Positions 1 through 64,000 of a stretch of 64,000 nt of DNA are shown here, piece by piece. A program made the position numbers and the translations under genes. The number at the start of each line of letters is the position of its first letter. Within the stretch, counting starts at the first letter, position 1. The DNA lies in the IMG/VR virus record IMGVR_UViG_3300037423_001547, one strand, 5' to 3'. A model generated the notes under the pieces. It had not been told where the DNA came from, did not search any database, and was given only the letters and a program-made list of their open reading frames with translations. Source of the stretch: a virus.

Positions 1-18
1 CCTTCGGCGTAGATGGGG

Positions 19-204
19 TCAGGCGGCGTCGGCCGCCGGCGCCGTTGTCGGCTGGGCCACCGGGATGGGGCCGCCGGGGTTGGTCATGATTCGGCGGAGT
101 TCTTCGACGAGTTCGTCTGTGGGCTCCGGGGCCTGCGCTACGCGGGCGCGGATAGCGGCGACGACGTCGGGGCCGAGGATCGCGAGGCGCTCTTCGCGGG
201 TCAC
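19..204 (-). CDS. hypothetical protein, 61 aa
   Basis: GTG start overlaps the stop of the cro-like gene (GTGA at 201-204), so it is translationally coupled. Strong G/C third-position bias. No recognisable motif. Confidence 0.5.
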   Translation of the reverse strand: MTREERLAILGPDVVAAIRARVAQAPEPTDELVEELRRIMTNPGGPIPVAQPTTAPAADAA

Positions 205-431
205 GCCATGGCCTTGGCGGTCTCGGTGACCTCATCCATCACGTCGCGGATGTCGAAGTCGTACGTTTCCGACAGGCGGATCGCCGTGATCAGGTCAGGT
301 TGTGCGGCGCCTCGAAGGATTCGATAGACGGTGGTCGGGTTGATGCCGGTCCGCTTCTGGATGGCGTGGCCGCTCTTGTCGCCTGCTTCCTCTGCCTTTT
401 CGCGGAGCTTGGTGACGTTCAGCTGGTACAT
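201..431 (-). CDS. Cro-like XRE-family helix-turn-helix regulator, 76 aa
   Basis: ATG at 431 is preceded by GGAAGGAGG. HTH segment GHAIQKRTGINPTTVYRILRG. Divergent from a second HTH gene. The 103-aa ORF-track version carries an unlikely N-extension. Confidence 0.75.
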   Translation of the reverse strand: MYQLNVTKLREKAEEAGDKSGHAIQKRTGINPTTVYRILRGAAQPDLITAIRLSETYDFDIRDVMDEVTETAKAMA

Positions 432-668
432 GGGTGTGCGCCTCCTTCCGCAGGTAGCGGGGGGTTTCTGCCTCACGAGGAAGACTCTGACAGAAGAATG
501 CCTGCCGCGCAAGGCAGGTGTCAGGCAAGGCAGGTGCGAATTTCCAGCCGAATGCTTGTTCGATCCCGGGTGTGACCAGTGTTAATGCAGGTCAGTGGCC
601 GGATGGTGCACCTTCCTCGCGAGGCAGTCCCTAGCTACTGCCTACCTAGGCAGGTACTGTCTAGGGAC
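432..668. promoter_or_regulatory. divergent immunity-switch region with reiterated GGCAGG(T) operator-like elements
   Basis: AAGGCAGGTG at 511-520 and 527-536; TAGGCAGGTA at 647-656; CCTGCC-N6-GGCAGG at 501-518; 16-bp palindrome CTGCCTACCTAGGCAG at 638-653. Confidence 0.55.
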
Positions 669-1130
669 ATGACGGATGCCCCCCAGGGCCGCGTACAGCA
701 GTTCTTCGCGGTCGTCCTCCCCGCCCTCACAGAAGCCGGCTACACCGGCTACGGATCGCAGCAGCGCCTCGCCGACGCCACCGGCATGTCCCCCGGCACG
801 GTGTCCCGGCTCGTCCGCGGCAAGACGATTCCGGACATCCAGTTTTTCCCGGCCCTCGCCGAGGCGATTGGCATGTCCCCACTCAAGCTGCTCGTTCTCG
901 CGGGCGTCTTCCCCGAAGAGACGCTTGAGTCCCACCAGCCACTGTCCGAAACTAACCAGTCACAGGTAGGCTCCGAAGGAATCACTCCGGAGAAGGCTGC
1001 GGACCGGCTCGGCTTCCACGACGACGTCCGGCGCGCAATCTTCGTAGGATTCGTCGAATCCCTCAGAAAAACCGAACCCGAGGGCCCCGGCGAGACCAAG
1101 GACTCCGGAGACGCAGCAGCACAGATGTGA
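669..1130 (+). CDS. CI-like XRE-family HTH repressor candidate, 153 aa, no peptidase domain
   Basis: HTH QQRLADATGMSPGTVSRLVRGKTIP. Divergent to the cro-like gene and adjacent to int. ATG 669 has no SD, so the mRNA may be leaderless. ORF-track start 579 is the alternative. Confidence 0.75.
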   Translation: MTDAPQGRVQQFFAVVLPALTEAGYTGYGSQQRLADATGMSPGTVSRLVRGKTIPDIQFFPALAEAIGMSPLKLLVLAGVFPEETLESHQPLSETNQSQVGSEGITPEKAADRLGFHDDVRRAIFVGFVESLRKTEPEGPGETKDSGDAAAQM

Positions 1131-1137
1131 TGCGGGG

Positions 1138-1698
1138 GTGCGGTGGATGAGTCTCACAGGCAGTACGCGGACCACAACGACGGCAGGCATAGCGCTCCTG
1201 GCCGCCGGCCTGGCTCTCTGCACCAGCGGAGCCATCCGCGACAGCCTCCCCCACGCCCTCGGCGGAACGTGCCTCACCACTGTCGCGCTCACACTGATCG
1301 CACTGACCCTCATCCGGCAATGGGTCAGTGACACGCGGCACGAGCGGAAAGACTTGGCTGCCGCACGCCACGACGCCGAGGCGCAGCAGCGTAAGTTCTT
1401 CGCTCTTCAGGCGGCTAACGAAGGTGAGATGGCCCGTTTCAAACGGGACATGAACATGGAGAAGGCCCGCATCGTCGAGACGCTCAGGGTTGAGCGGGAG
1501 GCGATGCGGGCCCAGTTCGAAGAGGAACGCCTGCAAGTCAGCCAGAACGCGTTCCGGATGGGCGTTGAGATGGAGCGGTCCGGGGCGCTGAGGGCCGTGA
1601 AGCCGGTCCAGCTCGACAATCTCATCCCGTTCCCGGAGCAGGCCTCCCGAGCGTCGGAGCATCAGCGGTCTCGGGAGCACGGAGTGGTCGGTCCCTGA
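1138..1698 (+). CDS. membrane protein, two N-terminal TM helices plus a coiled-coil tail, 186 aa
   Basis: Hydrophobic AGIALLAAGLALC and LTTVALTLIALTLI, then a charged heptad-like region. Starts 7 nt after the repressor stop. Alternative ATG at 1147. The 3' end overlaps int by 77 nt (convergent). Confidence 0.6.
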   Translation: MRWMSLTGSTRTTTTAGIALLAAGLALCTSGAIRDSLPHALGGTCLTTVALTLIALTLIRQWVSDTRHERKDLAAARHDAEAQQRKFFALQAANEGEMARFKRDMNMEKARIVETLRVEREAMRAQFEEERLQVSQNAFRMGVEMERSGALRAVKPVQLDNLIPFPEQASRASEHQRSREHGVVGP

Positions 1699-3262
1699 AC
1701 CCTGGCTCTCCTGCAAACGCCAGCGTGACACGGCCGTCTTCAATTGTCCGGACAGTCGAACTACGCGCCTTCCACAGCCGCACAGTCACCACCTGCCTTA
1801 TGACTTCACGCTTCTGCTCCAGCGACAGCGCCCGCACCGCTGGCCGCCCCTCCTCTTCCGGCGCACCGTTCCACACCACGTCCGGGTCCGGCGCGTTGAT
1901 GAGCGCCAGGAGCACGGGGTCCACACCAGTGATCTCGCGCAGCTTCTTCCGTTCGGCTTCCAGCCTCGGCACGAGCCTCTGCTCCAGCGAGGCCAGCGAG
2001 GCCGCAGAGAGCCTGAACCGCCCCGTCTCCTCGTCGTACTCCTCGGCGGTGCGTCGGGCCTCGGCGAGCTGCTCCTCGAAGGCGTTGATGCGGCGCTGTG
2101 CGGCCGCCATCTCGTCCTCGACAGCACCATCGTCGGGGATCAGAGCGGAGATGGCTTTGGACTTGTCGCGGAACCAGTTGACCACTGCTTCTTCGACGTA
2201 GGCATCGAGCCAGCGTTCCCGGATCGACGTGTCCTTCTTCTCACCGCACTCCAACTTCGGGCCTCTCCCGGCATTGGGGTTCCCCCTCAGCAGCGCGTGG
2301 TCGCCGCAGGGGCCGCACAGGGCAATCAGCGACAGGAGGTGTACGGGCTCAGAGCCGCGCTGCGTGCGCCGAGTTGGGTCCGTCAGCTTGGCCGTGACCC
2401 GGTTGAACATGGCCCGGCCTTCTGGGGTTTCGAGTCCACGGATCGGGGGCCATGTCGCCTTCTTCCAGTCCCCTCCGTTCTTCCGCTCTCCCAAGTACGC
2501 GCGGTTGAGGAGCATCAGCCGGACGTTACGTGTGGTCCACGGGCGGCCGTCCGTGCGGGCCGCTTCCGGTTCGCCGTTCAGCCAGCGGATGAGGGAGGCG
2601 ACGGAGTCCCCGCGATCGATGTGCACGAGCGACTGGTACACGAACGGGCCGGTCGTCTTGTTCTCATACTGGCGGACGCACCTGAGCTGTCCGTTGACGA
2701 CCTCGTAGTCGCGGCTGTAGCCGAACAGGAGCCTGCCGTGCGGGTCGCCGGCCGCGGCCGTGCGCTGGGCGGTGCGCACGTTGCGGTCCCGGATGTCGTC
2801 TGCCTCCCCTTCCGCATTGATGGCGTCCATGGCGGTTGCCCTGCGGTCGTCGCTGCGGCTGAGGTCGTAGACGGTGCCCTTGTAGCAGAGGAGGACGCCG
2901 GCGTGGAGGCAGGCGGCGCGGAGCCTGACGTAGGCCTCAAGGTCGCGGTAGTACCTGCTGGCTTCGTAGGCGACGACGATGCGGGTGATGCCGGGGCGGG
3001 TGGGGGTGGTTTCGATGGCTTCGAGGAGGTCTTCGAAGTCGTCGCGTGCGCGGGTGGCGTGGCGGGATGCTGAGAGGCCGAGGTCTTTGAACTCTTCGAC
3101 GATGCGCCAGCCGTAGTTGTGGCAGATTGCCCGTCCTGCGATGAGCTGGTCTTCGACGCTGTCTCCGCGTTTGTTGGGGTCGCGGGAGGCGCGTCCGTAG
3201 AGCAGTGCTTCGAACTCGGTGTTGGGGAGTACGAGGTGCAGGTATGACGGGTCGTAGGGCAT
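1622..3262 (-). CDS. int: large serine recombinase (phage integrase), 546 aa
   Basis: Resolvase-type catalytic domain with YGRASRD (nucleophile Ser), a recombinase domain, a Cys-containing zinc-ribbon region (CGPCG...LECGE) and a C-terminal coiled-coil. This is the phiC31/Bxb1-type architecture. Confidence 0.95.
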   Translation of the reverse strand: MPYDPSYLHLVLPNTEFEALLYGRASRDPNKRGDSVEDQLIAGRAICHNYGWRIVEEFKDLGLSASRHATRARDDFEDLLEAIETTPTRPGITRIVVAYEASRYYRDLEAYVRLRAACLHAGVLLCYKGTVYDLSRSDDRRATAMDAINAEGEADDIRDRNVRTAQRTAAAGDPHGRLLFGYSRDYEVVNGQLRCVRQYENKTTGPFVYQSLVHIDRGDSVASLIRWLNGEPEAARTDGRPWTTRNVRLMLLNRAYLGERKNGGDWKKATWPPIRGLETPEGRAMFNRVTAKLTDPTRRTQRGSEPVHLLSLIALCGPCGDHALLRGNPNAGRGPKLECGEKKDTSIRERWLDAYVEEAVVNWFRDKSKAISALIPDDGAVEDEMAAAQRRINAFEEQLAEARRTAEEYDEETGRFRLSAASLASLEQRLVPRLEAERKKLREITGVDPVLLALINAPDPDVVWNGAPEEEGRPAVRALSLEQKREVIRQVVTVRLWKARSSTVRTIEDGRVTLAFAGEPGFRDRPLRAPETADAPTLGRPAPGTG

Positions 3263-3350
3263 GCGGTGAAGGTACCGCCCTGTGGGGGATGTTAGCTACA
3301 GATTCGGGGGACAGTGTCGCTTAGGTTCACTGGTGCCGTTTCCTGGTTTG

Positions 3351-3385
3351 CCGGGTCCGCCGCGCGGGGGTGGTGGCGGACCCGG
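3351..3385 (-). terminator. hairpin with 11-bp perfect stem CCGGGTCCGCC/GGCGGACCCGG and 13-nt loop
   Basis: Lies 18 nt downstream of the stop of 3403..3609. No U-tract. Confidence 0.45.
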
Positions 3386-3402
3386 CGAACTGCATGGGGT
3401 GC

Positions 3403-3609
3403 TCAGTCGCCGTTGATTTCCTCGACGAGGTTCAGCATGTCGTCGAGTCGGCCGCGCAGCGTCTCGACGAGGAGGATGAGGCCGGCGGCGTCGAGTTGTG
3501 CGAGGTCTTCGGATCGGGCGTATTCGTAGTCTCTACGCGCGTAGTCGACGCGGGTGCGCTGGAGGTCGGTGAGGGGTCCCGGGGGGTGTGGGGACGGCTC
3601 ATCGGTCAT
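3403..3609 (-). CDS. hypothetical protein, 68 aa
   Basis: ATG at 3609 (MTDEPSPH...). Coding-type G/C3 bias. The ORF-track N-extension runs into AT-rich non-coding DNA. Confidence 0.5.
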   Translation of the reverse strand: MTDEPSPHPPGPLTDLQRTRVDYARRDYEYARSEDLAQLDAAGLILLVETLRGRLDDMLNLVEEINGD

Positions 3610-3735
3610 GGTGTGCCACCTGTTTGACGTGCTCATCAGTGGTTGCTGTAACGGCCAATAGTTGACTGTTGAAGTCATATTTTTCAATGGGGCAAGGATC
3701 ACGTCACTCGAACGGGCGTTTTAATCATTCCGTGA

Positions 3736-4050
3736 TTGCGTTCTGGCCGGAAAGCGCACTCACGATGTACCAGAGATGGTACAGACATTGATCATCGCGG
3801 GCAGCAGCGTGTACCCGTGCCATCCGATCCGCTGCCCGACTGGGTACTCACCCGCCGCCGGGCCATCGGAGATGCCGTCCGCGCAGCCCGCACCGCCAAG
3901 AAGCTCAGCCAGGAGACCTTAGGCGAGCTGACGGGCCTCGACCGCAAAACCGTCAACCGGATCGAGCAAGGCACACACCCCACGACCATCGACCGCCTCC
4001 TCCTCATCGCCGACGCGCTTGACACACCTCTCGCTGACCTCGTCAGGTGA
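3736..4050 (+). CDS. XRE-family HTH protein, up to 104 aa
   Basis: HTH LSQETLGELTGLDRKTVNRIEQG. Start uncertain: TTG 3736 or GTG 3817. Followed by an intrinsic terminator. Confidence 0.7.
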   Translation: MRSGRKAHSRCTRDGTDIDHRGQQRVPVPSDPLPDWVLTRRRAIGDAVRAARTAKKLSQETLGELTGLDRKTVNRIEQGTHPTTIDRLLLIADALDTPLADLVR

Positions 4051-4083
4051 CGGACCGCCTCTCGTTCTACGCGGGAGGGCGGG

Positions 4084-4114
4084 GCGTCCGTCGCGTCGGA
4101 CGCGGACTTTTTTT
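4084..4114 (+). terminator. rho-independent terminator
   Basis: GCGTCCG-TCGCGT-CGGACGC stem-loop followed by GGAC and a run of seven T, which is conspicuous in this GC-rich DNA. Confidence 0.75.
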
Positions 4115-4305
4115 GGCGGGCTCCCGTAGCACGCCTCACCAGCACGTCCGCTGACCCAGCCTGTCGGCCCGTACAGGGTGCGGACATAGACCGGCCCGCT
4201 GCAAGGGATCACGGCGGCGTGTCTACGTCATGTCGCAGGCTCGCCAACAGGAGGCCCCGCCCATCCGCCACGGGGGAGGCAGACGGACGGGGCCAGCCAG
4301 TGGTG

Positions 4306-4758
4306 CTACACGGCCGCCGGGACGGGCACGAGAGCACGAGCCTGCTCCATCAGTCCCGCGTCCTCAACCGCGAACCTGCCGGCCGTCACCCGCAGGTGCC
4401 CGTAGTAGGCGCTGTCGAGGTCGACCGTGCGGGTCATGTCCAGCGACCACGAGGCCTCGGGGACGTCGATCGTCCCGGCCTTACGGACAGTGCGGGAGCC
4501 CGAGCCGGTGCACGCGAGCCAGCATCCGGCGCGCTGCTCATGCTGGCCCTTCCACTCGCCGACGAACCCATGCCGGGCGGCCATCGCGAACAGATCACCC
4601 GGTTCGTGGACGTTACCTTCGACGGGGATGACGCCGAGGACGGCGGTGAGTCCGCCGTCGGTGGTGGTGTAGGCGAGGACGCAGCGGGAGCTGGTTTCCC
4701 AGTCGTGGAGGAACGGGAAGATCGTGACGCGGCCGTGTCCCTTGATGTCTCTCGCCAT
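4306..4758 (-). CDS. hypothetical protein, 150 aa
   Basis: ATG 4758 preceded by GAGAGGA. Coding bias. No motif recognised. Confidence 0.6.
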   Translation of the reverse strand: MARDIKGHGRVTIFPFLHDWETSSRCVLAYTTTDGGLTAVLGVIPVEGNVHEPGDLFAMAARHGFVGEWKGQHEQRAGCWLACTGSGSRTVRKAGTIDVPEASWSLDMTRTVDLDSAYYGHLRVTAGRFAVEDAGLMEQARALVPVPAAV

Positions 4759-4822
4759 CGCGTGGTCCTCTCTTCGGGGTGTCGGCCCCGCCACTGTACG
4801 GGCGGGGACCGACACACTTATC

Positions 4823-5299
4823 TCAGTTGGCGTGCCCGCAGTCCGGAGGGTTGCCCGGAACGCCGTCGTCTCCGCAGGTGTCCTCGCAGTCGACGCGGGT
4901 GTCCTGCCACAGTTCCGGCAGCACCACGTAGCCGGCGCGCTCGATCGCTTCCACGGTCAGTGGCAGCACCGTGGCGGCCGGAGGGTACGCAACCCCCTGG
5001 CTGTCGCACGGGTTGTGATGGACCTTCGGCCAGCCGTGTGAGTCGAAGAACTGGTCGTACTCGCGGGTGTACTCCAGGAAGGCGTGCCAGCCCATGTCGA
5101 CGGCTGGGCTCATGTAGAGCGTCGGGCTTCCCGCTGGCTTCTGCGCGCAGGTGGCCAGGTAGGCGAAGATCTGGTCGGTGACCTGGACCGCCAGTTCCCG
5201 GGCTATGCCGTTCTTGGTCATGACCCGTCGGATGAGCCGCTCGAAGAAGACGGGCTCTGCCAGAGATCGGCCGGTCACGCGTACTGCGGTTGCTGCCAT
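4823..5299 (-). CDS. hypothetical protein, 158 aa, Cys-rich acidic C-terminus
   Basis: ATG 5299 preceded by AAGGAGAGAG. The ORF-track 261-aa version is an unlikely extension. Contains a WHAFLEYTREY segment; family not recognised with confidence. Confidence 0.6.
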   Translation of the reverse strand: MAATAVRVTGRSLAEPVFFERLIRRVMTKNGIARELAVQVTDQIFAYLATCAQKPAGSPTLYMSPAVDMGWHAFLEYTREYDQFFDSHGWPKVHHNPCDSQGVAYPPAATVLPLTVEAIERAGYVVLPELWQDTRVDCEDTCGDDGVPGNPPDCGHAN

Positions 5300-5451
5300 G
5301 CTCTCTCCTTGCGTAGGTGGAGTAGTGCACGTGCGGTGGGGTCTGCCGCCGGGACGGGGTAGCACCGGCGGCAGACCCGCGGCCTCCCACGAGGGGGTCG
5401 GCGAGGCCGCCCGGCACCGTCTTGCCGCGGTGCCGAGTCTGAGAGGGGCTG

Positions 5452-5613
5452 TCAGTGGCCGCGCGGCCGTGTCGGGTACCGCTGATGCGGCACAGCCTGG
5501 CAGCGCTCCTTGTGGACGTACACGGTGTGGCCTGGGCCAGTTGGCGCGATGTGGTCGACCCGCCGGTATTCCTCGTCGGGCAGGATCGGCTGGTCGCAGC
5601 GGGCGCACACCAT
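5452..5613 (-). CDS. small zinc-ribbon-like protein, 53 aa
   Basis: CARC...HKERC pattern. ATGA overlap with the stop of 5613..5951. Confidence 0.5.
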   Translation of the reverse strand: MVCARCDQPILPDEEYRRVDHIAPTGPGHTVYVHKERCQAVPHQRYPTRPRGH

Positions 5614-5951
5614 CAGCGGCGTCCTTCCCGGATGAGGCGGCGCAGCCCGCGCCCGACCTGGCAGTGGTCGGCGTTGTCGACGCACTGTTCGCACAGGGGG
5701 CCGTGGTCGAGGAGCGCCCGGTACGCGGCCGTGCCGGTACAGGAGCGGCAGCCGCGAGGGAACCAGGAAACAGGCTCGCCGACCCGCTTGAACTTGCGTG
5801 GGCCGAGGTCGACCGCCGTGCTGGGGGTGAGGGCGATGCCGTCCCATACGCAGGTGTAGCCGCGTACCTGGTCCTGCGACAGGCTGTTTATCGGCGGCAG
5901 GTCCAGTAGGGCGAGCACCTCCGTCAGGGTGCTCGCGGTCTCGCTCGGCAT
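5613..5951 (-). CDS. hypothetical Cys-rich protein, 112 aa
   Basis: Complete ORF with coding bias. CRSC...CEQC...HC cysteine pattern. Confidence 0.55.
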   Translation of the reverse strand: MPSETASTLTEVLALLDLPPINSLSQDQVRGYTCVWDGIALTPSTAVDLGPRKFKRVGEPVSWFPRGCRSCTGTAAYRALLDHGPLCEQCVDNADHCQVGRGLRRLIREGRR

Positions 5952-6020
5952 GGGTCAGGCCTCCACGGTCACGGTGATCCGTCTCACACCACCGACCGTA
6001 GAAGCCGGGCAACGCCGCAA

Positions 6021-6040
6021 CGCTCACAAATCTGTGAGCG
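6021..6040 (-). terminator. short hairpin CGCTCACA-N4-TGTGAGCG
   Basis: 8-bp stem 10 nt downstream of the stop of the XRE-TPR gene. Confidence 0.35.
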
Positions 6041-6049
6041 CTGTGAGTG

Positions 6050-7234
6050 TTACAGGCCGACCCAGGCCGCCATGTGGTTCAGCGTGTCCGGCGTCCGACG
6101 GGCCACATGTACCAGCCCGCGGATCGTCTCCCGCGCGCCAGGGTGGTAGCGGGTCTGCTCCGGCGCCGCGTGACGGGCATCGACCAGCGACTGCAACGCC
6201 GCCTCCGTGTGCCCAGTCTCCATCTCCGTGCGGGCCCGGTCGATGAAGAAGTGGGCGCGGCGGCTGGTGGCGAGCGACGGCGGCAGCTTGATCCTGCGGG
6301 CCTGCGTCAGTGCGGCGTCGTAGTGACGCATCTCCACGGCCGCCGACATCCGGTGCAACATCACATTGGTCGGGCCGAACGACAGCCAGTGAACGTCGGA
6401 GGCGTCCCCGATCCGCTGCGCGATCTGCCGTGCCTCGGAGATGTGGCTGACGACGGTGCTCGTCTGCCGGGCCCGTGCTGCGATGACGGACGCCCCGAGG
6501 TGCAGCTGTCCCATGACCGCGTGCGCTTCGCGGGTGGGTTCGGCCTGCGCAACGGTTGTGTGCCCGGACGCGATGAGTCGCTGGCCGATGGTGTACTCGC
6601 CCTCCCGGAAGTAGACGAGGGCGCGCATGTACTGGCGGACCGCCCCCAAGCACGGGTCCGAAGCACGCTCGGCAGCCCACGCCATCCGGTCCAGGGCGAC
6701 CGCCGACAGATCGTAGTAGCCGAGCTTCACGCTGATGTCGTGGGCGGTCCGGTACGTCGAAGCCAGCGCCTGCCACAGCTCGGTCGACGGCATTGCCCAA
6801 GCAGTGTGCGTGAGTTCGGCGATCGCGCCGGGCAGTGCGCGGGCGGCGTTGCGGAGGTGGGTGGCGCGCACCTGCTCGCACAGCCGGTCCGCCTCCGTGA
6901 TGAGGACGTCGGCCGGCCGGGCGCGCAGGTCCGGGTTGGCGCCGAGGTCGTACAGGTCGAGGGCCTCGCGGATCGGGCGGACCAGTTCGGCGAGCCGGTC
7001 GCGTTGGAGTTCGGTCACGTAGGGCTGTCCCGTGAGGGTGGTGACGTCGACCTTCAGGGCGTGTGCTACGGCTGCGACGAAGTCGGCTGTGGCGGGGCGG
7101 GCGCCGCACTCCACTTGGTTGAGGAGGCTGTACGAGTAGGGGATGCGGTCGGCGAGTGAGCGTTGGGTGAGCCTGGCCAGTTTGCGTTGTTCGCGGATCC
7201 GCGCGCCGGTGTGGTCGTCGTCCAGTGTGGGCAT
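6050..7234 (-). CDS. XRE-family HTH regulator with a long helical-repeat (TPR-like) C-terminal domain, 394 aa
   Basis: N-terminal GARIREQRKLARLTQRSLADRIPYSYSLLNQVECGAR, then about 320 aa of helical repeat. GGAGA RBS before ATG 7234. Confidence 0.85.
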   Translation of the reverse strand: MPTLDDDHTGARIREQRKLARLTQRSLADRIPYSYSLLNQVECGARPATADFVAAVAHALKVDVTTLTGQPYVTELQRDRLAELVRPIREALDLYDLGANPDLRARPADVLITEADRLCEQVRATHLRNAARALPGAIAELTHTAWAMPSTELWQALASTYRTAHDISVKLGYYDLSAVALDRMAWAAERASDPCLGAVRQYMRALVYFREGEYTIGQRLIASGHTTVAQAEPTREAHAVMGQLHLGASVIAARARQTSTVVSHISEARQIAQRIGDASDVHWLSFGPTNVMLHRMSAAVEMRHYDAALTQARRIKLPPSLATSRRAHFFIDRARTEMETGHTEAALQSLVDARHAAPEQTRYHPGARETIRGLVHVARRTPDTLNHMAAWVGL

Positions 7235-7298
7235 ACTGGTCTCCGTTCTAAGCAGCCACTTGGAACAGTACCCACGCAGGGCCGTGTGGGTGATGCTT

Positions 7299-7329
7299 CC
7301 GCCCCCGACTCCGCCCGGAGCGGGGGCGG
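7299..7329 (+). promoter_or_regulatory. GC hairpin in the flavoprotein 5' region
   Basis: CCGCCCCCGACTCCG-CC-CGGAGCGGGGGCGG (one bulge), ending 22 nt before ATG 7352. Confidence 0.4.
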
Positions 7330-7351
7330 TTGCATGTGATCAGATACCGGC

Positions 7352-7900
7352 ATGACCTCTCGTGTGCTGTACCTGTTCGGCTCGGCGGCTCCTCCGGTCT
7401 TCGACATCGCGGCCGTGATCCGGGATGCGCAAGCGCGTGGGTTCGACGTGTGCCTCGGCCTCACTCCCACCGCGAACCGGTGGCTCAGCGAGCAGCTCCC
7501 CGACCTGGAGGAGCTGACCGGGCGCCCAGTCCGGTCCGAGTACAAGCTGCCCGGCGAGCCCGACGTGTGGCCCAAGGCCGACGTCATCGCCGTCGCGCCG
7601 GCGACCTTCAACACGGTCAACGCGTGGGCGCTCGGCATCACCCGGGACTTCGTTGTCGGTGTCGTCGCCGAGGGCATCGGCAAGGGGATCCCGATCGTGA
7701 CCATGCCCTGTGTGAACGCGGCCTACGTGCAGCACCGGCAGTTCGAGCGGAGCGTCGGCGAGCTACGGGAGATGGGGGTGCAGGTGCTGTACGGGGAGGG
7801 CGGGTTCGTGCCGAACCTGCCGGGCCAGGGAAAGCCGAAGGAGTATCCGTGGCACCTGGTGCTCGACACGGCAGAGCGGATTGCGGCGTCAACCCCGTAG
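7352..7900 (+). CDS. flavoprotein of the HFCD / phosphopantothenoylcysteine-decarboxylase-like family, 182 aa
   Basis: Rossmann-like start VLYLFGSAAP and the family clamp motif VAPATFNTVNAWALGI (PASANT-type). Size typical of EpiD/CoaC-type proteins. Confidence 0.8.
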   Translation: MTSRVLYLFGSAAPPVFDIAAVIRDAQARGFDVCLGLTPTANRWLSEQLPDLEELTGRPVRSEYKLPGEPDVWPKADVIAVAPATFNTVNAWALGITRDFVVGVVAEGIGKGIPIVTMPCVNAAYVQHRQFERSVGELREMGVQVLYGEGGFVPNLPGQGKPKEYPWHLVLDTAERIAASTP

Positions 7901-7909
7901 GCTTGGATC

Positions 7910-8092
7910 ATGTCCCCCGACCCTGCCGTCTCTGGCACCGTGCGGTCGTCTGTCGTCCTCAACGCGCAGATACGGGCCCTGTGGCAGCGTGGCGGCGGCC
8001 AGTTGGGGACAGCCGAGCTGCGGGCGGAGTACGAGCGGCTTGTCGTCGAATGGGCGGCAGCAGTACGGCGCGAGACGGCTGAGGCGGTGTGA
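7910..8092 (+). CDS. hypothetical protein, 60 aa
   Basis: Starts 10 nt after the flavoprotein stop. Coding bias only. Confidence 0.4.
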   Translation: MSPDPAVSGTVRSSVVLNAQIRALWQRGGGQLGTAELRAEYERLVVEWAAAVRRETAEAV

Positions 8093-8104
8093 CGAAGCCC
8101 CGCC

Positions 8105-8121
8105 TCCGCCGCGCGGGCGGA
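8105..8121. terminator. short bidirectional hairpin TCCGCC-N5-GGCGGA
   Basis: Sits between convergent genes 7910..8092 and 8123..8323. Confidence 0.35.
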
Positions 8122-8122
8122 C

Positions 8123-8323
8123 TCACGGCTCCTCAGGCCACACAGACAGCTCCTCGCCGGTCTCCTCATCGACGAGGGCGACCCGGACGCCGGGCATGCT
8201 GCCGTACTCGCCGACCCAGCCGATGAACTTCCGGCGGGCGACTTCCTCGCTACCCCACCAGCCGTGCTGCACTGGCCGGCCGTGCGTGGCGAGCAGGAGG
8301 TGGTAGCGGCCTGGGCTGGTCAT
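8123..8323 (-). CDS. hypothetical protein, 66 aa
   Basis: ATGA overlap with the upstream LexA-like gene. No motif recognised. Confidence 0.5.
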   Translation of the reverse strand: MTSPGRYHLLLATHGRPVQHGWWGSEEVARRKFIGWVGEYGSMPGVRVALVDEETGEELSVWPEEP

Positions 8324-8538
8324 GCGAGCCGGATCCCGCGGTAGCGGCCGGGCTCGCGGACGATCGCGCGCTTCGCTTCGAGTTCGACGAGCTGGTAGTG
8401 GACGGAGGCGCGGCTACGCAGGCCGACGGCGGCGCCGATCTCCCGGATGCTCGGTGCTTCGCCGTGGTCGGTGATGTGCTGGCGGATGGCGCGGAGGATG
8501 CGCTCCTGGGTGTCGGTGAGGTGGTCTACGCGGTGCAT
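8320..8538 (-). CDS. LexA N-terminal DNA-binding-domain-only protein (winged helix), 72 aa
   Basis: LTDTQERILRAIRQHITDHGEAPSIREIGAAVGLRSRASVHYQLVELEAKRAIVREP matches the LexA DBD pattern (LT..Q..IL...G.PSIREIG.AVGL.S.SSV). No cleavage site and no S24 peptidase domain. Confidence 0.8.
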   Translation of the reverse strand: MHRVDHLTDTQERILRAIRQHITDHGEAPSIREIGAAVGLRSRASVHYQLVELEAKRAIVREPGRYRGIRLA

Positions 8539-8546
8539 GCAACGAC

Positions 8547-8562
8547 TAGAGCACGTGTTCGA
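8547..8562 (-). promoter_or_regulatory. SOS-box-like site TCGAAC-ACGT-GCTCTA
   Basis: Minus-strand reading: left half matches the actinobacterial LexA box TCGAAC-N4-GTTCGA perfectly, right half 4/6. It abuts a TAAAAT -10-like hexamer (8563-8568) and lies 8 nt before ATG 8538. Confidence 0.5.
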
Positions 8563-8621
8563 ATTTTATGGCAAGGTGACGCACCAGGCAGGGCCCCGCA
8601 CGCGCGCGGCGGACGGGGCCC

Positions 8622-8900
8622 TCACCGGTTGCTGATCGTGAGGTGGATCGACCGCTCGTCGATCAGCCCCCCGACAGTGGTGATCTGGCAGACCAGCGTG
8701 TACGCGCTGTCGACCGTCCCACCCGACACCCGCTGAGTCACCACCGTGCCCGTCACAACAGGCGCCCCGACAGCAGTAAGCCCGGCAGGCACGGTGACCG
8801 TCGCAGAACTGATCGTGTCAGCGACCTCCGCGAGCCACGCCGACCAGTCCCAGGTGTAATCCAGCAGCGCGGAAGGATCCTTGACGTAACTGTCGGCCAC
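8622..8900 (-). CDS. putative fibre-tail adaptor-like virion protein, 92 aa
   Basis: The pattern DP.ALLDYTWDWS.WL...DTI...TV...GLT...........V.GGT.....Y.L...ITT.GG....RSI.L.I resembles small phage fibre-adaptor proteins. Assignment is from memory only. Confidence 0.5.
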   Translation of the reverse strand: MADSYVKDPSALLDYTWDWSAWLAEVADTISSATVTVPAGLTAVGAPVVTGTVVTQRVSGGTVDSAYTLVCQITTVGGLIDERSIHLTISNR

Positions 8901-8905
8901 GCGAC

Positions 8906-9970
8906 CTACCTCCGGATTATCAGGGTTCGCGGCTCGGCAGCCACGGCCAGGGTTCGGGATTCGGCGGCCACAGTCAGGCGCCGCCGCTCGGCGGGAATCA
9001 TGAGGGTGCGCTCCGGGCTGGGCACGGTGGTGGACGGCACGGTGAGCGGGCGCGCCGTGTCGACCTCCAGTGCGGGCGTCAGAACCGCCGTCTTGACGCC
9101 TACGAGGGGTAGTGCCGTCTCCACGGATCCGGCGGCGGCCAGCGTCGCCGTGACAGTCGACGCGAGCGGCTGGGCGGCCTCGACGGATCCGGCTGCCCCG
9201 AGCGCACCTGCCTTCACGCCGACGAGGGCCTGCGCGGTGTCCTGTTCGACAACCGGTACGAGAGTAGCGGTCTTGGTACCGACGAGCGCCTGCGCGCCGT
9301 CGGTCTCCGAGGCGATGCCGAGCGTGACTGTCTTGCTGGCGACCAGTTGCTGCGCTGCCTCGGTGGCGGATGCGACGCTGAGCGTTGTCGTCTTGCTGCC
9401 GGTCAGCGTCTGTGCGGTCTCGGTGGCGGACGCGATGCCGAGGGTCGCGCCGTTGACCACATCCGCGGCGGTGAAGTCATCGAAGCGAAGGGAGGACGTG
9501 GATTCAGCGCGGACGCCGACGCTGGTGCCGGTCGTGACAGCCGAGTCGGTGACGGAGATCCGCAGGGTCCCGTTGATGTACCCCTTGATCGCGGTCCCGA
9601 CGACTTGAAGTTTCACGACGTCGCCCGCTACGGCGGCCGCGGCGTAACTGCCGATGCTGGTGAAGCTGCCGCCGACCACCGAGAAGAGGTTCCACGAGGT
9701 GCCGTCGTTACGGAGCAAGTAGCCCTGGGTGATGTTCGCGTTGCCTCTGGCCCATACGCCGTGGCTGACGGCTGCTGTGGCGGCGATGGTCATCTGGACT
9801 GAGTGGTCGGAAGTGGCCATCGCTCCGGCAGCGCGCAGGATGATCGTGCCGCCCGCCGAGCCGCTGCTGAGTTGGTTGGAGATGATCGACCAGTCGCCGG
9901 ACACCTCAACCCACCCGGCCCCCAGGTCGGTGGAGTTGGCGCGGTTGAAGTCGTCGCTGAAGCTGGCCAC
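8906..9970 (-). CDS. minor tail / fibre-like protein: LamG (concanavalin-like) N-domain plus tandem 20-aa repeats, 354 aa
   Basis: N-terminal FSDDFNRANSTDLGAGWVEVSGDWSI... is typical of actinophage minor tail jelly-roll domains. Followed by about 6.8 repeats of TLGIASATETAQ.LVG.KT. Confidence 0.75.
   Translation of the reverse strand: MASFSDDFNRANSTDLGAGWVEVSGDWSIISNQLSSGSAGGTIILRAAGAMATSDHSVQMTIAATAAVSHGVWARGNANITQGYLLRNDGTSWNLFSVVGGSFTSIGSYAAAAVAGDVVKLQVVGTAIKGYINGTLRISVTDSAVTTGTSVGVRAESTSSLRFDDFTAADVVNGATLGIASATETAQTLTGSKTTTLSVASATEAAQQLVASKTVTLGIASETDGAQALVGTKTATLVPVVEQDTAQALVGVKAGALGAAGSVEAAQPLASTVTATLAAAGSVETALPLVGVKTAVLTPALEVDTARPLTVPSTTVPSPERTLMIPAERRRLTVAAESRTLAVAAEPRTLIIRR
9038..9445 (-). 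repeat. about 6.8 tandem 60-bp (20-codon) coding repeats
   Basis: aa 176-311 of the 8906..9970 product: TLGIASATETAQTLTGSKTT / TLSVASATEAAQQLVASKTV / TLGIASETDGAQALVGTKTA and so on. Confidence 0.85.
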
Positions 9971-9997
9971 GGGTGCCTCCTGCTCGGGCCGCCGGCG

Positions 9998-10450
9998 TTA
10001 CGCGGTGGAGCTGGCCCGGAAGAAGTCGTTGATCGTCAGCGAGAAGTTGTTTCCGTCCGGCGTCCAGGTCAGGTCGTGCTTGGTGAGTGGGATGAGGTCG
10101 GCGTCGGTGCCGCCCGTGGTGTCGGGGTCGTAGCAGATGACGAGGGCGCCGATCGGGTTGCCGGTTGGCGACGTCCACGTGACGTCCGCGGCGTCCAAGG
10201 CGATGCGGTCGTTGGTGTCGTCGACGGTGACCGTGACGCTCGCGAGGGTCTTGCGGCCGACGGTGGTCTGTTCGTTCGTGGTCCCGGCAACCAGCGAGGC
10301 GAAGTCGTCCTTGTCGCGCAGGACGGAATCTGCCTCCAGACCGCTGGACTCCAGGGCGATCAGGATGAGGGCGTCGTTCGCGGCGGGCAGTGAGGCGTAG
10401 TACGCCACCTTGCCCAAGGCGATGTTGAAGGTGATGGTGGCCATGCTCAC
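9998..10450 (-). CDS. hypothetical protein, about 148-150 aa
   Basis: Complete ORF with coding bias, between the collagen-like and LamG fibre genes. Likely start at ATG 10444. Confidence 0.6.
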   Translation of the reverse strand: MSMATITFNIALGKVAYYASLPAANDALILIALESSGLEADSVLRDKDDFASLVAGTTNEQTTVGRKTLASVTVTVDDTNDRIALDAADVTWTSPTGNPIGALVICYDPDTTGGTDADLIPLTKHDLTWTPDGNNFSLTINDFFRASSTA

Positions 10451-10455
10451 TACTC

Positions 10456-11085
10456 CTATACGTACTGCCTGCGCTGGGGGTCCAGCGCCAAGGCCTGCGG
10501 ACTCTTACCGTCGTCGGGATCGCTGGGCTGCGGAGCGCCGTCCTTCCGGCACACCAGCGCATCCGGATCCCACGACGGCACCTGCGGCGAGTAGCCGGTC
10601 GGGCATGCGGGGCCCGCAGGGCCTCGCTCTCCCTGCGGCCCTTGCTCTCCCCTGGGACCAGCCGGTCCGGGCTCGCCTTGCGGGCCCTGCTGCCCGGCCG
10701 GCCCGACGGGACCCGTTGGGCCGGTCGAACCGGCGGGTCCCGTCGTACCGTCGGTCCCGTTCTTCCCGTTCTTGCCGGGGGAGCCAGAGGGGCCGGGTTC
10801 GCCCTGTGGTCCGGTCGGTCCTTCAGGACCCGGTGGACCAGTGACGGTCTTACCTGGTTCGCCGCGAGATCCGGGCGGTCCCGCGACGGGCTTCTCACCG
10901 AGCTGCTCCACCTGCCGGGCGAGCGCGTCACGGGCGGCATTGGCCGTGTGCAGTTCATTGGTGAGGCCCTGCACGCTCAGCACGATCCACGCAAGCGCAG
11001 CCCCGAGCATCAGCGCCGCTGTTATAGCCAGCACATCGCCGCGGCGCCACCGCCGCTCTTCCGCCCTGACTTGCACCCGGCTCAC
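10456..11085 (-). CDS. membrane-anchored collagen-like (Gly-X-Y) protein, 209 aa
   Basis: GTG 11085 sits 2 nt after the upstream stop. TM helix [21 protein letters not shown], a short coiled coil, about 30 uninterrupted GXY triplets (10609-10881), then a Cys-containing C-terminal domain. Confidence 0.8.
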
Positions 11086-11087
11086 GA

Positions 11088-11378
11088 TCAACGCCCCTGT
11101 GTCAGCAGGATGATGACGGGGAGAAGGATCCCGACGAGCGGCACGATCACCGCGCCGATCAGCCACCTGCGGGTGGCGACCAACTTCTCGGTGTCCTTCT
11201 CTCTCAGGGTCTCCAGCGTTGCGACCCGTGCGGCGAGTGCTTCGTGCCGCAGGTCGTAGATCCGCTGGTCGACTTTCTCGTCCATGCGGCGGCCGAGCTG
11301 CTGGATGTCGTCGCGGACGTCGGCGAACCTCTCGTCGAAGCGTCTGACGACTTCACCCAGCGTCGGCTCGTCCGGCAC
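11088..11378 (-). CDS. tail-anchored membrane protein with coiled coil (lysis-cassette accessory), 96 aa
   Basis: C-terminal [23 protein letters not shown]. Position directly after the holin. Confidence 0.6.
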
Positions 11379-11390
11379 GTGCAGCTCCGA

Positions 11391-11657
11391 TCAGACCCGG
11401 GGAGCGGAAGAAGCGGAGTTGGTGAAGCCGATCCCGCGGGCCAGCAGCCCCTTCACGAGGGACACGACAGCGGCGACCCCGGCCGTGCCCACCGCCTGCC
11501 AGAAGCTGACGTTGAACATGTCCGCCGGGCCGGCGGCAAGGGCGACGCTGGCGACCGCGGCAAGGAAGGTCCAGATGACGCGTTCGGTGAGGTCGATGGC
11601 GTAGGTCTTGGCGGTCTTCACGATCGTGTTGACGTCGGGCAGGGATGGAGTGGACAT
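11391..11657 (-). CDS. holin candidate, two TM segments, 88 aa
   Basis: Immediately downstream of the endolysin. TM segments VIWTFLAAVASVALAA and AVGTAGVAAVVSLVKGLLA. Resembles r1t-type holins. Confidence 0.7.
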   Translation of the reverse strand: MSTPSLPDVNTIVKTAKTYAIDLTERVIWTFLAAVASVALAAGPADMFNVSFWQAVGTAGVAAVVSLVKGLLARGIGFTNSASSAPRV

Positions 11658-11690
11658 GGGTTCTCTCTTCTGTGGGTTGGAGTGGGAGGG

Positions 11691-12635
11691 TTACTGGGCG
11701 AGGCGCGCGGCGAGTTTGGCCGCGACCTTCTCTGCGATCTGTTCGGCGAGTGCCGGGTTCGCGGCGACCGCTGCGGCGAGCGCCGTGATCTGCGCGTCCG
11801 ACACGACCGGCGTCGTCAGCGTGTCGACCTTCTTCGCGAGCTCGCGCAGGCGGGTGTTGGTGTCCTTGAGGTAGGACTGGGGCTGCCAGGTCGTGTTGGT
11901 GGCCGCGTCCGGCGCATCCGGCGGGGCGGCGACCTGGTCGGTCTTCCAGACGGCGTCGTAGATGTCGGCCTTGGTGATTCCGGCCATGGGGTCCTCTTCC
12001 TGGGTGGGTCCTGCACGGAGGGTGGAGGCCACGTCGGAGCGGACCGCAGGCATGGCCATGATCTTGCCCGGGGCGTAGCCGGGGTCCCACTTGTCGTCGG
12101 ACCATTCGCCGTGCGCGATGACCGAGCGTTCCGTCCAGCCGTGGAAATCGAGGACCGCCGCCGACAACCGGCGGGCCGCCGCATACTGCGCCGCGCTCAT
12201 CTCATGCGATCCGCTGTACTGGATCTCGACGCCGTAGAAGTGGGCGTTGCCGTCCACCCCGTCGCTGTTGCCGCGCGTCGGGTGCAACTGGCCCGTGTAG
12301 TCCTCGTTGATGACGTGCTGCAGCACCGCCGGGTCGCCGCCGCCAGCGTGGTTCGCTCGGCCCCAGCCGATCAGGTAGACGGTGCCGTCGGCGCCGATGG
12401 AGAAGTGGCAGAGCGGGCCCGGCAGGTCGGAGAGTCCGTTGTAGAGGGTGCCTGCGGCGTAGGCCTTGGCGTCTTTCACGTCGGCGCCGGTGTGGTGCCA
12501 GATGAAGCCGTTGACCGGCCCCCACGCGCCCTTGCTGTTGCGGTTGTGGGTGGCCCAGCCGGAGATCTCGACGTACCGGAGACCCCACTTCTTCAGCTGG
12601 GTGACGGCCTCCGTGGCCGTCATCGGGGTCGCCAT
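11691..12635 (-). CDS. endolysin, N-acetylmuramoyl-L-alanine amidase (PGRP/Amidase_2 type), 314 aa
   Basis: WHHTG...GPLCHF.IG.DG.VYLIGWGRANHAG...HFYGVEI...IAHGEW...K.DPG motif series. ATG 12635 preceded by GGAG. The ORF-track start 12734 lies inside the regulatory motif. Confidence 0.9.
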   Translation of the reverse strand: MATPMTATEAVTQLKKWGLRYVEISGWATHNRNSKGAWGPVNGFIWHHTGADVKDAKAYAAGTLYNGLSDLPGPLCHFSIGADGTVYLIGWGRANHAGGGDPAVLQHVINEDYTGQLHPTRGNSDGVDGNAHFYGVEIQYSGSHEMSAAQYAAARRLSAAVLDFHGWTERSVIAHGEWSDDKWDPGYAPGKIMAMPAVRSDVASTLRAGPTQEEDPMAGITKADIYDAVWKTDQVAAPPDAPDAATNTTWQPQSYLKDTNTRLRELAKKVDTLTTPVVSDAQITALAAAVAANPALAEQIAEKVAAKLAARLAQ

Positions 12636-12710
12636 CTCAGGCTCCGTTCGCGCTGGCGTGGCGGGCGAGTGACGATTCCGCGGGCATGCTGGCCTCCCAC
12701 AGGCTAGGTT

Positions 12711-12726
12711 CCTTTGAATCGTAGCC
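12711..12726 (-). promoter_or_regulatory. late-gene motif copy (minus strand GGCTACGATTCAAAGG)
   Basis: AT-rich 15-mer shared with 37112..37126 and 39609..39623. Lies 23 nt before an RBS-preceded ATG (12687). Confidence 0.5.
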
Positions 12727-12742
12727 TGTAGCACCCCATTGA

Positions 12743-12757
12743 CCTATGAATCGCAGG
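12743..12757 (-). promoter_or_regulatory. variant late-gene motif copy (minus strand CCTGCGATTCATAGG)
   Basis: Second tandem copy, 32 nt upstream (in the minus sense) of the first. Confidence 0.4.
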
Positions 12758-12877
12758 CTATAGTTCGTTCATCCCTGGCTCAGGGGATGGCGGCGGGAGC
12801 GTGTCCGTGCGGGTCGCGCTCTCGCCGCGCCAGGCACCGGCACCCCCACCCGCACAAACCCGCACGCAGGAGCAGCC

Positions 12878-13615
12878 ATGCATGACCCGCTCACCGTCGC
12901 GTTCGAGATCCGCCGCCCCTGGCCGGAGCGCTCCACCCTCCCCGCCGCAGGCGACAAGGCCGCGCGCTGGCGCATCCGCCTCCACCACGACTGTGGCACC
13001 TGGTGCGCCGACGACCCACCTCACAAGGGCGGCGCGTTCCCCTGGTGGAAGCCCTCCAGCTACAGCGCGTTCTGGCGCCTCGCAGGCCGGGACTACTACT
13101 TCCCGCCCGTGATCACCGTGTGGCACCGGGAGCCTGGTGGGCGTGACGGCCTGACGGTGTGCAGCAGACGTGTCCAGCGTCGCGACGGTACGTGGCGGCG
13201 CACGCGCGGCTGGCGTTGGCACATTCACCATTACAAGATCCAGTTGCGGCCCTTCCAGAAGTGGCGCCGACGCCTGCTCACCCGCTGCGCCTGGTGCGGT
13301 GGCCGCTCCGTGAAGGGCGACCAAGTCAACGTCTCCCACTCCTGGAACGGCTCGCGATCCCGCTGGTGGCAGGGCGAACGTGGCTTGTTCCACCGGGACT
13401 GCTCCCCGATCGAACGGGCCCACGCCACCTGCGTGTGCACGCGGCCCGTGCTGGACCACGACACCTACGGGAGGTGCGCCAGCTGCGGCCGGTTCCGGCC
13501 CTTCGGCCTCACCGACGCCAACCTCGCCCGCGCCCGCGACCTCCAGACCATCCCGAAGGGCAGCCGCCGCGCCGACGCCGAGGAGAAGCCCGTGGCGGAC
13601 GGGGACGAGTCGTGA
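12878..13615 (+). CDS. hypothetical Trp/Arg/Cys-rich protein, 245 aa
   Basis: ATG preceded by GCAGGAG. First gene of the plus-strand island. CAWCGG...FHRDC and CASCG cysteine pairs. No family recognised. Confidence 0.65.
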   Translation: MHDPLTVAFEIRRPWPERSTLPAAGDKAARWRIRLHHDCGTWCADDPPHKGGAFPWWKPSSYSAFWRLAGRDYYFPPVITVWHREPGGRDGLTVCSRRVQRRDGTWRRTRGWRWHIHHYKIQLRPFQKWRRRLLTRCAWCGGRSVKGDQVNVSHSWNGSRSRWWQGERGLFHRDCSPIERAHATCVCTRPVLDHDTYGRCASCGRFRPFGLTDANLARARDLQTIPKGSRRADAEEKPVADGDES

Positions 13616-13715
13616 GCTACCTGTGCGCCGCGTTGGCGTTCCTGTTCGCGTTCGTCGTCCTCGCCCCACACGCCGAAGTCCACGTAGAGCCCGTACCTGC
13701 CGCGTGGAGCGGCCG

Positions 13716-13874
13716 ATGAACACCGCCGTCACCATCACCGCGATCATCGCCGCCGTCGCCCTGCTGAACAGCGGCATCACCGCCCTACGCGACATCGCCA
13801 AAGCGAAACACCAGACCGTCACTAAGCACTGCAAGACCTGCACCTGCGACAACAGCAAGGAGTCAGAGGCATGA
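13716..13874 (+). CDS. small membrane protein, 52 aa
   Basis: TM VTITAIIAAVALLNSGI, then KHCKTCTC. Its stop overlaps the epimerase start. Confidence 0.45.
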   Translation: MNTAVTITAIIAAVALLNSGITALRDIAKAKHQTVTKHCKTCTCDNSKESEA

Positions 13875-15547
13875 AGGTTCTGATCACGGGTGGCAGCGGC
13901 TTCATCGCCTCATGGTGCCGCCGGGAACTCCTCGCGCGAGGCCACAGCGTGCTGGTCATGGACCACCAGGACCGCCGCCAGCACCTCGCAGACGGCGAGG
14001 AGTTCTTCCTCGGCGACGTCCGTGACGCAACCGCCGTCACCGAAGCCGCCGCCCACGTCGACGGGATCATCCACCTCGCCGCCGTCCTCGGCACCCAGGA
14101 GACCATCAGCAACCCGCGGCCCAGCGCCGAGACGAACATCCTCGGCAGCCTGAACGTCTTCGAGGCCGCCGTGCAGTACAACCTCCCTGCGGTCTATGCA
14201 GGGGTGGGGAACGCGTGGATGCGGGACCACGGAACCGGCTCCTACACGATCAGCAAGACGGCGGCCGAGGACTTCGTCCGCATGTTCAACGCCTACCGCA
14301 GCGGCCGTATCACGATCGTCCGCCCCGTCAACGCCTACGGGCCGGGGCAGAGCATCGCCGCCCCCTACGGCTGCGTCGATCCGAGCACACCCGTACTGTG
14401 CGCCGACCTCGTCTGGAGGCCGATCTCCAGCCTGCGGGAAGGTGACGAGATCGTCGGCATCGACGAGTACGCGCCAGCGAAGAAGCAGCGAAAGCTGCGT
14501 CGGTCCACCGTGACGGGCTCGTGGGCAACGCGAAAGCATGCCGTCCGTCTCCACTTCGACGACGGCCGGTCGGTCACCTGCTCGCTCGATCACCCCTGGC
14601 TCGCATCCTCACCGTCGGGGCAGATCCGCCAGTGGATCGAGGCGCGGAAGCTCCGCACAGGGGACCGCGTCGTGTGGGCCACGGATCAGACCTGGGACGC
14701 TGGGGACAGCCGTTCCCACGGCTACGTCTCTGGACTCCTCGACGGCGAGGGGCATGTAGGCGGCCACGGCCCGGTATTCACGCAGAACCCCGGCCCCGTG
14801 CTGGACGAGTACCTCTACCTCCTCAAAGAGTTCGGGTTCGAGCCCCAGACCCGGACGAAGGAGAACGGCCGGATCGTCGTGGACACGTCGGTCTCGGGAC
14901 TGACTTCACGACTTCGGCTGCTGGGCGAGTTCCGCCCCGTCCGTCTCCTTGCGAGGGCCTCGCAGCTCTGGGAAGACAAGGCGCCGAACGGCGGCCGGGC
15001 GACCATCACGGCCATCGAAGAGCTGGGCGAGACGGACCTGTGGGACGTCGAGACCACGTCGCACACCTACATCGCCAACGGGTTCGCGTCACACAACTCC
15101 AGCAAGGTCCGCAAGATCATGCCCGCCCTGACGTGCCGTGCGCTGACCGGTGCGGACATCGAGGTGTACGGCGACGGCACCCAGATCTCCGACTGCGTGT
15201 ACGTCGGCGACGTGGCGCGGACGTTCGTGACCGCGTTTGAGCACACCGCCGCGCACGGGCCGACGGAGAAGCCGGTGGAGGTCGGGCCGCTCACGTCGGT
15301 CACCGTCAACGACATCGCCCGCCTGGTCGCTGAGGAGGCCGCGCGGGTGACGGGGCGGGAGCCGGTCGGGTTGAAGCATCTGCCGATGCGGCCGGGTGAG
15401 GTCCCGAACGCTGTCGTCTCCTCCGACACCAGCACGCTGCAGCAGATCGGGATGACGGCCGCGGACTTCGTGCCGCTCGACGAGGGCATCCACCACACGG
15501 TCCGCTACTACGCCGAGCAGTGGCTCCCCGGCTACCTGGCCGCCTGA
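13871..15547 (+). CDS. NAD-dependent sugar epimerase/dehydratase (extended SDR) interrupted by an intein, 558-aa precursor
   Basis: GGSGFIAS Rossmann motif, catalytic YTISK (YxxxK) and NAYGPGQ. The exteins (167 + 149 aa) join into a normal 316-aa SDR. Confidence 0.9.
   Translation: MKVLITGGSGFIASWCRRELLARGHSVLVMDHQDRRQHLADGEEFFLGDVRDATAVTEAAAHVDGIIHLAAVLGTQETISNPRPSAETNILGSLNVFEAAVQYNLPAVYAGVGNAWMRDHGTGSYTISKTAAEDFVRMFNAYRSGRITIVRPVNAYGPGQSIAAPYGCVDPSTPVLCADLVWRPISSLREGDEIVGIDEYAPAKKQRKLRRSTVTGSWATRKHAVRLHFDDGRSVTCSLDHPWLASSPSGQIRQWIEARKLRTGDRVVWATDQTWDAGDSRSHGYVSGLLDGEGHVGGHGPVFTQNPGPVLDEYLYLLKEFGFEPQTRTKENGRIVVDTSVSGLTSRLRLLGEFRPVRLLARASQLWEDKAPNGGRATITAIEELGETDLWDVETTSHTYIANGFASHNSSKVRKIMPALTCRALTGADIEVYGDGTQISDCVYVGDVARTFVTAFEHTAAHGPTEKPVEVGPLTSVTVNDIARLVAEEAARVTGREPVGLKHLPMRPGEVPNAVVSSDTSTLQQIGMTAADFVPLDEGIHHTVRYYAEQWLPGYLAA
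14372..15097 (+). mobile_element. intein, 242 aa, with a single LAGLIDADG-like motif
   Basis: Starts with Cys1 (CVDPSTPVLCADL). Block-B-like SLDH. GYVSGLLDGEGHV. Ends ...YIANGFASHN followed by Ser(+1) at 15098. Confidence 0.85.
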
Positions 15548-15562
15548 ACGAAGGAGGCGGCC

Positions 15563-16165
15563 GTGGCCCGCTTGCAGATCCTGCAACTTCCCGAAGGCGC
15601 TGGCGACGACCGGCCGCCGTTCGTCCTCGTCATCGACCAGCACCAGCCGCAGCGCTACGCACTCGGCATCGGCGAGGACGAGCCCGAGATGGTCGACGAG
15701 TTCGCCGGCGTCGCCGAGCAGATCGGGGCCCGTGTCGTGTTGGTGTTCCAAGAGACCGTCGAGATCCCTGCGAATGAGACCGCCGTGCACGCGCAACCCC
15801 TGATGCGCGTCGCGGACTTCGCGGGGCTCGACGAGATCAAGCGGCTGACCGAAGAGCGTGACGAAGCCCGCCTGTGGGCCCGACACGGCTACGAGATCGG
15901 GCAACGCCACTGCGGCTGGTCCGACCACGGCGTCGCACCCGACTGGCTCACCGAAGGTTGGCCGCCCCACTTCGACGACTGCGAGCACTTCAAGCGTGCG
16001 GCGGACTACGACGAGGCGCTCACCCGCGTCCGCAACCTGCCCGAGGAGCCCAAGTTCATGGATGCCCTGCACTCCGACTCCGCTGGCTACCGGCACGGCT
16101 ACCGAGTGGCCATCGGCGATGCCAAGCGCGCCACCCGAGCCCGAGCCGCAGAGGACGGAGGCTGA
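15563..16165 (+). CDS. hypothetical protein, 200 aa
   Basis: GTG preceded by AAGGAGG. Coding bias. No motif recognised. Confidence 0.65.
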   Translation: MARLQILQLPEGAGDDRPPFVLVIDQHQPQRYALGIGEDEPEMVDEFAGVAEQIGARVVLVFQETVEIPANETAVHAQPLMRVADFAGLDEIKRLTEERDEARLWARHGYEIGQRHCGWSDHGVAPDWLTEGWPPHFDDCEHFKRAADYDEALTRVRNLPEEPKFMDALHSDSAGYRHGYRVAIGDAKRATRARAAEDGG

Positions 16166-16166
16166 C

Positions 16167-17180
16167 GTGCGCTGCCACTTCTGGTCCGCTGACCAGGCGG
16201 GTTCCAGTCTGTACAGGGCTACCCTGCCCGGGATGAGCTTGCAGTGGCTCGGTCACAATGTGTCCGGCGGCATGCGACTCCCCCAGGACTGGCCTGCCCT
16301 CGACGCGGTCGTTGGCTGCCGGGTGGCCAAGCGGGAGCCGTCCCTGATGTGGCACAAGCTGAAGGACGAGGGGAAGCGGCTCGTCCTCGACCTCGACGAC
16401 GACTACTTCCACATCGACCCCAGCAACGCCCACGCCCGCCAGGTCTGGGACACCGACATGCTCGGCAGGCTCGTCGCCAACATGCAGATCGCAGACCTCG
16501 TCACCTGCTGCTCCGAACCCCTCGCCGACGTCCTCCGCAACTACGCCGAAAACGTGCGAGTGATTCCGAACGGGCTGCCGGCGCAGTACCTGGGCACGCC
16601 CCGCGACTACGAGGCCGCGGATCGTCCGCTGTTCGTGGGCTGGGCTGGCACGTCGTCCACGGTGGCGGAGTTGCCAGAGACTGTTCGCGCCCTCAACCGG
16701 ATCGCCCAGTACCCGCGGCCCGGCGGCGGGGTGCAGGTCCGCATCGTTGGGATCAGCCCGGAGCACGCGATGGGCCTGGGGCTGCGCGGCCGGCGGGTCG
16801 GTGCGTTGGGTTGGGTGGAGCGGTTCGAGCACTACCTGCACGCGGTGTCCGAGTTCGACGTGTGGTGTGCGCCGTACAGGGACACGGCGTTCAACCGGGC
16901 GAAGTTCGCTACGAAGTGGCTGGAGGCCTCGGTGCTGGGGATCCCGCTGATCGCCTCCGATATCGAGCCGTACCGGCGGGTGATCCGGCATGGGGAGAAC
17001 GGGTTCCTCGTGAAGTACGAGCACGAGTGGGGACGCTGGCTTAAGCGGCTCGCCGACGACCCGGAGCTGCGCCAGCGGATCGGGATGACGGCGCGGGGTG
17101 AGGCGTCGGGCAGCATCATGCAGGCGTTGCATCACCAGTGGGAGGCGGCCGTCCGCATGCCTGCGGAGGTGACCGCATGA
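16167..17180 (+). CDS. GT-B fold glycosyltransferase (GT4/GT1-like), 337 aa
   Basis: GTG 16167 follows GGACGGAGG, 1 nt after the previous stop. C-terminal half FVGWAG...E..A..LGIP.IASD....R.VI.HGENGFLV is the retaining GT-B signature. Confidence 0.85.
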   Translation: MRCHFWSADQAGSSLYRATLPGMSLQWLGHNVSGGMRLPQDWPALDAVVGCRVAKREPSLMWHKLKDEGKRLVLDLDDDYFHIDPSNAHARQVWDTDMLGRLVANMQIADLVTCCSEPLADVLRNYAENVRVIPNGLPAQYLGTPRDYEAADRPLFVGWAGTSSTVAELPETVRALNRIAQYPRPGGGVQVRIVGISPEHAMGLGLRGRRVGALGWVERFEHYLHAVSEFDVWCAPYRDTAFNRAKFATKWLEASVLGIPLIASDIEPYRRVIRHGENGFLVKYEHEWGRWLKRLADDPELRQRIGMTARGEASGSIMQALHHQWEAAVRMPAEVTA

Positions 17181-17422
17181 TCGCCCGCCTGACCTGGATC
17201 CCTGACAACGGCGAGAGCGAGACCCTCACCGTAGACATCGCAGCACCCTGGCTCGAAGAGTTCCGCTCCTTGATCGGCACGCCCGAGTGGGCAAGCAGCG
17301 AAGCCGTCATGTGGATCCCCTGCCGTACCCGCGATGACCAGCCCATGACGAAGCGTCTGTTCCGGCTCGCACGCATCATCGCACTCGAACCCGTCCCAGC
17401 TGCGGAGAGGTCGACGCCTTGA
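17177..17422 (+). CDS. hypothetical protein, 81 aa
   Basis: ATGA overlap with the glycosyltransferase stop. GCGGAGG RBS. Confidence 0.5.
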   Translation: MIARLTWIPDNGESETLTVDIAAPWLEEFRSLIGTPEWASSEAVMWIPCRTRDDQPMTKRLFRLARIIALEPVPAAERSTP

Positions 17423-17604
17423 CCGGGCCAGATCATTACCGCGAAGGCGAGCACCTCCTCGGCCGCTGCCTGGAATGGGGCCACGGCGAGCAACGCCAAG
17501 CCCTGGCCGTCGAAGCCGTCGCCCACTTTCTTGCCGCGCTCGTCGCCGCCACAGCCACCCACCAGCACCCCGAATCCGTCCGATGGCAGGAGGCCACCGA
17601 ATGA
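17419..17604 (+). CDS. hypothetical protein, 61 aa
   Basis: TTG start overlapping the previous stop, GGAGAGG RBS. Confidence 0.4.
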   Translation: MTGPDHYREGEHLLGRCLEWGHGEQRQALAVEAVAHFLAALVAATATHQHPESVRWQEATE

Positions 17605-18470
17605 TCGACGGCAAAAGAGTCATTGCGTGGACCCCCTACGGCCGGGTCCGGACGTACAGCATCCTCTTCCAGTACCTGCGGCGGGACTTCGAGGATGGCC
17701 TCCTCGACGAGGTCTGGCTGTACATGAACACCGACCCGACCGGCCAGGAAGACGACATTGCCTACGCCCACCAGCTCGCCGAGGAGCACTCGACCTGGGT
17801 CAAGCTCAAGCACCGGCCCGAAGGCGTCCACCTCGGCCACCTGCCCAAGCAGAGGTACACCGGCCTGGCCTACCGGGAAATGATCGACCCGGACACGGTC
17901 TACCTGCGGCTCGACGATGATGTCGTCTACCTGCACGAGGACGCGATCGAGAACCTCGTGCGCGCCCGCATCGAGATGCCGGCGCCGACCGCCGTGTTCC
18001 CGATCATCGTCAACAACGCGATCTGCTCCCACTTCCTCCAGGTCTGCGGGAAGGTCCCCATGGAGTGGGGTGAGGTCAAGCCGTACTGCATGGACCCGAC
18101 CGGCTGGGCCAACGGGCCCTTCGCCGTCAAGCTGCACGAGATGCTCCTCGACCACATCGACGCCGGCACCGTCGACCAGCTCTACCTGTACCAGGACTTC
18201 CCGCTCCAGCCAGGCACGCAGTTCTCCGTGTCCTGCTTCGCGAGCCTCGGCAGCATGTACGCCGGCCTCCCGCACGGGCCCGGCATCCTCGTGCCGGATG
18301 AAGAGGAGAGCTGGCACACCATCCACCGGCCGCTCGCCACCGGCGCCCCGAACATCCTCCGCGGCGACGCGATCGTCAGCCACTGGTCGTTCTTCCCGCA
18401 GCATCCGTTCCTCAACAACACCACGCTCCTGGACCGGTACCGGGAGATCGCAGACAAGGCGGTGGCCTGA
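17601..18470 (+). CDS. putative nucleotide-diphospho-sugar transferase (GT-A-like, DxD), 289 aa
   Basis: ATGA overlap and GGCAGGAGG RBS. YLRLDDDVVYL DxD-type motif. Family not firmly recognised. Confidence 0.55.
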   Translation: MIDGKRVIAWTPYGRVRTYSILFQYLRRDFEDGLLDEVWLYMNTDPTGQEDDIAYAHQLAEEHSTWVKLKHRPEGVHLGHLPKQRYTGLAYREMIDPDTVYLRLDDDVVYLHEDAIENLVRARIEMPAPTAVFPIIVNNAICSHFLQVCGKVPMEWGEVKPYCMDPTGWANGPFAVKLHEMLLDHIDAGTVDQLYLYQDFPLQPGTQFSVSCFASLGSMYAGLPHGPGILVPDEEESWHTIHRPLATGAPNILRGDAIVSHWSFFPQHPFLNNTTLLDRYREIADKAVA

Positions 18471-18676
18471 TGGCCCAGATCAGCGTCGAGGACGCCCTCG
18501 AAGAGTTCCGGAAGCAGTACGGCAAGGCCGTCGACGAAAACGTCCTCCTCCGCGCGCAGAACACGGCCTTGGAGCGGCGGGTGACGGAGCTGGAGCAGCA
18601 ACTCGAAGGCCGCCCCGCACCCGCCGGCCCGGATCTGGCCGCGCAGCCCCCGTTCCTGGAGGGCGAGCAGGGTTAG
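18470..18676 (+). CDS. small coiled-coil protein, 68 aa
   Basis: ATG overlaps the previous TGA. Last gene of the plus-strand island. Its stop overlaps the stop of the convergent fibre gene. Confidence 0.45.
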   Translation: MAQISVEDALEEFRKQYGKAVDENVLLRAQNTALERRVTELEQQLEGRPAPAGPDLAAQPPFLEGEQG

Positions 18677-19740
18677 GCGATTCGGCGGATGTACATGTAG
18701 GAGCTGGTCAGCACCGATACGGCGGCCGCGTTCGACACGGACTGCGACCACTGGTAGGTGATGTTGCCTGCGCTGCCGACGGTGACGATGGACTCCTCGA
18801 TGATGGCGATCGACAGGGTGTCGGCCTGGTAGATGGTGGTGGTTGTGTAGCCGTGGCCGGAGAATCGGCCTTGGGTCTGCTGACGTGAGGTGAATCCGGC
18901 GGTGACGTCGCAGGGGCCGTGTACGAGTTTCAGGCCGGTGGTGCTGGCGGGTACGGCCCAGGCGGATTTGAAGTCGGTGTTGGCGGTGTCCGCGGTCGTC
19001 GCGAAGATCACGAAGCGGACGAGGTAGATGCCTCCGGAGACGACGCTTGCTGTCAGGTGGGGGTCGTCTGCGACGGTGGCGTTGTTGGTGCGGGCGGTGT
19101 CGGACGGTTTGAGAACGTATCGTTCCTGCCCGATTCCGGTGGCGGAGAGGTTCCCGCCGACGGCGAGGTTCCCGGTGATGTTGGCGCTGCTTGCCACGCT
19201 GAGGTTGATGCCGACGTTGAGGCTGTCGTCGGTGGCCAGTGTGTTGGCGGCGGATCGGTAGAGGTTGACGTCGGGGGCGGTGGACCCGCCTGGCCCCCAG
19301 TTGTGGGTGCCGTCGGTGTCGATCTCGAATCGGTCCTGGGTGTCTCCGGTGACGCGGCTGGAGATCAGGTCGGTGGTGGTGGCGGCGTTGACGACGGCGA
19401 GGCTGGCGCTGCTGCCGCTGGAGTTGATGTTGATCTGTTTGCCGGACGCCAGCCGCAGCGTGGAGTTGAAGCTTGCGCTGCCGTTGGGGATTTCCACCCA
19501 GGAGCCGGACGCCGGGCTGGTGCCGTTGGAGAAGTAGGTCCGGTAGCTGGTGTCGGTCTCGAAGATGCCCTTGCCCGAGTACGGAGACGAGGGCCGCGTC
19601 GACGACGTGCACGATGCGAAGCCGACTGCGGCGTCGACCTTGTCCCAGTTCTGGCCGATGTCCTGGCTGTAGTTGACCAGTTCGGAGCCGTCGCTCTTGC
19701 TCTTGTACAGGCCGAGGCGTGTGGTGGACGGGTCAGGCAT
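18673..19740 (-). CDS. tail fibre / minor tail protein, 355 aa
   Basis: The N-terminus PDPSTTRLGLYKSKSDGSELVNYSQDIGQNWDKVD is typical of actinophage fibre N-termini. Ser/Thr/Asn-rich beta-type body. Confidence 0.8.
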   Translation of the reverse strand: MPDPSTTRLGLYKSKSDGSELVNYSQDIGQNWDKVDAAVGFASCTSSTRPSSPYSGKGIFETDTSYRTYFSNGTSPASGSWVEIPNGSASFNSTLRLASGKQININSSGSSASLAVVNAATTTDLISSRVTGDTQDRFEIDTDGTHNWGPGGSTAPDVNLYRSAANTLATDDSLNVGINLSVASSANITGNLAVGGNLSATGIGQERYVLKPSDTARTNNATVADDPHLTASVVSGGIYLVRFVIFATTADTANTDFKSAWAVPASTTGLKLVHGPCDVTAGFTSRQQTQGRFSGHGYTTTTIYQADTLSIAIIEESIVTVGSAGNITYQWSQSVSNAAAVSVLTSSYMYIRRIA

Positions 19741-20203
19741 GCCGGGTCTCCTTTGCGGCCTTGGCGTGGCGGGTGCGTTCAGCGAGGACGGATCGGCGCA
19801 TGGCGGCGATCTCCTGGCCGGATGCGCGCGGCCATTGCCGGATCACGTCCAGGGGGTCCGCGGCGCGGGTCTTCTGTGGCGGAACCACGGCCTTGGCGAC
19901 TTCCTGTTTGGCGCGTTCCAGCAGTGTCAGGTGGCTGTCACGGGCGACCTGCACGCTGTCAGCAGTGAACAGCGCCGGGACTTCTCCGGGTTCGCGGAGG
20001 CGGGCGGCGAACGGTTCGTGCAGGATCATGTCGAGGGCGGTTTCCGCGTCGACGTCGTACTCGGCCATCCGCCAGTCGACGGCATTCTTCGGGAATACGT
20101 GCAGGTGAGTGCTGCCGTCGGGGCGTTCCATGACGATCATCCAGCAGGGTGTTTCCCGATCTGGTCGGTATTCCTTCACATCGGTGATGGTGTAGGTGTC
20201 CAT
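19733..20203 (-). CDS. hypothetical protein, 156 aa
   Basis: Complete ORF between the Tal-like and fibre genes. Coding bias. Confidence 0.6.
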   Translation of the reverse strand: MDTYTITDVKEYRPDRETPCWMIVMERPDGSTHLHVFPKNAVDWRMAEYDVDAETALDMILHEPFAARLREPGEVPALFTADSVQVARDSHLTLLERAKQEVAKAVVPPQKTRAADPLDVIRQWPRASGQEIAAMRRSVLAERTRHAKAAKETRHA

Positions 20204-20212
20204 GGGGTCTCC

Positions 20213-23122
20213 TCAGATCCGGAAGCACCAGAAGTAGATGGACCAGAGCCCGGATCCGGCGGGGCTGATGGTGGCGGTGAACCCGGTGGCGTCGGATGCA
20301 GTGCAAGAGTTCGAATGGACCACATCGTCACGAATGGTGTAGATGGGCAGCATTTGGGATGCCTTGGTGGAACCGAAGGAGATGGAGATGGACGATGAGC
20401 CGCTGGTGGCGTCGATGGACCCGGTGAAAAGTCCCATGTTCGTGCCGCGGTCGGTGAAGTCGTCCCACTTGCCGGTGTGGTGGGTGATGCTGTCGTTGCC
20501 GAACCAGAGCACGTTTTCGTTGCCGGTTCCCTGCCCGAACCCGACAAAGGCTTGGTTCGCGTCAGCGTAGAATTCCCCGCCTTGACCGTATGAGACCTGC
20601 GCTTTGTTCGAGTCGGCGTAAAAGTTTCCCCCCTCGGTTCCGCCTCTGTTGAACCCGGCGTAGAGGGCTCCCGGCGCGGCCCATACGTAGCCGCCGCGTC
20701 GTTGCTCGCTGGGGAACGTGATGCTTTCGAGGGCGGCGGCGGAACTGGTCAGATAGACGCGGTTGGCGCACGTGACGCCTGCGTCGTCGAAGGGGCTGGA
20801 GTTGACGCCGACGGAGACGTCCGTGCCTGCCGAGACGCCGTTGATGGACCCGTAGTCGGTGCCGGTGTTGGCGTAGAAGCGGATCTCGGGCAGGAGTGTG
20901 GCGGTTGGGTTGATCTCGATACGGCGGCCGCTGGTCCCGGATTTGAGCTGCCCGATGATGGACACCGACCCGTCAGCCGCCGCGATGTTCACCGTCTGCG
21001 TGCCTGAGCCGTTGTAGGCAAGCAGCCCTGCGCTGGAGAGTTCAACGCGCGCCCCGCTGTCGGCGGTCTTGATGCGCGAGCCGACGATCCAGTCCGCGCT
21101 GATCGTGCCAGCGGTGACCTTGGTGACGGTGAGATCAGAGATGTGGGCGTCGTCGATGAGGAGCGCGGTCGCCGTGGCCGCATCCGAGGGCCCGCTCTTG
21201 TTGCCCGCCTTGTCGACCGCGATCACCCGGACGTAGCGGGCCGATGTCTCCTCCACCTGCACCGTGAAGACGACCGGGATCTGCGCCTGCATCATGCCCG
21301 CGTTTGCGACGGCCTTGCCGAGCAGCGTCGAGGTGGACGGCGTGAACGTCGGCTCGTAGCTCACGTGGACTTCGAGGTGGTCGAGGTCCGCCTCCAGGTT
21401 GTACGTACCGCCACTGGACTTGCCAAGGGTGTGCGTGATCTGCACAGCGATCCGTGAGCCGGCCACCGACGGGGCCGCCGGCGTGGACGGCGGAATGTTG
21501 TCCGAGGTTGCCACGAACGTCGTGGTAGCCGACCAGGCGCCAGTGTTGCCGGTGGAGTCGACGCCACGGATCTGCACGTCGTAGCCGACACCAGGGCTGA
21601 GGTCGAGGAGTTCGGCGGTGGTGTGGTCCCAGGCCACCGTCATGTACTGCCACTGGGTGGACGGTGCGGCAAACGGCTGCTTCCAGACCTGCATGTCCTG
21701 CCAGCGGATCTGGCTGACCTGGGACCAGGTGGCCGGGTAGATCATGTCGGTGTCGATGGCCCAGCGGATGTCGTAGTGGTCGCCGTCCAGGACGGTGGAG
21801 CCGTCGACGTTGTTCGGGGCGTTCCAGGACAGGATCGTGCGGGCGCGGGTGAAACCGCGGTTGTCGAGGTAGGCGGCGCCGGTGAATGGGGTGATGAATA
21901 CCGGTACGCCTGGCGTCGAGGTGTCGCTGTTGGGGCGGGAGCCGACGGGTTCGGTGCTGGTGTTGGTGAGCTGGCGGGAGAAGTCGCCGACGGTCACCGT
22001 GGACGTGGCGTCGGTTTCCCATTCGACGTACTGGGTGAGATCAGTCCAGGTGCCGTTCGCGTCGCGGTAGGCGACCGTGTACTGCTCGGTGATCGCCCAC
22101 TGGGTTTCGGCGACTTGCAGTTTGATCGGGTTGATTCGTACGCCCCGGAACGTGATCTCCGTGCTCGTGTCGACGAGCCCACTGTCCGGGTCGTACACCC
22201 ACACTCGGTCACCGACGACGAAGCTGCCGTGGACGTCGTAGTCGGCCGTGCTGAGGGTGAGGGCGTTGCGGGTCGACGTGAACTGGGACAGGGCCAGTTG
22301 CGCCCGTGTGGCCGCGTTTGCGGTCGCCGTGTCCGACTCGGACACCAGCCGTGTCAGCTTCAGCGCGTTGCCGTGGATGTCCTTGTACGGAGTCGCCGGG
22401 CTGATGTTCGCCGACCCGGTGGCGATGCTGGAGCCCTCGCCCTCCGCGAGGAGCACCACCCGCGTGCTGTAGTCCTCCACATCCCGGGTGACGTCCACGC
22501 TGCCGGGCAGCGCACGGAGGAACATGTCCTCCCCGGTCTCCTTGGTGGTGATCACACAGGTGGGGTTGGTGACGAACAGGCTGCTGTCCGGGCCCGCGTC
22601 CAACGTCCCGTTGCCGTTGACCCGCCAGGACACCGGCACCGAAGTGGTGGACATGGTGTCGCACACGTAGGTGATCGCCTCACGGGGCGACTCGTACTGA
22701 TGCCGGCCGGTGTACTGCCCGGACACGCTGTAGATGGTGCCTGCGGTGACCGCGCCGCTGGCTGGCAGGAGCATGTTGATGGCGGTGGCGAAGGATGCGG
22801 ACGCGGGCTCAACCGCGTTCTCGTAGACGTCGCCCTTGCCGTCCTCGTCCCCCAGCCAGAACGCCATGCCGACCCCGCCGATGGACAGATCGTCTTGGGG
22901 AGCCGCGGTGCGGCCGTCGTCGCCGATGGTGCGGGTGCGGAGGACACCGACGTAGCGGGCGGCAGTCAGCAGGTTGTCGCCGTACTGGGCCGGGTCCAAC
23001 CGGCCGGGGATGATCGCGACATGCCCGAAGTAATCGAGGCGGTCGAGGACGTCGCGGGGCGTCCCAGGGAGGAGCTTGACCTCCCACGAGCCGAGGGCTT
23101 TGAGAACCTCCTGGACAGCCAC
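20213..23122 (-). CDS. large minor tail protein (Tal-like tip protein with FN3-type repeats), 969 aa
   Basis: Position after Dit. N-terminal tail-tip-like domain, FN3-like segments (PPSTPAAPSV...), Gly/Ser-rich C-terminal receptor-binding-like region. Confidence 0.85.
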   Translation of the reverse strand: MAVQEVLKALGSWEVKLLPGTPRDVLDRLDYFGHVAIIPGRLDPAQYGDNLLTAARYVGVLRTRTIGDDGRTAAPQDDLSIGGVGMAFWLGDEDGKGDVYENAVEPASASFATAINMLLPASGAVTAGTIYSVSGQYTGRHQYESPREAITYVCDTMSTTSVPVSWRVNGNGTLDAGPDSSLFVTNPTCVITTKETGEDMFLRALPGSVDVTRDVEDYSTRVVLLAEGEGSSIATGSANISPATPYKDIHGNALKLTRLVSESDTATANAATRAQLALSQFTSTRNALTLSTADYDVHGSFVVGDRVWVYDPDSGLVDTSTEITFRGVRINPIKLQVAETQWAITEQYTVAYRDANGTWTDLTQYVEWETDATSTVTVGDFSRQLTNTSTEPVGSRPNSDTSTPGVPVFITPFTGAAYLDNRGFTRARTILSWNAPNNVDGSTVLDGDHYDIRWAIDTDMIYPATWSQVSQIRWQDMQVWKQPFAAPSTQWQYMTVAWDHTTAELLDLSPGVGYDVQIRGVDSTGNTGAWSATTTFVATSDNIPPSTPAAPSVAGSRIAVQITHTLGKSSGGTYNLEADLDHLEVHVSYEPTFTPSTSTLLGKAVANAGMMQAQIPVVFTVQVEETSARYVRVIAVDKAGNKSGPSDAATATALLIDDAHISDLTVTKVTAGTISADWIVGSRIKTADSGARVELSSAGLLAYNGSGTQTVNIAAADGSVSIIGQLKSGTSGRRIEINPTATLLPEIRFYANTGTDYGSINGVSAGTDVSVGVNSSPFDDAGVTCANRVYLTSSAAALESITFPSEQRRGGYVWAAPGALYAGFNRGGTEGGNFYADSNKAQVSYGQGGEFYADANQAFVGFGQGTGNENVLWFGNDSITHHTGKWDDFTDRGTNMGLFTGSIDATSGSSSISISFGSTKASQMLPIYTIRDDVVHSNSCTASDATGFTATISPAGSGLWSIYFWCFRI

Positions 23123-23125
23123 CCG

Positions 23126-24334
23126 CTACCTCCGAACCCCATAGACGCTCTCCGGCATGCATGCCACGTACTGGTTCCGCAGATCCGTCGCCGCGTCCCC
23201 TGAGACCGCGCTGCCGCCGCCGGCTACGACTCCGATCCAGAAGTCCATGCTCGTCGTACTCGCCTTGGTGACGCCGCCGTTCGTGTGTGCGGTGAAGGTG
23301 CGGGCGGAGCCGACGGCGAACCGGTTGCCGTCGGAGTCGTTCGCCGTGGCGGTGACGTATCCGGATGCCGCGAAGCTGGTGTTGGTCTCCAGCGTGGACC
23401 GGTAGGCGGCCAACGTGGCGGAGGTGCCGGTCTGGAGGTAGCCCTCAACGAACCGGGAGCCGCGGCGGAGGGTGAGGTCGAGGGTGGTGCGCCCGGGGTT
23501 CTGGCTCTTGATGAGCCTCACGACGGCCATCTCGGGGTCGTTGCGGATGAGGGTGGCTGCGTCCCAGGTGGTGATGCTGCTGGCGGATCCGGCGACGGAG
23601 ACGTTCCACAGCTTCGAGTGGTAGGCGCCGCCGGTGTAGGCCTGTACGTCGAGGGTGGCCGAGGCGCTGGGTGTGACGTTGACGAGGCCGTTCGACAGGG
23701 CCCAACCAGCGGCCGAGAGCGGCACGTCGACGCCGTACACCTCCTGCGACGCCGTGGTGGTGACCTTCACGCGGCCCGTCAGGTAGCTGGTCGGGGCGCA
23801 GCCCCAGCGTGGGCTGATGTTGGCGGGGACGCTGCGGTAGACGGTGATCGTGCCGTCCGCGCTGGCGCGGGTCATCGTGGTCGGGTTGGTGGTGCCGGTG
23901 TAGTAGCCGTAGTGGCCGATCGGCGGGGCGTGCCAGCGCTCGCCGGTCAGGGAGAAGTCGTTCAACCGGACGGCGCCGGTGAGGCGGGACTGGAGGTCGG
24001 TCTCCGAGTCGGAGCCGACCCGGTCCAGGCTGACTTTCCAGTCGGCGGTCACCATGTCCGTGCGGTACTCGGTGTACGTGCTGCTCGCGGCCTTGACCGT
24101 GTAGTAGCCGTTCCGCTCCGGCTTGTCCGTCCACGTGACGGGGATGCACTGGCCCGGGATCAGCGCGTTGATCCCGTCGTGTCGGGCCACCACCTGCGCG
24201 CGGGTGAGCGGCGGATACGACTCCTGCCCTTCGATGTCGAGGCTACGGTCGTCGCCGCCAGACTCTCCGACGGCGAACGTCTCCCGCAATGGGATCCGCC
24301 CGAGCTGGACGTCGCCCCAGTTGTACAAGGCCAT
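23126..24334 (-). CDS. distal tail protein (Dit-like), 402 aa
   Basis: ATGA overlap with the tape-measure stop (ATG 24334). Synteny TMP-Dit-Tal. The ORF-track 499-aa version overlaps TMP and is unlikely. Confidence 0.75.
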   Translation of the reverse strand: MALYNWGDVQLGRIPLRETFAVGESGGDDRSLDIEGQESYPPLTRAQVVARHDGINALIPGQCIPVTWTDKPERNGYYTVKAASSTYTEYRTDMVTADWKVSLDRVGSDSETDLQSRLTGAVRLNDFSLTGERWHAPPIGHYGYYTGTTNPTTMTRASADGTITVYRSVPANISPRWGCAPTSYLTGRVKVTTTASQEVYGVDVPLSAAGWALSNGLVNVTPSASATLDVQAYTGGAYHSKLWNVSVAGSASSITTWDAATLIRNDPEMAVVRLIKSQNPGRTTLDLTLRRGSRFVEGYLQTGTSATLAAYRSTLETNTSFAASGYVTATANDSDGNRFAVGSARTFTAHTNGGVTKASTTSMDFWIGVVAGGGSAVSGDAATDLRNQYVACMPESVYGVRR

Positions 24335-27300
24335 CAGCGCGCCCTCTCCCGGTCGTAGGTCCGCAGCGCTTCCTTGATCTCGACGACCAGCTCCTGCGCG
24401 GCCTGCCTGCGCGCGGACCGGCTGGAGAAGTCGAAGCTGCCCGAGACGGTGATGTTCTCGATCGTGACGCTGCCGCCACCCCGACCGGAGACGAGCTGCT
24501 CGAACATCGCCGTCTGCCGGGCGTCCAGCACGCGCTCCGGGCGTCCGGTCCGGTTGATGGCCATCGTGGCGCCGGGCTGCAGCAGGCCACCGCTGTCGTA
24601 CTTGGCGGCCGGCGCGAAGCCCCACCGGCTGGTGAACAGGCTGTCGCGGTAGGAGCGGGCGCGCGGGCCGACGATGACGCCGGCGCCGCCCCGGGACTCG
24701 ACGTTGACGCCTGCGATGGTGCCTGCGGTGTGGCCGACACCGGAGTTGGTGATCCCGACCATGAAGGGGCTGTTGAGGTTGCGGACCCAGCCGGACGGGC
24801 CGTTGTTCCCGACGAACGCGCCGGTCGCCCAGCGGCGGTGCGGGCGCTCGCCACGGATCACAGACTCAATCGCCGACATGAACCCGGAGCAGTCCCAGCT
24901 GGGGTTCCCGTTTCCGGCCCACTGATAGGGCAGGCCAGCCTGGGTCTTCGCCCACGCCAGCGCCCGCTGTACGGCTGGCCCGCCCACGGCCTTCTTGTCC
25001 TCGTTGCCCAGGAAAGACAGCATCCCGTCGAGGGCCTTGTTGGAGAGGCCCTTCAGGAGGGAGCCGACGCCGCCGCCGGGGATCCGGCCGATGAGCGGGC
25101 GGACGATGGCGGCGATGGCTTTCTGCGCGGCCGACTTGAGTCCACCGATCACCAGGTCTTTCGCCCAGTCGACTGCGCCGCCGATGGCTCCTCCGATGCC
25201 GGAGGTGATGCTGCCGACGATGCCGCCGGAGGCGTAGTGCTGGGTGCCGCCTTGGTACCGGCGGCGTTCCTCTTGCCTGCTGGGGTTGCCGCCGGTTTTG
25301 GTGGGGTGGTCCTGGCCGAGCATGGCGTCGATGCCGCGGTGTCCGCCGAGCTGGGCGACCTGCTGCTTGGAGAGGATGCGCTCGCCGGGGGTGAGCATGG
25401 CGGGGACGGTGTCGGTGTTGCCGGTGCCGGGGACGACGCCGCCCTTGTTGAAGCCGAGGCTGATGGTGGGCAGCGTCAGCTTGGAGTTGATTTTTCCGGC
25501 GATGGTGTTCCACATCTTCCGGATGCCTGAGTTGTACACATGTGACACCACCCATTTCACGGGGGCCGCGAACTTGGACTGGATGCCCGCGAACAGGGTT
25601 CCGGTGCCGTCACGGATCGCGCGGACACCGTTGAGGAAGGCGTTCTTGAAGTCGCTGAGCTTGCCTCGCAGGGTGGAGAAGACGCTGGTGACCTTGGACA
25701 CGGCGCTGTTCCACAGCCCGTTCCAGGTGTTCGTGACCGAAGTCCTCAGCCCGGACACCCAGTTCACTACCGACGTCTTCGCGCCGGTGAGGGCCTTCCA
25801 CAGTCCGGACCAGAAGCTGTCCCACTTCGATCGGGCGCTGTTCCACAGGTTGTTCCAGGTGTCGACGACCCACTTGCGCAGGTTGTTGAAGATCTCCTTC
25901 GACTTCGTCCAGAGCTTGGTGAACCAGTCGATGATCGCGTGCACCAGATCCGGGATGATCGAGTGCCCGACGAGAACGTCATACAGCCACGTGAACTTGT
26001 CGACGATCCACTTGACGCCGTCCGTGATCGCCTTGGTGAACGTGGTGATCCACCCGATGACCGTCGTAATCGCCGGGACCAGCGTGGTGATCGCGCTCGT
26101 GAGTACGGTCGTCAGCATGGTCGCGAGCTGGAGGATCAGCGGCATCAAAGGTGTGAGCACCTGCAACGCCAGGTCCAACAGCGCGATCGTGAGCTGCGAC
26201 AGCGGCGGAATCAACGGCAACACCGCAAGCATCAGCTGCGGGAACAAAGGAGCCAACTGCCCGAGGAACTGGCCGAACTGCTGCACGATCGGCACCAGCG
26301 CCCCGACGACCGGCAACAAGCCCTGCGTCAACGCGCCGATCAGCGGCACCAACTGGGCGCCGAACGCCGAGATCATCGGCCCCAGCGCCTCGACGATAGC
26401 CCCGATCAGCTCACCGAGCGGCGGCAGCAGCGGCATGACCGCCTGCACCAGCCCGACGATGATGTCCCCGACATCCGACACGATCGGCAGCAGCGCGTCC
26501 ACGATCGGCATCAACGCCTTGCCCAGCGCAGCGGCGAGGTCGGCGAGGACGGGCCCGAACTTTTCCGCCAACTCGGTCACGACTGGCGCCAGCGCGGCGA
26601 GCAGCGGCAGCAGCGCCTCGATCACCGCACCCAGGGTTCCCGCGAACAGCTTCGCGATCGAGTTGACCGCCGTAAAGATCGACGTGAGGGCCTTCTGCAC
26701 CTCCGGCATCGCTGTGATCTTCCGCAGCTCCGCGAACACGGCCCCCAACGAACCGAGCGCGTCACCACCACCTGCGGATGCCGCCTTGAAGATGTTCTTG
26801 ACCGTGCCGAAGATGTCACCGAGGAGCTGCCCGAACTGCTTCGCGATGTCGACACCGTTGTTGATGGCGTCCTCAAGAGCACCCGACTTGAACGCGTCCG
26901 ACAACTTCTTCGAGATGCGGTCCGCCGCAGTGCCGGCCGCCGTCGTCAGCCGCTCGAACGCTGGCGACGCGGCGATGCTGATCTGCGTGAGCGCGGTGAC
27001 GATCTGCCCGGGGATCCGGGTCAGCTGGCTCGTGGCGTCGTTGAGGCCCTGGAACATCTTCCGCAGTTGGCCGGTCTTCGCCAGCTCGATCACAGCGTTC
27101 GCGGCGTTCGTCGCCATCGCGTTGAGATTGCTGGCCATGCCGACCAGCCCAGCCCGCAGCGAGGGGATCACCGCCGTGGACAGCTCGGTGAACTTCTGCC
27201 CCAACCCTTGGAAGAGGGCGTTCTGAACGTCCAGCTTCAGGCCCCGCCACGCATCCCGCTGCGCGAGCACAGAGTTGACGAAGGCCTGCGCGTTCGGCGC

Positions 27301-28776
27301 CAGGTTGGCGATCGCTGTACCCAGCTTGTCGGTGGCTGAGGCGCCGGCCTCCTGCGCGGCCGCGAGCGCCTCCGCGGCTTCCTTCGCTGCCTCCTGGGCG
27401 TCGGCGATCTGCCGGGCCCCGTCCTTGGCGGCCTGCGCTGCCGCGGCCTGGGCGTCCGCGACGTCCCGCTGGGCTTTCGCGATCCGCTGCGCCCCGTCTA
27501 CCTGGGCGCGGGCGGCGTCGATCTGGGCGTCCTTCAGCTCCTGGGTCTTGTCCTTGATCTCCTGGTTGGCGTCACGCTCCTTCTCTTTGGCGTCCTTGAC
27601 CTTCTTGCTGCCTTCGACCCCGGCCTCGTTCGCTGCGGTGGTCTGCTCCTGAAGGCGCTGCGTCTCGGTCTGCTGCTCGTTGAGTGCCTGCAGGGCTTTG
27701 TCGTAGGCCAGCTGCGCCTTGTCGATTTCCTCCTGCGTTGCCTTCGAGCCCTTGGCTTTGACCGCGGCCAGCTCCTGCTCGGCGTCCTGCAGGTCCAGCA
27801 CCTTCTGCCGCTGGTCCAACTGGGCGTCGGCGAGCCGGTCGTTCAAGTCCTGGAGATCTTCGGCGGCCTGCTTGCGAGCATCGTTGAGGTCTTCCTGTGC
27901 CCGCTTCGCTGCCCGCTGCGCATCCGCGAGGTCCCGCTCCGCCTGCTCCACCTGTTCGGCCGCCCGCCGGCTGGCGTCGGCCACGTCCTGGACGGTGTTC
28001 TTCAGGTTCTGCTGCGCGTCCTCGATGTCCCGGGCTGCCCTCACGCGGGCCTCGGCAGCGTTGACCTCGGCGTCCTTCACAGCCCGCTGTGCCTTCGCAA
28101 GGGACCGCTGCGCCGACTCCACCCGCCGCGTCGCGTTCTCCGCGGTGGCCGCGCTCTTCGTGGCCGGCGCGAACGCGGCCTTGAAAGCGTCCCCGATCCC
28201 GGACGTGCCGATCTTGATGGCGGCGAACGCGGCACCCAGCGACAGCACCGCCGGCGCGGCCAGCGCTGCGGCCGGACCCATCTGGATGATGGCCTGTCCG
28301 AGCGAAGCCAGCGTGGGGAGTGCGCCAGTGGCTAGGACTTTCAGGTTGGTCAGGGCAGAGGTGAGGCTGCCGATTCCGGCCGAGCTGCCTCCCGCTCCTC
28401 CCACGCTCCCGGTGAGGCGCGAGAGCGCGGACCGGTCGAGGTCGACGCGGACGTTGATGCGGCGGTCGCGGGTGAGGGTGTCGAGATCGGCGCGGGCGCG
28501 GCCGGTGTCGGCGTCTGCGGTGATCCGTGTGGTGCGGGCACGGGTGAGGAGTGCCAGGTCGTCGGCTGCCGCACGGGTGTCGACGTCGGCGGTGATCCGG
28601 GCGGTGCGGTCCCGCATCAAGGCGTCGAGGCGAGCGAGGGCGGACCGGTCGTCGAGTTCGACGCCCACCTTGACGATGTACCGGCGGGACTGGAGCCGCT
28701 GCATGGACCGGTTGAACGAGGTCTCATCGGCCGTGACCTCGACGAAACCCTCAGCGATCCGAAACGCGCCGGCCAT
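24334..28776 (-). CDS. tape measure protein with C-terminal NlpC/P60 peptidase domain, 1480 aa
   Basis: Long Ala/Gln/Lys coiled-coil, hydrophobic Gly/Ala/Leu/Pro-rich middle region, LPYQWAGNGNPSWDCSGF...GHTAG (NlpC/P60 Cys-His). Follows the G/GT chaperones. Confidence 0.95.
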   Translation of the reverse strand: MAGAFRIAEGFVEVTADETSFNRSMQRLQSRRYIVKVGVELDDRSALARLDALMRDRTARITADVDTRAAADDLALLTRARTTRITADADTGRARADLDTLTRDRRINVRVDLDRSALSRLTGSVGGAGGSSAGIGSLTSALTNLKVLATGALPTLASLGQAIIQMGPAAALAAPAVLSLGAAFAAIKIGTSGIGDAFKAAFAPATKSAATAENATRRVESAQRSLAKAQRAVKDAEVNAAEARVRAARDIEDAQQNLKNTVQDVADASRRAAEQVEQAERDLADAQRAAKRAQEDLNDARKQAAEDLQDLNDRLADAQLDQRQKVLDLQDAEQELAAVKAKGSKATQEEIDKAQLAYDKALQALNEQQTETQRLQEQTTAANEAGVEGSKKVKDAKEKERDANQEIKDKTQELKDAQIDAARAQVDGAQRIAKAQRDVADAQAAAAQAAKDGARQIADAQEAAKEAAEALAAAQEAGASATDKLGTAIANLAPNAQAFVNSVLAQRDAWRGLKLDVQNALFQGLGQKFTELSTAVIPSLRAGLVGMASNLNAMATNAANAVIELAKTGQLRKMFQGLNDATSQLTRIPGQIVTALTQISIAASPAFERLTTAAGTAADRISKKLSDAFKSGALEDAINNGVDIAKQFGQLLGDIFGTVKNIFKAASAGGGDALGSLGAVFAELRKITAMPEVQKALTSIFTAVNSIAKLFAGTLGAVIEALLPLLAALAPVVTELAEKFGPVLADLAAALGKALMPIVDALLPIVSDVGDIIVGLVQAVMPLLPPLGELIGAIVEALGPMISAFGAQLVPLIGALTQGLLPVVGALVPIVQQFGQFLGQLAPLFPQLMLAVLPLIPPLSQLTIALLDLALQVLTPLMPLILQLATMLTTVLTSAITTLVPAITTVIGWITTFTKAITDGVKWIVDKFTWLYDVLVGHSIIPDLVHAIIDWFTKLWTKSKEIFNNLRKWVVDTWNNLWNSARSKWDSFWSGLWKALTGAKTSVVNWVSGLRTSVTNTWNGLWNSAVSKVTSVFSTLRGKLSDFKNAFLNGVRAIRDGTGTLFAGIQSKFAAPVKWVVSHVYNSGIRKMWNTIAGKINSKLTLPTISLGFNKGGVVPGTGNTDTVPAMLTPGERILSKQQVAQLGGHRGIDAMLGQDHPTKTGGNPSRQEERRRYQGGTQHYASGGIVGSITSGIGGAIGGAVDWAKDLVIGGLKSAAQKAIAAIVRPLIGRIPGGGVGSLLKGLSNKALDGMLSFLGNEDKKAVGGPAVQRALAWAKTQAGLPYQWAGNGNPSWDCSGFMSAIESVIRGERPHRRWATGAFVGNNGPSGWVRNLNSPFMVGITNSGVGHTAGTIAGVNVESRGGAGVIVGPRARSYRDSLFTSRWGFAPAAKYDSGGLLQPGATMAINRTGRPERVLDARQTAMFEQLVSGRGGGSVTIENITVSGSFDFSSRSARRQAAQELVVEIKEALRTYDRERAR

Positions 28777-29576
28777 CTACCCTCCCTGTGCCACGCTCAC
28801 GAGTCCCGGGAATTGCGCCCGGAACTGGGTCAGCGAGACTTCCGTCTTCTCGCTGCTGCCGCGTCCCTGAGGCGCGGCGGTTGTGCTCGTGCGGGTTTGG
28901 GTGGTGTTAGTCGGCTGCCGGTCCTCGCGTTCGGCTTCGACGCGGGCGGCCATCACGCCTTGGTAGGCGGTCAGCCGGTGCGCCAGTGCAAAGTAGCGTC
29001 GGGCGCTGATGTCGACTTGCTCAAGGTCGATGCGGTAGATGGCCAGGAAGTCGGCGTCCAAGTCGTCTTCGTGGTCGAGGACCCAGCCGATCTCATCGAT
29101 CCGGTCCAGTACCGGTCGGGAAAAGTCTCGGCGGCGAAACCCCTCATCCAGGAGCCGCGCCCATGCAGGTCCTACGCTTTTCCCTCCTTCTTCTCTCCCC
29201 GGCCGAGGGCCAGGTCGATGACGATCTGGATGATCCGTTCGAGCTGTTCGCCCTTCAGCCCCCGGGACTTCTCCAGCGCCTTGTACGCCTCCGTACCAAG
29301 GACCCGGGTCAAGAGGGCCGGGGCGGCGAGCTCCTGGCCGATCTCGGCTGCGATCCGCAGGTATTCGAGGCCGACACCGACGGGGATCTCCTTGGGGATC
29401 GTGTACTCGGTGTCGCCGATGTAGAAGAGCGGGACACGTTCCTCGACGACGTCCTCGTCGGCCTCGATGTGGATCGGTTCGAAGTCCAGGGCCGCCGCGG
29501 GGCCGGTCGGCTTGCTTGCCGGGCGCTTCCGGGCGGCCGTGGTCTGGCGGGTACGGGCGGGGGTGGTGGATGCCAT
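28777..29576 (-). CDS. tail assembly chaperone G-T fusion made by -1 programmed frameshift
   Basis: The open -1 frame continues from the slippery site to the stop at 28777: ...GKSVGPAWARLLDEGFRRRDFSRPVLDRIDEIGWVLDHEDDLDADFLAIYRIDLEQ... Confidence 0.8.
29172..29576 (-). CDS. tail assembly chaperone (G product), 134 aa
   Basis: Lies between the major tail and tape-measure genes. Ends ...GRGEKKEGKA with the slippery heptamer 4 nt before the stop. Confidence 0.85.
   Translation of the reverse strand: MASTTPARTRQTTAARKRPASKPTGPAAALDFEPIHIEADEDVVEERVPLFYIGDTEYTIPKEIPVGVGLEYLRIAAEIGQELAAPALLTRVLGTEAYKALEKSRGLKGEQLERIIQIVIDLALGRGEKKEGKA
29178..29184 (-). other. -1 ribosomal slippery heptamer G GGA AAA
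   Basis: Minus strand reads GAG GGA AAA GCG TAG. This is the X XXY YYZ pattern in the zero frame, and the downstream ORF is in the -1 frame. Confidence 0.8.
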
Positions 29577-29614
29577 GGGTGGTGCTCCTCGCTACGGGCA
29601 GGGACAGGCGCCGG

Positions 29615-30175
29615 TCAGCTGGTCTGGTCGACGATGTGGAACGGCGTGATACTGGCGCTGACGTAGTGGCCGGCGAATTTGATCGGGATGAGCGTCTGCT
29701 TGTCCTTGGTGTAGGCCAGCTCGCTGCTGTCGGTGTTCAGCATGCGCCGGCCGATCACGCGGCGCCGGAACTGGGACGGGGCGTAGCCGTCCATGATGAT
29801 CGCGAAGTATGTCGGCTGGGTGGCTGAGCTGCTGACGTTCGGGTCGTAGCTCTTCCAGCCGGAGCCGCTGGCTGCGGTGCCGCCGTTGAGGCTGAGCGAC
29901 AGGTTCTCCAACGTGGGCTCGGCCAGGGAGGTCTCGATCGTGAAGTCGGCCTTGGTCAGTCGGGAGCCGACGCGGAGGGTGATCTGGTCGACTTCCAGCT
30001 CCGAGTAGGTCTGGTCGACGGACAGCTTGACGCCGTCCTGGGTCCCGCCCAGGTCGGTCCAGCTGGACGCGGCCGGGGTGGTGTTGACCTGGGTGTCGGT
30101 CGGCTCAACGGCACCGAAAGCGCCCTGGTAGAGGGTCGCGGGCCCCTGGATGAGGTTGGTGGTGGTGACGGCCAT
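29615..30175 (-). CDS. major tail protein, 186 aa
   Basis: Position before the chaperones. Thr/Ser-rich beta-type sequence beginning MAVTTTNLIQGPATLYQG. Confidence 0.85.
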   Translation of the reverse strand: MAVTTTNLIQGPATLYQGAFGAVEPTDTQVNTTPAASSWTDLGGTQDGVKLSVDQTYSELEVDQITLRVGSRLTKADFTIETSLAEPTLENLSLSLNGGTAASGSGWKSYDPNVSSSATQPTYFAIIMDGYAPSQFRRRVIGRRMLNTDSSELAYTKDKQTLIPIKFAGHYVSASITPFHIVDQTS

Positions 30176-30176
30176 G

Positions 30177-30356
30177 TCAGCTCTCCTTGTTTCCGGCCGA
30201 CGTCTTCTTGGTGGTGACCGGCGGCGCGGAGGCGGCCGGGGCTTCGGTGGTGTGGGCGTCTTCGACGAGGAGGCCCTGCGCCTTCAGGTCGGCGTACTCG
30301 ACGTCCCCGACCTCGATCGGCTGATCGGGGCGCATGGTGGTCCGGACGATGGGCAT
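30177..30356 (-). CDS. hypothetical protein, 59 aa
   Basis: ATGA overlap with the upstream gene. Its stop is 1 nt before the major tail start. Confidence 0.45.
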   Translation of the reverse strand: MPIVRTTMRPDQPIEVGDVEYADLKAQGLLVEDAHTTEAPAASAPPVTTKKTSAGNKES

Positions 30357-30583
30357 CAGGGGTAGTCCTCCCGACGAAGTGGGAACCGGTGGTGGGCGAA
30401 CTGCGGCAGGAGCGGCAGCGCGATGGTCTGCTCGGGCGGGATACTCCGCGGGCACTCGACGATCCGGATGTCCCCGGTCAGGAGGAACTCCAGCTCCCCA
30501 CGGGAGTTGTGGACGATGACCCGTCCGTTCCAGGTGAGGAGGTCGCCGCCGAGCCCGGCGTCCTGGATGGCGTAGCGGCTCAC
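30356..30583 (-). CDS. hypothetical protein, 75 aa
   Basis: GTGA overlap with the stop of 30580..31029. Confidence 0.5.
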   Translation of the reverse strand: MSRYAIQDAGLGGDLLTWNGRVIVHNSRGELEFLLTGDIRIVECPRSIPPEQTIALPLLPQFAHHRFPLRREDYP

Positions 30584-31029
30584 GACGGCACCTCCGTCCA
30601 CGCGATGACGAGGCCGGGGATGCTGTACCGGGCATACGAGGAGGCGTCGTCGTGGATACGGCGGTGCTCGCCTGTGGTGTACGCGGACAGCACCCGCGCC
30701 TGCGGGTAGCCGGTCGGCAGCGTGAGCGTCTGAGGGATCGCTGGGTGGTCGTAGCAGGCGGCCTGGATCGCCTCAGCCAACGCGGCGGCCTTGTTCCATG
30801 GCGGCTTCTGCGACTGCGGGTTGTTGGCCCAGCAGTCCACGCCGACCGCGGGCTCGCGCAACGGCACGTACAGGTTCGGGGTGCCGCCGGCCACGACGAG
30901 CGTGCAGAACCCGGACGCCGCCCACGAGGTGTTGTCCTTCGGGAGGGTGGTGGCGACGCGGTCGCCGACGACGGTCTTCAGCCAGGCGGTGGCCACGAGT
31001 TCCGGGGTCGGGCGCAGGCGGAGGCTCAT
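30580..31029 (-). CDS. tail terminator-like protein (DUF3168-like), 149 aa
   Basis: Synteny between the gp10-like and major tail genes, with a general sequence pattern like tail terminators. Confidence 0.6.
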   Translation of the reverse strand: MSLRLRPTPELVATAWLKTVVGDRVATTLPKDNTSWAASGFCTLVVAGGTPNLYVPLREPAVGVDCWANNPQSQKPPWNKAAALAEAIQAACYDHPAIPQTLTLPTGYPQARVLSAYTTGEHRRIHDDASSYARYSIPGLVIAWTEVPS

Positions 31030-31397
31030 GGCGTCCTCCGTTGGAACAGGGCCGGCCGGAGGTACGGCATGGGCTGTGTGCCGGGGTGGTTGACGCGGGC
31101 CACGGGGTGGTCCGCGCCGGGCCAGTACAGGGCCTTCTTGTTGCGGGGCAGGATCACGTGCGGGCTGGTGCCCATTTCCACGTCGGTGGCGTAGTTGCAG
31201 TCGAGGGAGCCGACCCTGAGCACTTTGTCGTGGACTTCGCGGCGGAGGCTGTCGTGGAGGCGGCCGGTGCGCTTGTGCACGTAGTTCCGGGCGTCGCCGA
31301 GGATGGCGTCGCCGATGGTGTCCTGGAGCCAGTCGTTGATCGCCTGGTCGACGTGTGCGCGCGCTGAAGGGTCGATCCGCACACCGGATCGCGCCAT
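31026..31397 (-). CDS. HK97 gp10-like head-tail joining / tail completion protein, 123 aa
   Basis: ARNYVHKRTGRLHDSL...MGTSPHVI.P....ALYWPG...PV..V.HPGT is the gp10-family pattern. ATG 31397 follows GGAGAGGAGG. Confidence 0.75.
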   Translation of the reverse strand: MARSGVRIDPSARAHVDQAINDWLQDTIGDAILGDARNYVHKRTGRLHDSLRREVHDKVLRVGSLDCNYATDVEMGTSPHVILPRNKKALYWPGADHPVARVNHPGTQPMPYLRPALFQRRTP

Positions 31398-31472
31398 GGC
31401 CGCCTCCTCTCCGAAGGTGGTCTCGTGCCGGCCGCCCGGTCTCCCCGAGCTGTGTGGCCCTGTTCGGTTGTT

Positions 31473-31502
31473 GATCGCGTTGCGGACAGCCGCAAAGCGA
31501 TC
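31473..31502 (-). terminator. 13-bp-stem hairpin inside the late operon
   Basis: GATCGCGTTGCGG-ACAG-CCGCAAAGCGATC (one mismatch), overlapping the stop of 31501..31830. Confidence 0.4.
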
Positions 31503-31830
31503 AAGTCGTGCGCCGCAGATCCAGCCGGCGGTCGACCCTGATGGCCGGGTTATCCATCCCAGACACCGCGTCGACGATGTACTTCGCGCCCGTGCACTCA
31601 TCGAGCACCCGGTCCTGATCCGTCACGTCCGTATCCGCCGGCACCCGGGCGACGGCGTAGCGGACGATGCGAGGCGTCGGATCGTCCCTGGTCGTCACCC
31701 GCCGGGACTGCTCGGTCAGCGACGCGGGAATGCCCGTGTAGACCGCGGTGTCGGTGTCCTGCTCGTCGCCATAGGCGTCGGTGGTGGTGCCGCGGAGGAC
31801 GCTGATCCGGGTGGTCGCGACTGCCTGCAT
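31501..31830 (-). CDS. head closure / head-tail adaptor protein, 109 aa
   Basis: ATGA overlap with the connector gene. Size and synteny. Confidence 0.6.
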   Translation of the reverse strand: MQAVATTRISVLRGTTTDAYGDEQDTDTAVYTGIPASLTEQSRRVTTRDDPTPRIVRYAVARVPADTDVTDQDRVLDECTGAKYIVDAVSGMDNPAIRVDRRLDLRRTT

Positions 31831-32276
31831 CACGCACCTCCGTGGTACGGGGCCCAGACGAGCGAGTCGTCCATGCTGTCCGACAGCGCGTCCCCGACCA
31901 GCGGGCCAGCGCCCTCGACCGCGGACCGGATGTGCACGGTCCTCGACCGCATCCACGACACTCGCTTCAGTGCGCGGGCGGCCATGGGTGCGAGGACCAG
32001 GCCGTCGCCCTGCAGCGTGGTGGAGACCTGGTCCTGCTGGATCTGCGTGGCATCCAGCCGCGTCTCCAGCCCGAACTGCCCCGCGATCCATGCTGCTTGG
32101 TAGGCGACGGCCTGGCCCAGCCAGTGAAGGTCCCGTGTACGCATCCGGTCCTGGTCGGTGTAGATGCGGTTGCTGAAGACCTCGATTGCAGCCTGCGCCT
32201 GAACAAGCTGCTGACCCGTCACCGACACCCCAGTGGTGTCGAGGACGTCCTGCACAGTCGCCCAGGCGTTGACCAC
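31830..32276 (-). CDS. head-tail connector (gp6-like), 148 aa
   Basis: The start WATVQDVLDTTGVSVTGQQLVQAQAAIEVFSNR is typical of gp6-like connectors. Synteny after the capsid gene. Confidence 0.7.
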   Translation of the reverse strand: MVNAWATVQDVLDTTGVSVTGQQLVQAQAAIEVFSNRIYTDQDRMRTRDLHWLGQAVAYQAAWIAGQFGLETRLDATQIQQDQVSTTLQGDGLVLAPMAARALKRVSWMRSRTVHIRSAVEGAGPLVGDALSDSMDDSLVWAPYHGGA

Positions 32277-32277
32277 G

Positions 32278-32655
32278 TCAGCCCTCGCCCTCGATCACAT
32301 CGCGCGGGGTGGTGGTGTCCTCCGGGTGGTGATCGACAGAGGCCGGGGCCGTCTCCACCGAGTACGTCAGCACCAGAGACAGACCGTCCGCATGCTGTTC
32401 GGCGCCATCGAAGGCCACGCCACCGTGAGGGTGCAGGCCGCGCTGGATCGCCTCGTTGACGACGCCGGCGCGGTTGGCCTCGTGCTGGTAGTCCTCGTCG
32501 TTCCACCGTGCGGCAAGCACGACGAACTGCTTGACGAACCGCATGCCTTGCGCGCCGTCGGCGGTCCGCTCGTCGACCTCGACTTCGGGCTCACCGGCCT
32601 TCGCCGGATGCTGTCGGGCCCGCGCGCTGGCGGTGGTCTTCTTCGCTGCTGCCAC
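32278..32655 (-). CDS. hypothetical structural-region protein, 125 aa
   Basis: Complete ORF between the capsid and connector genes. Confidence 0.55.
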   Translation of the reverse strand: MAAAKKTTASARARQHPAKAGEPEVEVDERTADGAQGMRFVKQFVVLAARWNDEDYQHEANRAGVVNEAIQRGLHPHGGVAFDGAEQHADGLSLVLTYSVETAPASVDHHPEDTTTPRDVIEGEG

Positions 32656-32676
32656 GGCTCGCCTCCCTGCCTGCTG

Positions 32677-32707
32677 CTGTACCGCCCGGAGCCGTCGGGC
32701 GGTACAG
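32677..32707 (-). terminator. 12-bp perfect hairpin just after the capsid gene
   Basis: CTGTACCGCCCG-N7-CGGGCGGTACAG, 14 nt downstream of the capsid stop at 32722. Confidence 0.6.
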
Positions 32708-32721
32708 CGTCGTGAGGTGGG

Positions 32722-33636
32722 TCAGCCGACGAGGATGGACGCGCCGTTGGGGTGGCCGTAGGCGAAGCCGCGGCGGGCGCGCATCTTCAGGATCGACTCG
32801 TCCGTCAACGCGCTGAGGCCGTCGCGTCCGTCGATGAACACCGACTCCGGGCCTGAGCGGATACCGAGGAGCATCAGCTCCGGGTTGACGAACGCCATGA
32901 TCGACCGGCCGGTCGGCGCCGAGGTGGCGGTCGCGGCGAGCTTCGCACCCAGCGACCAGCGGATCGGCACGCTGAAGATGGTGTCGGGGGTTCCGGCCGT
33001 GCCCTGGATGAAGATCGGGCGGGACTGGCCGTCGAGGACACCGCGGAGGCTCTTACGGAACGACGGGTGCGCGATGGCGACCATGCTGCCGGGGTCGAAG
33101 TAGTCGCCGGACTCGACGTTGCCGATCGCGGTGGAGAACTCCGCGTAGGTCGGTGCGCCCGAGCTGGCGGCGGTGGTGATGTTCGCGCCACCGGTGTAGG
33201 AGAGGGTCGCGTCGGTGGTGTTCAGCAACTGATACAGCGACGTGAACGGGACCGTCGTACCGTTGCTGGCCGCGCTGACGGCGAGGCTCGCGTTGTCGAT
33301 CATCTTGGCGTAGGACTTGCCCCAGCCCATCATCTTCGACTCGATGACGTTCGCCACCGAGTCATCGATGTCCTCCTCGGCGATACGGACGGCCTTGCCG
33401 AACTTCACCGCGGACAGGAGGACTTCGTCGTTGAGGGAGGTGTCCTCGCCGTAGGTGCCGCCCTTCGCGACGACCGCGACGTCCATGCCCGCGGTGCGGG
33501 GAACGTGCTTGGTGTCGGAGCCCATGGGGATACGGGCGGCGAGGGATTCGACGGCGGAGATCTGGGTGATGGACTGGACGACCTTGGACGTCTCCCACTC
33601 TTCGGGAATCCACGGTTCCATGGTGTTGCGGGCCAC
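32722..33636 (-). CDS. major capsid protein (HK97 fold), 304 aa
   Basis: GTG 33636 follows AGGAGGG. Follows the scaffold gene. Sequence pattern typical of actinophage major capsid proteins. Confidence 0.9.
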   Translation of the reverse strand: MARNTMEPWIPEEWETSKVVQSITQISAVESLAARIPMGSDTKHVPRTAGMDVAVVAKGGTYGEDTSLNDEVLLSAVKFGKAVRIAEEDIDDSVANVIESKMMGWGKSYAKMIDNASLAVSAASNGTTVPFTSLYQLLNTTDATLSYTGGANITTAASSGAPTYAEFSTAIGNVESGDYFDPGSMVAIAHPSFRKSLRGVLDGQSRPIFIQGTAGTPDTIFSVPIRWSLGAKLAATATSAPTGRSIMAFVNPELMLLGIRSGPESVFIDGRDGLSALTDESILKMRARRGFAYGHPNGASILVG

Positions 33637-33656
33637 GGTTGCCCTCCTGTGGGCGT

Positions 33657-33695
33657 CGTGATGGGGAAGCGTTTGTCGGCTCGGGCCCCATCACG
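33657..33695 (-). promoter_or_regulatory. 10-bp perfect hairpin in the capsid 5' leader
   Basis: CGTGATGGGG-N19-CCCCATCACG, ending 20 nt upstream of the capsid start and directly 5' of its RBS. Confidence 0.45.
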
Positions 33696-33773
33696 GGCGC
33701 CTACAAGCAAAGGGCGGTGGTTGGCTCCGATCACCGGAGTTATTTCACCTGATGATGAATATACCTCTGTACG

Positions 33774-34496
33774 TCAAGCCTTACCCAAGATCCGGGCCGC
33801 GTGCTGTTCCGCCGTCGACTTCGGCTTGTCCGGGGCCGCCGGGCGAGGCGCACCCGTCGGCCGCGCCTTCGGCTTCGGCCGTTCCTGCGGCAGCAGCTCC
33901 GGGTAGTCCGACTTCACCCGGTCCACCTCCGCCTCGACACCGAGGAGGTCGCCGTCGTCGTCGACGCTGATGGCATCCCAGTCGATCAGCTTCATCAGCC
34001 GGTCCGGGCTCGTGAACCCCGCTTCGGCCAGCGCCGCGCGGACACCGGACTTCTTCATCGGCTCCCGGAACCGGCGCTCCCCCTCCTCACGGGCCTCGCG
34101 TAGCGCCTTCTCGTGCTCGGTCTCGTCGCCGCGGGCCTTCTCCTCCAACTCCTTGTTGCGGAGCCGGTGCCGCTTCGCGTCGTCGTTGGCCTTCTTCAAA
34201 GCGGCCTGCGTCCGCGCCCACTCGTCCTTCGACGGCGGCTTGAAGTCGTCCCCGGTGTCGTCGGTCTTCTTGGCCGGAGGCTTCGGCTTCGGCGTCTCGT
34301 CGGGCTCCGGCTCGTAGTCCGGGCCAGGCTCGGTCTCCGGCTCCTCCTCGTCGGAGACCTCGACGTCCGGCTCGTCGTCGGTTTCGGCGCCGCCGGCGAT
34401 GACGTGGATCGGGCGGCCGTCTGCGCGGTAGCCGAGGATCGTGCCCGGGGGCAGGCTGATGCCTTCAGCCTGCTCAGTGTTGGGGTGGATGCCCAT
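33774..34496 (-). CDS. scaffolding protein, 240 aa
   Basis: Acidic and charged helical sequence (EEPETEPGPDYEPEPDE, KRHRLRNKELEEKARGDETEHEKALREAREEGERR), immediately upstream of the capsid gene. Confidence 0.8.
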   Translation of the reverse strand: MGIHPNTEQAEGISLPPGTILGYRADGRPIHVIAGGAETDDEPDVEVSDEEEPETEPGPDYEPEPDETPKPKPPAKKTDDTGDDFKPPSKDEWARTQAALKKANDDAKRHRLRNKELEEKARGDETEHEKALREAREEGERRFREPMKKSGVRAALAEAGFTSPDRLMKLIDWDAISVDDDGDLLGVEAEVDRVKSDYPELLPQERPKPKARPTGAPRPAAPDKPKSTAEQHAARILGKA

Positions 34497-34546
34497 GGTG
34501 TTCTCCCATCACGGGGTTGGCGACGCCCATCGTCGGGCGCCGGGGT

Positions 34547-35563
34547 TCATGCGGCGGCCGGGAAGCGGCCGGTCCTGATCGCGGTGCGGGCGCGGGCCTC
34601 GACCGCGGGCAGCAGATCGTCGACGGTGCGCAACAACTCGCGGGCGGCGCGCAGCCGTACCGCACGGGACTCGGACGGGCGGGCGGTGCCGTAAGCGAGG
34701 GAACGGTGTGCCTCCCGCTGCAGTGCCAGCGGGAACGGCACGCCCTCGGTGGTCCACGCGTCGTCCCAGGGGACTGCTCTGCACCTGCAGTGCGCGTGCA
34801 AGGGCGGCCCGTCCACGCCCGGACGGTGCGCACCACGCTGCCGGGGATCCCAGGACAAGCCGCCCGGGAACGGCTCGTCCTTCTTGACGACGCGGCCGGT
34901 GTACGCGCTGCAACGAACGCAGGCATCCGCTTCCGATACCCACACCCTGAGCGGAGCCGCCGCCCGCACCACCGCGTCCAGGCCCTCGTGCACGGCGGTG
35001 TTGATGACCCACGCGATATGCGCACGCACCGCAGGCAGCGCGGCGCGGGCTGCGCCGAGCCCGGCCAGCATGTGCGACCAGCGCGACACCCGGTCCGGAT
35101 GCAGCAAGAACAGTGCACGGTCGCGGCGCTCGGTCACCATCTCCCGGATCCGGCGCGCCTCGTCCCGCAGCGAACGGCTGACGGACGGGACACGCGGTTC
35201 CCGGCGCCGTCGGCCCGACGCGGCTCGAACGAACTCGGTGCCCTGCCGCACCCCCATCGCGAGCGCCGGGCCGAGCCCGTCGGCGAGTGCGGCGGGGGCC
35301 CGGTCGGCGATGCCGGCGAGGAGTCGCTGGACGGCTGCCTTCGCGGTGGCAAGGATCCGGCGCAGCGCGTCAGCCGAGGCAGCCGCATGGTGGGGTCCGC
35401 CGAACGCGCGGGTCCACGCATCGAGGATGCGACGGATCAGCTCCTCGAACGCCCGGTCGGCGCCGCGGAGCGCACGGGCGGCGATCCCGTTCTCCAGGTC
35501 AACGACCTCGCCCGTGTGCTCGTCCTGCACCAGGTTCATGAGGCGGTCGCTGGAGTACGGCAT
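34547..35563 (-). CDS. MuF-like minor capsid / head morphogenesis protein, 338 aa
   Basis: C-terminal WVSEADACVRCSAYTG...PPLHAHCRCRAVPW is the Phage_Mu_F / SPP1 gp7 signature. ATGA overlap with the portal stop. Confidence 0.85.
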   Translation of the reverse strand: MPYSSDRLMNLVQDEHTGEVVDLENGIAARALRGADRAFEELIRRILDAWTRAFGGPHHAAASADALRRILATAKAAVQRLLAGIADRAPAALADGLGPALAMGVRQGTEFVRAASGRRRREPRVPSVSRSLRDEARRIREMVTERRDRALFLLHPDRVSRWSHMLAGLGAARAALPAVRAHIAWVINTAVHEGLDAVVRAAAPLRVWVSEADACVRCSAYTGRVVKKDEPFPGGLSWDPRQRGAHRPGVDGPPLHAHCRCRAVPWDDAWTTEGVPFPLALQREAHRSLAYGTARPSESRAVRLRAARELLRTVDDLLPAVEARARTAIRTGRFPAAA

Positions 35564-37152
35564 CAGCCCTCCTCCTGCACCTGCGCGAGGGCTTCGAGGT
35601 CGTCGATCGCCCCAGACAGCAGTGCGGTGACCTGCTCGCCGGTGATGACCCCGAGCGCGGCCGCAGACCCCAGCTTCTGAGCGGAGTCGGCCAGGGAGGC
35701 GAGGACATCGACACGGCGCTGCAACTCGGCATCATCGGTACCCGCGAGCCACGCGTCGACCTGCTCGGCCCGGTAGCCGGCCTCCATGAGGGCCTGCTTA
35801 CGCGGCACACCAGCATCGATCTTCGCCTTGACGGTCTGCCAGCCTTCGACGCTCGACACGGACCGGGCCGGCACCCAGTCGACGGTTACGACCGGGTTCT
35901 CGACGCCGAGGCGGCGCAGCGCGAACACGAACGCCTCATGCAAGGATGCGCCGTAGCTGGTCTGCCGGTTCTCCACCTTCGAGATGAACGGGCCGTCCTC
36001 CTCGCGGTAGGACTCGCCCGAGCGCTGGCTGGAGGACTGGGGGTCGAACATGCGCAGCGGGGTGTCGGTGATCTGTGCCATCGCCCGAACGTTGAAGTTG
36101 ATCGGGTCGAGGAACACGTCAGGTTGGGCGGCGTCGAACTGCCCGACCTGCTTGAAGCCGCGTAGCAGCAGCATCTCGCCCGGCCCGGCTTTCAGGCTGC
36201 TGTCGTCACCGGAGTCGGAGGGGCCGGTGCCGTTCTCGTTGAGGGGCCAATCGTCGTCGTCGAAGTCGCCGGGTTCCAGATCGCTGGTGTCGGTGTTGGC
36301 GGTCTCGGTGAGCGCGTACCGCTGCGGGAAACCCTGGTAGTCGACGGTACCCATGTGGGTGGCCTGGAGCTTGGTGATGGCGTTCTGCGGGCCGTAGGCG
36401 CCGTAATGCTCAGGACATCCGTAAGGGCGATCGTTCCTGAAGTGGAAGACGGGCTGCTCGCCCCAGTCATGGTCGATGACCCACGACTCAGGGTCGTCCG
36501 GGTCTGCGGGCCAATGGTTCCAGTCGGCCGGCTTGTCGCCTCGGGAGTTCTCTCCGGTGGTCCAGCGTTCGGTGCGGTCGTCGTACAGCAGCTCGGCCCG
36601 CTGGTATCTGCCCTCACACCATCGCTTGATCGTGAAGTCTTTGCGGCGCGGGTTGTCCTCGGCGTAGATGACGCGGACGGTCTGCGGGGAGTTGTAGAAC
36701 ATCTCGACCCGCAGCACGTTGCCCTGCTCGTCCTCGACAGGCAGGACCATCAGGTAGGCGTCGCCGTACTCGCCGGCCCGGCGGAACAGGTCGGGGAGTT
36801 CGAGGTTGAGCTGGTTGTCCTTCCAGATTTTGGAGATGAGGGTGTTCGTGGCTGGGTCGGGGCTGGTGATCGAGGCGACCTTGAGCCGGTTGGTGACCGC
36901 GTTGACGGGGGTTTTGGCGAAGTTGAGGTCGAAGTCGATGTGGTGGGCGCGGAGGGCGCGGCGGATCCGGGTCGACGTGAAGACTTCGGGGACTTTGCCG
37001 TCGTAGTAGATCTGGGCCTGGTCGTAGCCGGGGCGGGCTTCCTTCAGCTCTTCGATTCCGAGCATGAGGTCGGCGCGTGACTCGTCCACCAGTGCGACCT
37101 CCCACCCTTGACCTTTGAATCGAAGGATAGACGGTCGATCGAGTCGCGTCAC
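35563..37152 (-). CDS. portal protein, 508-529 aa
   Basis: Size and synteny (terL-portal-MuF). The start is probably GTG 37089 (GGGAGG 8 nt upstream) rather than GTG 37152. Confidence 0.9.
   Translation of the reverse strand: MTRLDRPSILRFKGQGWEVALVDESRADLMLGIEELKEARPGYDQAQIYYDGKVPEVFTSTRIRRALRAHHIDFDLNFAKTPVNAVTNRLKVASITSPDPATNTLISKIWKDNQLNLELPDLFRRAGEYGDAYLMVLPVEDEQGNVLRVEMFYNSPQTVRVIYAEDNPRRKDFTIKRWCEGRYQRAELLYDDRTERWTTGENSRGDKPADWNHWPADPDDPESWVIDHDWGEQPVFHFRNDRPYGCPEHYGAYGPQNAITKLQATHMGTVDYQGFPQRYALTETANTDTSDLEPGDFDDDDWPLNENGTGPSDSGDDSSLKAGPGEMLLLRGFKQVGQFDAAQPDVFLDPINFNVRAMAQITDTPLRMFDPQSSSQRSGESYREEDGPFISKVENRQTSYGASLHEAFVFALRRLGVENPVVTVDWVPARSVSSVEGWQTVKAKIDAGVPRKQALMEAGYRAEQVDAWLAGTDDAELQRRVDVLASLADSAQKLGSAAALGVITGEQVTALLSGAIDDLEALAQVQEEG
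37112..37126 (-). promoter_or_regulatory. late-gene motif copy (minus strand CCTTCGATTCAAAGG)
   Basis: Lies 22 nt upstream of the RBS-preceded GTG 37089. Confidence 0.5.
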
Positions 37153-37191
37153 ACCTCACCACAGGTAGCCCCTACCTTCGAAAGCGAGGCG

Positions 37192-38799
37192 CTACGCATA
37201 CGTGGCGGCCCGAGCCGACGGCGCCGCCTTCTTCACCGGCGGCATGAATCGCCGGACGGCCGACCCCACCGCATCGACCATGTCGTCGTTCGGGCCCTTG
37301 GGGAACGTGCACATCTGCTGCTCCAACTCCGGCAGCCTGCGCGCGTGAAACACCCGGCCACGCTGATACAGCCCGAGCAACCCCTCAGCCCGCGTGAACT
37401 TCGGCTCGCTCTGGTGAACCGTCTTCACCCTCACCGGCAAGCTGTGGAGGATCGCCTGCCACGCGTCGCCGCCCTGGTTGACCTCGATCAGGACCAGTCC
37501 GATCCGCGGGAACTCATCCAGCAACGCCAGCACCCGCTCCCTCAGCTCCGGGCCCGGGCGGACCTTAAGCGCCATCGCCGCGTGCACGGTGCACCGCTTA
37601 TGCTGCGCCGACCACGACACCACGGCCAGCCCGGTGAAGTCGGACGCCCTCTTGGCGGTGGTGGCCGGGTCGATGCTGAGCATCATGTGGGTAATCGGGT
37701 CGGCGCCGGTGACCGGGTCGACGCGGTCTTCGATGTTCAGGGCGCCGTTGAGGCGTTCCAGTGCGGTCGGCGGTGTCGGGTAGCGGAAGTCGTCCGGTGT
37801 CCACAGTGCGCCGTCCGCGGCCAGCGGATCGTTCGCCATGTTCTTCGCATAAGACCTGGTGTGCCGTATCTCGGTCAGGTACCCGATGGGCCACTTCGCC
37901 GGCCACATGGACCGCTCCGTGCCGTCGGGGCGTTCCACGATCGGCAGGCTGTGGTGCGCGCGGATCCCCTCGTCCTGGATCCACTGGGCGACGTTGACAC
38001 CCTTCGCGGCCCGGACCAGCTGGTGGATGATGCTGCCCGGCATGGTGACGGTCCCGCAGATCGCGACGCGGGCGTAGATGTTCAGCGGCAGGATTGCGTC
38101 CAGCAGGGTGGTGAGTCGCTTCGAGGCGAGGGCGGCGGAGTAGCTGCTCTCGTCGGGCTCCACATCGTCGCAGAGAAGCAGGTCAGGTCGCTTCTCCTCC
38201 ACCTTCATACCGAGGGCACTCGAATCGATGCCGTGAGCTGCGAAGATGAACCCGCTCTTGGCGATGTACATGCTGTGCGTGTCCGCGATGTTCTGCCCGG
38301 ACGGCCGTTTCGCCGCGGTGCATAGGTCTGGGAAGTCACGGCGCAGCAAGGCGTTACCGTCCAGCTCCCGCTTGAACGTGCTGAGATGCCGTTCCGCCTG
38401 GGTGGCGGCCGATGCGAATGCTGCTGCGAACTTCACGTGCCCGTGCGCGGCAGCCCACATCGGCAGGATCAGGAACCACCACGTCGTCTTGCCGGTGTTG
38501 CGGGGCGCGATCCAGGCGTCGCGCTCCTCGGCCGGCCCGGTGGGCGGTCGTACCCAGCGGCGGCCGGCCCTGCACCAGTCGAGGTGGGCGTCACCGAAGG
38601 TGATCCGACCTTCCTCGTCTTTGAGATGGTGCCTGAGGTAAACGAGGGCGAACAGCAGGGGATCGAGCCGGGTGAGGGTGCGCCGGCCTTCGGGGTCGGC
38701 GAGGAGCCGCGCGTCGAACTGGGCGAGGTAGGCGTCCAGGTTGAAGGTCTCTGCGTCGAGGCCTTCGAGGTAGCCGACCGTGCGGGTTGCGGTCGTCAC
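37192..38799 (-). CDS. terL: terminase large subunit, 535 aa
   Basis: Walker A-like APRNTGKTTW, ATPase and nuclease halves, synteny. GTG 38799 lies 4 nt after the upstream stop. ORF-track start 38901 overlaps the previous gene. Confidence 0.9.
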   Translation of the reverse strand: MTTATRTVGYLEGLDAETFNLDAYLAQFDARLLADPEGRRTLTRLDPLLFALVYLRHHLKDEEGRITFGDAHLDWCRAGRRWVRPPTGPAEERDAWIAPRNTGKTTWWFLILPMWAAAHGHVKFAAAFASAATQAERHLSTFKRELDGNALLRRDFPDLCTAAKRPSGQNIADTHSMYIAKSGFIFAAHGIDSSALGMKVEEKRPDLLLCDDVEPDESSYSAALASKRLTTLLDAILPLNIYARVAICGTVTMPGSIIHQLVRAAKGVNVAQWIQDEGIRAHHSLPIVERPDGTERSMWPAKWPIGYLTEIRHTRSYAKNMANDPLAADGALWTPDDFRYPTPPTALERLNGALNIEDRVDPVTGADPITHMMLSIDPATTAKRASDFTGLAVVSWSAQHKRCTVHAAMALKVRPGPELRERVLALLDEFPRIGLVLIEVNQGGDAWQAILHSLPVRVKTVHQSEPKFTRAEGLLGLYQRGRVFHARRLPELEQQMCTFPKGPNDDMVDAVGSAVRRFMPPVKKAAPSARAATYA

Positions 38800-38803
38800 C
38801 GGG

Positions 38804-39043
38804 TCAGCCCTCGTCGTCGCGGCTGCTGACGTAGCCGCCGTTCTCGATCTCCAAGGCGGCCGTGAGCATGCCGAGCGTGGTGATCCAGTCGAGGGATTCA
38901 CTGGCCGCCTTGACGAGGCTGACGACCCCGTCAGCCTTTACGATCTTCAGGATGACGTGGGCGTCGGTCGGCATGTCACCCTCGTCCAGGTCGACGGTGA
39001 CGCCGAGCGCGTCGAGGAGCTGCCCGATCTTCTGGTCAGGCAT
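38804..39043 (-). CDS. hypothetical protein between terS and terL, 79 aa
   Basis: Complete ORF overlapping the terS end by 8 nt. Confidence 0.55.
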   Translation of the reverse strand: MPDQKIGQLLDALGVTVDLDEGDMPTDAHVILKIVKADGVVSLVKAASESLDWITTLGMLTAALEIENGGYVSSRDDEG

Positions 39044-39584
39044 TGGCGCCTCCGTCGAGGATCTGCTGCTCTTCCAACTGGGTGCGGGCCTTGGCCTCGC
39101 GGAGCATCTCCTGCAGCTCCACGTCCTGCTGCGTGACCTGGTGGACGGTGGCGTCGACCTTGACGGGCTGATTGAGGCCCATCATGATCCGGAAGCTGTC
39201 GAGGGTCTGCCGGGCTTCGCGGAGCGCGGCAAGCACTGGCGCGTGGTCGCGGAGGGGCTTGCCGTCCTCGTCGCAGATGACCTTGCCGTGGGAGACCATC
39301 ACATGGTCCGCTTCGGCGATCTCGATGGCCTTGGCGTAGGCGTACTCCAGGCGGCTGGCGTGGACTCGGATGGCCTCTTGGCCGGCGTCTTGGACGACGG
39401 CTTGGACGGCGCGTTGGACGCTGCGCATGGCGGTCCATTTACTGACGCCGAGCTGTTCGCCGATCTCCCTGTAGTTGAGGCCCTGGCTGAAGAGGCGCGC
39501 TGCTTGGGCGTCTTGTTCTGCGGTCTCGATGGTGCGGGTGTACTTGCCTTTGCCGTTGCGGGCGTCCTGGTTGGGGTTGGCCAT
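39036..39584 (-). CDS. terS: terminase small subunit with N-terminal HTH, 182 aa
   Basis: LFSQGLNYREIGEQLGVSKWTAMRSV HTH, then a coiled-coil oligomerisation-type region. Directly upstream of terL. GAGGAGG RBS. Confidence 0.8.
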   Translation of the reverse strand: MANPNQDARNGKGKYTRTIETAEQDAQAARLFSQGLNYREIGEQLGVSKWTAMRSVQRAVQAVVQDAGQEAIRVHASRLEYAYAKAIEIAEADHVMVSHGKVICDEDGKPLRDHAPVLAALREARQTLDSFRIMMGLNQPVKVDATVHQVTQQDVELQEMLREAKARTQLEEQQILDGGANA

Positions 39585-39608
39585 GGTGGGTGCCTCCTCA
39601 AGCCTGTA

Positions 39609-39623
39609 CCTTTGAATCGTAGG
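39609..39623 (-). promoter_or_regulatory. late-gene motif copy (minus strand CCTACGATTCAAAGG)
   Basis: Lies 24 nt upstream of the terS ATG 39584. Confidence 0.5.
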
Positions 39624-39667
39624 TCAGAGTGCCATCTCATCTTCGATTCCAGCGTGAGGCGGGTTTG

Positions 39668-39874
39668 ATGGCCAGCAAGCGGAGCAGCAAGAAGAAGACG
39701 CCGAAGCTCGGCACCGGCAAGCGGTTCGCCGCGGTCGAAGCCAGCGCCGCGAAGTCCGGCGCCCGCAACCCGGCGGCCGTCGCCGCGGCGATGGGGCGGA
39801 AGAAGTTCGGGGCGAAGAAGATGGCCGCACTCGCGGCGGCCGGCCGACGGCGCGCCGCGCGCAAGGGGCGCTGA
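39668..39874 (+). CDS. highly basic Lys/Arg/Ala-rich small protein, 68 aa
   Basis: MASKRSSKKKTPKLGTGKRFAA...GRKKFGAKKMAALAAAGRRRAARKGR. Divergent from terS. Confidence 0.55.
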   Translation: MASKRSSKKKTPKLGTGKRFAAVEASAAKSGARNPAAVAAAMGRKKFGAKKMAALAAAGRRRAARKGR

Positions 39875-39877
39875 GCC

Positions 39878-40075
39878 TTGGTCTCTTCGAAGGGCGGTCG
39901 CGCCGGCTTCGTGTACCGCGCGCGCTTCGCCGTGTACCGCGCTCTGCGGCGGCAGGGTGCGTCGAAGTCGAAGGCGGCGAGGATCTCGAACGCGGGTCGG
40001 ACCCACGCTCAGCGTTCGGCCATGAGTCGCAAGGCGGCCCGCACGCGGCAGGCACGCGGGCGCAAGCGTCACTGA
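39878..40075 (+). CDS. highly basic small protein, 65 aa
   Basis: TTG start 3 nt after the previous stop. Arg/Lys-rich throughout. Confidence 0.4.
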   Translation: MVSSKGGRAGFVYRARFAVYRALRRQGASKSKAARISNAGRTHAQRSAMSRKAARTRQARGRKRH

Positions 40076-40093
40076 GGGCAGTGGCGGGTGGCA

Positions 40094-40129
40094 GAGGCCC
40101 CGGAGGCTGTGGCGGCGCTCCGGGGCCTC
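40094..40129. terminator. bidirectional terminator hairpin with 12-bp perfect stem
   Basis: GAGGCCCCGGAG-N12-CTCCGGGGCCTC between convergent genes 39878..40075 and 40137..40763. Confidence 0.7.
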
Positions 40130-40136
40130 GCCATGT

Positions 40137-40763
40137 TCAGGGGCAGTGCTCGCCGTACTTGACCGCGTTCAGCGTGACCGGCTGCCCGTTCAGCTTCGTC
40201 CCGGCGGCCGGTTCCTGGGAGCAGACCTGCCAGTTGGACTCGATGAGGACCAGCCGCCCGGCCTTGGTCGCGTCGTTGACGGTGATCGACGTGCTGGAGT
40301 CAAGGGCGCCCCGTGCGGCCTTGACGCTCTTGCCGTGGAAGTCGGGCATCGTCCCGCCAGCAGCCGATGGCGGAGCCTGGTCGTGGGCCGGGCAGGTCTC
40401 GTCGAGCTTGACCGCGCCGAAGTCCAGCTCGGTGTTCGTCGCGGCCTGGCTGCCGGCCTTGATGTTCTGGGAGCAGACCTTCCAGTCGCGGTCGAGGATT
40501 TGCATGCGGGCGCGGCCGGATGAGTCGTGGCTCTTGAGGCTGTAGAAGCCGACCTCTTGGGCCTTGTCTTGGGCGGATTGGAGACCCATGCCGACGAAGT
40601 TGGGCACGGTCTCCTTGGTGCCGGTCTTGCTGTCGCTGCTGGTGGTTGCCGTCGCGGTGGCGGTGCTGCCGCTGCTGCCCGTCGTCGTGGCGGGATCGCA
40701 GGCGGTGGCCGCGCCGAGGATGGCGATGACGGCGGTGGTGCAGGCGAGTGTTCTGCGGTGCAT
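40137..40763 (-). CDS. secreted lipoprotein with two PASTA-like repeats, 208 aa
   Basis: Signal peptide plus lipobox AILGAATA-C. Two roughly 70-aa repeats: VPNFVGMGLQSAQ...WKVCSQNIKAGS...CP and MPDFHGKSVKAAR...WQVCSQEPAAGT...CP. AGGGGGG RBS. Confidence 0.8.
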   Translation of the reverse strand: MHRRTLACTTAVIAILGAATACDPATTTGSSGSTATATATTSSDSKTGTKETVPNFVGMGLQSAQDKAQEVGFYSLKSHDSSGRARMQILDRDWKVCSQNIKAGSQAATNTELDFGAVKLDETCPAHDQAPPSAAGGTMPDFHGKSVKAARGALDSSTSITVNDATKAGRLVLIESNWQVCSQEPAAGTKLNGQPVTLNAVKYGEHCP

Positions 40764-40782
40764 GGTGGTCCCCCCTGGGTGT

Positions 40783-40818
40783 GCGGGTGTCGGGGGTGAG
40801 GGTACGGCGGGTGTCGGG
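40783..40818 (-). promoter_or_regulatory. direct 12-bp repeat GCGGGTGTCGGG x2 upstream of the lipoprotein gene
   Basis: Copies at 40783-40794 and 40807-40818, 24 bp apart, 20-55 nt upstream of ATG 40763. Confidence 0.4.
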
Positions 40819-40867
40819 TGTGTGGGGGTTATGTGATGGTGCTGTGACCGGATCGGGTGGTGCGCGA

Positions 40868-41098
40868 TCAGGAGTAGTTCCGCGGCGGGAGTGGCTCGGC
40901 CTGCGACTCGTCGATGATCCAAACGCAGCTGATGTAGTTCGGGTTGATCAGCACGTCCTGATCCCGGTCCGCCACATGCACCGCAATCGGTTTCCCGGAG
41001 TCGTGGTGTTGAGTGACAGTGCCTTCGATCGTGACACCGCTCGACAGGACAAACTCGTAGCGGCCGCCCTTCTTCACCTTGCGGTCCATCAAATCCAT
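40868..41098 (-). CDS. hypothetical protein, 76 aa
   Basis: ATG 41098 follows AGGAG. The ORF-track 128-aa version is unlikely. Confidence 0.5.
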   Translation of the reverse strand: MDLMDRKVKKGGRYEFVLSSGVTIEGTVTQHHDSGKPIAVHVADRDQDVLINPNYISCVWIIDESQAEPLPPRNYS

Positions 41099-41215
41099 GA
41101 GGGTGCTCCTGTCACAGGATGTTGGGCTGGACGTCGCCACTGGGCATGGCTGCTCCTTGTGCGGGTTAGTGTTGCGGTGGAGGAGAGCGACAGGCTTTGG
41201 GCCTGTGCTGCGTGG

Positions 41216-41246
41216 AGCCCCCGCCGGGTTGTTGGAGGCGGGGGCT
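41216..41246 (-). terminator. hairpin with 10-bp stem AGCCCCCGCC/GGCGGGGGCT
   Basis: Lies 16 nt downstream of the stop of 41262..41501. Confidence 0.6.
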
Positions 41247-41261
41247 TCGGCCATGCAGGGG

Positions 41262-41501
41262 TCAGGCGCCCTGGCGGGTCTGCTTGGCGTGCCGCCGGGA
41301 CTCGGTGAGGGGGCACAGGTAGACGCAGGTGCTCTCCCGGCATAGGGGGCAGATATCCGTGTGGAGCGCCGTGTCGATGTTCTGAGCGACCGTGAGGAGC
41401 CGGGCCCGGTCCTCGGGGCCCTCCAGGTGCTCGGCTGCCAGGCGCAGCGCGGCGGCGACCATCGCGTCGACGGGTACGCGGGTTCCGGTCATGTCTCGCA
41501 T
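41262..41501 (-). CDS. hypothetical protein, 79 aa
   Basis: Complete ORF with a CPLCRESTCVYLC cysteine cluster. Confidence 0.5.
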   Translation of the reverse strand: MRDMTGTRVPVDAMVAAALRLAAEHLEGPEDRARLLTVAQNIDTALHTDICPLCRESTCVYLCPLTESRRHAKQTRQGA

Positions 41502-41731
41502 GGGTGGCTCCCGAGGTGGTTGGGCTGGATGTCGAAGGTAAGCGTGACGGGGGTTGCTCCGTCGGAGAGTCCGGCTTCGTCGAGTACGGCGGACCGGATC
41601 CGCAGGTACAGGTCGTAGCGGGTCTCGTCTGGCTCCCAGTTGCAGGTGCCGGAGCGGGAGCCGATGCCGTCGAGGGTGATCAGCCAGTGGTGGGTGCCCT
41701 GTTCGTGGAGGGGGTCGATTCTGTTGGGCAT
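41489..41731 (-). CDS. hypothetical protein, 80 aa
   Basis: ATG 41731 follows AAAGGAGGGG. Confidence 0.5.
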   Translation of the reverse strand: MPNRIDPLHEQGTHHWLITLDGIGSRSGTCNWEPDETRYDLYLRIRSAVLDEAGLSDGATPVTLTFDIQPNHLGSHPCET

Positions 41732-41750
41732 CAGCCCCTCCTTTGATCGT

Positions 41751-42122
41751 TCAGGTGGTGCTGGCGTGAACTCGGGGGTGCCAGCGCACTGTCAGGATCA
41801 CTGATGGGGCGAGTGCTTGCCAAGCGTGGCGAACGCCGGGGCCGAAGTACACGAACTGGCCCTGTTCGTGGAGGGTGACGTGGTTGGGGGTTTGGTCGGG
41901 GAAGTCGAGGCGGAATCGGCCGTCGATGAGGACGGCGATGCTGGCGGTTTCGGCGGCTGCTGAGAGTTCGTGGCGGTGGTCGCCGATGGGGTGCCGGCTC
42001 CATTTGAGTTCGAGGTCGTTGGTTTTGAGGGGGCCGTGGGTGTCGTCGAGGAATGCGCCGACGAACCAGCCGCGGGTTTCGGGGAAGTTTTCGGCGTTGC
42101 CGATGTGGATGGTGCCGGTCAT
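41751..42122 (-). CDS. cupin-fold protein, 123 aa
   Basis: GWFVGAF...LELKWSRHPIGD...AVLIDGRF...V.L...G.FVYFGPGVRHAW is a cupin-type motif pair. Confidence 0.65.
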   Translation of the reverse strand: MTGTIHIGNAENFPETRGWFVGAFLDDTHGPLKTNDLELKWSRHPIGDHRHELSAAAETASIAVLIDGRFRLDFPDQTPNHVTLHEQGQFVYFGPGVRHAWQALAPSVILTVRWHPRVHASTT

Positions 42123-42207
42123 GGGGTTCGTCCTGTCGTGTCGGGCGGTCAGACGGCGGGTGGTCAGCGGACGCGGCGGTCGGGGCCTTCGGGGTTGTGG
42201 TGGCCTG

Positions 42208-42468
42208 CTACTGCTTGCGGTAGTAGCCGTCGAGGAACTCGCGCGTGCCACGGATCGACCGTGCGAGGTCCTCGTCGAACTCGTCGGCGCGTTCAGCCAG
42301 GTCGTCGAGCATGGTGAGGGTGCCGTCGATGCCGTACTCCAGGCTGGAGATGCGCTGCTGGTAGCTGCGGTAGAGGCGTTCGTCGGCCTCGGCTTTGGCT
42401 TCGGCGGCGTCGCGGGCGGTGAACTCGTCGTCCACTTCGGTGTCTGTGTGCTGCGAGTTGATGGTCAT
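42208..42468 (-). CDS. small strongly acidic helical protein, 86 aa
   Basis: About 22 Asp/Glu versus 11 Lys/Arg by count. Complete ORF. Confidence 0.55.
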   Translation of the reverse strand: MTINSQHTDTEVDDEFTARDAAEAKAEADERLYRSYQQRISSLEYGIDGTLTMLDDLAERADEFDEDLARSIRGTREFLDGYYRKQ

Positions 42469-42495
42469 GGTGGGTACTCCTGTCAGGTCGGGCGG

Positions 42496-42765
42496 TCAGG
42501 CGAGCTGTGTTGCGGTGATCAGCGGGTGCGGCTCCAAGGAGACCCAGTCGCAGCCACCGTGGGCGTGGACCGCGCCGCTCTCCTCGTCCTGCCACGCGCT
42601 GTCCAGGTCGAACGGGATGCGGCGCGCGGCTTCAGCGAACGGGCCCTTAGCGGCGTCCTTGCTGGCGTACACGCCGAGGACTTCGCCGCCCTCGTGGTCC
42701 TCGCCCGTGGAGAGAACCCAGACGATCGGTTCGGACGGCTGCTGGCAGTGGGCGAGTTCGGACAC
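42496..42765 (-). CDS. hypothetical protein, 89 aa
   Basis: GTG 42765 follows AAAGGA. The longer ORF-track version is unlikely. Confidence 0.5.
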   Translation of the reverse strand: MSELAHCQQPSEPIVWVLSTGEDHEGGEVLGVYASKDAAKGPFAEAARRIPFDLDSAWQDEESGAVHAHGGCDWVSLEPHPLITATQLA

Positions 42766-42809
42766 GGCTGGGGTCCTTTCGTGGCGGTGGGTTGAGCGTA
42801 TGGCGGGGG

Positions 42810-42986
42810 TCAGAGGGCGCGGACGCCCCACTTGCATTCGGTGCAACGCCAGATGGGGCCGAGGCTGAGCCGGCACCCGTGATAGTCGGTGTAGTCCTCG
42901 ACGCGGACGAACGTGATGGAGCCGCATTCGGGGCACAGGTCGGGCTCGTCGTCGTACTCGACCGGCTGGGGGCTGGTGGCGGTCAT
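42810..42986 (-). CDS. zinc-ribbon protein, 58 aa
   Basis: CPECG...CTEC pair. ATG 42986 follows GAGAGGAA. Confidence 0.5.
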   Translation of the reverse strand: MTATSPQPVEYDDEPDLCPECGSITFVRVEDYTDYHGCRLSLGPIWRCTECKWGVRAL

Positions 42987-43020
42987 GGCGGTTCCTCTCG
43001 GTGGGTTGAGCGTATGGGGG

Positions 43021-43179
43021 TCAAACGGCGACACGGGCGGCGCGCTTCCACTGCTGCCGCTCGGAGCGCTTCACACGCCGGCGGGCGGTCTTGCGGTCAC
43101 GGCCGGGGGCCTGACCGCAGCAGTGGCAGTCGCGGCCGCCGGGTCCGTCAGGGGCGTGGCGGCCGATCATGCGGGGCAT
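43021..43179 (-). CDS. small basic protein, 52 aa (not in the ORF track)
   Basis: ATG 43179 follows AAGGAGAA. Sequence MPRMIGRHAPDGPGGRDCHCCGQAPGRDRKTARRRVKRSERQQWKRAARVAV. Confidence 0.4.
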   Translation of the reverse strand: MPRMIGRHAPDGPGGRDCHCCGQAPGRDRKTARRRVKRSERQQWKRAARVAV

Positions 43180-43191
43180 CGGGTTCTCCTT

Positions 43192-43536
43192 TCAGGCGGC
43201 GGGCCGGTAGGGGCCCCAGTCGCCGCGCAGCATCGGGTTGTACGGGCGGTCCTCCAGCTCCAACGGCAGGTCGGACCAGACCAGCATGGTGATGCCGAGG
43301 TCGACGGCGGCGGCCACACGGTGGTGACCGTCGACCAGCCACGGCCGGCCGTTGAAGGTGCGGACCATGACGGGGAGGGCGATGCCGTCCCGGCGGATCT
43401 CCTCCAGCAGGCCGGCGTAGTGCTCGGAGGTTTGCTTGTGGTTGAGGACGTCGCGGACGTACAGGGCGTCGGGGGTCTCGTCGTCGTCGACGGTGAGCAT
43501 GTCCAGGACGGTTGCGGTGGGGATGATGCCAAGCAC
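43192..43536 (-). CDS. ParB-like nuclease-domain (ParB/Srx fold) protein, 114 aa
   Basis: GIALPVMV....GRPWLVDGHHRVAAA is the ParB N-domain signature. GTG follows AAGGAG. Confidence 0.8.
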   Translation of the reverse strand: MLGIIPTATVLDMLTVDDDETPDALYVRDVLNHKQTSEHYAGLLEEIRRDGIALPVMVRTFNGRPWLVDGHHRVAAAVDLGITMLVWSDLPLELEDRPYNPMLRGDWGPYRPAA

Positions 43537-43560
43537 GTCGGGGCTCCTTACGCGGCGCGG

Positions 43561-43737
43561 TCAGGTGTTGTTTCGGCGGTCGAGTTCGTCGCTGATGCGG
43601 TCGGCGTAGTCGGCGTGGAACTCGACCACGGAGGGGCTGCACATGTCGTAGCGGGGGTCGATCAACCGCAGGCAAGCGGCGCGTTCGTCGTGGAGTCCGT
43701 TGGTGGTCATGGTGGCGAGGTGTTCGGAACGGGTCAT
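43561..43737 (-). CDS. small hypothetical protein, 58 aa (not in the ORF track)
   Basis: ATG 43737. Fills the gap between the SWIM and ParB-like genes in the coding-biased frame. Confidence 0.35.
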   Translation of the reverse strand: MTRSEHLATMTTNGLHDERAACLRLIDPRYDMCSPSVVEFHADYADRISDELDRRNNT

Positions 43738-43746
43738 GGCGGGTTC

Positions 43747-44103
43747 CTAGGCGGCGAGGCTGAGGATGTGGGCGGCGATGCGGTGCTTGCAGGGGTGGAG
43801 GCCCTTGATGCCGGCCGGGCATGAGCAGGCGGTGCGGTGGGCCTTGTAGGTGCGCGTGCCGTCGGAGGAGGGGGCGAGGTAGATGCCGGCGCGGAGGGGG
43901 ATGAGGGCGCCCTGCTCGATGAGTTCTTCGGCCTTGGCGACCTGGTGGGGCTTGTACTGGGCGACGACCTCGGCCTTGGCTGCCTCGCGGACCTTGCGGT
44001 GGCAGGTGGGGCCGTAGCCGAGAGCGGTCGACTTGGCGGACCGGAGCCCCCTGCCGCAGCGGAGGCAGTTGGTGTGCTGGTGGGTGGTGGCTGCGGCGTT
44101 CAT
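43747..44103 (-). CDS. SWIM zinc-finger protein, 118 aa
   Basis: CSCPAGIKGLHPCKHRIA (CxC...CxH SWIM motif) plus an N-terminal CLRCGR...CHRK ribbon. Start at ATG 44103. Confidence 0.75.
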   Translation of the reverse strand: MNAAATTHQHTNCLRCGRGLRSAKSTALGYGPTCHRKVREAAKAEVVAQYKPHQVAKAEELIEQGALIPLRAGIYLAPSSDGTRTYKAHRTACSCPAGIKGLHPCKHRIAAHILSLAA

Positions 44104-44237
44104 GTCGTTCCCCTCACTTCGTCGTGCTGATATAGACAAGGTAGTTCCGTAGCCCTAACCTTGTCAATATGAATGCAGCGAAGTTCCTGGAGGGTGTGGC
44201 GCTAGACTTTGTCTACGCCACATCGACAGGGGGAACC

Positions 44238-44480
44238 ATGGCCGACCCGAACGCCGACTACTGGACCGTCGCCGACATCGCCGAACACTGGGGGGTCACC
44301 GCGCAGACGATCCGCACCTACCGCTCACGCAAGCGCGGTGAACTGCCCGAGCCCGACAACGTCTTCGGCCGCTCCCCGGTCTGGCGGCCGGCCACCATCA
44401 TCAACTTCCAGCGGCCCGGCCAAGGCGCACGGACCGACCTGCCGGAGCGCCCGGTGAGCAGCGAGGAGAAGACCGGATGA
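44238..44480 (+). CDS. MerR/excisionase-type (HTH_17-like) DNA-binding protein, 80 aa
   Basis: YWTVADIAEHWGVTAQTIRTYRSR....LPEPD.....SPVWRPATI pattern. Plus strand, divergent from the SWIM gene. Confidence 0.7.
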   Translation: MADPNADYWTVADIAEHWGVTAQTIRTYRSRKRGELPEPDNVFGRSPVWRPATIINFQRPGQGARTDLPERPVSSEEKTG

Positions 44481-44728
44481 ACAGTGTTGGCATCCAGCTC
44501 GTCGGCGGCCCGGCCGACGGCAGGCTCCTCGTGATCCCCGGCGATCCGGCGAACCCGCCCCGCGTCTATGACGGGCTGATCTATGAGATGGGCAAGCGCA
44601 GGCTGATCTATCGGCGCGCGGACGGCCGGGGTGTCCTGGGAAGGCGGACGCCGGGCGCCGAGGGACTGCCGTGGCGCTACCAGTACGACGGCGACCGCCC
44701 GGTGCGCCCGGACGAGGAGCCCACATGA
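44477..44728 (+). CDS. hypothetical protein, 83 aa
   Basis: ATGA overlap with the previous gene. Confidence 0.55.
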   Translation: MNSVGIQLVGGPADGRLLVIPGDPANPPRVYDGLIYEMGKRRLIYRRADGRGVLGRRTPGAEGLPWRYQYDGDRPVRPDEEPT

Positions 44729-45126
44729 CCGCCCTCGCCGTCCGTGCCCTGCCGCACTGTCCGAACCCGCGCCGTATCCCCGCATCGGACCGCTGGACCG
44801 GTGACTACATCGCCGAAGTCTGCGACTGCCCGCGCGACCACCCCCACCACTGGCGCGTCCACTGGGTCCACCAGGACGGCCGCCCCATGCACTGCCCGTG
44901 CGGGCTGAGGCAGCGCGTGAACGCCCCGCCGGACGACTACCTGATCACCATGAACGACGGCTACGTCTGCGCCGCGTGCGTGCCACGCGTGCCATCCACG
45001 GTCCGATTGCAGGGAACACCGCTGGTAGCTGATCTGCCCTGCTGCTACTGCCCGGGAACAGCTCGGGCAGGCAGCGGATACGGGATCGACGGGCCGTACC
45101 ACCCCGAGCTGGAGCCCACCGCATGA
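44725..45126 (+). CDS. Cys/His-rich hypothetical protein, 133 aa
   Basis: ATGA overlap. CDCPRDHPHH, HCPCG, CAAC and CCYC clusters. Confidence 0.55.
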   Translation: MTALAVRALPHCPNPRRIPASDRWTGDYIAEVCDCPRDHPHHWRVHWVHQDGRPMHCPCGLRQRVNAPPDDYLITMNDGYVCAACVPRVPSTVRLQGTPLVADLPCCYCPGTARAGSGYGIDGPYHPELEPTA

Positions 45127-45129
45127 CGA

Positions 45130-45156
45130 CGGCCCCGCCCAACCCGGGCGGGGCCG
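45130..45156. terminator. bidirectional terminator hairpin with 11-bp perfect stem
   Basis: CGGCCCCGCCC-N5-GGGCGGGGCCG between convergent genes 44725..45126 and 45176..45592. Confidence 0.7.
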
Positions 45157-45175
45157 CTGCATGTCGAGGCGGACG

Positions 45176-45592
45176 CTAGCTGCCGAGACTCTCCACCATC
45201 TTCAGCTTGTCGAACCGACCATCCTTGCCCGTCCAACCCAACCCATCAAGCGCCTTCGCCATCAGCAGCACGGTGTAGTCATCCTCCGAAAGCGACTCGC
45301 ACGCCCCCGGCCGGCCCTTCCCGCCCTCCTTGGTCTTCTTGCCGAGCGTGTCGAACGCGTCGTTGGCCACGCCCTCGTACCCGGACCGGACCATGCCGGC
45401 GAGCGTCTTGTCGAAGGCATCGACCCGCTTCTTCGCCTCGCCGACGGTCGGCTTGTCTGCGGTATCGCCTCCGGTCCGCTCGGTGAGCGCGGCGGCGCAG
45501 TCCGTGGCTTTCTCGTCGCCGGACTTCGAGCAGCCGGCCGCCCCTACGGCGAGCAGGGCGGCGGCGAGCAGGGCGGTGGTGGTGTAGCGCAT
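45176..45592 (-). CDS. secreted lipoprotein, 138 aa
   Basis: Signal peptide with lipobox LLAVGAAG-C. ATG 45592. The ORF-track 253-aa version is unlikely. Confidence 0.8.
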   Translation of the reverse strand: MRYTTTALLAAALLAVGAAGCSKSGDEKATDCAAALTERTGGDTADKPTVGEAKKRVDAFDKTLAGMVRSGYEGVANDAFDTLGKKTKEGGKGRPGACESLSEDDYTVLLMAKALDGLGWTGKDGRFDKLKMVESLGS

Positions 45593-45686
45593 GGTCCCCC
45601 CATTGGCGCGTGAGATCTGTCGCCGCATCATCCGCCCGTGTGAACGCGGCGTGGAGGCGGTGTCACCGGACTGTGACCGAATGGGC

Positions 45687-45723
45687 GAGAGCCCCACCGG
45701 ACGGGGAGGCCAGTGGGGCTCTC
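45687..45723 (-). terminator. 11-bp perfect hairpin GAGAGCCCCAC-N15-GTGGGGCTCTC
   Basis: Lies in the 360-bp non-coding stretch between the translocase and lipoprotein genes. Confidence 0.55.
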
Positions 45724-45859
45724 TCAGGGGGTAGCCGTGGCGCTCGAAACCCGACCACGAACCCAGTGTCCCAACACTGTCAAACGGTGTCCGCGGGATC
45801 CGGTTGCGCGTCCCTGGCTTCCGGGGCGGCGGAACAGGGCGGCCGATCCTCCCGGAACC

Positions 45860-45940
45860 GTGAACACGGGGGTTGACCTGCATGGATGCGTGTTCACCGC
45901 GCAGGGCGGGGTGTTCAACGGCGGCCGCGCTGAACACCCC
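45860..45940. repeat. cluster of GTGAACAC / GTGTTCA(C) half-sites
   Basis: GTGAACAC 45860-45867; GTGTTCAC 45890-45897; perfect 10-bp inverted repeat GGGGTGTTCA-N13-TGAACACCCC at 45908-45940. Directly downstream of the translocase stop. Confidence 0.5.
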
Positions 45941-45953
45941 GTGAGCGGGCCTC

Positions 45954-47846
45954 TCAGAGGCTCTTGATGATGGCGTTGACCTTCCCGAGGGACACCCCGG
46001 TCGCCTCCGCCGTAGCGCGCTGCGTCGCCCCCGGGTTGGCCGTGAGGAACGCCCGCACCTTGTCTTCGGGGGACGCGCCGAACGCTGGCGTGGCCGTGTC
46101 CACGGCGGCGGCCGGCAGCTCCCGGACCGCGTTGTCGTCCATGGTCCAGGTGCGGATCAGGACGGGACCGTAGCCCTTGAGGAAGCCGTGGCCGCGGAAT
46201 GCTCGGTCGTCGGGGATCGACTGGGGTTCGTAGTAGGCGCAGTCGTCCAGTGCGACCTGGGCGTGGGTGCCGTTCGCGACGCGCAGGGAGAAGCGTTGCA
46301 GCATGTTCGGGGCGATCATCTTGTGAATGCCGGGCGCATCACCGCTGGTCACGCCGTACTGGGTCTGCCACCACAGCACCACGCCACGGGACCGGCCGAG
46401 CGATGACAGCTCGATCAGCTTCTGCAGAAGGTCGTCCTTCCCCTTCTTCAACCCCGCGATCACCGCGAGGATGACCTGACCCTCGTCGATGTTCACGGTG
46501 AGCTGCCGGCCGTCCCATACGGACAGGCCGCGGGCTCGCATCTCGCTCTTTCGGCTGGTCATCACGTCGTGCGCGTACTCGATCGCGTCGACGACCTCGG
46601 GCGTGTCGGTGGCGCAGCGGCAGATCCCGTCCCACACGTTGGCCTCCTCGCCCTTGCCGTCGATCAGGATCAGCTCGCCACGCAGGTGCGCGTGCGCCAT
46701 CAACGGGCGTGTCGACCACGACTTGCCAGTACCGGACGCGCCGGTGATCAGGAGCCGCTCGTCGAACCTGATGAGGACTTCCTCACCGGTCTCCGTGTCC
46801 GTGCCGAGGGACACCATCAGGCCTTCCGGCGGCGGCATGACGTCCGCTGTCCACGCTGTCCGGACACCGGTCGCGGCATGGCTGGACACGAACTTGACCA
46901 GCAGTTCGTTCGTGACACGGCCCTCGGAGACGATGAACCGGCCGTCGGCACGCATCGCGGTCTGGATCTTGTCCCAGCCTGTCCGGGCTTCCTTCCTGGA
47001 CAGCTTGGACAGGCCGACGGTGGCCTTCCACCCGGACAAGGTCGACGTGACCTCGCAGGTCAGCACCTGCTCGCTGAACACCTGCCAGAACGCTTCACGG
47101 AGCGCACGTTCCTCACCCGTCGATCCGCCAAGGTAAGGGGCCTGTTCCTGCTGCATGAGGGTCTGCAGCCGGGCCAGGTCGAGGGCGGTCTTCACCTGGG
47201 ACTGTGCTGCGATGGCGTCACCGCGGAACGTCTCGGTACGCGTCCGGGCCTGCTTGAGCCGGATGTCTTCCCGCTTCTCTTCGAGGTCAAGGCGGTGCCC
47301 GGCATTGTTGCGCTCATACATCAGCTTGAAGCCGAGCGCGGCCGCCGTCCCGCCGAGCCACGCGAAGAAGTCGACCCAGCCGCTTCCGGTGGCTGCGGTG
47401 GTCCAGGTGATCCCACCGACCGCGAGGCCGAGGACGACGGAGTTGAAGCCCTGCGGCCACGATCGGTTCATGCCGGCGATCCCGGCGATGGTGCCGATGA
47501 CGGTGGCCGTACCGCCGCAGAGGGACGGCCAAAGAGGGCCGTAGGCGTGGACGGCGATGTTCGCGCAGCCGGTGACCAGGGTTGGTACGGCGACAGTCCA
47601 GTAGCTGGTCTTCGCAGTGTCGGACTTCGCCCAGTCGGGGACCTTGCCGGCGTGTTGGGCGGGCTCGGGTGCGGCGTCCTTGACGACCCGTTGAGCGGCC
47701 ACCAGCGCAGCCGTGAGGGCTTGGATGTCGAGTTCCCCCACGCGGGGTGCGGCAGGCGCTCCAGCGGCCTCCAGGGGGCTGGCGTGCCCGTCCACGAAGT
47801 CATCCCACGCCGGATCAGGGGCACCCGGGAACGGGTCGACAGCCAT
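45954..47846 (-). CDS. FtsK/SpoIIIE-family dsDNA translocase with TraB-like architecture, 630 aa
   Basis: N-terminal TM helices, Walker A GASGTGKSW, Walker B-like LTVNIDEGQ, C-terminal wHTH ATQRATAEATGVSLGKVNAIIKSL. GAGGAG RBS. Confidence 0.9.
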   Translation of the reverse strand: MAVDPFPGAPDPAWDDFVDGHASPLEAAGAPAAPRVGELDIQALTAALVAAQRVVKDAAPEPAQHAGKVPDWAKSDTAKTSYWTVAVPTLVTGCANIAVHAYGPLWPSLCGGTATVIGTIAGIAGMNRSWPQGFNSVVLGLAVGGITWTTAATGSGWVDFFAWLGGTAAALGFKLMYERNNAGHRLDLEEKREDIRLKQARTRTETFRGDAIAAQSQVKTALDLARLQTLMQQEQAPYLGGSTGEERALREAFWQVFSEQVLTCEVTSTLSGWKATVGLSKLSRKEARTGWDKIQTAMRADGRFIVSEGRVTNELLVKFVSSHAATGVRTAWTADVMPPPEGLMVSLGTDTETGEEVLIRFDERLLITGASGTGKSWSTRPLMAHAHLRGELILIDGKGEEANVWDGICRCATDTPEVVDAIEYAHDVMTSRKSEMRARGLSVWDGRQLTVNIDEGQVILAVIAGLKKGKDDLLQKLIELSSLGRSRGVVLWWQTQYGVTSGDAPGIHKMIAPNMLQRFSLRVANGTHAQVALDDCAYYEPQSIPDDRAFRGHGFLKGYGPVLIRTWTMDDNAVRELPAAAVDTATPAFGASPEDKVRAFLTANPGATQRATAEATGVSLGKVNAIIKSL

Positions 47847-47917
47847 TGCAGTGTGCTCCTCAGATGGCGGGTGCGGGCGGGCCCGAGACGCGGTAGTCCC
47901 GGGCCGGCAGGGGTGGG

Positions 47918-48862
47918 TTAGCTGTACGGGTTGCCGATCCGCTTGGCGGTGCGGCGGATACTGTCGGCGTTCATGTCCGGGCGGAGCCGTGTGGCTGTCC
48001 GGACCAGGTCGTCGTGACGGACACCGTTGTCCGAGAGTGCCCGGACGAGGGCGGCCGGCCCGGACGCCTTGTCGGCAAGCGCCCGGAGAGCGTCCGAGTA
48101 TGTGTCCGTGCCGGTCAGGACGTTGTTCGCGTCTGCTGTCCGGATGCTGCCGGATACCTCATCCGGACTGTCTGGGGACGTGTCCGGGCGGTCTCCGGAC
48201 AGCATGTCCAGGGTGTCCGCCCCGACCTCCGCGACGGTGTCCGAAGGGGCCGGCCGGGCCGCGCTGACGGTGATGCCGAGAGGGGATCGGCGGGACAGCT
48301 CGTCCCGCTTCCGGATCCGCTCCAACCCGACCTGGAAGGTGACGTCGTCCCGCTCCAGGGCGACCTTCCCCTGAGCGCGGATCAGGGCGACCTCCTCGGC
48401 AGCCTCCCGCTCGATCTCCGCCGCGCGCCGCCGGGAGATGTATTCGCTGTCCCGGATGACGGCGTTGATCTCCGCCTCCTGCTCTGCGGTGAGTGCGGTC
48501 GGATCCCGGCGGAGCCTGATGTCACCAACCCATGCGATCTTCGCGACGATCGGGGGGAGGGCGCCGGCGAACGCGGCGGCTGGGGTGATGTGCCAGCCGT
48601 GCCAGGCGAGGAGGGTGCAGGCGACGCCGAGGGTGATCCACTCGACGACCTCGATGATGCGGCCGCCGATGCCCTTGTAGGACAGGTATTGGACTACGCC
48701 CCACAGGCCGTCGACGGAGACGGCGGCGAGGAGTCCCCACGCGCCGGACTGCACCAGGTCGGTGATGGACCATCCGGTCCAGCCGAGGGATACGAGGGTG
48801 AACAGGATGGCGACGGGCGTGAGGGCGGTCGTGCGGGGCGCGGGTGCGTCGGCGGTCTTCAC
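47918..48862 (-). CDS. polytopic membrane protein (DUF2637-like N-half) with a charged C-terminal half, 314 aa
   Basis: Four hydrophobic helices in the first 125 aa, then a coiled-coil and charged tail. GTG follows GGAGA. Family assignment is from memory. Confidence 0.6.
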   Translation of the reverse strand: MKTADAPAPRTTALTPVAILFTLVSLGWTGWSITDLVQSGAWGLLAAVSVDGLWGVVQYLSYKGIGGRIIEVVEWITLGVACTLLAWHGWHITPAAAFAGALPPIVAKIAWVGDIRLRRDPTALTAEQEAEINAVIRDSEYISRRRAAEIEREAAEEVALIRAQGKVALERDDVTFQVGLERIRKRDELSRRSPLGITVSAARPAPSDTVAEVGADTLDMLSGDRPDTSPDSPDEVSGSIRTADANNVLTGTDTYSDALRALADKASGPAALVRALSDNGVRHDDLVRTATRLRPDMNADSIRRTAKRIGNPYS

Positions 48863-48883
48863 GGTCGTCTCCGGGTGGGTGGG

Positions 48884-49123
48884 TCAGTGGATGTGGGGTC
48901 GGTGGGTGAGGGCGTTATGGGCGATCAGGGCGAGGCCGACAACGAGGGCGGTGGCGCCGAGGTGCTGGACGGCGGCCGTGGCGACGCCTTCGACGATGGC
49001 GAGGAGCAGGCCGGTGACGAGTTGGGCGAGGTGGCGGGTGCCGTCGGGGTGCATGGCGGCGAGGATGATCAGGCTGGCGTAGAGCAGGTTGCGGATGAGG
49101 TGGTCGGGGCGGCGGCGTCGCAT
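48884..49123 (-). CDS. small two-TM membrane protein, 79 aa
   Basis: ATG 49123 follows CAGGAGG. Hydrophobic LLYASLIILAA and LVTGLLLAIV...LVVGLALIA. Confidence 0.55.
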   Translation of the reverse strand: MRRRRPDHLIRNLLYASLIILAAMHPDGTRHLAQLVTGLLLAIVEGVATAAVQHLGATALVVGLALIAHNALTHRPHIH

Positions 49124-49377
49124 CGGAGCCTCCTGAGCGGGTCGGGTGGGTGGCTGGCGGTTCTCCTTGGCACCCCCGCGGGTCGGGTGCCGCGGGCAGC
49201 CGTCAGTCGTCGGGGTTGTCGGCTTGGCGGCAGCCTTCGCTGCAGTAGGGGTGTCCGCCGGGGGCGCCACAGTTGATGCATTCGTTGTCCACGGGCTACT
49301 TCTCCTCAGGGTTTGGGCCGGGCTGGCGGGACGGGAGGGGACCGGTCTGGCCGCCAGCCCGGCGGCATGGGGTGGGG

Positions 49378-49545
49378 TTAGCGGGTGCGGGCTTCTTGCG
49401 CGGCGAGGGTTTGCCGGACGTCGGCGGCGGCCGCGTAGTCGGCGGCGCACGCCTGGACGGTGGCCGGCTCGGCGAGGATCCGGTTCGGTTGCGGCGCGAG
49501 GGACACGGGGGTGGGCTCACCTTGGGTTTGGCCGTTACGCTGCAT
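49378..49545 (-). CDS. small hypothetical protein, 55 aa (not in the ORF track)
   Basis: ATG 49545 follows AGGAGAG. Confidence 0.35.
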   Translation of the reverse strand: MQRNGQTQGEPTPVSLAPQPNRILAEPATVQACAADYAAAADVRQTLAAQEARTR

Positions 49546-49645
49546 GCGGTCATCTCTCCTGGTAGGCAGGCGGATGGCTGGCCCGACGGGAGGTGCAACT
49601 CCCGCCGGGCCGTTCTGTTGGTGCCGGAATCAAAGTACCGACCTT

Positions 49646-49661
49646 GTTGCCACGTGGCAAC
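49646..49661. promoter_or_regulatory. 16-bp perfect palindrome GTTGCCACGTGGCAAC
   Basis: Lies in the divergent region 50 nt upstream of the plus-strand HTH gene at 49711. Overlaps a TTGCCA -35-like hexamer. Confidence 0.5.
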
Positions 49662-49710
49662 TAGGTCAGACAGGATGGTGTCCATGGGCGAGGCCGAAGG
49701 AGGGCCGGAC

Positions 49711-49950
49711 ATGGTGTCGTTCCGCGAACTCGCGCGAAGACTGGTAGCCGATGGGATCGTTGAGACGATCTCGCATCAGCGGTTGTCGAAGATCTCGCGC
49801 GACGATCCGGACTTCCCGCCCGTGGTGAAGGTCGGCAGTTCGAATGCTGTCGACTATCGGCTTGCCGTGCCGTACTTCCGAAGCCGGGTGACGCGGCCCG
49901 GGTGGCGGACGGACGTGAAGGGCAAGCCGCCGAGAGCAGAGTCGGAGTAG
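49711..49950 (+). CDS. excisionase/MerR-like small DNA-binding protein, 79 aa
   Basis: ATG follows GAAGGAGGG. VSFRELARRLVADGIVETISHQRLSKISRDDPDFPPVV pattern. Isolated plus-strand gene. Confidence 0.6.
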   Translation: MVSFRELARRLVADGIVETISHQRLSKISRDDPDFPPVVKVGSSNAVDYRLAVPYFRSRVTRPGWRTDVKGKPPRAESE

Positions 49951-49969
49951 CCGCGCCCGGACAGACGAG

Positions 49970-49992
49970 AGCCCCGGTCGTCGGCCGGGGCT
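49970..49992 (+). terminator. hairpin AGCCCCGG-N7-CCGGGGCT
   Basis: Lies 20 nt after the stop of 49711..49950. A second hairpin, CCGGGCGG-N7-CCGCCCGG at 50017-50039, serves the convergent gene. Confidence 0.55.
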
Positions 49993-50088
49993 TCGTCGTG
50001 CCCGAGGTGCTGTCCACCGGGCGGGTAGCGGCCGCCCGGCGCGAGCCAGAGTGTGGCGCCGGCGGTTGGGTTCAGGGTAGGCGGGCTG

Positions 50089-50439
50089 TCAAACGGGGCG
50101 GTAGAACGGAGATGCCTCGCACTCACCCATCGTGCAGACCACCCTCTCGTCGCCCGGAGTGTCTGGGGAGGCGCCGCGGCGGAGGCTCCAGCATCCGCAC
50201 TCGGGGCAGGGCTCTTGCGGGCCGGGCTTGGTCGTAGCAAGCCATTCGGCGAACGGCTGGGGCATGGGCCAGCGCTCGCGAGCGGGTTGCGGCCCGTTGG
50301 CCATCCACTCGTTGACGCTGCTGACGATCTGGTCGTCGCTGAGCTGGTCGTTCCAAGGGGTGTGCGGAACGGTGATGGTGTAGCGGGTGCCGTCGTCGTC
50401 TTCGCGGCTGACGATGCGGTGGTCGTCGTGTTCGGTCAT
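50089..50439 (-). CDS. hypothetical protein with C-terminal CPECGC zinc-ribbon-like motif, 116 aa
   Basis: ATG 50439 follows GAGGGA. Confidence 0.55.
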   Translation of the reverse strand: MTEHDDHRIVSREDDDGTRYTITVPHTPWNDQLSDDQIVSSVNEWMANGPQPARERWPMPQPFAEWLATTKPGPQEPCPECGCWSLRRGASPDTPGDERVVCTMGECEASPFYRPV

Positions 50440-50638
50440 GGCTGGTTTCCCTCTGGTGGCGTGAGGGTTCATGGTGCGCTCGGGTTGGGGGAGGTTCAAG
50501 GGTGCATACATCTACCGCTTGCCGTCGTGTGGGCGTAGCGTCTGCTTCCCCGCGAAGGGGCGCCCTTCGAGGCACCATGGCCCGCTGGCTGGCGGGGTAC
50601 CAGCCGGCGGGCCGCGCCATGCCCGGGTGCCACGACCG

Positions 50639-50770
50639 TCAAGCCGGGTGCGTGCTGCCTTGGTTCATCGGCCAGCGGCGGCCGCAGCGGACGCATTCGT
50701 ACTGGCCGCCCTTGATGACCTTGACGGCTCCGGGGCGGCCTTTGCTGCTGCATGGGGCGACGCTGGTCAC
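50639..50770 (-). CDS. mini zinc-ribbon protein, 43 aa (not in the ORF track)
   Basis: GTGA overlap with the nuclease gene stop. C...CVRCG pattern. Confidence 0.3.
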   Translation of the reverse strand: MTSVAPCSSKGRPGAVKVIKGGQYECVRCGRRWPMNQGSTHPA

Positions 50771-51132
50771 GGCTGCGGTTCCTTCACATGCTCGGCTGCG
50801 CGGGGCCAGGGGACCGCGTGCCCGGTGGCGAGTAGCTCGGTGTTGAGGCAGGCCCCGTCGGGTGCGGTGATGGTGCCGAGGAGCCGTCCGTATGCGTCGT
50901 TGCGGTCCTTCTGCGTGCGGACGGTGAGTATGCCGTCGGGGCAGTGCTGCCCGAACCAGTCGATGACCCAGGCGAGGGCGGCGCTTCCCTCCACCGTGGA
51001 GAGTTCGGGGGCGTTGAGGCCGGCGGCGCGGATGCGGATGCCGTGCTGCCAGACGTGCATTCCGAGATCCACGTCGAGGATCAGGGTGTCTGCGTCGACC
51101 AGGCGGACGAGGCGGGCGGTGTACTCATACAC
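50767..51132 (-). CDS. staphylococcal-nuclease-like (thermonuclease fold) protein, 121 aa
   Basis: ARLVRLVDADTLILDV.......IRIRAAGLNAPE matches the SNase pattern V.RV.DGDT...RL.GIDAPE. AAGGAG RBS. Confidence 0.8.
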   Translation of the reverse strand: MYEYTARLVRLVDADTLILDVDLGMHVWQHGIRIRAAGLNAPELSTVEGSAALAWVIDWFGQHCPDGILTVRTQKDRNDAYGRLLGTITAPDGACLNTELLATGHAVPWPRAAEHVKEPQP

Positions 51133-51343
51133 GGGGCTGCTCCTTGCGTCGGGCGGCGCGCTGCATGGCGCGCCGGGTTGCGCGGTTCGCGGCGGGCGGG
51201 GCGGGGAGTTCGCGCCAGCCGAAGGGGCTTTCGTCGTCGTCCAGGTCGACGACTTGCTCGCCGAGGCTGACGAGGTGGGTGTTCCAGGTGGCCGGGACGG
51301 TTCCGGCGCGTTCTCCGCGGGGTGTGCTGGATGGCCCGGTCAT
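51125..51343 (-). CDS. hypothetical protein, 72 aa
   Basis: ATGA-type coupling with neighbouring genes. Coding bias. Confidence 0.45.
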   Translation of the reverse strand: MTGPSSTPRGERAGTVPATWNTHLVSLGEQVVDLDDDESPFGWRELPAPPAANRATRRAMQRAARRKEQPRV

Positions 51344-51732
51344 GCGTGCTGCTCCTGGTGCTCCTCGGTGACGTGCCGGTCGCGGGCGCGTTCGGCGGAC
51401 TGCTGGCTGGTGTGGTCGAGGGAGAGCCAGCCGTCGCAGGTGTCGGCGCCCCAGCAGCGGAACACCCAGGCGGGGTCGCCTCGGTCGGTGCGGTAGGGCT
51501 GGACGACGAGGCCGGTGGTGACGGCGGGCTGGGGCTGCTCCTGTGCGGCTGCTTGGCGTCGGGTGTCACGCAGGCCGGCGACCAACTCTTCGATGCGGTC
51601 GACGGGGATGCGGACGGGGATGGTGGCGAACTCGCCGCGGGCCCAGATCGTGACGACGGGCTCGTTGCCCCAGTGGGTTTCGGGGGTGGTTTCGATCTCG
51701 TGGCCGTCGGGGTCGGTGTAGTGGAAGGTCAC
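51340..51732 (-). CDS. hypothetical protein, 130 aa
   Basis: Complete ORF, first gene after the hairpin at 51846-51871. Confidence 0.55.
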   Translation of the reverse strand: MTFHYTDPDGHEIETTPETHWGNEPVVTIWARGEFATIPVRIPVDRIEELVAGLRDTRRQAAAQEQPQPAVTTGLVVQPYRTDRGDPAWVFRCWGADTCDGWLSLDHTSQQSAERARDRHVTEEHQEQHA

Positions 51733-51845
51733 GGTGTGGCTCCTGAGGGGCTGTGCGCCTCAGTGGGGCGCGTTGAGGGTGCGGGGTGATGTCGGGGGCT
51801 TACGCGAGCTGTGAGGCCGTCAGGCGCCCGTACAGCCGCCTCCGT

Positions 51846-51871
51846 GGGGCCGCGCTGCTCCACGCGGCCCC
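51846..51871 (-). terminator. hairpin GGGGCCGCG-N8-CGCGGCCCC
   Basis: Lies 7 nt downstream of the stop of 51879..52118. Confidence 0.55.
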
Positions 51872-51878
51872 GGCAGGC

Positions 51879-52118
51879 TCAGCTCTGGCGGGCCTCGGTC
51901 TGGAACTCGATGACGATCTCTTCGTCCCGGACGTGGAACCGGAGCGCGTCGTCGGCGATCGTCTGTCCCTCCGTCAGCCCGTGTGCCTCCCGGTAGGCGC
52001 GGCAGGCGGCTGCGCAGGCGGCGTTGATGTCGCCGATGCAGGCACCCCAGGGTTCGGCCGCGGGGATGATCCAGCGGTGCACGGTGCTGGTGACGGTCTC
52101 GGTGGTGTAGGTGGCCAC
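51879..52118 (-). CDS. hypothetical protein, 79 aa
   Basis: GTG 52118 follows GGAGG, 2 nt after the upstream stop. Confidence 0.5.
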   Translation of the reverse strand: MATYTTETVTSTVHRWIIPAAEPWGACIGDINAACAAACRAYREAHGLTEGQTIADDALRFHVRDEEIVIEFQTEARQS

Positions 52119-52120
52119 GG

Positions 52121-53194
52121 TCAGGCCTCCGTGTCGGGCTGGCCGGACCGCGCCACGGCGGCGGGGTCCTCCACGGTGTACGTCGTGGTCGCACGGACGA
52201 GGCGGCGCTGAACGGGCGTGCCGTCCTTCCACTTCGGTCCGATGGCGCTGGCGTGGGCCAGGTGCTTCACGGCGCGGTCGCGGTCGGGGTATCGGGTGCC
52301 TGGCACCCACTCGTCGGCGACTGGGTCATACAGCTCGGCAGCCCACCTGTGTTCAGCCGGGTGCGCCTCCGTGCCGTCCTGTGTCGGGTCCTGCCGCGCC
52401 TCGCGGGCTGACTCCGGAAGCGGCTGCACAACGACCGTCGTGGTCTGCCGGGCCACCCGGTACTCGAAGTGCGGCATCTCACCTCGATACGCGGCCAACT
52501 GACGATTCGCTTCGTCGAGGTCTTCCAACGTGAGAATGGGCGATTCCCACCCGCCGTCCTCGGCGCGGCATTCGAGGAAGTACAGGACCGTCTCACGGCG
52601 AACAGCATCCGGCTCGGAGCCCTCCGAGTCCTCGGCGGTCAGAGGACGCAGCTCGTCGGGGTCCTGCGGCTGCGGCTGCTCCCCGGGCTCGGGCTGTTCC
52701 TCTGGCTGCCAGACCGGATGCTCGGCCCGCTTGCTGATCGTCAGCATCTCCAGCAGCCGCTCCGCCATGAAGCGGGCCACGGTCGACGTGAGTTCGATGG
52801 GGTAGGGCGTCGAGTTGTCCAGGGCGTGGGCGAGTTCGTCGACGGTGACGGCGGTCTGCTGGTCGGGCGCGGGCAGCTCGGCCCGGCTCGCGTCGTAGGC
52901 GGCGAGCAGCTCCTCCGGCGTTCCGTAGCCGAGGCCCTGGCAGTACGAGAAGTCCAGCGCATGCAGCAGTTGGGCGCGGACGTCGTCGGTGGCGGGCGCC
53001 GGGCCGGCAGGAGCGGCGGCAACGGTCAGCCTCGGCAGCAGCCAGCGGGCAGCCTTCCGGTAGTCGTCCTGACCGCGCCCGTGCTGAGCGACGGACAACT
53101 GCTGCCAGGTCGGGTGGTCGCCGTCGTGGACGTGGACGTCGGCGGCGCACAGCATGCGCGCCCACACTTCGATGGCGGCGGTCGGGTCGGTCAT
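52121..53194 (-). CDS. hypothetical acidic protein with a Pro/Glu/Gln linker, 357 aa
   Basis: Complete ORF with strong coding bias. Central EEQPEPGEQPQPQDPDE linker. No family recognised. Confidence 0.65.
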   Translation of the reverse strand: MTDPTAAIEVWARMLCAADVHVHDGDHPTWQQLSVAQHGRGQDDYRKAARWLLPRLTVAAAPAGPAPATDDVRAQLLHALDFSYCQGLGYGTPEELLAAYDASRAELPAPDQQTAVTVDELAHALDNSTPYPIELTSTVARFMAERLLEMLTISKRAEHPVWQPEEQPEPGEQPQPQDPDELRPLTAEDSEGSEPDAVRRETVLYFLECRAEDGGWESPILTLEDLDEANRQLAAYRGEMPHFEYRVARQTTTVVVQPLPESAREARQDPTQDGTEAHPAEHRWAAELYDPVADEWVPGTRYPDRDRAVKHLAHASAIGPKWKDGTPVQRRLVRATTTYTVEDPAAVARSGQPDTEA

Positions 53195-53514
53195 CGCTGG
53201 TCACTTCCGTCGGCGAAGAGGATCGGGGTGGCAGGGCAGGCGTCGTCACCGCGCGCCTGCCGGACGGCCTCACGCCCGGCCTCGATGCCTCGCAGGTTGG
53301 TCGCTCGCGGCTCCGGGTAGGCCGGGTTCGGCGCAGCGGTGTCGGCATCGGTGTGGATCGGGTGATCGGCCGGGTAGGCGCACACGCACAGGTTGCTGCG
53401 GTAGGCCTGCGTGTAGGCGTGGGGGTGGGCTCGGGATTCCTCGGCCATGCCGCACTCGCAGTTGCCTGCGTTGCTGTGGCGAGAGCGCTGGTACGGGTGC
53501 AAGGTCACGGTCAC
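53191..53514 (-). CDS. hypothetical protein, 107 aa
   Basis: ATGA overlap with the downstream gene. CECG and CVC motifs. Confidence 0.5.
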   Translation of the reverse strand: MTVTLHPYQRSRHSNAGNCECGMAEESRAHPHAYTQAYRSNLCVCAYPADHPIHTDADTAAPNPAYPEPRATNLRGIEAGREAVRQARGDDACPATPILFADGSDQR

Positions 53515-53536
53515 TCCTGGTGGCTGGTGCGGGCGG

Positions 53537-53866
53537 TCAGGCGGCAGCGTTGACTGAGTTCACGGCGCATCCGTGGTGTGGCTCGGTGCACCAGTGGCGT
53601 CCGGCCCAGGTGATTCCGCCGGGCTGCAGTGCTCCGAGGGCGATGGCGCCGGCGAGAGCGGTGAGCGCTGCGGCTCGCTCCCGCCGGTCTTCGAAGTTGC
53701 CGGGTGCGGTGAGCCGGTCGGCTCCGGCCGCGAGTTCGTCGGCGTAGTGGACGGCGAGACGCTGCCGGGCCCGGTCGGTCAGGTCGGCGAGCTGGACGAG
53801 GTGCAGGGGGATCAGGCCCTCGATGGCGGTGAGCAGCATCGGCGGGATCCCGGTGCTGGCGGTCAT
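53537..53866 (-). CDS. hypothetical protein, 109 aa
   Basis: ATGA overlap at 53863-53866. Confidence 0.5.
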   Translation of the reverse strand: MTASTGIPPMLLTAIEGLIPLHLVQLADLTDRARQRLAVHYADELAAGADRLTAPGNFEDRRERAAALTALAGAIALGALQPGGITWAGRHWCTEPHHGCAVNSVNAAA

Positions 53867-54129
53867 CGGCCGTCTCCGATCTCGTCGAGGGCGGTGCGGA
53901 TGGCGTGCTGCTGCTCGCGGTCGGGGTAGCCGAGGCCGGAGAGTTGAGCGGCGGCGATCAGGTCGGCGTGGGTGGGGGTGTCGGGGTCGGTGTGGCCGTG
54001 GTCGGCGAGGATGCGGGCTGCGTCGGCCGGGGTGGCGGTCACGTCGGTCCTTTCGGTCGTGGTGTGGGAGGCTGGGGCCGGCCCGGGCGTGGTAACGACA
54101 CGCCCGGGCTCTTGCGTGGGTGCGGTCAT
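53863..54129 (-). CDS. hypothetical protein, 88 aa
   Basis: ATGA overlap at 54126-54129. Confidence 0.45.
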   Translation of the reverse strand: MTAPTQEPGRVVTTPGPAPASHTTTERTDVTATPADAARILADHGHTDPDTPTHADLIAAAQLSGLGYPDREQQHAIRTALDEIGDGR

Positions 54130-54410
54130 GCGGCACGCTTGGCGGCCGAAGCTCGACGCGGGCTCCCGCCGGACCGGCCAGTGCGCTTGTCGTAGTCCCG
54201 CATGTAGGGCCGCATGTAGGCCGAGTTCGCGGCCCTCGACTCCTCGCAGGCGGGCAGGTTCCCTGTGCGCTGGTGCCACTGGTAGCCGCGCCGATCTCCC
54301 GTGCAGCAGCTGAGCGTTGCGTGCTCCGGCTCGGGCTCCGGCTCGGGCCGGGCGGTCGGCTTCATCGGGATGGCTCGGAGTTCGGCGAGCGCCCGCTGGA
54401 TCGGGTCCAT
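54126..54410 (-). CDS. hypothetical protein, 94 aa
   Basis: ATG 54410 lies 1 nt after the upstream stop. The CCTGDRRGYQWHQRTGNLPACEESRAAN motif is common in actinophage proteins of unknown role. Confidence 0.5.
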   Translation of the reverse strand: MDPIQRALAELRAIPMKPTARPEPEPEPEHATLSCCTGDRRGYQWHQRTGNLPACEESRAANSAYMRPYMRDYDKRTGRSGGSPRRASAAKRAA

Positions 54411-54411
54411 G

Positions 54412-54597
54412 TCAGTCCTCGCATTCGTGGTCGTGGCCTGCTCCGGCACATTGGCCGCAGTCGAGGCAGGTGTCGCAGTGGGTGCAGTGGCCGCAGGGGC
54501 GTCGGGTGGGCGGGGTGCAGGTGCAGGTGGTGAGGGTGGGTGCGGGGTCGGGCCAGATGGGGAGTTCGATCTGACCGGGGCAGAGAGTGCGGGTCAC
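54412..54597 (-). CDS. Cys-rich mini-protein, 61 aa
   Basis: 11 Cys, including CTCT, CGHCTHCDTCLDCGQC and HDHEC. Confidence 0.5.
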   Translation of the reverse strand: MTRTLCPGQIELPIWPDPAPTLTTCTCTPPTRRPCGHCTHCDTCLDCGQCAGAGHDHECED

Positions 54598-54631
54598 CTG
54601 GTCTCTCCGTTCGGTGTGTGGTGGCTGCTGG

Positions 54632-54994
54632 TCACGGCCGGGCGGCGGCAGACACGGCGGCGGGGTCCTCGATTGCGCGGCGGACGGCGACGATCCACTC
54701 GGGCGTGGGCAGTTCGAACAGGCGGGCCGCCATGTCCTGCTCGTCGCACAGGGCGGTGACGGCGGTCAGCTGGGCGCGGAGGCGGCGGATCTCGGCGGCC
54801 ATGGCGGTTACGTCCTCCGGCGCGTGGACGATGAACTCGCCGTCGGCGGTGTGCCAGTAGCTGGCGAGGTGGTCGCCTTCCGCGTTGTGGATGTCGTTGA
54901 AGTCCTCAGACAGCCGCCACGGCCCCTTGCTGGCGGCGCTGGCGCGGGCTTGGATCGCGTCGAGGTTGAGGGGCTGGCTGGTGGTCATGGGCAT
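54632..54994 (-). CDS. hypothetical protein, 120 aa
   Basis: ATG 54994. The ORF-track 352-aa version overlaps the methyltransferase gene in another frame and is unlikely. Confidence 0.55.
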   Translation of the reverse strand: MPMTTSQPLNLDAIQARASAASKGPWRLSEDFNDIHNAEGDHLASYWHTADGEFIVHAPEDVTAMAAEIRRLRAQLTAVTALCDEQDMAARLFELPTPEWIVAVRRAIEDPAAVSAAARP

Positions 54995-55026
54995 CTCCAG
55001 GGGTGTGTGACGGGACGGGCGGGCGG

Positions 55027-55836
55027 TCAGGCGGAGGCGAACAGGTCGGCGGCATACGGCTCGGACAGCCGGCGGGCAGCGGCCTCGGCGTGCGGCTCGT
55101 GACCCTCGACGGCTATCGCCCGGAGGCCGAGCTGGCGGGCGGCGAGCAGGGTGCTGCAGGAGCCGCCGAACGGATCCACCACCAGACCGGCGGGAGGGCA
55201 GGCGTAACGGATCAGCGGCAGCAGCAGCGGGACGGGCTTCTCGGTGGGGTGGATGCCGCCGTTGCGGTGCATCGACCGGACCTTGATGACGGAGGTCATC
55301 AACCGGGTGCCGTTGTCGGTCCAGCTGCCGGTGGCGTACTCGCCTCGGTGCCCGATCTCCTTCGGCCCCTGCTTGACGACTCGGCCGCGTTCGATGACGC
55401 CGGTGGTGATGCGCTGCGGCTGCCGGTACACGTCCCGCCACGCGCCCTGGTAGAAGAACCCGGCCTGCTCGTGGACGCGGCGGAAGCGGTCGTTGTTCGG
55501 GCCGGACGCGTTGTGCTTCTCCCAGATGACGTCGACGTCGTCGGGGTCGTCTTTGCCGATGGTGTCGTGGGAGAGGTGCCAGCCGGCGGCGCGGAACTGG
55601 TCGGCAAACCGCATGAACGTTCGCAGGCCGCCGAAGCACCACATCGACGGGGCCACGGGCGCGACAGCGTCGAGCCAGCCGTCGGGCCAACGATCCCAGC
55701 CGTGGGAGGTCTCTTCGTAGGGCGGGTCGGCAACGATCAGTTCTGCCTGCAGGCCGAGTTCGGGCAGGATGTCCCGGCAGTCGCCGAGGTAGAGGGTGAG
55801 GCCGCTGTCGGGGTCCTCCCAGTACGGGGTGGGCAT
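55027..55836 (-). CDS. DNA methyltransferase, N6-adenine/N4-cytosine (beta-class, DPPY), 269 aa
   Basis: Motif IV IVADPPYE near the N-terminus and motif I VVDPFGGSCST near the C-terminus, plus HPTEKP. No adjacent restriction gene seen. Confidence 0.9.
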   Translation of the reverse strand: MPTPYWEDPDSGLTLYLGDCRDILPELGLQAELIVADPPYEETSHGWDRWPDGWLDAVAPVAPSMWCFGGLRTFMRFADQFRAAGWHLSHDTIGKDDPDDVDVIWEKHNASGPNNDRFRRVHEQAGFFYQGAWRDVYRQPQRITTGVIERGRVVKQGPKEIGHRGEYATGSWTDNGTRLMTSVIKVRSMHRNGGIHPTEKPVPLLLPLIRYACPPAGLVVDPFGGSCSTLLAARQLGLRAIAVEGHEPHAEAAARRLSEPYAADLFASA

Positions 55837-55879
55837 CGTGTCCTCCGGGTGTGGTGGGTGGTGGTGACGGGGGCGGGGA

Positions 55880-56029
55880 TCAGGCGCGGCGCTGCTGCCA
55901 GTGGCTGGGGTCGTTGCCCGTGCCGCAGCAGGTGGGGCAGTTCCCGGTGTCGGGGTCGCAGTCGTGGCAGCCGTTGCCGTTGCAGTCGGGGTGGGCTCCG
56001 TCGCCGTGGCAGGTGCGGCAGTCGTTCAT
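55880..56029 (-). CDS. Cys-rich mini-protein, 49 aa (not in the ORF track)
   Basis: ATG follows AGGAG. Sequence MNDCRTCHGDGAHPDCNGNGCHDCDPDTGNCPTCCGTGND is a DnaJ-type CxxCxGxG-like zinc finger. Confidence 0.45.
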   Translation of the reverse strand: MNDCRTCHGDGAHPDCNGNGCHDCDPDTGNCPTCCGTGNDPSHWQQRRA

Positions 56030-56092
56030 GGAGTGCTCCTGGTTTTGTACGGACTGGTCAGTTGGGTGCGGCGGTCATTTGGTGCACCGGGG

Positions 56093-56248
56093 TCAGGCGG
56101 CGGGCTCGTAGGCGGTGCGGAGCCGGTTGGTGATCCAGGCGTGGCCGCAGTGGGGGCAGCGGTAGGCGGAGCGGATCTGGGTGTCGTCTCGGCGTTCGGC
56201 GCGGGGGCGTATGCCGCAGCGGCAGCAGTTGGGGCAGGTGTCGGTCAC
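56093..56248 (-). CDS. zinc-ribbon mini-protein, 51 aa (not in the ORF track)
   Basis: GTG follows GGAGA. CPNCC...CPHCG pair. Confidence 0.4.
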   Translation of the reverse strand: MTDTCPNCCRCGIRPRAERRDDTQIRSAYRCPHCGHAWITNRLRTAYEPAA

Positions 56249-56261
56249 GGTTGGTCTCCGT

Positions 56262-56630
56262 TCAAGCGGAGGGTTCGGCGAGGGGGAGCTGGCCGCTGGC
56301 TTCGATGGCGGCGCGTCGGGTGGCGGCTGCCGTCTGTGCGTGGTGGTCGCGGTCGTAGTGGAGGTGGCAGCCCTGGCACATGGCGCGGAGGTTGTCGTCG
56401 TGGCAGTTCTCGGGGGTGTGGTCGAGGTGGGCGACGGTGAGCACCACCTTCGAGCCGGTGCCGTACGCCTGACCGCCGTTGACGTTGGGGCAGCGGCCGA
56501 CGTGTGTGCCGCGTCCGCATTCGCCGTGGCATTCGCAGCGGCCGGCGGCGCGTTCGGTGCGGATGCGGAGGCTGATGGTTTTCCAGTCGGCGGGGTACCG
56601 GTGGCGGTTTTCGGGCCGGATGGGGCTCAT
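56262..56630 (-). CDS. HNH endonuclease, 122 aa
   Basis: CECHGECG...VAHLDH.PENC...NL.AMCQGCHL.YD is an HNH-with-zinc-ligands pattern. Confidence 0.85.
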   Translation of the reverse strand: MSPIRPENRHRYPADWKTISLRIRTERAAGRCECHGECGRGTHVGRCPNVNGGQAYGTGSKVVLTVAHLDHTPENCHDDNLRAMCQGCHLHYDRDHHAQTAAATRRAAIEASGQLPLAEPSA

Positions 56631-56643
56631 GGCTGGTGTCCTG

Positions 56644-58473
56644 TCAGGCGGCGTCGTGGGGTGCGTCGGGGTGGCCGTGGTTGGGCCTGTCGGGGTGGCT
56701 GCCGGTTTCGGGGTCGCAGCCGAGGTGGGTGTCGTAGCCGCGGTCGAGTCGGTAGCCGGTGAGGGGTTCGGTGCAGACGGTGCAGCAGCGTTCTGAGTGC
56801 TGCGCTGTTCCCGGTGTTCCCTCCCCGTTCCCCCTCTTCGAGGGGGGAACGTGGGGAACGGGGGGCGTTCCCGGTGTTTCCCCGAGCGTTCCCGGAAACG
56901 TCTGACCTGCGGTTTCTTCTGTTCCCGGTGTGTTCCGGGAAACGTTTCCGGGAAACGTGGGTTGGGGAACGTCGGGGAAACGTTGCTGGGAAACGTCGAT
57001 ACCGGGCTTTTCGGACCGCGCCTTGCGGTGCTTCACAGCCTCCGCGATCTTTTCGTTGCGGGCGGAGATCTGAAGTTCTGCCAGCTTTGCGCGGACCTGC
57101 CGGTTGCCCGCGTCGTCGGGGACTCCTGCACGGTCCAGGGCGGCGATGATGTGCTCGACGGTGCCGGGGACGGCCGCCATGCCGGCGTCCTGGCCGGGCT
57201 CGGTGTCGTAGGTCATTAGGACGTGCCGGGTGCCGCCCAACGCCCAGTTGTCGCCGTCACGCTGGGACTGGCGCAGCAGGGTGAAGGAGTCGGGGCCGAT
57301 GCCGGTGCGGGTGTGGGTGCGCTTCAGTACGAGGGTGCCGCCGCCCTGGTAGGTCAGCTCCCATACGTGGTCGACGTCCTGCGTCTTTGCTGAGGAGCCC
57401 CGGCCGCCGCGCTCTTTGTCCTTGCCGAAGTGGTCCAGGCGCACGCTCGCGATCCGGTCCCGCTTCAATGGCAGCAGGGTGTGCCGGTACAGCGACAGCC
57501 ACGTATCGGCGTCGTTCTCGGGTCCGCCGATGAATCGGGACACGGTGTCGATGACGACGAGTTCGGCTCCGGTGGCCTTCACCAGGGCCATGAGGTCGGC
57601 GCCGCCGCCGGCTGTGTCGAGGGGGCGGACGGGTGGGAAGGATGCGTACCTCAGTTCGCCCATGCGGAGCGGGCCTGCGCCGAAGGACAGGAACCGTTCC
57701 TGTACCTGTTCCTGTCCGTTTTCGGCGTCGAGGTACAGCACCTTCACGGGGTCCTGTGCGGTGTCGCCGAGGAACGGCTGGCCGGTGGCCATCCGCCACA
57801 TCCACTCTTGCGTGAAGAGGGACTTGCCGGCCTTGCCGTCGCCGACGAGGGTGATCTGCTGGCCGGGGCCCATGAGTTTGCCGGGCAGGAGCTGGATGGC
57901 GCCGAAGTCGGTCGCGAAGAACGTGCCCCAGTTCAGGAGAGAGGCGACGAGGTGGGCGGGTCCGCGACCGGTGTTCTCGCGGAGCTGTTCGCCCTGTTGG
58001 AACTCGGCGACTATGGCGGCGAGTTCGTCACCGCTGACGCCGCGGTCGATGGCGGCTTTCAGCGCGGTGGAGTGGGCGTCGTAGCGGCGTTGCCGCGCGG
58101 TTTCGGCGATGCGTTCGGCGAACGCGGCGGCCATCATCGACGGGATGGTCTCGTTGCCGAGCCGGTAGATGAGGTTGCCGCCCTCGACGCGGTGGAGCTG
58201 CCCCTGCTTTTCGATCTCAGCGCGCACGAGGGCCGGGTGGCATTCCTGGCCGGTGGCGTACAGGCCGGCGGCGATGTCCCAGATGAGCTGGTGCGCGGGC
58301 CGGTACAAGTCGTCGCGGCTGATGAGGAGGGAGCATTCCTCGTAGGCGAGGCGGGAGTGCATGACGACGCCGACGACGTACTGTTCGGCCTCGATGTCGT
58401 GGGGAGGCGGGTTTCGGTTGAGGCCGTCCTGGTCCGCCGTGTCGCGCGGGCTCATGTGGCGGACGTTCTCCAC
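56644..58473 (-). CDS. replicative helicase-like protein: DnaB N-terminal domain + RecA/RepA-type ATPase + wHTH/zinc C-terminus, 609 aa
   Basis: PPHDIEAEQYVVGVVM (DnaB-N), Walker A GDGKAGKS, Walker B LVVIDTVSRF. GTG 58473 lies 7 nt after GAGGAG. Confidence 0.85.
   Translation of the reverse strand: MENVRHMSPRDTADQDGLNRNPPPHDIEAEQYVVGVVMHSRLAYEECSLLISRDDLYRPAHQLIWDIAAGLYATGQECHPALVRAEIEKQGQLHRVEGGNLIYRLGNETIPSMMAAAFAERIAETARQRRYDAHSTALKAAIDRGVSGDELAAIVAEFQQGEQLRENTGRGPAHLVASLLNWGTFFATDFGAIQLLPGKLMGPGQQITLVGDGKAGKSLFTQEWMWRMATGQPFLGDTAQDPVKVLYLDAENGQEQVQERFLSFGAGPLRMGELRYASFPPVRPLDTAGGGADLMALVKATGAELVVIDTVSRFIGGPENDADTWLSLYRHTLLPLKRDRIASVRLDHFGKDKERGGRGSSAKTQDVDHVWELTYQGGGTLVLKRTHTRTGIGPDSFTLLRQSQRDGDNWALGGTRHVLMTYDTEPGQDAGMAAVPGTVEHIIAALDRAGVPDDAGNRQVRAKLAELQISARNEKIAEAVKHRKARSEKPGIDVSQQRFPDVPQPTFPGNVSRNTPGTEETAGQTFPGTLGETPGTPPVPHVPPSKRGNGEGTPGTAQHSERCCTVCTEPLTGYRLDRGYDTHLGCDPETGSHPDRPNHGHPDAPHDAA
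56807..56996. repeat. iteron-like array inside the 3' part of the helicase gene
   Basis: GTTCCCGGTGT at 56807, 56867 and 56921. GGG(G/A)AACGT at 56845, 56937, 56950, 56964, 56974 and 56988 (five copies about 12-14 bp apart). 17-bp palindrome ACGTTTCCGGGAAACGT at 56942-56958. Confidence 0.7.
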
Positions 58474-58484
58474 GGGCGGTCTCC

Positions 58485-58790
58485 TCAGAAGAGCGTTGTC
58501 GTCGGGCACTGGTGCGATATGAGGTGCTGGTGCGGGCAGTCCGGCGGGTGTCGGGTGCCGGTCCAGCGCAGGCGTAGGGGCCGGAAGCGTTGGCGAGGCA
58601 GGCACCAGACGAGGTCGTGTGGTGTGCTTGCTGCGGCGGCCGGCCCGTAGGGGCGGGGCTCGTCGGCGGGTGGGAGGTCGACGCTGGCTTTGATGGCGGC
58701 GACGTGGCCGACCCACTGGGTGAGGACGGGCGCGGAGCAGGCCGGGCAGCGGCTGGTGCTGCTGCCCTTTCCGCTCGCGCGCCCGCTCAT
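58485..58790 (-). CDS. zinc-ribbon hypothetical protein, 101 aa
   Basis: ATGA overlap with the upstream gene. CPAC...C...C...C pattern. Only the last 101 codons of the long ORF-track frame are plausible. Confidence 0.5.
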   Translation of the reverse strand: MSGRASGKGSSTSRCPACSAPVLTQWVGHVAAIKASVDLPPADEPRPYGPAAAASTPHDLVWCLPRQRFRPLRLRWTGTRHPPDCPHQHLISHQCPTTTLF

Positions 58791-59617
58791 CAGGCGGAGG
58801 TCCCGTTCATGACCGCGGTGTCGATCTGTTCGCTGATGGCCTTGACCACGTCCGCGAACGCGGTCTTGCGGATCTCGTCGGGACGTTCCAGCTTGTAGCC
58901 GAGTTGGAGCCCGTTCTGCCCGATGCGGTGGCGGAGGCGGGCGGTGAGCTTGTAGCCCTCGCTGCCGTCGAACGGGACCAGGCCGATGATGAACGTCTCG
59001 GGGACGGTGAGCTGTCCCTTCTGTCCGGCCTTGGACTGGACGGTCTCGACGTACTGGAACTGCCGCTGCCCTGAGGAGAGTCGGCTGGCGGACTGGAAGT
59101 CGACCTTGACGGCGGCCTGGAAGGACTGAGCGATCTCCAGCATGTCCGCGGAGTTCGGCTCCAGCAGTTCGGGGAGGTGGTCCTCCAGGAACTCGGCGAA
59201 CTCCTCCTGTTTCATCAGCTGGCCGTCCTGCTGGGTCCACTGCTGCCAGGCGGTGGTCGGGCGCAGCGCGAGGTGGAGGCGGTGGTCACCCCAGCGGGCG
59301 GCGTCCGCGGCGTTGGCGTTGAGGACGGCGGTGACGGTGAGGCGCTCGCTGTCGGCGTACACCTCGGAGGCGTCGTCGTGGTGCTTGGTCCAGTAGGCGA
59401 GGAAGGACTCGGCGTCGCGGACGGTGGTGGTGCCGGTCTTCCGGGACGGCTGGTCCTTGTACTCCTCGCCGGTGAGGTCGATCTTCTGGACGCCGGCCGG
59501 GGTGCGGAAGGCGTAGACCTTGCCGATCTCCAGCTGGGCGGGCTCGGCCGCGAGGAGCGCGGTGTCGACGATGACCTGCGCTTCGCCGGGCGTGGCGGTG
59601 AGGTTGCTGTAGCTCAC
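58790..59617 (-). CDS. DUF2303 (YfdQ-like) prophage protein, 275 aa
   Basis: Size and the central EEFAEFLEDHLPELLEPNSADMLEIAQSFQA...F.SA.RL.SG...F.Y segment resemble YfdQ-family proteins. Assignment is from memory. Confidence 0.6.
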   Translation of the reverse strand: MSYSNLTATPGEAQVIVDTALLAAEPAQLEIGKVYAFRTPAGVQKIDLTGEEYKDQPSRKTGTTTVRDAESFLAYWTKHHDDASEVYADSERLTVTAVLNANAADAARWGDHRLHLALRPTTAWQQWTQQDGQLMKQEEFAEFLEDHLPELLEPNSADMLEIAQSFQAAVKVDFQSASRLSSGQRQFQYVETVQSKAGQKGQLTVPETFIIGLVPFDGSEGYKLTARLRHRIGQNGLQLGYKLERPDEIRKTAFADVVKAISEQIDTAVMNGTSA

Positions 59618-59620
59618 GGA

Positions 59621-60016
59621 TCAGGCTTCCTTGTAGTCGGTGGTGGTGTCGGCCATGCGGAACTCGGTGGTGCCGTCGGCGTTGCGGTAAACGCCGGGGG
59701 TCATCTGGCGGGGGTCCTCGCGGACGGGCTGGCCGTCGTCGTTGAGGAAGTAGAGGCTCTTGACCGGGGTGGGCTTGGGGGCCTTGACGGCGGACTCGAC
59801 GCCGATGGGCAGCGGCGCGGACTCGACGCCGTTGGCGGGGGGTTCGACGACGATGGTGATCGTCATTTGGCCCTTCTTTCCGTGGGCGCGGACGGCGTCG
59901 AGGAGGGTGTGGAACTCGGCGGAGAGTTCTTCCTCGGTGCGGCCGTTGAGGTGGCTGGCGAGGAATGCGGCGACGGGGGCCTGCATGATTTCGCCGGTGT
60001 CGGGCTGGATGGTCAT
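59621..60016 (-). CDS. hypothetical protein, 131 aa
   Basis: Complete ORF, first gene of this minus-strand operon. Confidence 0.55.
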   Translation of the reverse strand: MTIQPDTGEIMQAPVAAFLASHLNGRTEEELSAEFHTLLDAVRAHGKKGQMTITIVVEPPANGVESAPLPIGVESAVKAPKPTPVKSLYFLNDDGQPVREDPRQMTPGVYRNADGTTEFRMADTTTDYKEA

Positions 60017-60113
60017 ACGGTGGTGCCTTTCTGAGTGGTGTATCCGAGTGAATGTGCTGGTCAGGGCGTGATGCAGTGCCGTGCGCTACGGGCTTCTGAC
60101 GCACATCCATGAT

Positions 60114-60134
60114 GCCACATTGATGTGGCCACAT
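60114..60134. promoter_or_regulatory. overlapping perfect palindromes GCCACATTGATGTGGC and ATGTGGCCACAT
   Basis: 60114-60129 and 60123-60134, with a further TGTGGCCAC at 60171-60179. Lies in the divergent region before the plus-strand gene at 60202. Confidence 0.5.
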
Positions 60135-60201
60135 GCGAGTATCGGAAACGGTTGGGAGGCTGGACTTCCGTGTGGCCACCCTGATGTGCGAACATGTCGA
60201 C

Positions 60202-60429
60202 ATGCCCGCCACCGAGGAGACCGTCGCTGCCCTGCGGAAGGCAGTGCGCGCCAAGACCGCAGCTGAGAAGCGCGCTGATGACGCGCGCGCCGCGCTGGCC
60301 GTTGCCATGGCCGACGCCATACGGGAGGGCATGCGGCAAGGCGAGGTGGTTGAGCTGACCGGGTACACCCGGGAGCATGTCCGCCGGCTGGTGCGTGAGG
60401 TCGAGGAGCAACGCTCCGCTACTTCCTGA
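60202..60429 (+). CDS. small helical DNA-binding-like protein, 75 aa
   Basis: ATG 60202. C-terminal GEVVELTGYTREHVRRLVRE is HTH-like. Isolated plus-strand gene followed by a terminator. Confidence 0.5.
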   Translation: MPATEETVAALRKAVRAKTAAEKRADDARAALAVAMADAIREGMRQGEVVELTGYTREHVRRLVREVEEQRSATS

Positions 60430-60454
60430 CACCGTTCCCTCTCCTTCTCTCCGG

Positions 60455-60479
60455 GCCCCGCACCGCGTTGGTGCGGGGC
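60455..60479. terminator. bidirectional terminator hairpin with 10-bp perfect stem
   Basis: GCCCCGCACC-GCGTT-GGTGCGGGGC between convergent genes 60202..60429 and 60501..60914. Confidence 0.7.
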
Positions 60480-60500
60480 TTCGCTGCGTGCGTCAGGCGG

Positions 60501-60914
60501 TCAGTCGTCGAGTTCGGCGTCGGTCATCAGGTCGTGCGGGATCCGGCCGTTGATGAGGACTTCACGCAGGTCGGCGGCGGCCTTGCGGTAGACGCGGCCC
60601 CGCTCGCCGACTTCGGCGTCCAACGTGGCGGCGGCCGGGCCGGAGAAGCTGCCGATGGCGACATCGCCGTGGTCGGCCATCTGCTGCCAGCGGTCGGCGA
60701 GCAGGTTGAGGGCGGTCAGGGTGGCGCTCTGGTCGCCGTTGCCGCCGTCCCACTGGTTGGCGACGTGGCGGAGGACGTAGGCGGCGCTGTGCTGGTCCAG
60801 GCCGTTCGCGGCGGCCTCGATGGAGACGCCGCCGTCGGTCTGGCCGGGGCGGATGATGACGAAGGCGAGGGCGTCGGTGCCGTCGACGGCGGTGATCGTG
60901 ACGTTGTCGGTCAT
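60501..60914 (-). CDS. hypothetical protein, 137 aa
   Basis: ATG 60914 with ATGA overlap to the upstream gene. Confidence 0.6.
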   Translation of the reverse strand: MTDNVTITAVDGTDALAFVIIRPGQTDGGVSIEAAANGLDQHSAAYVLRHVANQWDGGNGDQSATLTALNLLADRWQQMADHGDVAIGSFSGPAAATLDAEVGERGRVYRKAAADLREVLINGRIPHDLMTDAELDD

Positions 60915-61105
60915 CGGGTGTCCTTCTGTGGTCCCGGGCAGAGGTCCCGGTGTTGAGTGATCGGATCGGATGCGACTAGGTCGGCGACAGCGCGGTGGCC
61001 GGTGGCTCGGCGGTGGTGCCAGCACTGGGTGCAGAGCAGGTCCGCGACGGGGACCTGACCCTTCTCCATGCGGTGCACGTGCAACCCGCCGAGCCAGCCG
61101 GACAT
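60911..61105 (-). CDS. hypothetical protein, 64 aa
   Basis: ATGA overlap with the whiB-like gene stop. Confidence 0.45.
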   Translation of the reverse strand: MSGWLGGLHVHRMEKGQVPVADLLCTQCWHHRRATGHRAVADLVASDPITQHRDLCPGPQKDTR

Positions 61106-61380
61106 CAGGCCGCGTACCGGGCGGCCTTGCGCCGGTTGGCGTGGGTGCGGAGCTGGGTTTGGGTCATGCCGCCCCACACGCCCCACCATTCGCCGTTGGC
61201 GAGGGCGAAGGCCTGGCACTGCACGCGGACGGGGCAGCCGAAGCAGATCGTCTTGGCGCGCTGCACGAGGCTCGTGTTGTCCGTGAAGAACATGTCGGGG
61301 TCGGCGGTGCGGCATGCCGCGTCATCCCGCCAGTCCGCCTTACGCTCGGTCTCGGGGACCGAGCCGCTGTAGTGGCTCAT
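61105..61380 (-). CDS. whiB: WhiB-like (Wbl) iron-sulfur transcription factor, 91 aa
   Basis: Four-Cys pattern C-x24-C-x2-C-x5-C (AACR...ICFGCPVRVQC) followed by the GVWGG turn and a basic tail. Confidence 0.9.
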   Translation of the reverse strand: MSHYSGSVPETERKADWRDDAACRTADPDMFFTDNTSLVQRAKTICFGCPVRVQCQAFALANGEWWGVWGGMTQTQLRTHANRRKAARYAA

Positions 61381-61817
61381 GCTGCTACTCCGAAGATCGT
61401 GCTGAACAAGGCGTCCGCCCGACGCATCGACGCGTCCGTGGCGTGCTCCGGAGCCACACACCACGACTGGCCGCAGCCCGGCATCACACGGCCGACAGGC
61501 GGCCGGCCGTGACCGAGTTCGAACGCGACGCGGCGGGCGCTGTAGTTGCGGTTCCGGTGGACGAGGTTGGGGGTGCATCCGCGGAGGCCGCCCGTCCATC
61601 GGACGTGGCCGCCGGTTACTGACCTGGCGTGGGTGGCCCATTTCTGTTCGAGGGTCAGGCCGCTGGGCCGTGCGGTTTTGGGGAGGCCGAGTTCGGCGCG
61701 GATTTCGCGGGGGCGTGCGGGGCCGACGTGGAGGGTGCGGGCTATGTACTTGTCCGAGTGGCCGTCTTGGAGGAGGGCGATGATGTCGGCGCGGGAGACG
61801 CCTCGGGGTCCGGGCAT
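61377..61817 (-). CDS. HTH plus HNH_3-like (degenerate HNH) DNA-binding protein, 146 aa
   Basis: N-terminal SRADIIALLQDGHSDKYIARTL HTH. C-terminal GGHVRWTGG...RRVAFELGHGRPP.G.V.P.CG...CVAPEH pattern. Confidence 0.6.
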   Translation of the reverse strand: MPGPRGVSRADIIALLQDGHSDKYIARTLHVGPARPREIRAELGLPKTARPSGLTLEQKWATHARSVTGGHVRWTGGLRGCTPNLVHRNRNYSARRVAFELGHGRPPVGRVMPGCGQSWCVAPEHATDASMRRADALFSTIFGVAA

Positions 61818-62404
61818 CAGACGGTCACCGCCTCGCGCTCGGGCCACTGGCAGCCGGCCAGCGCCGCACGGTGCCCCGCGGGGACTTCGGCGAGCGGCTG
61901 TCCGATCCAGTCGAGGCCCATCGCGCGGAGGATCAGCGCGTCGGCTTCGTCGTCGGTCGGGAGGATCGCCCCGTACCGGCGCTGCGCCGCGTCGAGGACC
62001 GCGGCTTTGCGGGAGCCGCCGTTGCCGGTGGCGTACTTGGCGCGGGACATCGGCGGGATAACGGCTACGGGGATGTTCCGTCCGCAGAGGGCGTCAACGA
62101 TGAGCCACCACAGTCCGCCGCGGTCCCAGACCGAGCCGCCCACGGAGTGGTGGGAGGGGCCTTCGACGCAGGCGAGGTGGACGTCGCCGACCTCGGTGAG
62201 GACGGTGTCGGTGATGTGCTTCATGCGGGTGCGGCGCTGGGCAATGGTGTCTTTGCGGCGGCCGGTGGTGGGTACGCGGGTGGTGCCGCCGAGGGTGGCG
62301 ATGCCGGTTCCGGTCAGGCTGATGTCGAGTCCTGCGACTCGGTAGAGCCGGGGCCCGGCCGCCGGGGTAGCGGCCGGGATCTTGGTGTCGAACAGGGTGC
62401 TCAC
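61817..62404 (-). CDS. ruvC: RuvC-like Holliday junction resolvase, 195 aa
   Basis: VAGLDISLTGTG (first catalytic Asp), ACVEGPS (Glu), DEADALILRAMG (terminal acidic pair). GTGA overlap at 62401-62404. Confidence 0.85.
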   Translation of the reverse strand: MSTLFDTKIPAATPAAGPRLYRVAGLDISLTGTGIATLGGTTRVPTTGRRKDTIAQRRTRMKHITDTVLTEVGDVHLACVEGPSHHSVGGSVWDRGGLWWLIVDALCGRNIPVAVIPPMSRAKYATGNGGSRKAAVLDAAQRRYGAILPTDDEADALILRAMGLDWIGQPLAEVPAGHRAALAGCQWPEREAVTV

Positions 62405-62643
62405 TGCTCCCCCTTCTGCTGTTCGTCGCGGATGGCGGCCCATAGCCGGTCGGTGTCGAGGTCGAGGTCGGCGGGCTCGCCGTAGGCGGGCATCGCCCAC
62501 AGGAGTTCGCAGATGTCGTGGTCGCGGGCGGTGGCGGGCTGGGTGTCGCTGTGGCGTGGGGTGCGTCCGACCCGCCAGATCGCGACGGCCAGCAGCAGGA
62601 ACGCGGCCGCGTAGAAGGCGTCGATGACGATGACGGCGGTCAC
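62401..62643 (-). CDS. small membrane protein, 80 aa
   Basis: GTGA overlap. TM VIVIDAFYAAAFLLLAVAIW. Confidence 0.45.
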   Translation of the reverse strand: MTAVIVIDAFYAAAFLLLAVAIWRVGRTPRHSDTQPATARDHDICELLWAMPAYGEPADLDLDTDRLWAAIRDEQQKGEQ

Positions 62644-62870
62644 TGGTCGCCTCCGATCCGGTGGCCCTCGCCGCACAGCAGTGCGGTGCCGTGGACGGTG
62701 GCCCCAGTCAGGCCGCAGGTCGGGCAGTGGGCGAGCGTCTGTGGCACGGCGGCCCCGTAGGCGCGGCGGTGCCGGCCGCGTGCGGGTGTGGGGCTGACAG
62801 CCCAGCGGGTGGCCAGAACGGCGGTGATCACCACGAGGGAGGTGGCTCCGGCAGTGAAGCGGTCGATCAC
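62640..62870 (-). CDS. small membrane protein with CPTCG motif, 76 aa
   Basis: TM ATSLVVITAVLATRWAV. Coupled to flanking genes. Confidence 0.45.
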   Translation of the reverse strand: MIDRFTAGATSLVVITAVLATRWAVSPTPARGRHRRAYGAAVPQTLAHCPTCGLTGATVHGTALLCGEGHRIGGDQ

Positions 62871-63196
62871 GACGCCACCCCCTGCCGGACGTCCTGCAGC
62901 TCAGCCGTCAGACCCTCGTTCGCCCGCTGCAGGTCGTCGAGTTGCTGGGTCATCGAGGCCATCGCGCGCCGCGCCAGGTGCAGTTGGCGACGCAGCTCCG
63001 CATCGCCCTCGGCCGGCCGCGGGTACTGCACCGGGCTGTCCGGCATGGTGTCGCGGAGCCGGGTGATCTCTTCGGCCTGCCGAGTGATCGTGGACAGCCG
63101 CTCGGCGGCGAGCTTCTCCGCGGCCTCGCGGGCTTCGCTGGCACGCTGGTAGCGGTACTGGAGGTCGACGTACTTGCTGGCGGAGACGAGTCTCAT
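62867..63196 (-). CDS. coiled-coil protein, 109 aa
   Basis: Heptad-like charged sequence. ATGA overlap with the exonuclease stop. Confidence 0.5.
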   Translation of the reverse strand: MRLVSASKYVDLQYRYQRASEAREAAEKLAAERLSTITRQAEEITRLRDTMPDSPVQYPRPAEGDAELRRQLHLARRAMASMTQQLDDLQRANEGLTAELQDVRQGVAS

Positions 63197-63942
63197 GCGG
63201 ACTCACCCCCGACCGGGCGCAGCGGCCACGTGCCATCCACGACCGCGCCCGGCTTCCCGGACCGGCGGAGGAAGCCCTGATAGTTCGCGGCCCACCGTTC
63301 GTGCATGGTCACCTGCCAGCCATGCAGCACCCTCGCGGGCACCTGCAGTTGCTCGTGCCGGTCGGCGATTGCCCGGGCGACATCCAAGGCGGCCTGCGCG
63401 TCCGCGTCCGCGGTGTGCGCATCCGTCAACGCCACCCCGTAGTGCTCGGCCAGCGAGCCCAGGTTCCGGCGCCCCTTACGGAACTTGTCGGCCGCGCGGT
63501 CCAGGACAAGGGGGTCCACGACCGGCTGCACCGTGCCGATCCGGTCGGCGACCGTCGGCACGCCGTGGCGCGCGCACTCGGCGTCCAGCAGGCTGAGGTC
63601 GAATGGCGCGTTCATCACGACCAGCGCCGCCCGCCCAGCCGACAACTCACCCGCGAGCGCGTCGGCGATTTCCTCAACGACCTGCTTCGCCGGGCGGCCA
63701 TGCGCGCGGGCGTGCTCGGTGGTGATCCCGTGCACGGCGGTCGCGGCGGCGGGGATCTCGACGCCGTCCACGTCAGTCAGCCAGCGCAGTGTTTCGCCGT
63801 TCGGCCGGATCAGCGCGGCGGACACGATCCGGTCGGTGCCGATCACGGTGCCGGTCGTCTCGCAGTCGTATGCGGCGAGCGGGCCGCGGTGCCAGGGCAC
63901 TTCGACGTGCCCGGTCAGGTCGGGCTGTACGGGGGCGGTCAT
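63193..63942 (-). CDS. DnaQ-like 3'-5' exonuclease (DEDDh), 249 aa
   Basis: ExoI YDCETTG, ExoII VVMNAPFDLSLL, ExoIII HTADADA. Confidence 0.85.
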   Translation of the reverse strand: MTAPVQPDLTGHVEVPWHRGPLAAYDCETTGTVIGTDRIVSAALIRPNGETLRWLTDVDGVEIPAAATAVHGITTEHARAHGRPAKQVVEEIADALAGELSAGRAALVVMNAPFDLSLLDAECARHGVPTVADRIGTVQPVVDPLVLDRAADKFRKGRRNLGSLAEHYGVALTDAHTADADAQAALDVARAIADRHEQLQVPARVLHGWQVTMHERWAANYQGFLRRSGKPGAVVDGTWPLRPVGGESA

Positions 63943-64000
63943 TCGGCACCTCCGGCGGTGAGTTCGGGCAGGACGGCGGCGGTGAGACGGCCCTCGCGCC
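63939..64000 (-). CDS. 3' end of an upstream early gene (partial, runs off the window)
   Basis: The open frame ends ...LTAGGAE with TGA overlapping the exonuclease ATG (ATGA). Confidence 0.3.
   Translation of the reverse strand, partial: REGRLTAAVLPELTAGGAE

Follow-up and report, generated by a model that had tools for sequence, protein, structure and literature searches.

A Class-1 Intein, Very Likely Functional and Mobile, in an SDR Sugar-Nucleotide Enzyme Gene of a Temperate Streptomyces Siphophage

Introduction

The latest survey of actinophage inteins recorded 784 inteins in 19 host proteins, with no SDR or epimerase among them. The described inteins closest to the one analyzed here reside in the mycobacteriophage C1 terminase-like protein (Colt gp244), the portal protein of Gordonia phage Newt, and the TerL of Ralstonia phage RPZH6; each has a single LAGLIDADG motif, and they are ∼265–295 aa long as counted from translations. 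The intein of ScottMcG gp245 (Pham3880-g), to which we take the Colt gp244 intein to be equivalent, splices in an MIG reporter (Kelley et al., 2016; PMC5050341).

A related intein was recognized in a 64,000-nucleotide viral sequence (IMG/VR record IMGVR_UViG_3300037423_001547, hereafter the window). It shares with the Colt, Newt, and RPZH6 inteins the signature C(L/V)xPxT..., GY/WLAGxxDGEG, Q-x-x-G, and LRxLGxxRPxRLL, an end reading ...TFIAxGxxSHN followed by S or T, and the single LAGLIDADG motif, and it matched them by tblastn at E-values of 4e-32 to 1e-20, with only 26–33% identity. However, it is shorter, at 242 aa, and lies at another insertion site in an SDR sugar-nucleotide enzyme, whereas the hosts of the other three are DNA-packaging or portal proteins. 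We consider it very likely that this element is a functional, mobile class-1 intein in the SDR gene of a temperate Streptomyces siphophage. The intein type is already known from other actinobacterial phages; judging from the survey, the SDR appears to be a new host for inteins.

Host Gene and Phage Context

The 558-aa product of the split gene (Table 1) is recorded in JGI/IMG, as exactly the same protein, under the name ‘nucleoside-diphosphate-sugar epimerase’, and in a Pfam search it matched PF01370 (Epimerase) in two stretches, well over the cutoff (E 5.6e-35). The SDR motifs named in the original prediction were all found in the open reading frame, including the N-terminal GxxGxxG NAD-binding motif (GGSGFIAS), the catalytic YxxxK (YTISK), and NAYGPGQ. 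The SDR reached no NCBIfam equivalog cutoff, be it for dTDP-glucose 4,6-dehydratase, GalE, or others; the best score was 83 bits to TIGR01181 (cutoff 365), and GalE TIGR01179 gave 68 bits (cutoff 262). Among solved structures, the exteins were closest to GalE-type extended SDRs, specifically the UDP-hexose 4-epimerases 4ZRM, 2P5U, and 6WJB (E ∼3e-26), which have in common with the phage enzyme the GxxGxxG and YxxxK motifs and the YGPxQ...PYG loop where the intein is inserted, but at low identity. They may also differ at the Ser/Thr position of the S-Y-K triad, where SST of 4ZRM paired with AGV of the conserved YAGVGN in a single pairwise HMMER alignment; in the phage and Streptomyces SDR family, the catalytic Ser/Thr position appears to be Val.

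Other phage genes in the window encode TerL, portal, major head protein, tape measure, endolysin, and a serine integrase. When the gene and window positions 1–25,000 were compared with GenBank phages by megablast, no close relative emerged, the sole match being Streptomyces phage OnionKnight (75% over holin genes), and the window phage appears to correspond to no sequenced isolate. The SDR gene belongs to a glycosylation island that occurs in temperate Streptomyces phages and in jumbo phages, and its pairing with a glycosyltransferase gene is retained in four loci (L001, L013, L015, and L017).

Architecture of the Intein

A canonical intein in a phage SDR had been proposed from the sequence alone, and that proposal is now supported by a clean alignment to homologs, a large intein family, and a structure model, each described below. 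The ORF analysis matched the proposed element exactly, placing 242 aa at 14372–15097 directly after ...AAPYG, and Cys1, a block-B-like SLDH, one LAGLIDADG-type motif, a His-Asn end, and a +1 Ser were all present at the proposed positions. The insert begins with CVDPSTPVLCADL and ends with ...IANGFASHN, in which FASHN spans 15083–15097.

Table 1. Features of the intein-bearing SDR gene and its neighbor, in window coordinates.
Feature	Coordinates	Strand	Basis
Precursor gene: extended-SDR NDP-sugar epimerase/dehydratase split by the intein, 558 aa + stop	13871..15547	+	ORF list, Pfam PF01370
N-extein, aa 1–167: Rossmann part with GGSGFIAS, YTISK, NAYGPGQ; terminus ...AAPYG	13871..14371	+	Gapless alignment to intein-free homologs
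Class-1 intein, 242 aa (precursor aa 168–409)	14372..15097	+	Homolog alignments, family search, AF2 model, Foldseek
Cys1 codon TGC (Cys168), predicted step-1 nucleophile	14372..14374	+	Invariant in 8 alleles and 166/166 family segments
Block B S-L-D-H (TxxH type), intein aa 71–74	14582..14593	+	Family alignment
Single LAGLIDADG half-domain, intein aa 112–200, one alpha-beta-beta-alpha-beta-beta-alpha unit	14705..14971	+	Pfam, family profile, AF2 model
LAGLIDADG motif GYVSGLLDGEGHV; Glu126 at the metal-binding position	14720..14758	+	Family conservation
C-terminal splicing region (blocks F and G), ...DLWDVETTSHTYIANGFASHN, last residues His241-Asn242 (15092–15097)	14972..15097	+	
+1 Ser codon TCC (Ser410), predicted step-2 nucleophile	15098..15100	+	Ser in 8/8 intein-bearing alleles
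C-extein: SDR substrate-binding half, 149 aa + stop, begins SSKVRKIMPA	15098..15547	+	Homolog alignments
GT1-family glycosyltransferase, conserved SDR partner in the phage island	16233..17180	+	Pfam Glyco_trans_1_4, E 2e-11

Across the family, His74 of block B is invariant and Ser71, which replaces the Thr of TxxH, is nearly so; at the C-terminus, His241 is invariant and Asn242 nearly invariant, and this region aligns with the gp41-1 and Mxe GyrA inteins at their C-terminal ends. In the LAGLIDADG motif (GYVSGLLDGEG), Gly121 and Gly127 are invariant and Asp124, Gly125, and Glu126 nearly invariant. Together, the family alignment and the AF2 model indicate one motif and one alpha-beta-beta-alpha-beta-beta-alpha unit per intein chain. 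In searches with curated profiles, the half-domain passed the cutoff of the Pfam model LAGLIDADG_3 (26.3 bits, cutoff 22.5); the splicing-domain models did not reach theirs, PF14890 scoring 23.8 bits (E 4.5e-5) against a gathering score of 35.8 and TIGR01445 scoring 20.2 bits against 24.5. NF038136, a model of an intein-containing radical SAM protein, matched at E 6e-19, limited to its intein part. Overlapping open reading frames inside the intein, all of them antisense or out of frame, as is typical of DNA with 68% GC, were set aside as high-GC artifacts.

Insertion Site and Intein-Free Alleles

Intein-free homologs, among them those of phages Frankenweenie and Quantum as well as 317-aa proteins, run continuously and without a gap through the site, with ...AAPYG followed directly by (T/P)SKVRK...; in one related locus (L015), the uninterrupted site reads ...GTGGCCGCCCCCTACGGC and then ACGTCCAAGGTTCGCAAG.... 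Identity of these 317-aa proteins to the exteins reaches 92%. The alignment thus gave a clean, in-frame insertion point and established that the segment is not common to all homologous epimerases; removal of the insert leaves a continuous SDR of 316 aa, as had been predicted, compared with ∼317 aa in the intein-free homologs. Within the enzyme, this position falls in the conserved YGPxQ...PYG loop that separates the Rossmann half from the substrate-binding half.

The same insert was recovered at the same site in eight alleles (P0001–P0007 and L023, the window allele included), which are only 50–90% identical and retain all four catalytic positions, that is, Cys1, the S-x-x-H of block B, the terminal SHN, and the +1 Ser. 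The +1 residue is Ser in all eight, whereas in 100 intein-free alleles this position is occupied by Thr (95), Pro (3), Ile (1), or Ser (1). Only one of 21 related IMG/VR loci contains the intein, and ∼95% of related phage alleles are without it.

Intein Family and Predicted Structure

Used alone as the query of an exhaustive HMMER search, the insert retrieved 3138 cluster representatives at E ≤ 1e-3, 191 of them at E ≤ 1e-30. All 166 full-length segments, taken from the best 150 proteins plus six sister alleles, start with Cys and end with His-Asn (His-Gln in one), followed by Ser, Cys, or Thr; the family consists of 240–280-aa class-1 inteins, to which the Colt, Newt, and RPZH6 inteins also belong. 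The family profile matched PI-PfuI (1dq3, E 4e-8), the gp41-1 intein, I-AniI, PI-SceI, and Mxe GyrA. With this many representatives, uniform termini, and a clean insertion, the intein pattern lies far beyond chance. The family is promiscuous in the phage genes it invades, and close metagenomic relatives of the intein are inserted in glycosyltransferases, Amidase_2 lysins, UDG, and other proteins. The suggestion that a sugar-nucleotide enzyme is an unusual host therefore holds with respect to the 19 surveyed host proteins, but is tempered by these close relatives in glycosyltransferases, lysins, and other proteins. No relevant account of an intein in an epimerase, dehydratase, or sugar-nucleotide enzyme came up in a search of the open-access literature, although absence there is not proof.

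The AF2 model, built from a 36-sequence family alignment (an earlier 7-sequence alignment gave pLDDT 57.5 and was discarded), has a pLDDT of 96.4 and a pTM of 0.91 and predicts a HINT domain with a single LAGLIDADG half-domain. When this predicted model was compared with the PDB by Foldseek, the top 50 matches comprised inteins and related autoprocessing domains of the HINT type (hedgehog, BIL), at probability 1.00, with target-normalized TM-scores of ∼0.8 to the mini-inteins Npu DnaB, gp41-1, and Ssp DnaB.

Mobility and Selection

In three pairs of intein-bearing alleles, the inteins were more alike at the DNA level than the exteins that flank them: 98.8% versus 64.7 and 64.8% in P0005/P0006, 83% versus 73 and 67% in P0003/P0004, and 90% versus 81 and 82% in P0001/P0002. 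In P0005/P0006, identity breaks off within 18 nt of one intein junction and within 5 nt of the other, and the closest extein relatives of every intein-bearing allele are intein-free. Ratios of dN/dS were 0.06–0.18 for the whole intein, 0.056–0.12 for its LAGLIDADG part, and 0.14–0.33 for the exteins; in P0005/P0006, the youngest pair, dN/dS was ∼1, a value that derives from very few substitutions. Because the inteins are more alike than their hosts, the nearest relatives lack the intein, and purifying selection acts on the LAGLIDADG part, the element is best regarded as a live, mobile intein, and the sequences bear clear signs that it recently jumped between phages.

Proposed Splicing and Homing

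In the mechanism that we propose, translation would yield the 558-aa precursor, from which the HINT domain would excise itself. Attack of Cys168 (Cys1) on the carbonyl of Gly167 would bring about an N-S acyl shift, trans-esterification would pass the N-extein to Ser410 (+1), and cyclization of Asn409, assisted by His408, would free the 242-aa intein; a final O-N shift would then restore a normal Gly167-Ser peptide bond in the 316-aa enzyme. Since the insertion falls in the conserved YGPxQ...PYG loop, the unspliced precursor is probably inactive, and on the same basis it is reasonable to infer that active enzyme is made only after splicing. At the DNA level, the intein would home into intein-free alleles of the same SDR gene, most likely by means of its own LAGLIDADG half-domain, which has a single motif and would work as a homodimer.

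With one ∼90-aa half-domain per chain, a nuclease active site is possible only as a dimer, and we put forward tentatively that the half-domain is an active homing endonuclease formed by two inteins or precursors. It is likewise possible, if doubtful, that the intein splices with a dead endonuclease, the half-domain being a structural remnant and the distribution of the intein reflecting vertical descent, phage recombination, or a nuclease acting in trans. The presence of only one motif and one unit would fit such a remnant, as would the HNH_3 endonuclease gene directly upstream of the intein-bearing SDR in one locus (L019), but this neighbor is missing from the window and from three other loci (L013, L021, and L022). 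A target without symmetry would fit as well; target sites, whether reconstructed or empty, scored at best 5–8 of 11 positions for dyad symmetry, the same as shuffled controls. A homodimeric LAGLIDADG nuclease might be expected to prefer a palindromic target; the lack of symmetry here nevertheless gives no support for or against a homodimeric nuclease. Against a dead endonuclease, purifying selection on the half-domain is at least as strong as on the splicing domain, DGEG, Gln138, and RPxRLL are invariant or nearly so in a family of thousands, and random recombination would not yield identity breaks as close to both intein ends as those in P0005/P0006.

Splicing could also be conditional, for example through a redox switch in which Cys1 pairs with Cys10 or Cys70, so that the sugar enzyme would be delayed or gated post-translationally during lysogeny or infection. 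The conserved-loop insertion with its probably inactive precursor is compatible with such a switch, as are the extra cysteines near Cys1, the frequent occurrence in the family of Cys70, beside block B, and the observation by Kelley et al. (2016; PMC5050341) that precursor was visible for no intein but the related Pham3880-g one. However, conservation in the family does not extend to Cys10, the distribution resembles that of a selfish element, and, as ∼95% of related alleles are intein-free, a regulatory role is not needed for the enzyme; we therefore regard conditional splicing as improbable.

A non-splicing insert, whether a decayed intein, a HINT-like (BIL- or hedgehog-type) or other retained domain, or a pseudogene, would fit the missed Pfam and TIGRFAM splicing-domain cutoffs, but was rejected as extremely unlikely on the full set of splice residues in eight alleles as divergent as these, the purifying selection on exteins and intein, the splitting of a conserved enzyme loop, the fold matches to inteins at probability 1.00, and the His-Asn followed by +1 Ser that canonical inteins need for extein ligation and that BIL domains commonly lack.

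Implications and Comparison with Known LAGLIDADG Enzymes

The preferred reading, a functional and mobile intein, would place a carbohydrate-metabolism enzyme, here an SDR sugar-nucleotide epimerase/dehydratase, among the phage proteins that inteins have invaded. Current annotation labels intein-bearing SDR genes simply as epimerases and calls no intein in them, and the matched intein-bearing and intein-free alleles are natural material for the study of homing and co-conversion. More broadly, a very large phage intein family carries half a LAGLIDADG nuclease and yet is conserved and evidently mobile. If the homodimer reading holds, a minimal nuclease architecture that depends on dimers would be at work in thousands of phage inteins, and the half-domain would be a compact scaffold for engineering. 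No description of single-motif LAGLIDADG inteins or of a dimer-dependent intein nuclease was found in the open-access literature, where absence is likewise not proof.

Two groups of known enzymes resemble the half-domain in different respects. The intein-borne LAGLIDADG enzymes (PI-SceI, PI-PfuI, and the TliVMA and PhoVMA inteins) have, as here, a HINT domain with the nuclease between blocks B and F, and two solved intein-borne endonucleases gave the best structural matches by Foldseek (7qsu, E 2.5e-10; 1dfa, E 1.5e-8). PI-SceI, PI-PfuI, and VMA-type inteins have two LAGLIDADG motifs and are monomeric, some with an extra DNA-recognition region. The solved enzymes are ∼360–450 residues long, in contrast to the one ∼90-aa half-domain within a 242-aa intein here.

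The single-motif homodimers (I-CreI and I-MsoI type, and I-Tsp061I) share with this intein one motif and one alpha-beta-beta-alpha-beta-beta-alpha unit per chain as well as the acidic residue that ends the motif, and the family profile matched I-Tsp061I (2dch) at E 5e-6 and I-MsoI at E 1.6e-3. They are, however, free-standing or intron-encoded, whereas the half-domain here is embedded in a HINT domain. Enzymes of the I-CreI type have longer beta-hairpins and near-palindromic targets; the half-domain hairpins in the AF2 model are short, with strands of 4–6 residues, and no such symmetry was seen in the target of this intein.

A canonical intein interrupts the SDR gene

The original prediction of an insert within a phage NDP-sugar epimerase/dehydratase of the extended short-chain type (SDR) matched the ORF translation exactly in position and length, and excision of the insert left an SDR of 316 aa, as had been claimed. 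The flanks (exteins) contained the SDR motifs GGSGFIAS, YTISK, and NAYGPGQ and matched PF01370 (NAD-dependent epimerase/dehydratase; E 5.6e-35) in two separated stretches. Within the insert, the Pfam LAGLIDADG_3 model scored above cutoff and Intein_splicing under cutoff; in NCBIfam, TIGR01445 (intein N-terminal region) fell marginally under cutoff, and an "intein-containing Rv2578c radical SAM" model gave a strong partial match (E 6e-19) confined to its intein part. GC3 was lower in the intein (0.855) than in the N-extein (0.916) and C-extein (0.953), in keeping with an insert whose evolutionary past differs somewhat from that of its flanks.

Alignment of the exteins to intein-free homologs revealed a clean insertion point. 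Intein-free orthologs were recovered by tblastn among GenBank phages from the Streptomyces phages Frankenweenie, Kela, JustBecause, Quantum, Kradal, Satis, and EhyElimayoE (genomes of roughly 185-200 kb), in which the alignment ran ...QSVAAPYG|PSKVRKILPA... and left one gap, 242 columns wide, facing the insert. A search of 5.8 billion proteins yielded >100 further SDR homologs, about 317 aa in length and in many cases derived from Streptomyces genomes or soil metagenomes; the top homologs reached 91-92% identity to the exteins of the window, and every one was continuous across the site. The same search recovered six intein-bearing alleles (P0002-P0007; 554-570 aa) with the insert at the same position, and a scan of IMG/VR added an eighth (L023). 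Although pairwise identity among these eight alleles was only 48-91%, the predicted splice-junction hallmarks, namely Cys1, His-Asn within a terminal Ser-His-Asn, and Ser at +1, were kept in all eight, as was S-x-x-H. The +1 residue (window 15098-15100) was thus invariably Ser in occupied alleles, whereas in 100 empty alleles it was Thr (95), Pro (3, from jumbo phages), Ile (1), or Ser (1); either the intein requires Ser, or the Ser codon moves along with it. The single intein-free Ser allele (AEPYG|SSKVRK) might represent precise intein loss.

Features of the window and of the intein-bearing SDR gene
Feature	Position	Strand	Remarks
Large serine recombinase (Resolvase + Recombinase domains)	1622-3262	-	
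Regulator	6050-7234	-	
Endolysin	11691-12734	-	
SDR precursor ORF	13871..15547	+	558 aa
Intein insert CVDPST...FASHN	14372-15097	+	precursor residues 168-409, 242 aa
ORF between SDR and glycosyltransferase	15563-16165	+	200 aa
Minor tail protein	20213-23122	-	
Tape measure	24334-28776	-	
Major head protein	32722-33636	-	
Portal	35563-37152	-	
TerL	37192-38901	-	

The insert belongs to a large intein family

With the insert alone as query, exhaustive HMMER searching of 1.84 billion cluster representatives recovered 3138 proteins at E<=1e-3 (2209 at E<=1e-10 and 191 at E<=1e-30), nearly all aligned over the full 242 residues to a stretch of 240-280 aa, while the containing proteins varied widely in length. 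When termini were parsed in the best 150 proteins plus six sister alleles, all 166 segments obtained began with Cys and were followed by Ser, Cys, or Thr; 165 ended in His-Asn and one, P0168 (residues 324-567, ...GCFHHQ|S), in His-Gln, which may mark a copy in decay or one with altered C-terminal cleavage. Many metagenomic proteins (P0121-P0137, P0143, and P0164) carried two inteins of this family at different sites, for example P0121 at 179-443 and 491-741. A 36-member alignment defined a signature comprising an N-terminal C(L/V)xPxT, an invariant block-B His, internal GY/WLAGxxDGEG, LRxLGxxRPxRLL, and LWEG, an invariant Gln in QNPG, and a C-terminal ...TFIAxGxxSHN. Against the PDB, its profile matched PI-PfuI (E 4e-8), the gp41-1 intein, I-Tsp061I, PI-SceI, Mxe GyrA, and the C-terminal half of I-AniI. 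The canonical intein in this phage SDR gene is real.

Predicted structure, splicing, and homing

A highly confident AlphaFold2 model built from the family alignment (pLDDT 96.4, pTM 0.91) returned only inteins or related HINT autoprocessing domains among its 50 best Foldseek matches in the PDB, led by the TliVMA and PhoVMA inteins, PI-SceI, Ssp and Npu DnaB, gp41-1, and Mtu RecA (probability 1.00 throughout; TM about 0.8 normalized to mini-inteins). Between the splicing halves (residues ∼112-200), the model places helix 114-126 before strands 127-130 and 133-138, then helix 142-153 before strands 158-162 and 170-174, with helix 177-187 last, a predicted single LAGLIDADG alpha-beta-beta-alpha-beta-beta-alpha unit rather than two; together with the Pfam match, this bears out the single motif originally proposed.

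By the class-1 pathway generally known for inteins, splicing would proceed through an N-S acyl shift at Gly167-Cys168, trans-esterification to Ser410, Asn409 cyclization assisted by His408, and an O-N shift. In alignment with GalE-type SDRs (6WJB, 4ZRM), the insertion site falls at their YGPRQ...PYG| loop, a conserved stretch that lies between the Rossmann half and the substrate-binding half, so the unspliced precursor is probably inactive. Like I-CreI-type enzymes, a single-motif LAGLIDADG unit must dimerize to form a two-metal active center, and Glu126, at the metal-binding position, is nearly invariant. Dyad symmetry in the target site did not rise above chance. Homing could be driven by the intein's own nuclease acting as a homodimer, to which we give roughly even chances. 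This single-motif nuclease architecture is the aspect most deserving of experiment.

Mobility and selection

In all three pairs compared, the intein was more conserved than its host gene, and in P0005/P0006 perfect identity continued beyond the intein for no more than 18 nt on its upstream side and 5 nt on its downstream side.

Identity of exteins and inteins between intein-bearing alleles (P0001 is that of the window)
Pair	Extein, protein	Intein, protein	N-/C-extein, DNA	Intein, DNA
P0001/P0002	84%	91%	81.2%/82.1%	89.9%
P0003/P0004	76%	91%	73.1%/66.7%	83.1%
P0005/P0006	67%	97%	64.7%/64.8%	98.8%

For each intein-bearing allele, the nearest extein relative lacked the intein (window and P0009, 92%; P0002 and P0019, 95.6%; P0003 and Frankenweenie, 86.7%); these intein-free alleles occupied syntenic phage loci, and only one of 21 related IMG/VR loci contained it. 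As read from these sequences, the identity contrast and patchy occurrence are what homing with short tracts of co-conversion classically leaves behind, and the intein is evidently mobile. Nei-Gojobori dN/dS values for three informative pairs were 0.14, 0.055, and 0.18 for the intein, 0.12, 0.056, and 0.10 for its LAGLIDADG part alone, and 0.14-0.33 for the exteins, indicating that purifying selection acts on the host enzyme as well as on the nuclease-like part; the former argues for splicing, since the enzyme would otherwise decay, and the latter for a function of the half-domain. At L019, an HNH_3 (PF13392) endonuclease gene immediately upstream (1200-1748, +) overlaps the start of the intein-bearing SDR gene P0005, so that a second mobile nuclease adjoins it.

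The host enzyme and its phage

The window represents a Streptomyces phage or prophage of siphovirus type, and a temperate one, as follows from its serine recombinase. A tyrosine-type integrase instead adjoins the P0002 locus, on a Streptomyces sp. NPDC050416 genome contig; the integrases of related phages therefore differ. The SDR and a GT1 glycosyltransferase form a plus-strand island with lysis genes on one side and tail genes on the other, an arrangement that recurs in related phages and prophages; in jumbo phages, the SDR and GT1 genes adjoin tail genes. The intervening 200-aa ORF, which had no match in Pfam or PHROG, is a feature of this phage lineage, with L006-L012 carrying it too, and is missing from the related loci L013, L015, and L017, where the glycosyltransferase directly follows the SDR. 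The intein-free sister phage L015 contains, within the same island, a second SDR (RmlD_sub_bind/Epimerase, 287 aa) and a GT2 glycosyltransferase (10346-11958, +), so the glycosylation island varies among related phages. Within the SDR, YAGVGN (window 14190-14210, residues ∼108-114) is conserved across the phage and Streptomyces family; in one pairwise HMMER alignment its AGV pairs with the catalytic Ser/Thr position of GalE-type SDRs (SST in 4ZRM), and on that single alignment the phage SDR may lack the classical S-Y-K triad.

Host range and relatives in cultured phages

A sugar-nucleotide enzyme was absent from the 19 host proteins of 784 actinophage inteins surveyed in 2025 (bioRxiv 10.1101/2025.01.02.630785), and an intein in an epimerase or dehydratase was not found in the literature searched; a sugar-nucleotide SDR thus appears to be a new intein host. 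The original description of the host as unusual holds only in part, however: hosts of 70 close metagenomic family members include DNA polymerase A, TerL, Amidase_2 lysins, RecA, portal, GT2, GT1, and GT4 glycosyltransferases, Mgm101-like proteins, UDG, and methylases, so a carbohydrate enzyme is no conceptual outlier for this family.

The intein type itself is already known, as it belongs to an intein family that occurs in terminase-like and portal proteins of actinophages. By tblastn, matches over the insert fell in three annotated proteins: TerL of a Ralstonia phage (33% identity, E 4e-32), the terminase of Bixzunavirus (cluster C1) mycobacteriophages (e.g., Colt gp244, E 2e-24), and the portal of Gordonia phages (e.g., Newt, E 1e-20), all sharing the family signature and, again, one LAGLIDADG motif. 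Among C1 phages, 33 inteins were described in the terminase-like Pham3880; the inteins taken into nuclease assays, those of BAKA and Bethlehem, all had two motifs, and the intein of ScottMcG gp245 (Pham3880-g) spliced in an MBP-intein-GFP reporter (Kelley et al., 2016, PMC5050341). From its cluster and annotation, we infer that Colt gp244 carries this same Pham3880-g intein.

Follow-up and report, generated by a model that had tools for sequence, protein, structure and literature searches.

TraB of the Streptomyces plasmid pSVH1 and Tra of pIJ101 form hexamers whose C terminus binds 8-bp clt repeats and which pump double-stranded DNA, SpdB2 forms pores and interacts with TraB, and Spd79 interacts with the N terminus of TraB (PMC4447253). 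Phage structural genes and a Tra/Spd locus occur together on the 85- to 90-kb circular Streptomyces replicons pZL12, pSLE1 and pSAM1, as they do in the DNA described here, and the tra gene of the plasmid-phage pZL12 is reported, as cited in PMC3583192, to be required for conjugal transfer. FtsK-like genes have been annotated in about 20 Streptomyces phages, and SpdB2 homologues were noted on actinophages in 2015. With these precedents, the idea of phage-borne transfer genes is not new in kind and is less novel than an earlier note on this DNA had implied.

The window, that is, the whole stretch of DNA analysed, comprises 64.0 kb out of a circular map of about 67.6 kb; the genome, described earlier as a complete tailed-phage genome, is nearly but not fully covered. 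Its source is a temperate Streptomyces siphophage that encodes a serine integrase and has a repressor/Cro-type switch, and Par genes were absent from a Pfam scan of the window outside 60.1 to 63.6 kb, whereas pZL12 and pSLE1 are plasmids with reported ParAB partitioning. The following features were assigned at the locus:

45176..45592, minus strand: 138-aa predicted lipoprotein, the next downstream gene (signal peptide and AAGC lipobox; sequence, hydropathy)
45764..45783, minus strand: TTGACAG-N6-GACACTG, a conserved box past the repeats that resembles a promoter -35 element of the next gene
45858..45941, no strand: four copies of (G/C)GTGTTCA(C/A) in two inverted pairs, candidate clt, 13 to 96 bp past the TraB stop codon
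45954..47846, minus strand: TraB/Tra-family FtsK-like dsDNA translocase, 630 aa (phrog_17958, motor identity, profile and Foldseek matches)
45957..46070, minus strand: its C-terminal three-helix HTH, aa 593-630, recognition helix SLGKVNAIIK (Pfam HTH_24, AF2)
46122..46817, minus strand: its RecA-like motor domain, aa 344-575, with Walker A and B (pLDDT, invariant catalytic residues)
47319..47621, minus strand: its predicted N-terminal membrane domain, aa 76-176, four weakly hydrophobic helices (AF2, hydropathy)
47918..48862, minus strand: SpdB-family (SpdB_N) four-TM membrane protein, 314 aa (PF27080 on homologues, hhalign, hydropathy)
48884..49123, minus strand: 79-aa protein with two TM helices, a conserved companion of the SpdB-like gene (13 homologous clusters; copy in relative L038)
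49640..49667, no strand: 28-bp palindrome with arms GACCTAGTTGCCAC and GTGGCAACAAGGTC, candidate operator (inverted repeat I3 in the divergent intergenic region)
49675..49950, plus strand: 91-aa divergent small protein, possible regulator at the Kor/TraR position (JGI gene call)

Setting of the module in the phage genome

The three minus-strand ORFs reported earlier were recovered at exactly these coordinates and are real genes, as judged by third-position GC (0.87-0.89 in both larger ORFs, as is usual for coding DNA of high GC content), three identical gene calls by JGI on independent metagenome contigs, and conserved homologues (178, 93 and 13 homologous clusters for the 630-, 314- and 79-aa proteins, respectively). 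The 79-aa gene begins at an internal start inside a longer mechanical ORF. A divergent regulator-like small gene is followed by genes for a small TM protein, SpdB and TraB, an arrangement that parallels the pSVH1 operon traR<->spdB3-spd79-spdB2-orf108-traB (PMC4447253), in which spdB2 is likewise transcribed in the direction of traB. As on Streptomyces plasmids and AICEs, the traB gene adjoins an spdB-type gene and is followed by short repeats, but here the carrier is a temperate tailed phage. Streptomyces plasmid TraB comes with a GntR-type Kor repressor, whereas none (TraR/KorA) was found in the module region by JGI gene calls and Pfam.

The module is located among early/middle lytic genes, between the replication and packaging modules, and is transcribed in the replication-to-packaging (lytic) direction. 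Related proteins of the same family (PHROG 17958 and 1358) are Mischief19 gp79 (46% identity to the window TraB over 89% of its length), Satis gp143 and TP1604 gp71, which are annotated without function and are encoded alone or, in the Satis group, 18 kb from an SpdB-like gene; in the window, by contrast, the 79-aa, SpdB and TraB genes form one compact unit beside a candidate clt. In Mischief19 and in relatives L010-L014, the lone TraB-like gene lies on the strand opposite to its neighbours with no Spd-like gene nearby.

Such solitary, reverse-oriented copies, together with the mosaic nature of the gene (domain swaps such as that in P0010) and a weak PADLOC match to mad8 (4e-6, P-loop region only), would suit a superinfection-exclusion or defence gene, or a functionless mosaic passenger from an AICE. 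This explanation is very improbable, as the module is found at one and the same location in several phages with differing terminases, its GC content is the same as that of the remaining genome, the catalytic residues are invariant and no adjacent defence components were detected by PADLOC.

The TraB-like ATPase and its relatives

The 630-aa protein shares with pSVH1 TraB, pIJ101 Tra and the pSAM2-type AICE Tra (KilA) an FtsK-like P-loop motor, a C-terminal HTH, a putative N-terminal membrane region and a length of about 600-650 aa. It was matched by the 'FtsK/SpoIIIE-like' phrog_17958 (1.3e-23), the best PDB match of its profile was the FtsK motor (2IUU, 5e-10), and Foldseek returned TcpA (4.6e-16) and FtsK (5e-14). 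The best structural match, TcpA of Clostridium perfringens pCW3, is an FtsK-like conjugation ATPase with 17-18% identity that belongs to a relaxase-based ssDNA system and, unlike the window TraB, has no C-terminal HTH.

Both motor motifs quoted earlier, Walker A GASGTGKSW (aa 369-377) and Walker B LTVNIDEGQ (aa 449-457), were found, and residues G369, S371, G372, G374, K375, D454 and E455 were invariant in 39 TraB family members. The AF2 model has a pLDDT of about 90 or more across most of the motor domain. The N-terminal transmembrane helices proposed earlier were recovered as four helices at aa ~76-176 (AF2 helices 76-102, 105-128, 132-153 and 157-231, the long last one reaching aa 231), but their hydrophobicity is weak, with Kyte-Doolittle peaks of 1.2-1.3. 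The N-terminal 315 aa form a small family separate from plasmid/AICE TraB, with 18 cluster representatives in 1.84 billion proteins; 15 of these 18 are 570-670 aa long, the length of a full TraB-like protein. At the C terminus, Pfam HTH_24 was assigned to aa 601-630 (E 3.2e-5, 23.8 bits versus a cut-off of 21.9) and AF2 placed helices at 593-603, 609-616 and 620-629, so the HTH of the winged HTH described earlier was retained, but no wing is evident, the chain stopping right past helix 3.

Among non-phage proteins, the 630-aa protein is closest to Tra of small conjugative plasmids and AICEs rather than to chromosomal FtsK, in line with the TraB-type architecture first proposed. Tra proteins of Streptomyces AICEs and pIJ101-like plasmids share 55-68% identity with the motor; among them are Tra of an 8.7-kb S. 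californicus plasmid with the pIJ101 gene order korA/tra/spd (59% for aa 316-578) and a 615-aa protein (56%) of a typical AICE, whose other genes encode a GntR regulator, Prim-Pol, an HTH_17 protein and a tyrosine integrase. Searches started from the motor gave bit scores of 327-397 for AICE/plasmid Tra and 77 for pIJ101 Tra (E 1e-19, 27% identity), versus 37 for E. coli FtsK, far from the more than 300 bits of AICE Tra. The phylogenetic comparison called for earlier grouped the protein with plasmid/AICE Tra: in a neighbour-joining tree with E. coli FtsK as the only outgroup and without Streptomyces FtsK, SffA, pSVH1 Tra and pSAM2 Tra, the window clade (bootstrap 100) joined the AICE/plasmid clade (bootstrap 100), the join itself having only 58% support. 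The FtsK-like protein of pSAM1 (764 aa) is only distant kin and formed the outermost Streptomyces branch. By sequence comparison, the 630-aa protein is an FtsK-type hexameric-ATPase homologue with its motor nested among Streptomyces AICE/plasmid Tra/TraB.

Chromosomal FtsK, SpoIIIE and SffA share the ATPase superfamily and fold, but a chromosomal FtsK/SpoIIIE identity was rejected, since FtsK_SpoIIIE stayed below the Pfam threshold (22.1 bits versus a cut-off of 24) and neither FtsK_4TM nor FtsK_gamma was matched. These results also bear on the suggestion that the motor handles genome processing or segregation within one cell lineage, by septum clearing or partitioning, prespore delivery (carrier state), or concatemer or dimer resolution. 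The FtsK-type fold, the putative membrane anchor, the gene's place between replication and packaging, and a literature guess of a role 'during replication' (PMC11536984) would suit such a function. We consider it quite unlikely: besides the missing FtsK domains and the conjugative Tra proteins as nearest relatives, this model offers no ready reason for a dedicated SpdB-type spread protein, and a lysogen would have no need of separate segregation because the phage integrates by its serine integrase.

The SpdB-like protein and small neighbouring genes

The 314-aa protein is, on sequence grounds, a true SpdB homologue of the SpdB_N family. PF27080 (SpdB_N) is precomputed on many of its homologues, and the window protein was assigned through these and through hhalign rather than scored directly; its family profile matched pIJ101 SpdB with a probability of 95.9% (E 5e-9, 142 columns), while pairwise identity to pIJ101 SpdB (26%) is not significant alone and the alignment is limited to the N-terminal ~140 residues. 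Four TM peaks at aa 12-110 followed by a hydrophilic tail correspond to the four N-terminal TM helices and hydrophilic tail of pIJ101 SpdB and pSVH1 SpdB2. The protein is also 30-32% identical to the product of a gene of the transfer operon of pSAM1, an 89.7-kb plasmid in which the terminase gene is immediately preceded by a GntR-spdB-like-FtsK-like operon. The DUF2637-like build suggested before was not borne out, as DUF2637 (PF10935) gave zero Pfam matches above the gathering score in the protein itself and 36 homologues.

A gene for a four-TM protein was present upstream of traB in every member of the closest TraB subclade for which upstream sequence was covered (the window, L025, L027, L035/36, L037 and L038). 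Its family differed as follows:

SpdB_N: the window, L035/36, L038
DUF2637: L027, a sister phage (89.7 bits)
A third type: L025, L037

Non-orthologous replacement at a fixed upstream position argues for functional coupling with TraB. A TraB-like gene was also present in all seven GenBank phages (7/7) with an SpdB-like homologue; the closest SpdB-like homologues are located in prophage-like regions, at least some of them with no TraB within 10 kb.

In L038, the gene for a 69%-identical copy of the 79-aa protein immediately precedes an SpdB_N and a TraB-like gene. No family was assigned to the 79-aa protein by Pfam and other profile searches, tblastn against all PLSDB plasmids and GenBank phages gave nothing relevant, and its supposed resemblance to Spd proteins was left with no detectable link to any plasmid Spd protein. 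The likeness to pSVH1 Spd79, encoded between spdB3 and spdB2, is one of size, two TM helices and position. The place of the 138-aa lipoprotein in the module is uncertain; it had no family match, and relatives are without it except for a weak match in L025. The divergent 91-aa protein, without a Pfam match, is possibly a regulator (low confidence), and the palindrome beside it has 14-nt arms that are 93% complementary with no spacer. The L038 module, too, has an upstream reverse-oriented 86-aa gene, with a product that is HTH-like by eye.

Candidate clt repeats, HTH type and proposed movement of phage DNA

The cluster holds 4 of the 11 GTGTTCA sites of the 64-kb window, for which the whole-window chance expectation is 4.4, and is one of only three sites in the window with at least four copies of a 7-mer per 100 bp. 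Plasmid clt consists of direct 8-bp repeats, whereas those of the window are inverted pairs. The GTGTTCA cluster was kept in three related phages with the same HTH, and other motifs were found where the HTH differs:

Recognition helix SLGKVN.I.K: repeat GTGTTCA
Recognition helices SRTSVQRARK and PRATLQRALK: repeat TGGGCCA
Recognition helix PESTLRKALK: repeat GCGCAC
Recognition helix PEGSAQRLIEQVRK: repeat GGATCG

The flanking TTGACAG box was constant while the repeat motif varied with the HTH, being invariant in the window, L025 and L027 and present too in L036 and L038; a consensus promoter scan gave no match around it. The repeats are candidate clt, that is, putative TraB recognition repeats, and could equally be read as a hairpin terminator together with an operator serving the promoter-like box about 75 bp downstream. 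Their background rank of 0.006-0.17 per locus, against mostly coding DNA, makes them only moderately unusual, and relative L026 had no repeat cluster after the TraB stop codon. As the HTH adjoins the repeats, a single recombination event would swap both, whether functionally linked or not.

TraB and Spd act as 'kil' functions that slow the growth of the recipient mycelium (pocks). Captured conjugation genes might thus manipulate the host by arresting septation or development, or interfere with or mobilise resident plasmids and AICEs, a role we regard as unlikely. It would agree with the toxicity of unregulated traB and the dependence of pocks on Spd proteins (PMC4447253), with the missing Kor repressor, with the position among early/middle lytic genes, and with phage papers that loosely tie FtsK-like genes to host development (PMC13587820). 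Yet conservation extends over the entire ATPase active site and the DNA-binding HTH, and differences in HTH type are matched by differences in the neighbouring repeats, which lie on the phage genome itself; covariation and active site together point to a cis-acting phage DNA substrate, not to toxicity alone.

We see about an even chance that the module is a conjugation-derived dsDNA translocation unit, a stable part of the phage, which moves phage dsDNA across hyphal walls independently of virions. Its genes would probably be expressed after infection or induction, because they lie in the lytic direction and lack a GntR-type Kor repressor. Hexamers of TraB would become embedded in the membrane at contact sites or hyphal cross-walls. 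The motor would be loaded by its C-terminal HTH onto the GTGTTCA repeats of replicated phage DNA and, driven by ATP hydrolysis, would pump unprocessed dsDNA into the adjacent compartment or hypha, by way of a complex in membrane and wall that TraB would form with the SpdB-like and 79-aa proteins. An infection or an excised prophage would spread without virions, as a phage counterpart of intramycelial plasmid spreading. Against this movement reading stand the only moderately unusual repeats, lone TraB genes in distant phages, SpdB-like homologues without TraB, and the lack of Kor. More tentatively, tailed Streptomyces phages may own a TraB/Spd 'movement system' with interchangeable HTH-clt pairs that passes naked replicated dsDNA through cross-walls and possibly between mycelia, phages, AICEs and plasmids sharing one exchangeable DNA-spreading toolkit.

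A vague 'FtsK-like' annotation is turned into testable objects, namely a three-gene unit, a candidate site of four GTGTTCA copies, and natural HTH/repeat swap variants that predict specificity. In Streptomyces, which are multicellular, the stage of development presumably restricts phage adsorption. If virion-independent movement is true, a single adsorption could be enough to infect an entire multicellular host, a prophage could act like an AICE, and the direct passage of phage DNA from compartment to compartment would be a bacterial analogue of plant-virus movement proteins. The boundary between prophages and actinomycete ICEs would be blurred, a virion-independent route of horizontal gene transfer would be opened, and the view of plaque growth, infection containment and lysogen spread in mycelial bacteria would change.

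The three-gene module and its phage

The module consists of three genes, whose positions agree exactly with those in the earlier note.

48884-49123, minus strand, 79-aa protein with two transmembrane (TM) helices
47918-48862, minus strand, 314-aa SpdB-like protein
45954-47846, minus strand, 630-aa TraB-like protein

The same three genes are included independently in the JGI gene calls on several contigs, third-position GC is of the coding type in the two larger open reading frames (ORFs) (0.87 to 0.89), and conserved homologs exist for each of the three proteins. The window has a GC content of 65 to 72%, and almost all of its genes lie on the minus strand. Among them are genes for a DNA methyltransferase and for a helicase of the DnaB type.

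Structural, lysis, and integration genes of the window phage
20213-23122, minor tail protein
24334-28776, tape measure protein, 1480 aa
32722-33636, major head protein
35563-37152, portal protein
37192-38901, large terminase TerL (phrog_38, 7.8e-70)
11691-12734, amidase endolysin
1622-3262, minus strand, large serine recombinase (serine integrase) with Resolvase and Recombinase domains

The phage is temperate, because the serine recombinase is accompanied by a 153-aa HTH_3 repressor encoded opposite a small Cro-like gene. The description as a complete tailed-phage genome holds for the full siphophage structural set, but the window is not the entire molecule: an overlapping metagenome contig bridges position 64000 to position 1 via 3,568 additional bases, so that the map closes into a circle of about 67.6 kb. 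Contigs of 62.7, approximately 77.1, and 117.9 kb with identical genes represent circular permutations or more than one unit, and with a unit of this size the longest of them exceeds one genome. The phage also occurs in sibling JGI metagenomes (contigs Ga0395900_0000279, Ga0395902_0000267, and Ga0395906_0000155) and in several Logan runs. It is not a catalogued phage, since megablast of the module region against 50,697 phage records gave zero matches.

Other features of the genome were recorded. More than 15 short iterons (ACGTTTCCC / GGGAAC(A/G)) form a dense array at 56800-57000 (minus strand), where the coding sequence of the DnaB-type helicase is of low complexity. The window has just two other hot spots of 7-mer repeats, and the array probably serves as the replication origin. 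Four copies of CGTCGAG within 100 bp (3401-3520), immediately upstream of the serine integrase gene, may be attP or have a regulatory function. An intein (LAGLIDADG_3 and Intein_splicing matches) interrupts a 558-aa NAD-dependent sugar epimerase (13871-15547, plus strand). The epimerase and the adjoining glycosyltransferase (15858-17180) are opposite in strand to the tail and lysis genes and resemble accessory genes for sugar modification. L018, a prophage-like region of S. scabiei, has a similar epimerase.

The TraB-like protein and its relatives

Walker A (GASGTGKSW) and Walker B (LTVNIDEGQ) were confirmed in the 630-aa protein, with the key residues invariant in 39 family members. In the AlphaFold model (mean pLDDT 79), four helices at aa 76-176 lead into a long helix that runs to aa 231; then come a small alpha/beta domain, the RecA-like core (the motor, 344-575), and a three-helix HTH (593-629). 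The N-terminal TM helices proposed earlier are thus present as four helices but are weakly hydrophobic. The proposed C-terminal wHTH is an HTH (HTH_24 passes its cutoff) with no wing visible, as the protein stops after the recognition helix.

Curated models merely brush the protein: FtsK_SpoIIIE scores 22.1 bits, below the cutoff of 24, and the phrog_17958 "FtsK/SpoIIIE-like" match reaches 1.3e-23. A phmmer search of the PDB with the protein alone returned noise only; the family profile found FtsK motors and TcpA of pCW3 as the best solved relatives, in agreement with the fold search. A motor of this kind could also act in segregation or processing of phage DNA. For a function in exclusion or defense, the PADLOC match is weak and covers the P-loop only. 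A packaging ATPase was ruled out, because the phage has a separate TerL and the phrog_2666 match, with its weak E-value, leaves the ATPase domain incompletely covered (aa 359-498).

Relatives were found in 20 Streptomyces phages of the phage collection, and 19 of these records carry an FtsK- or SpoIIIE-like annotation, in line with the earlier remark on such genes. The best phage match is gp79 of Mischief19 (46% identity over 89% of the length). The protein also matches pIJ101 Tra itself, and its motor shares 59% identity with the Tra encoded by an 8.7-kb S. californicus plasmid with the pIJ101 layout of GntR regulator, tra, small gene, and DUF2637 gene. In the large protein database, a first tier comprises about 40 full-length relatives, chiefly metagenomic, and a second tier hundreds of matches to the motor, some including the HTH, at 55 to 68% identity from Streptomyces chromosomes and small plasmids. 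One second-tier Tra, P0053, lies in a textbook AICE: besides this Tra and small genes, the element has a GntR regulator, a Prim-Pol replicase, and a tyrosine integrase, and its HTH_17 gene is excisionase-like. The family defined by the N-terminal 315 aa is tiny, with 18 cluster representatives in a database of 1.84 billion proteins; 15 of the 18 measure 570 to 670 aa, the size of a full TraB-like protein. Searching genome contigs with the full 630-aa protein yielded just two loci, both motor-only and of the AICE/plasmid type.

With the motor as query, AICE/plasmid Tra proteins scored 327 to 397 bits, pIJ101 Tra 77, and E. coli FtsK 37. An NJ tree with bootstrapping was computed from 258 columns of the motor; in it the window clade stands beside the AICE/plasmid clade (bootstrap 100 each), but support for their join is just 58%. 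Other phage types lie alongside these two clades, the TP1604 type clusters with pIJ101 and pTSC1 Tra (bootstrap 100), and the Satis type branches outside. Phage and conjugative-element translocases are interleaved in the tree, which implies repeated exchange between the two kinds of element. Recent insertion of an AICE was ruled out, as composition does not shift and several phages have kept the position. P0010, the TraB-like protein of locus L038 (6822-8747), is a chimera of a window-type N-terminal membrane domain and a TP1604/pIJ101-type motor and HTH, 44% identical to pIJ101 Tra; such a protein is evidence for domain-level recombination between phage and plasmid translocases.

SpdB-like partners and gene neighborhood

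Hydropathy places four TM helices at the N terminus of the 314-aa protein, ahead of a hydrophilic tail. It had been called DUF2637-like; no DUF2637 match was obtained, and its homologs belong instead to the SpdB_N family (PF27080, a newer Pfam family assigned to many of them). A Pfam scan of 37 family members gave zero SpdB_N or DUF2637 matches with a Pfam version that does not contain PF27080. The family profile aligned to pIJ101 SpdB over 142 columns (probability 95.9%, E 5e-9), a relationship detected by profile comparison only; pairwise BLASTP gave no significant match to pIJ101 SpdB or to the DUF2637 protein of S. californicus. The 79-aa protein, likened earlier to Spd proteins, has two TM helices and is conserved (13 clusters), but no plasmid homolog was detected; homolog searches in plasmids and phages and family-model searches were empty.

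A gene 30 to 32% identical to the 314-aa protein is carried by pSAM1, an 89.7-kb S. ambofaciens plasmid (L020, NZ_CP012383.1, record 491-12664). There, a GntR-controlled operon, in which the SpdB-like gene is joined by one for a 764-aa FtsK-like protein, ends directly at a terminase gene, and in this pSAM1 resembles the plasmid-phage pZL12 as portrayed in passages of PMC4487206 and PMC3583192. About 10 other Streptomyces plasmids of 85 to 94 kb also match the SpdB-like protein and may be pZL12-type plasmid-phages. The closest homologs (68 to 71% identical) are chromosomal, in prophage-like regions of Streptomyces sp. B21-083 (L016) and S. scabiei (L018/L019), with no TraB-like gene within 10 kb of the SpdB-like gene; in S. 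scabiei, it is followed by genes for two large proteins (683 and 737 aa) that carry no annotation.

On whether the genes form a module, the evidence cuts both ways. Solitary TraB-like genes, opposite in strand to their neighbors in Mischief19 and five IMG/VR contigs of more distant relatives, and SpdB-like genes without TraB count against a fixed unit. Within the TraB subclade of the window, all members whose upstream sequence was covered encode a four-TM protein with a hydrophilic tail upstream of TraB, from differing families.

Type of four-TM protein upstream of TraB in the window subclade
SpdB_N: window; loci L035/L036 (35% identical); L038 (31% identical)
DUF2637 (89.7 bits): locus L027, whose TraB is 86% identical to that of the window
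Third, unclassified type: loci L025 and L037

The constant position with changing families points to a putative functional coupling to TraB. L038 repeats the entire arrangement (78-aa/SpdB_N/TraB), and a TraB-like gene is present in 7/7 GenBank phages with an SpdB-like homolog, all from one phage group. The pattern fits pSVH1, with its operon traR<->spdB3-spd79-spdB2-orf108-traB, where Spd79 binds the N terminus and SpdB2 the C terminus of TraB (PMC4447253). Two candidates were rejected: the 355-aa protein of L025 showed no relationship in SpdB-profile comparison, and a 29-aa CxxC mini-ORF (49203-49292) shares no ancestry with the 31-aa ORF that L038 has in the corresponding position.

Three small plus-strand genes (103, 83, and 133 aa; 44169-45126), the first with weak HTH_23/HTH_17 matches, lie between the module and the DUF6011-to-terminase block, and L025 and L038 have comparable reverse-strand islands in the same place. 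A near-perfect 28-bp palindrome (49640-49667) upstream of the module, between divergently transcribed genes, is a candidate operator, and a hairpin with a perfect 13-bp stem (49317-49363) after a 55-aa ORF is a candidate terminator or attenuator of the module transcription unit.

Candidate clt and proposed role of the module

Four copies of (G/C)GTGTTCA(C/A) form two inverted pairs 13 to 96 bp past the TraB stop codon.

45858-45941, candidate clt (cis-acting site for the TraB C terminus)
45764-45783, box TTGACAG-N6-GACACTG, downstream of the repeats
45687-45723, conserved hairpin after the box

GTGTTCA occurs 11 times in the window, against a chance expectation of 4.4 in 64 kb, and four of these sites fall in the cluster, which is one of just three places there where a 7-mer reaches four or more copies per 100 bp. 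The element is kept in three related phages with the recognition helix SLGKVN.I.K, and a different helix goes with a different repeat motif downstream of TraB.

Repeat motifs downstream of other TraB-like genes
TGGGCCA: helix SRTSVQRARK (locus L036), PRATLQRALK (Mischief19)
GCGCAC: helix PESTLRKALK (loci L010-12)
CCGGCC: locus L014
GGATCG: helix PEGSAQRLIEQVRK (L038)

This cluster and its covariation with the helix would look like clt with its TraB recognition repeats (PMC4447253, PMC3583192). Support is limited: exact k-mer enrichment was moderately significant (per-locus rarity 0.006 to 0.17, against a mostly coding background), L025 and L027, with degenerate copies, did not pass, and the L026 relative has no repeats downstream of its TraB-like gene. 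HTH and repeats would be swapped together anyway because they are adjacent. The repeats could alternatively be a terminator or operator; a consensus scan of the module region returned no promoter and one irrelevant terminator-like site. The box is constant in the window, L025, L027, L036, and L038 although the next gene differs, and is likely a shared promoter or operator.

The homologies, gene arrangement, and repeats are observed directly. The best reading, to which we give about an even chance, is a TraB/Spd apparatus for moving the phage's own double-stranded DNA without virions: replicated phage DNA would be passed across hyphal cross-walls or into adjacent hyphae. Expression, localization, DNA binding, and transfer by the module are inferred from pSVH1 and pIJ101 biology; a "kil"-type manipulation of the host is one rival account, and segregation or processing of phage DNA and exclusion or defense are the others. 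The plasmid-phage pZL12 is cited, in a passage of PMC3583192, as requiring a tra gene for conjugal transfer.

The literature search returned no paper placing phage FtsK-like proteins in the TraB lineage, describing a compact unit of small-TM, SpdB, and TraB genes in a tailed phage with an integrase, or proposing HTH-matched repeats for phage TraB-like proteins. FtsK-like genes have repeatedly been listed in Streptomyces phages, their function untested there (PMC11536984, PMC13587820, bioRxiv 10.1101/2024.02.16.580700), and the module makes the old speculation on them directly testable.
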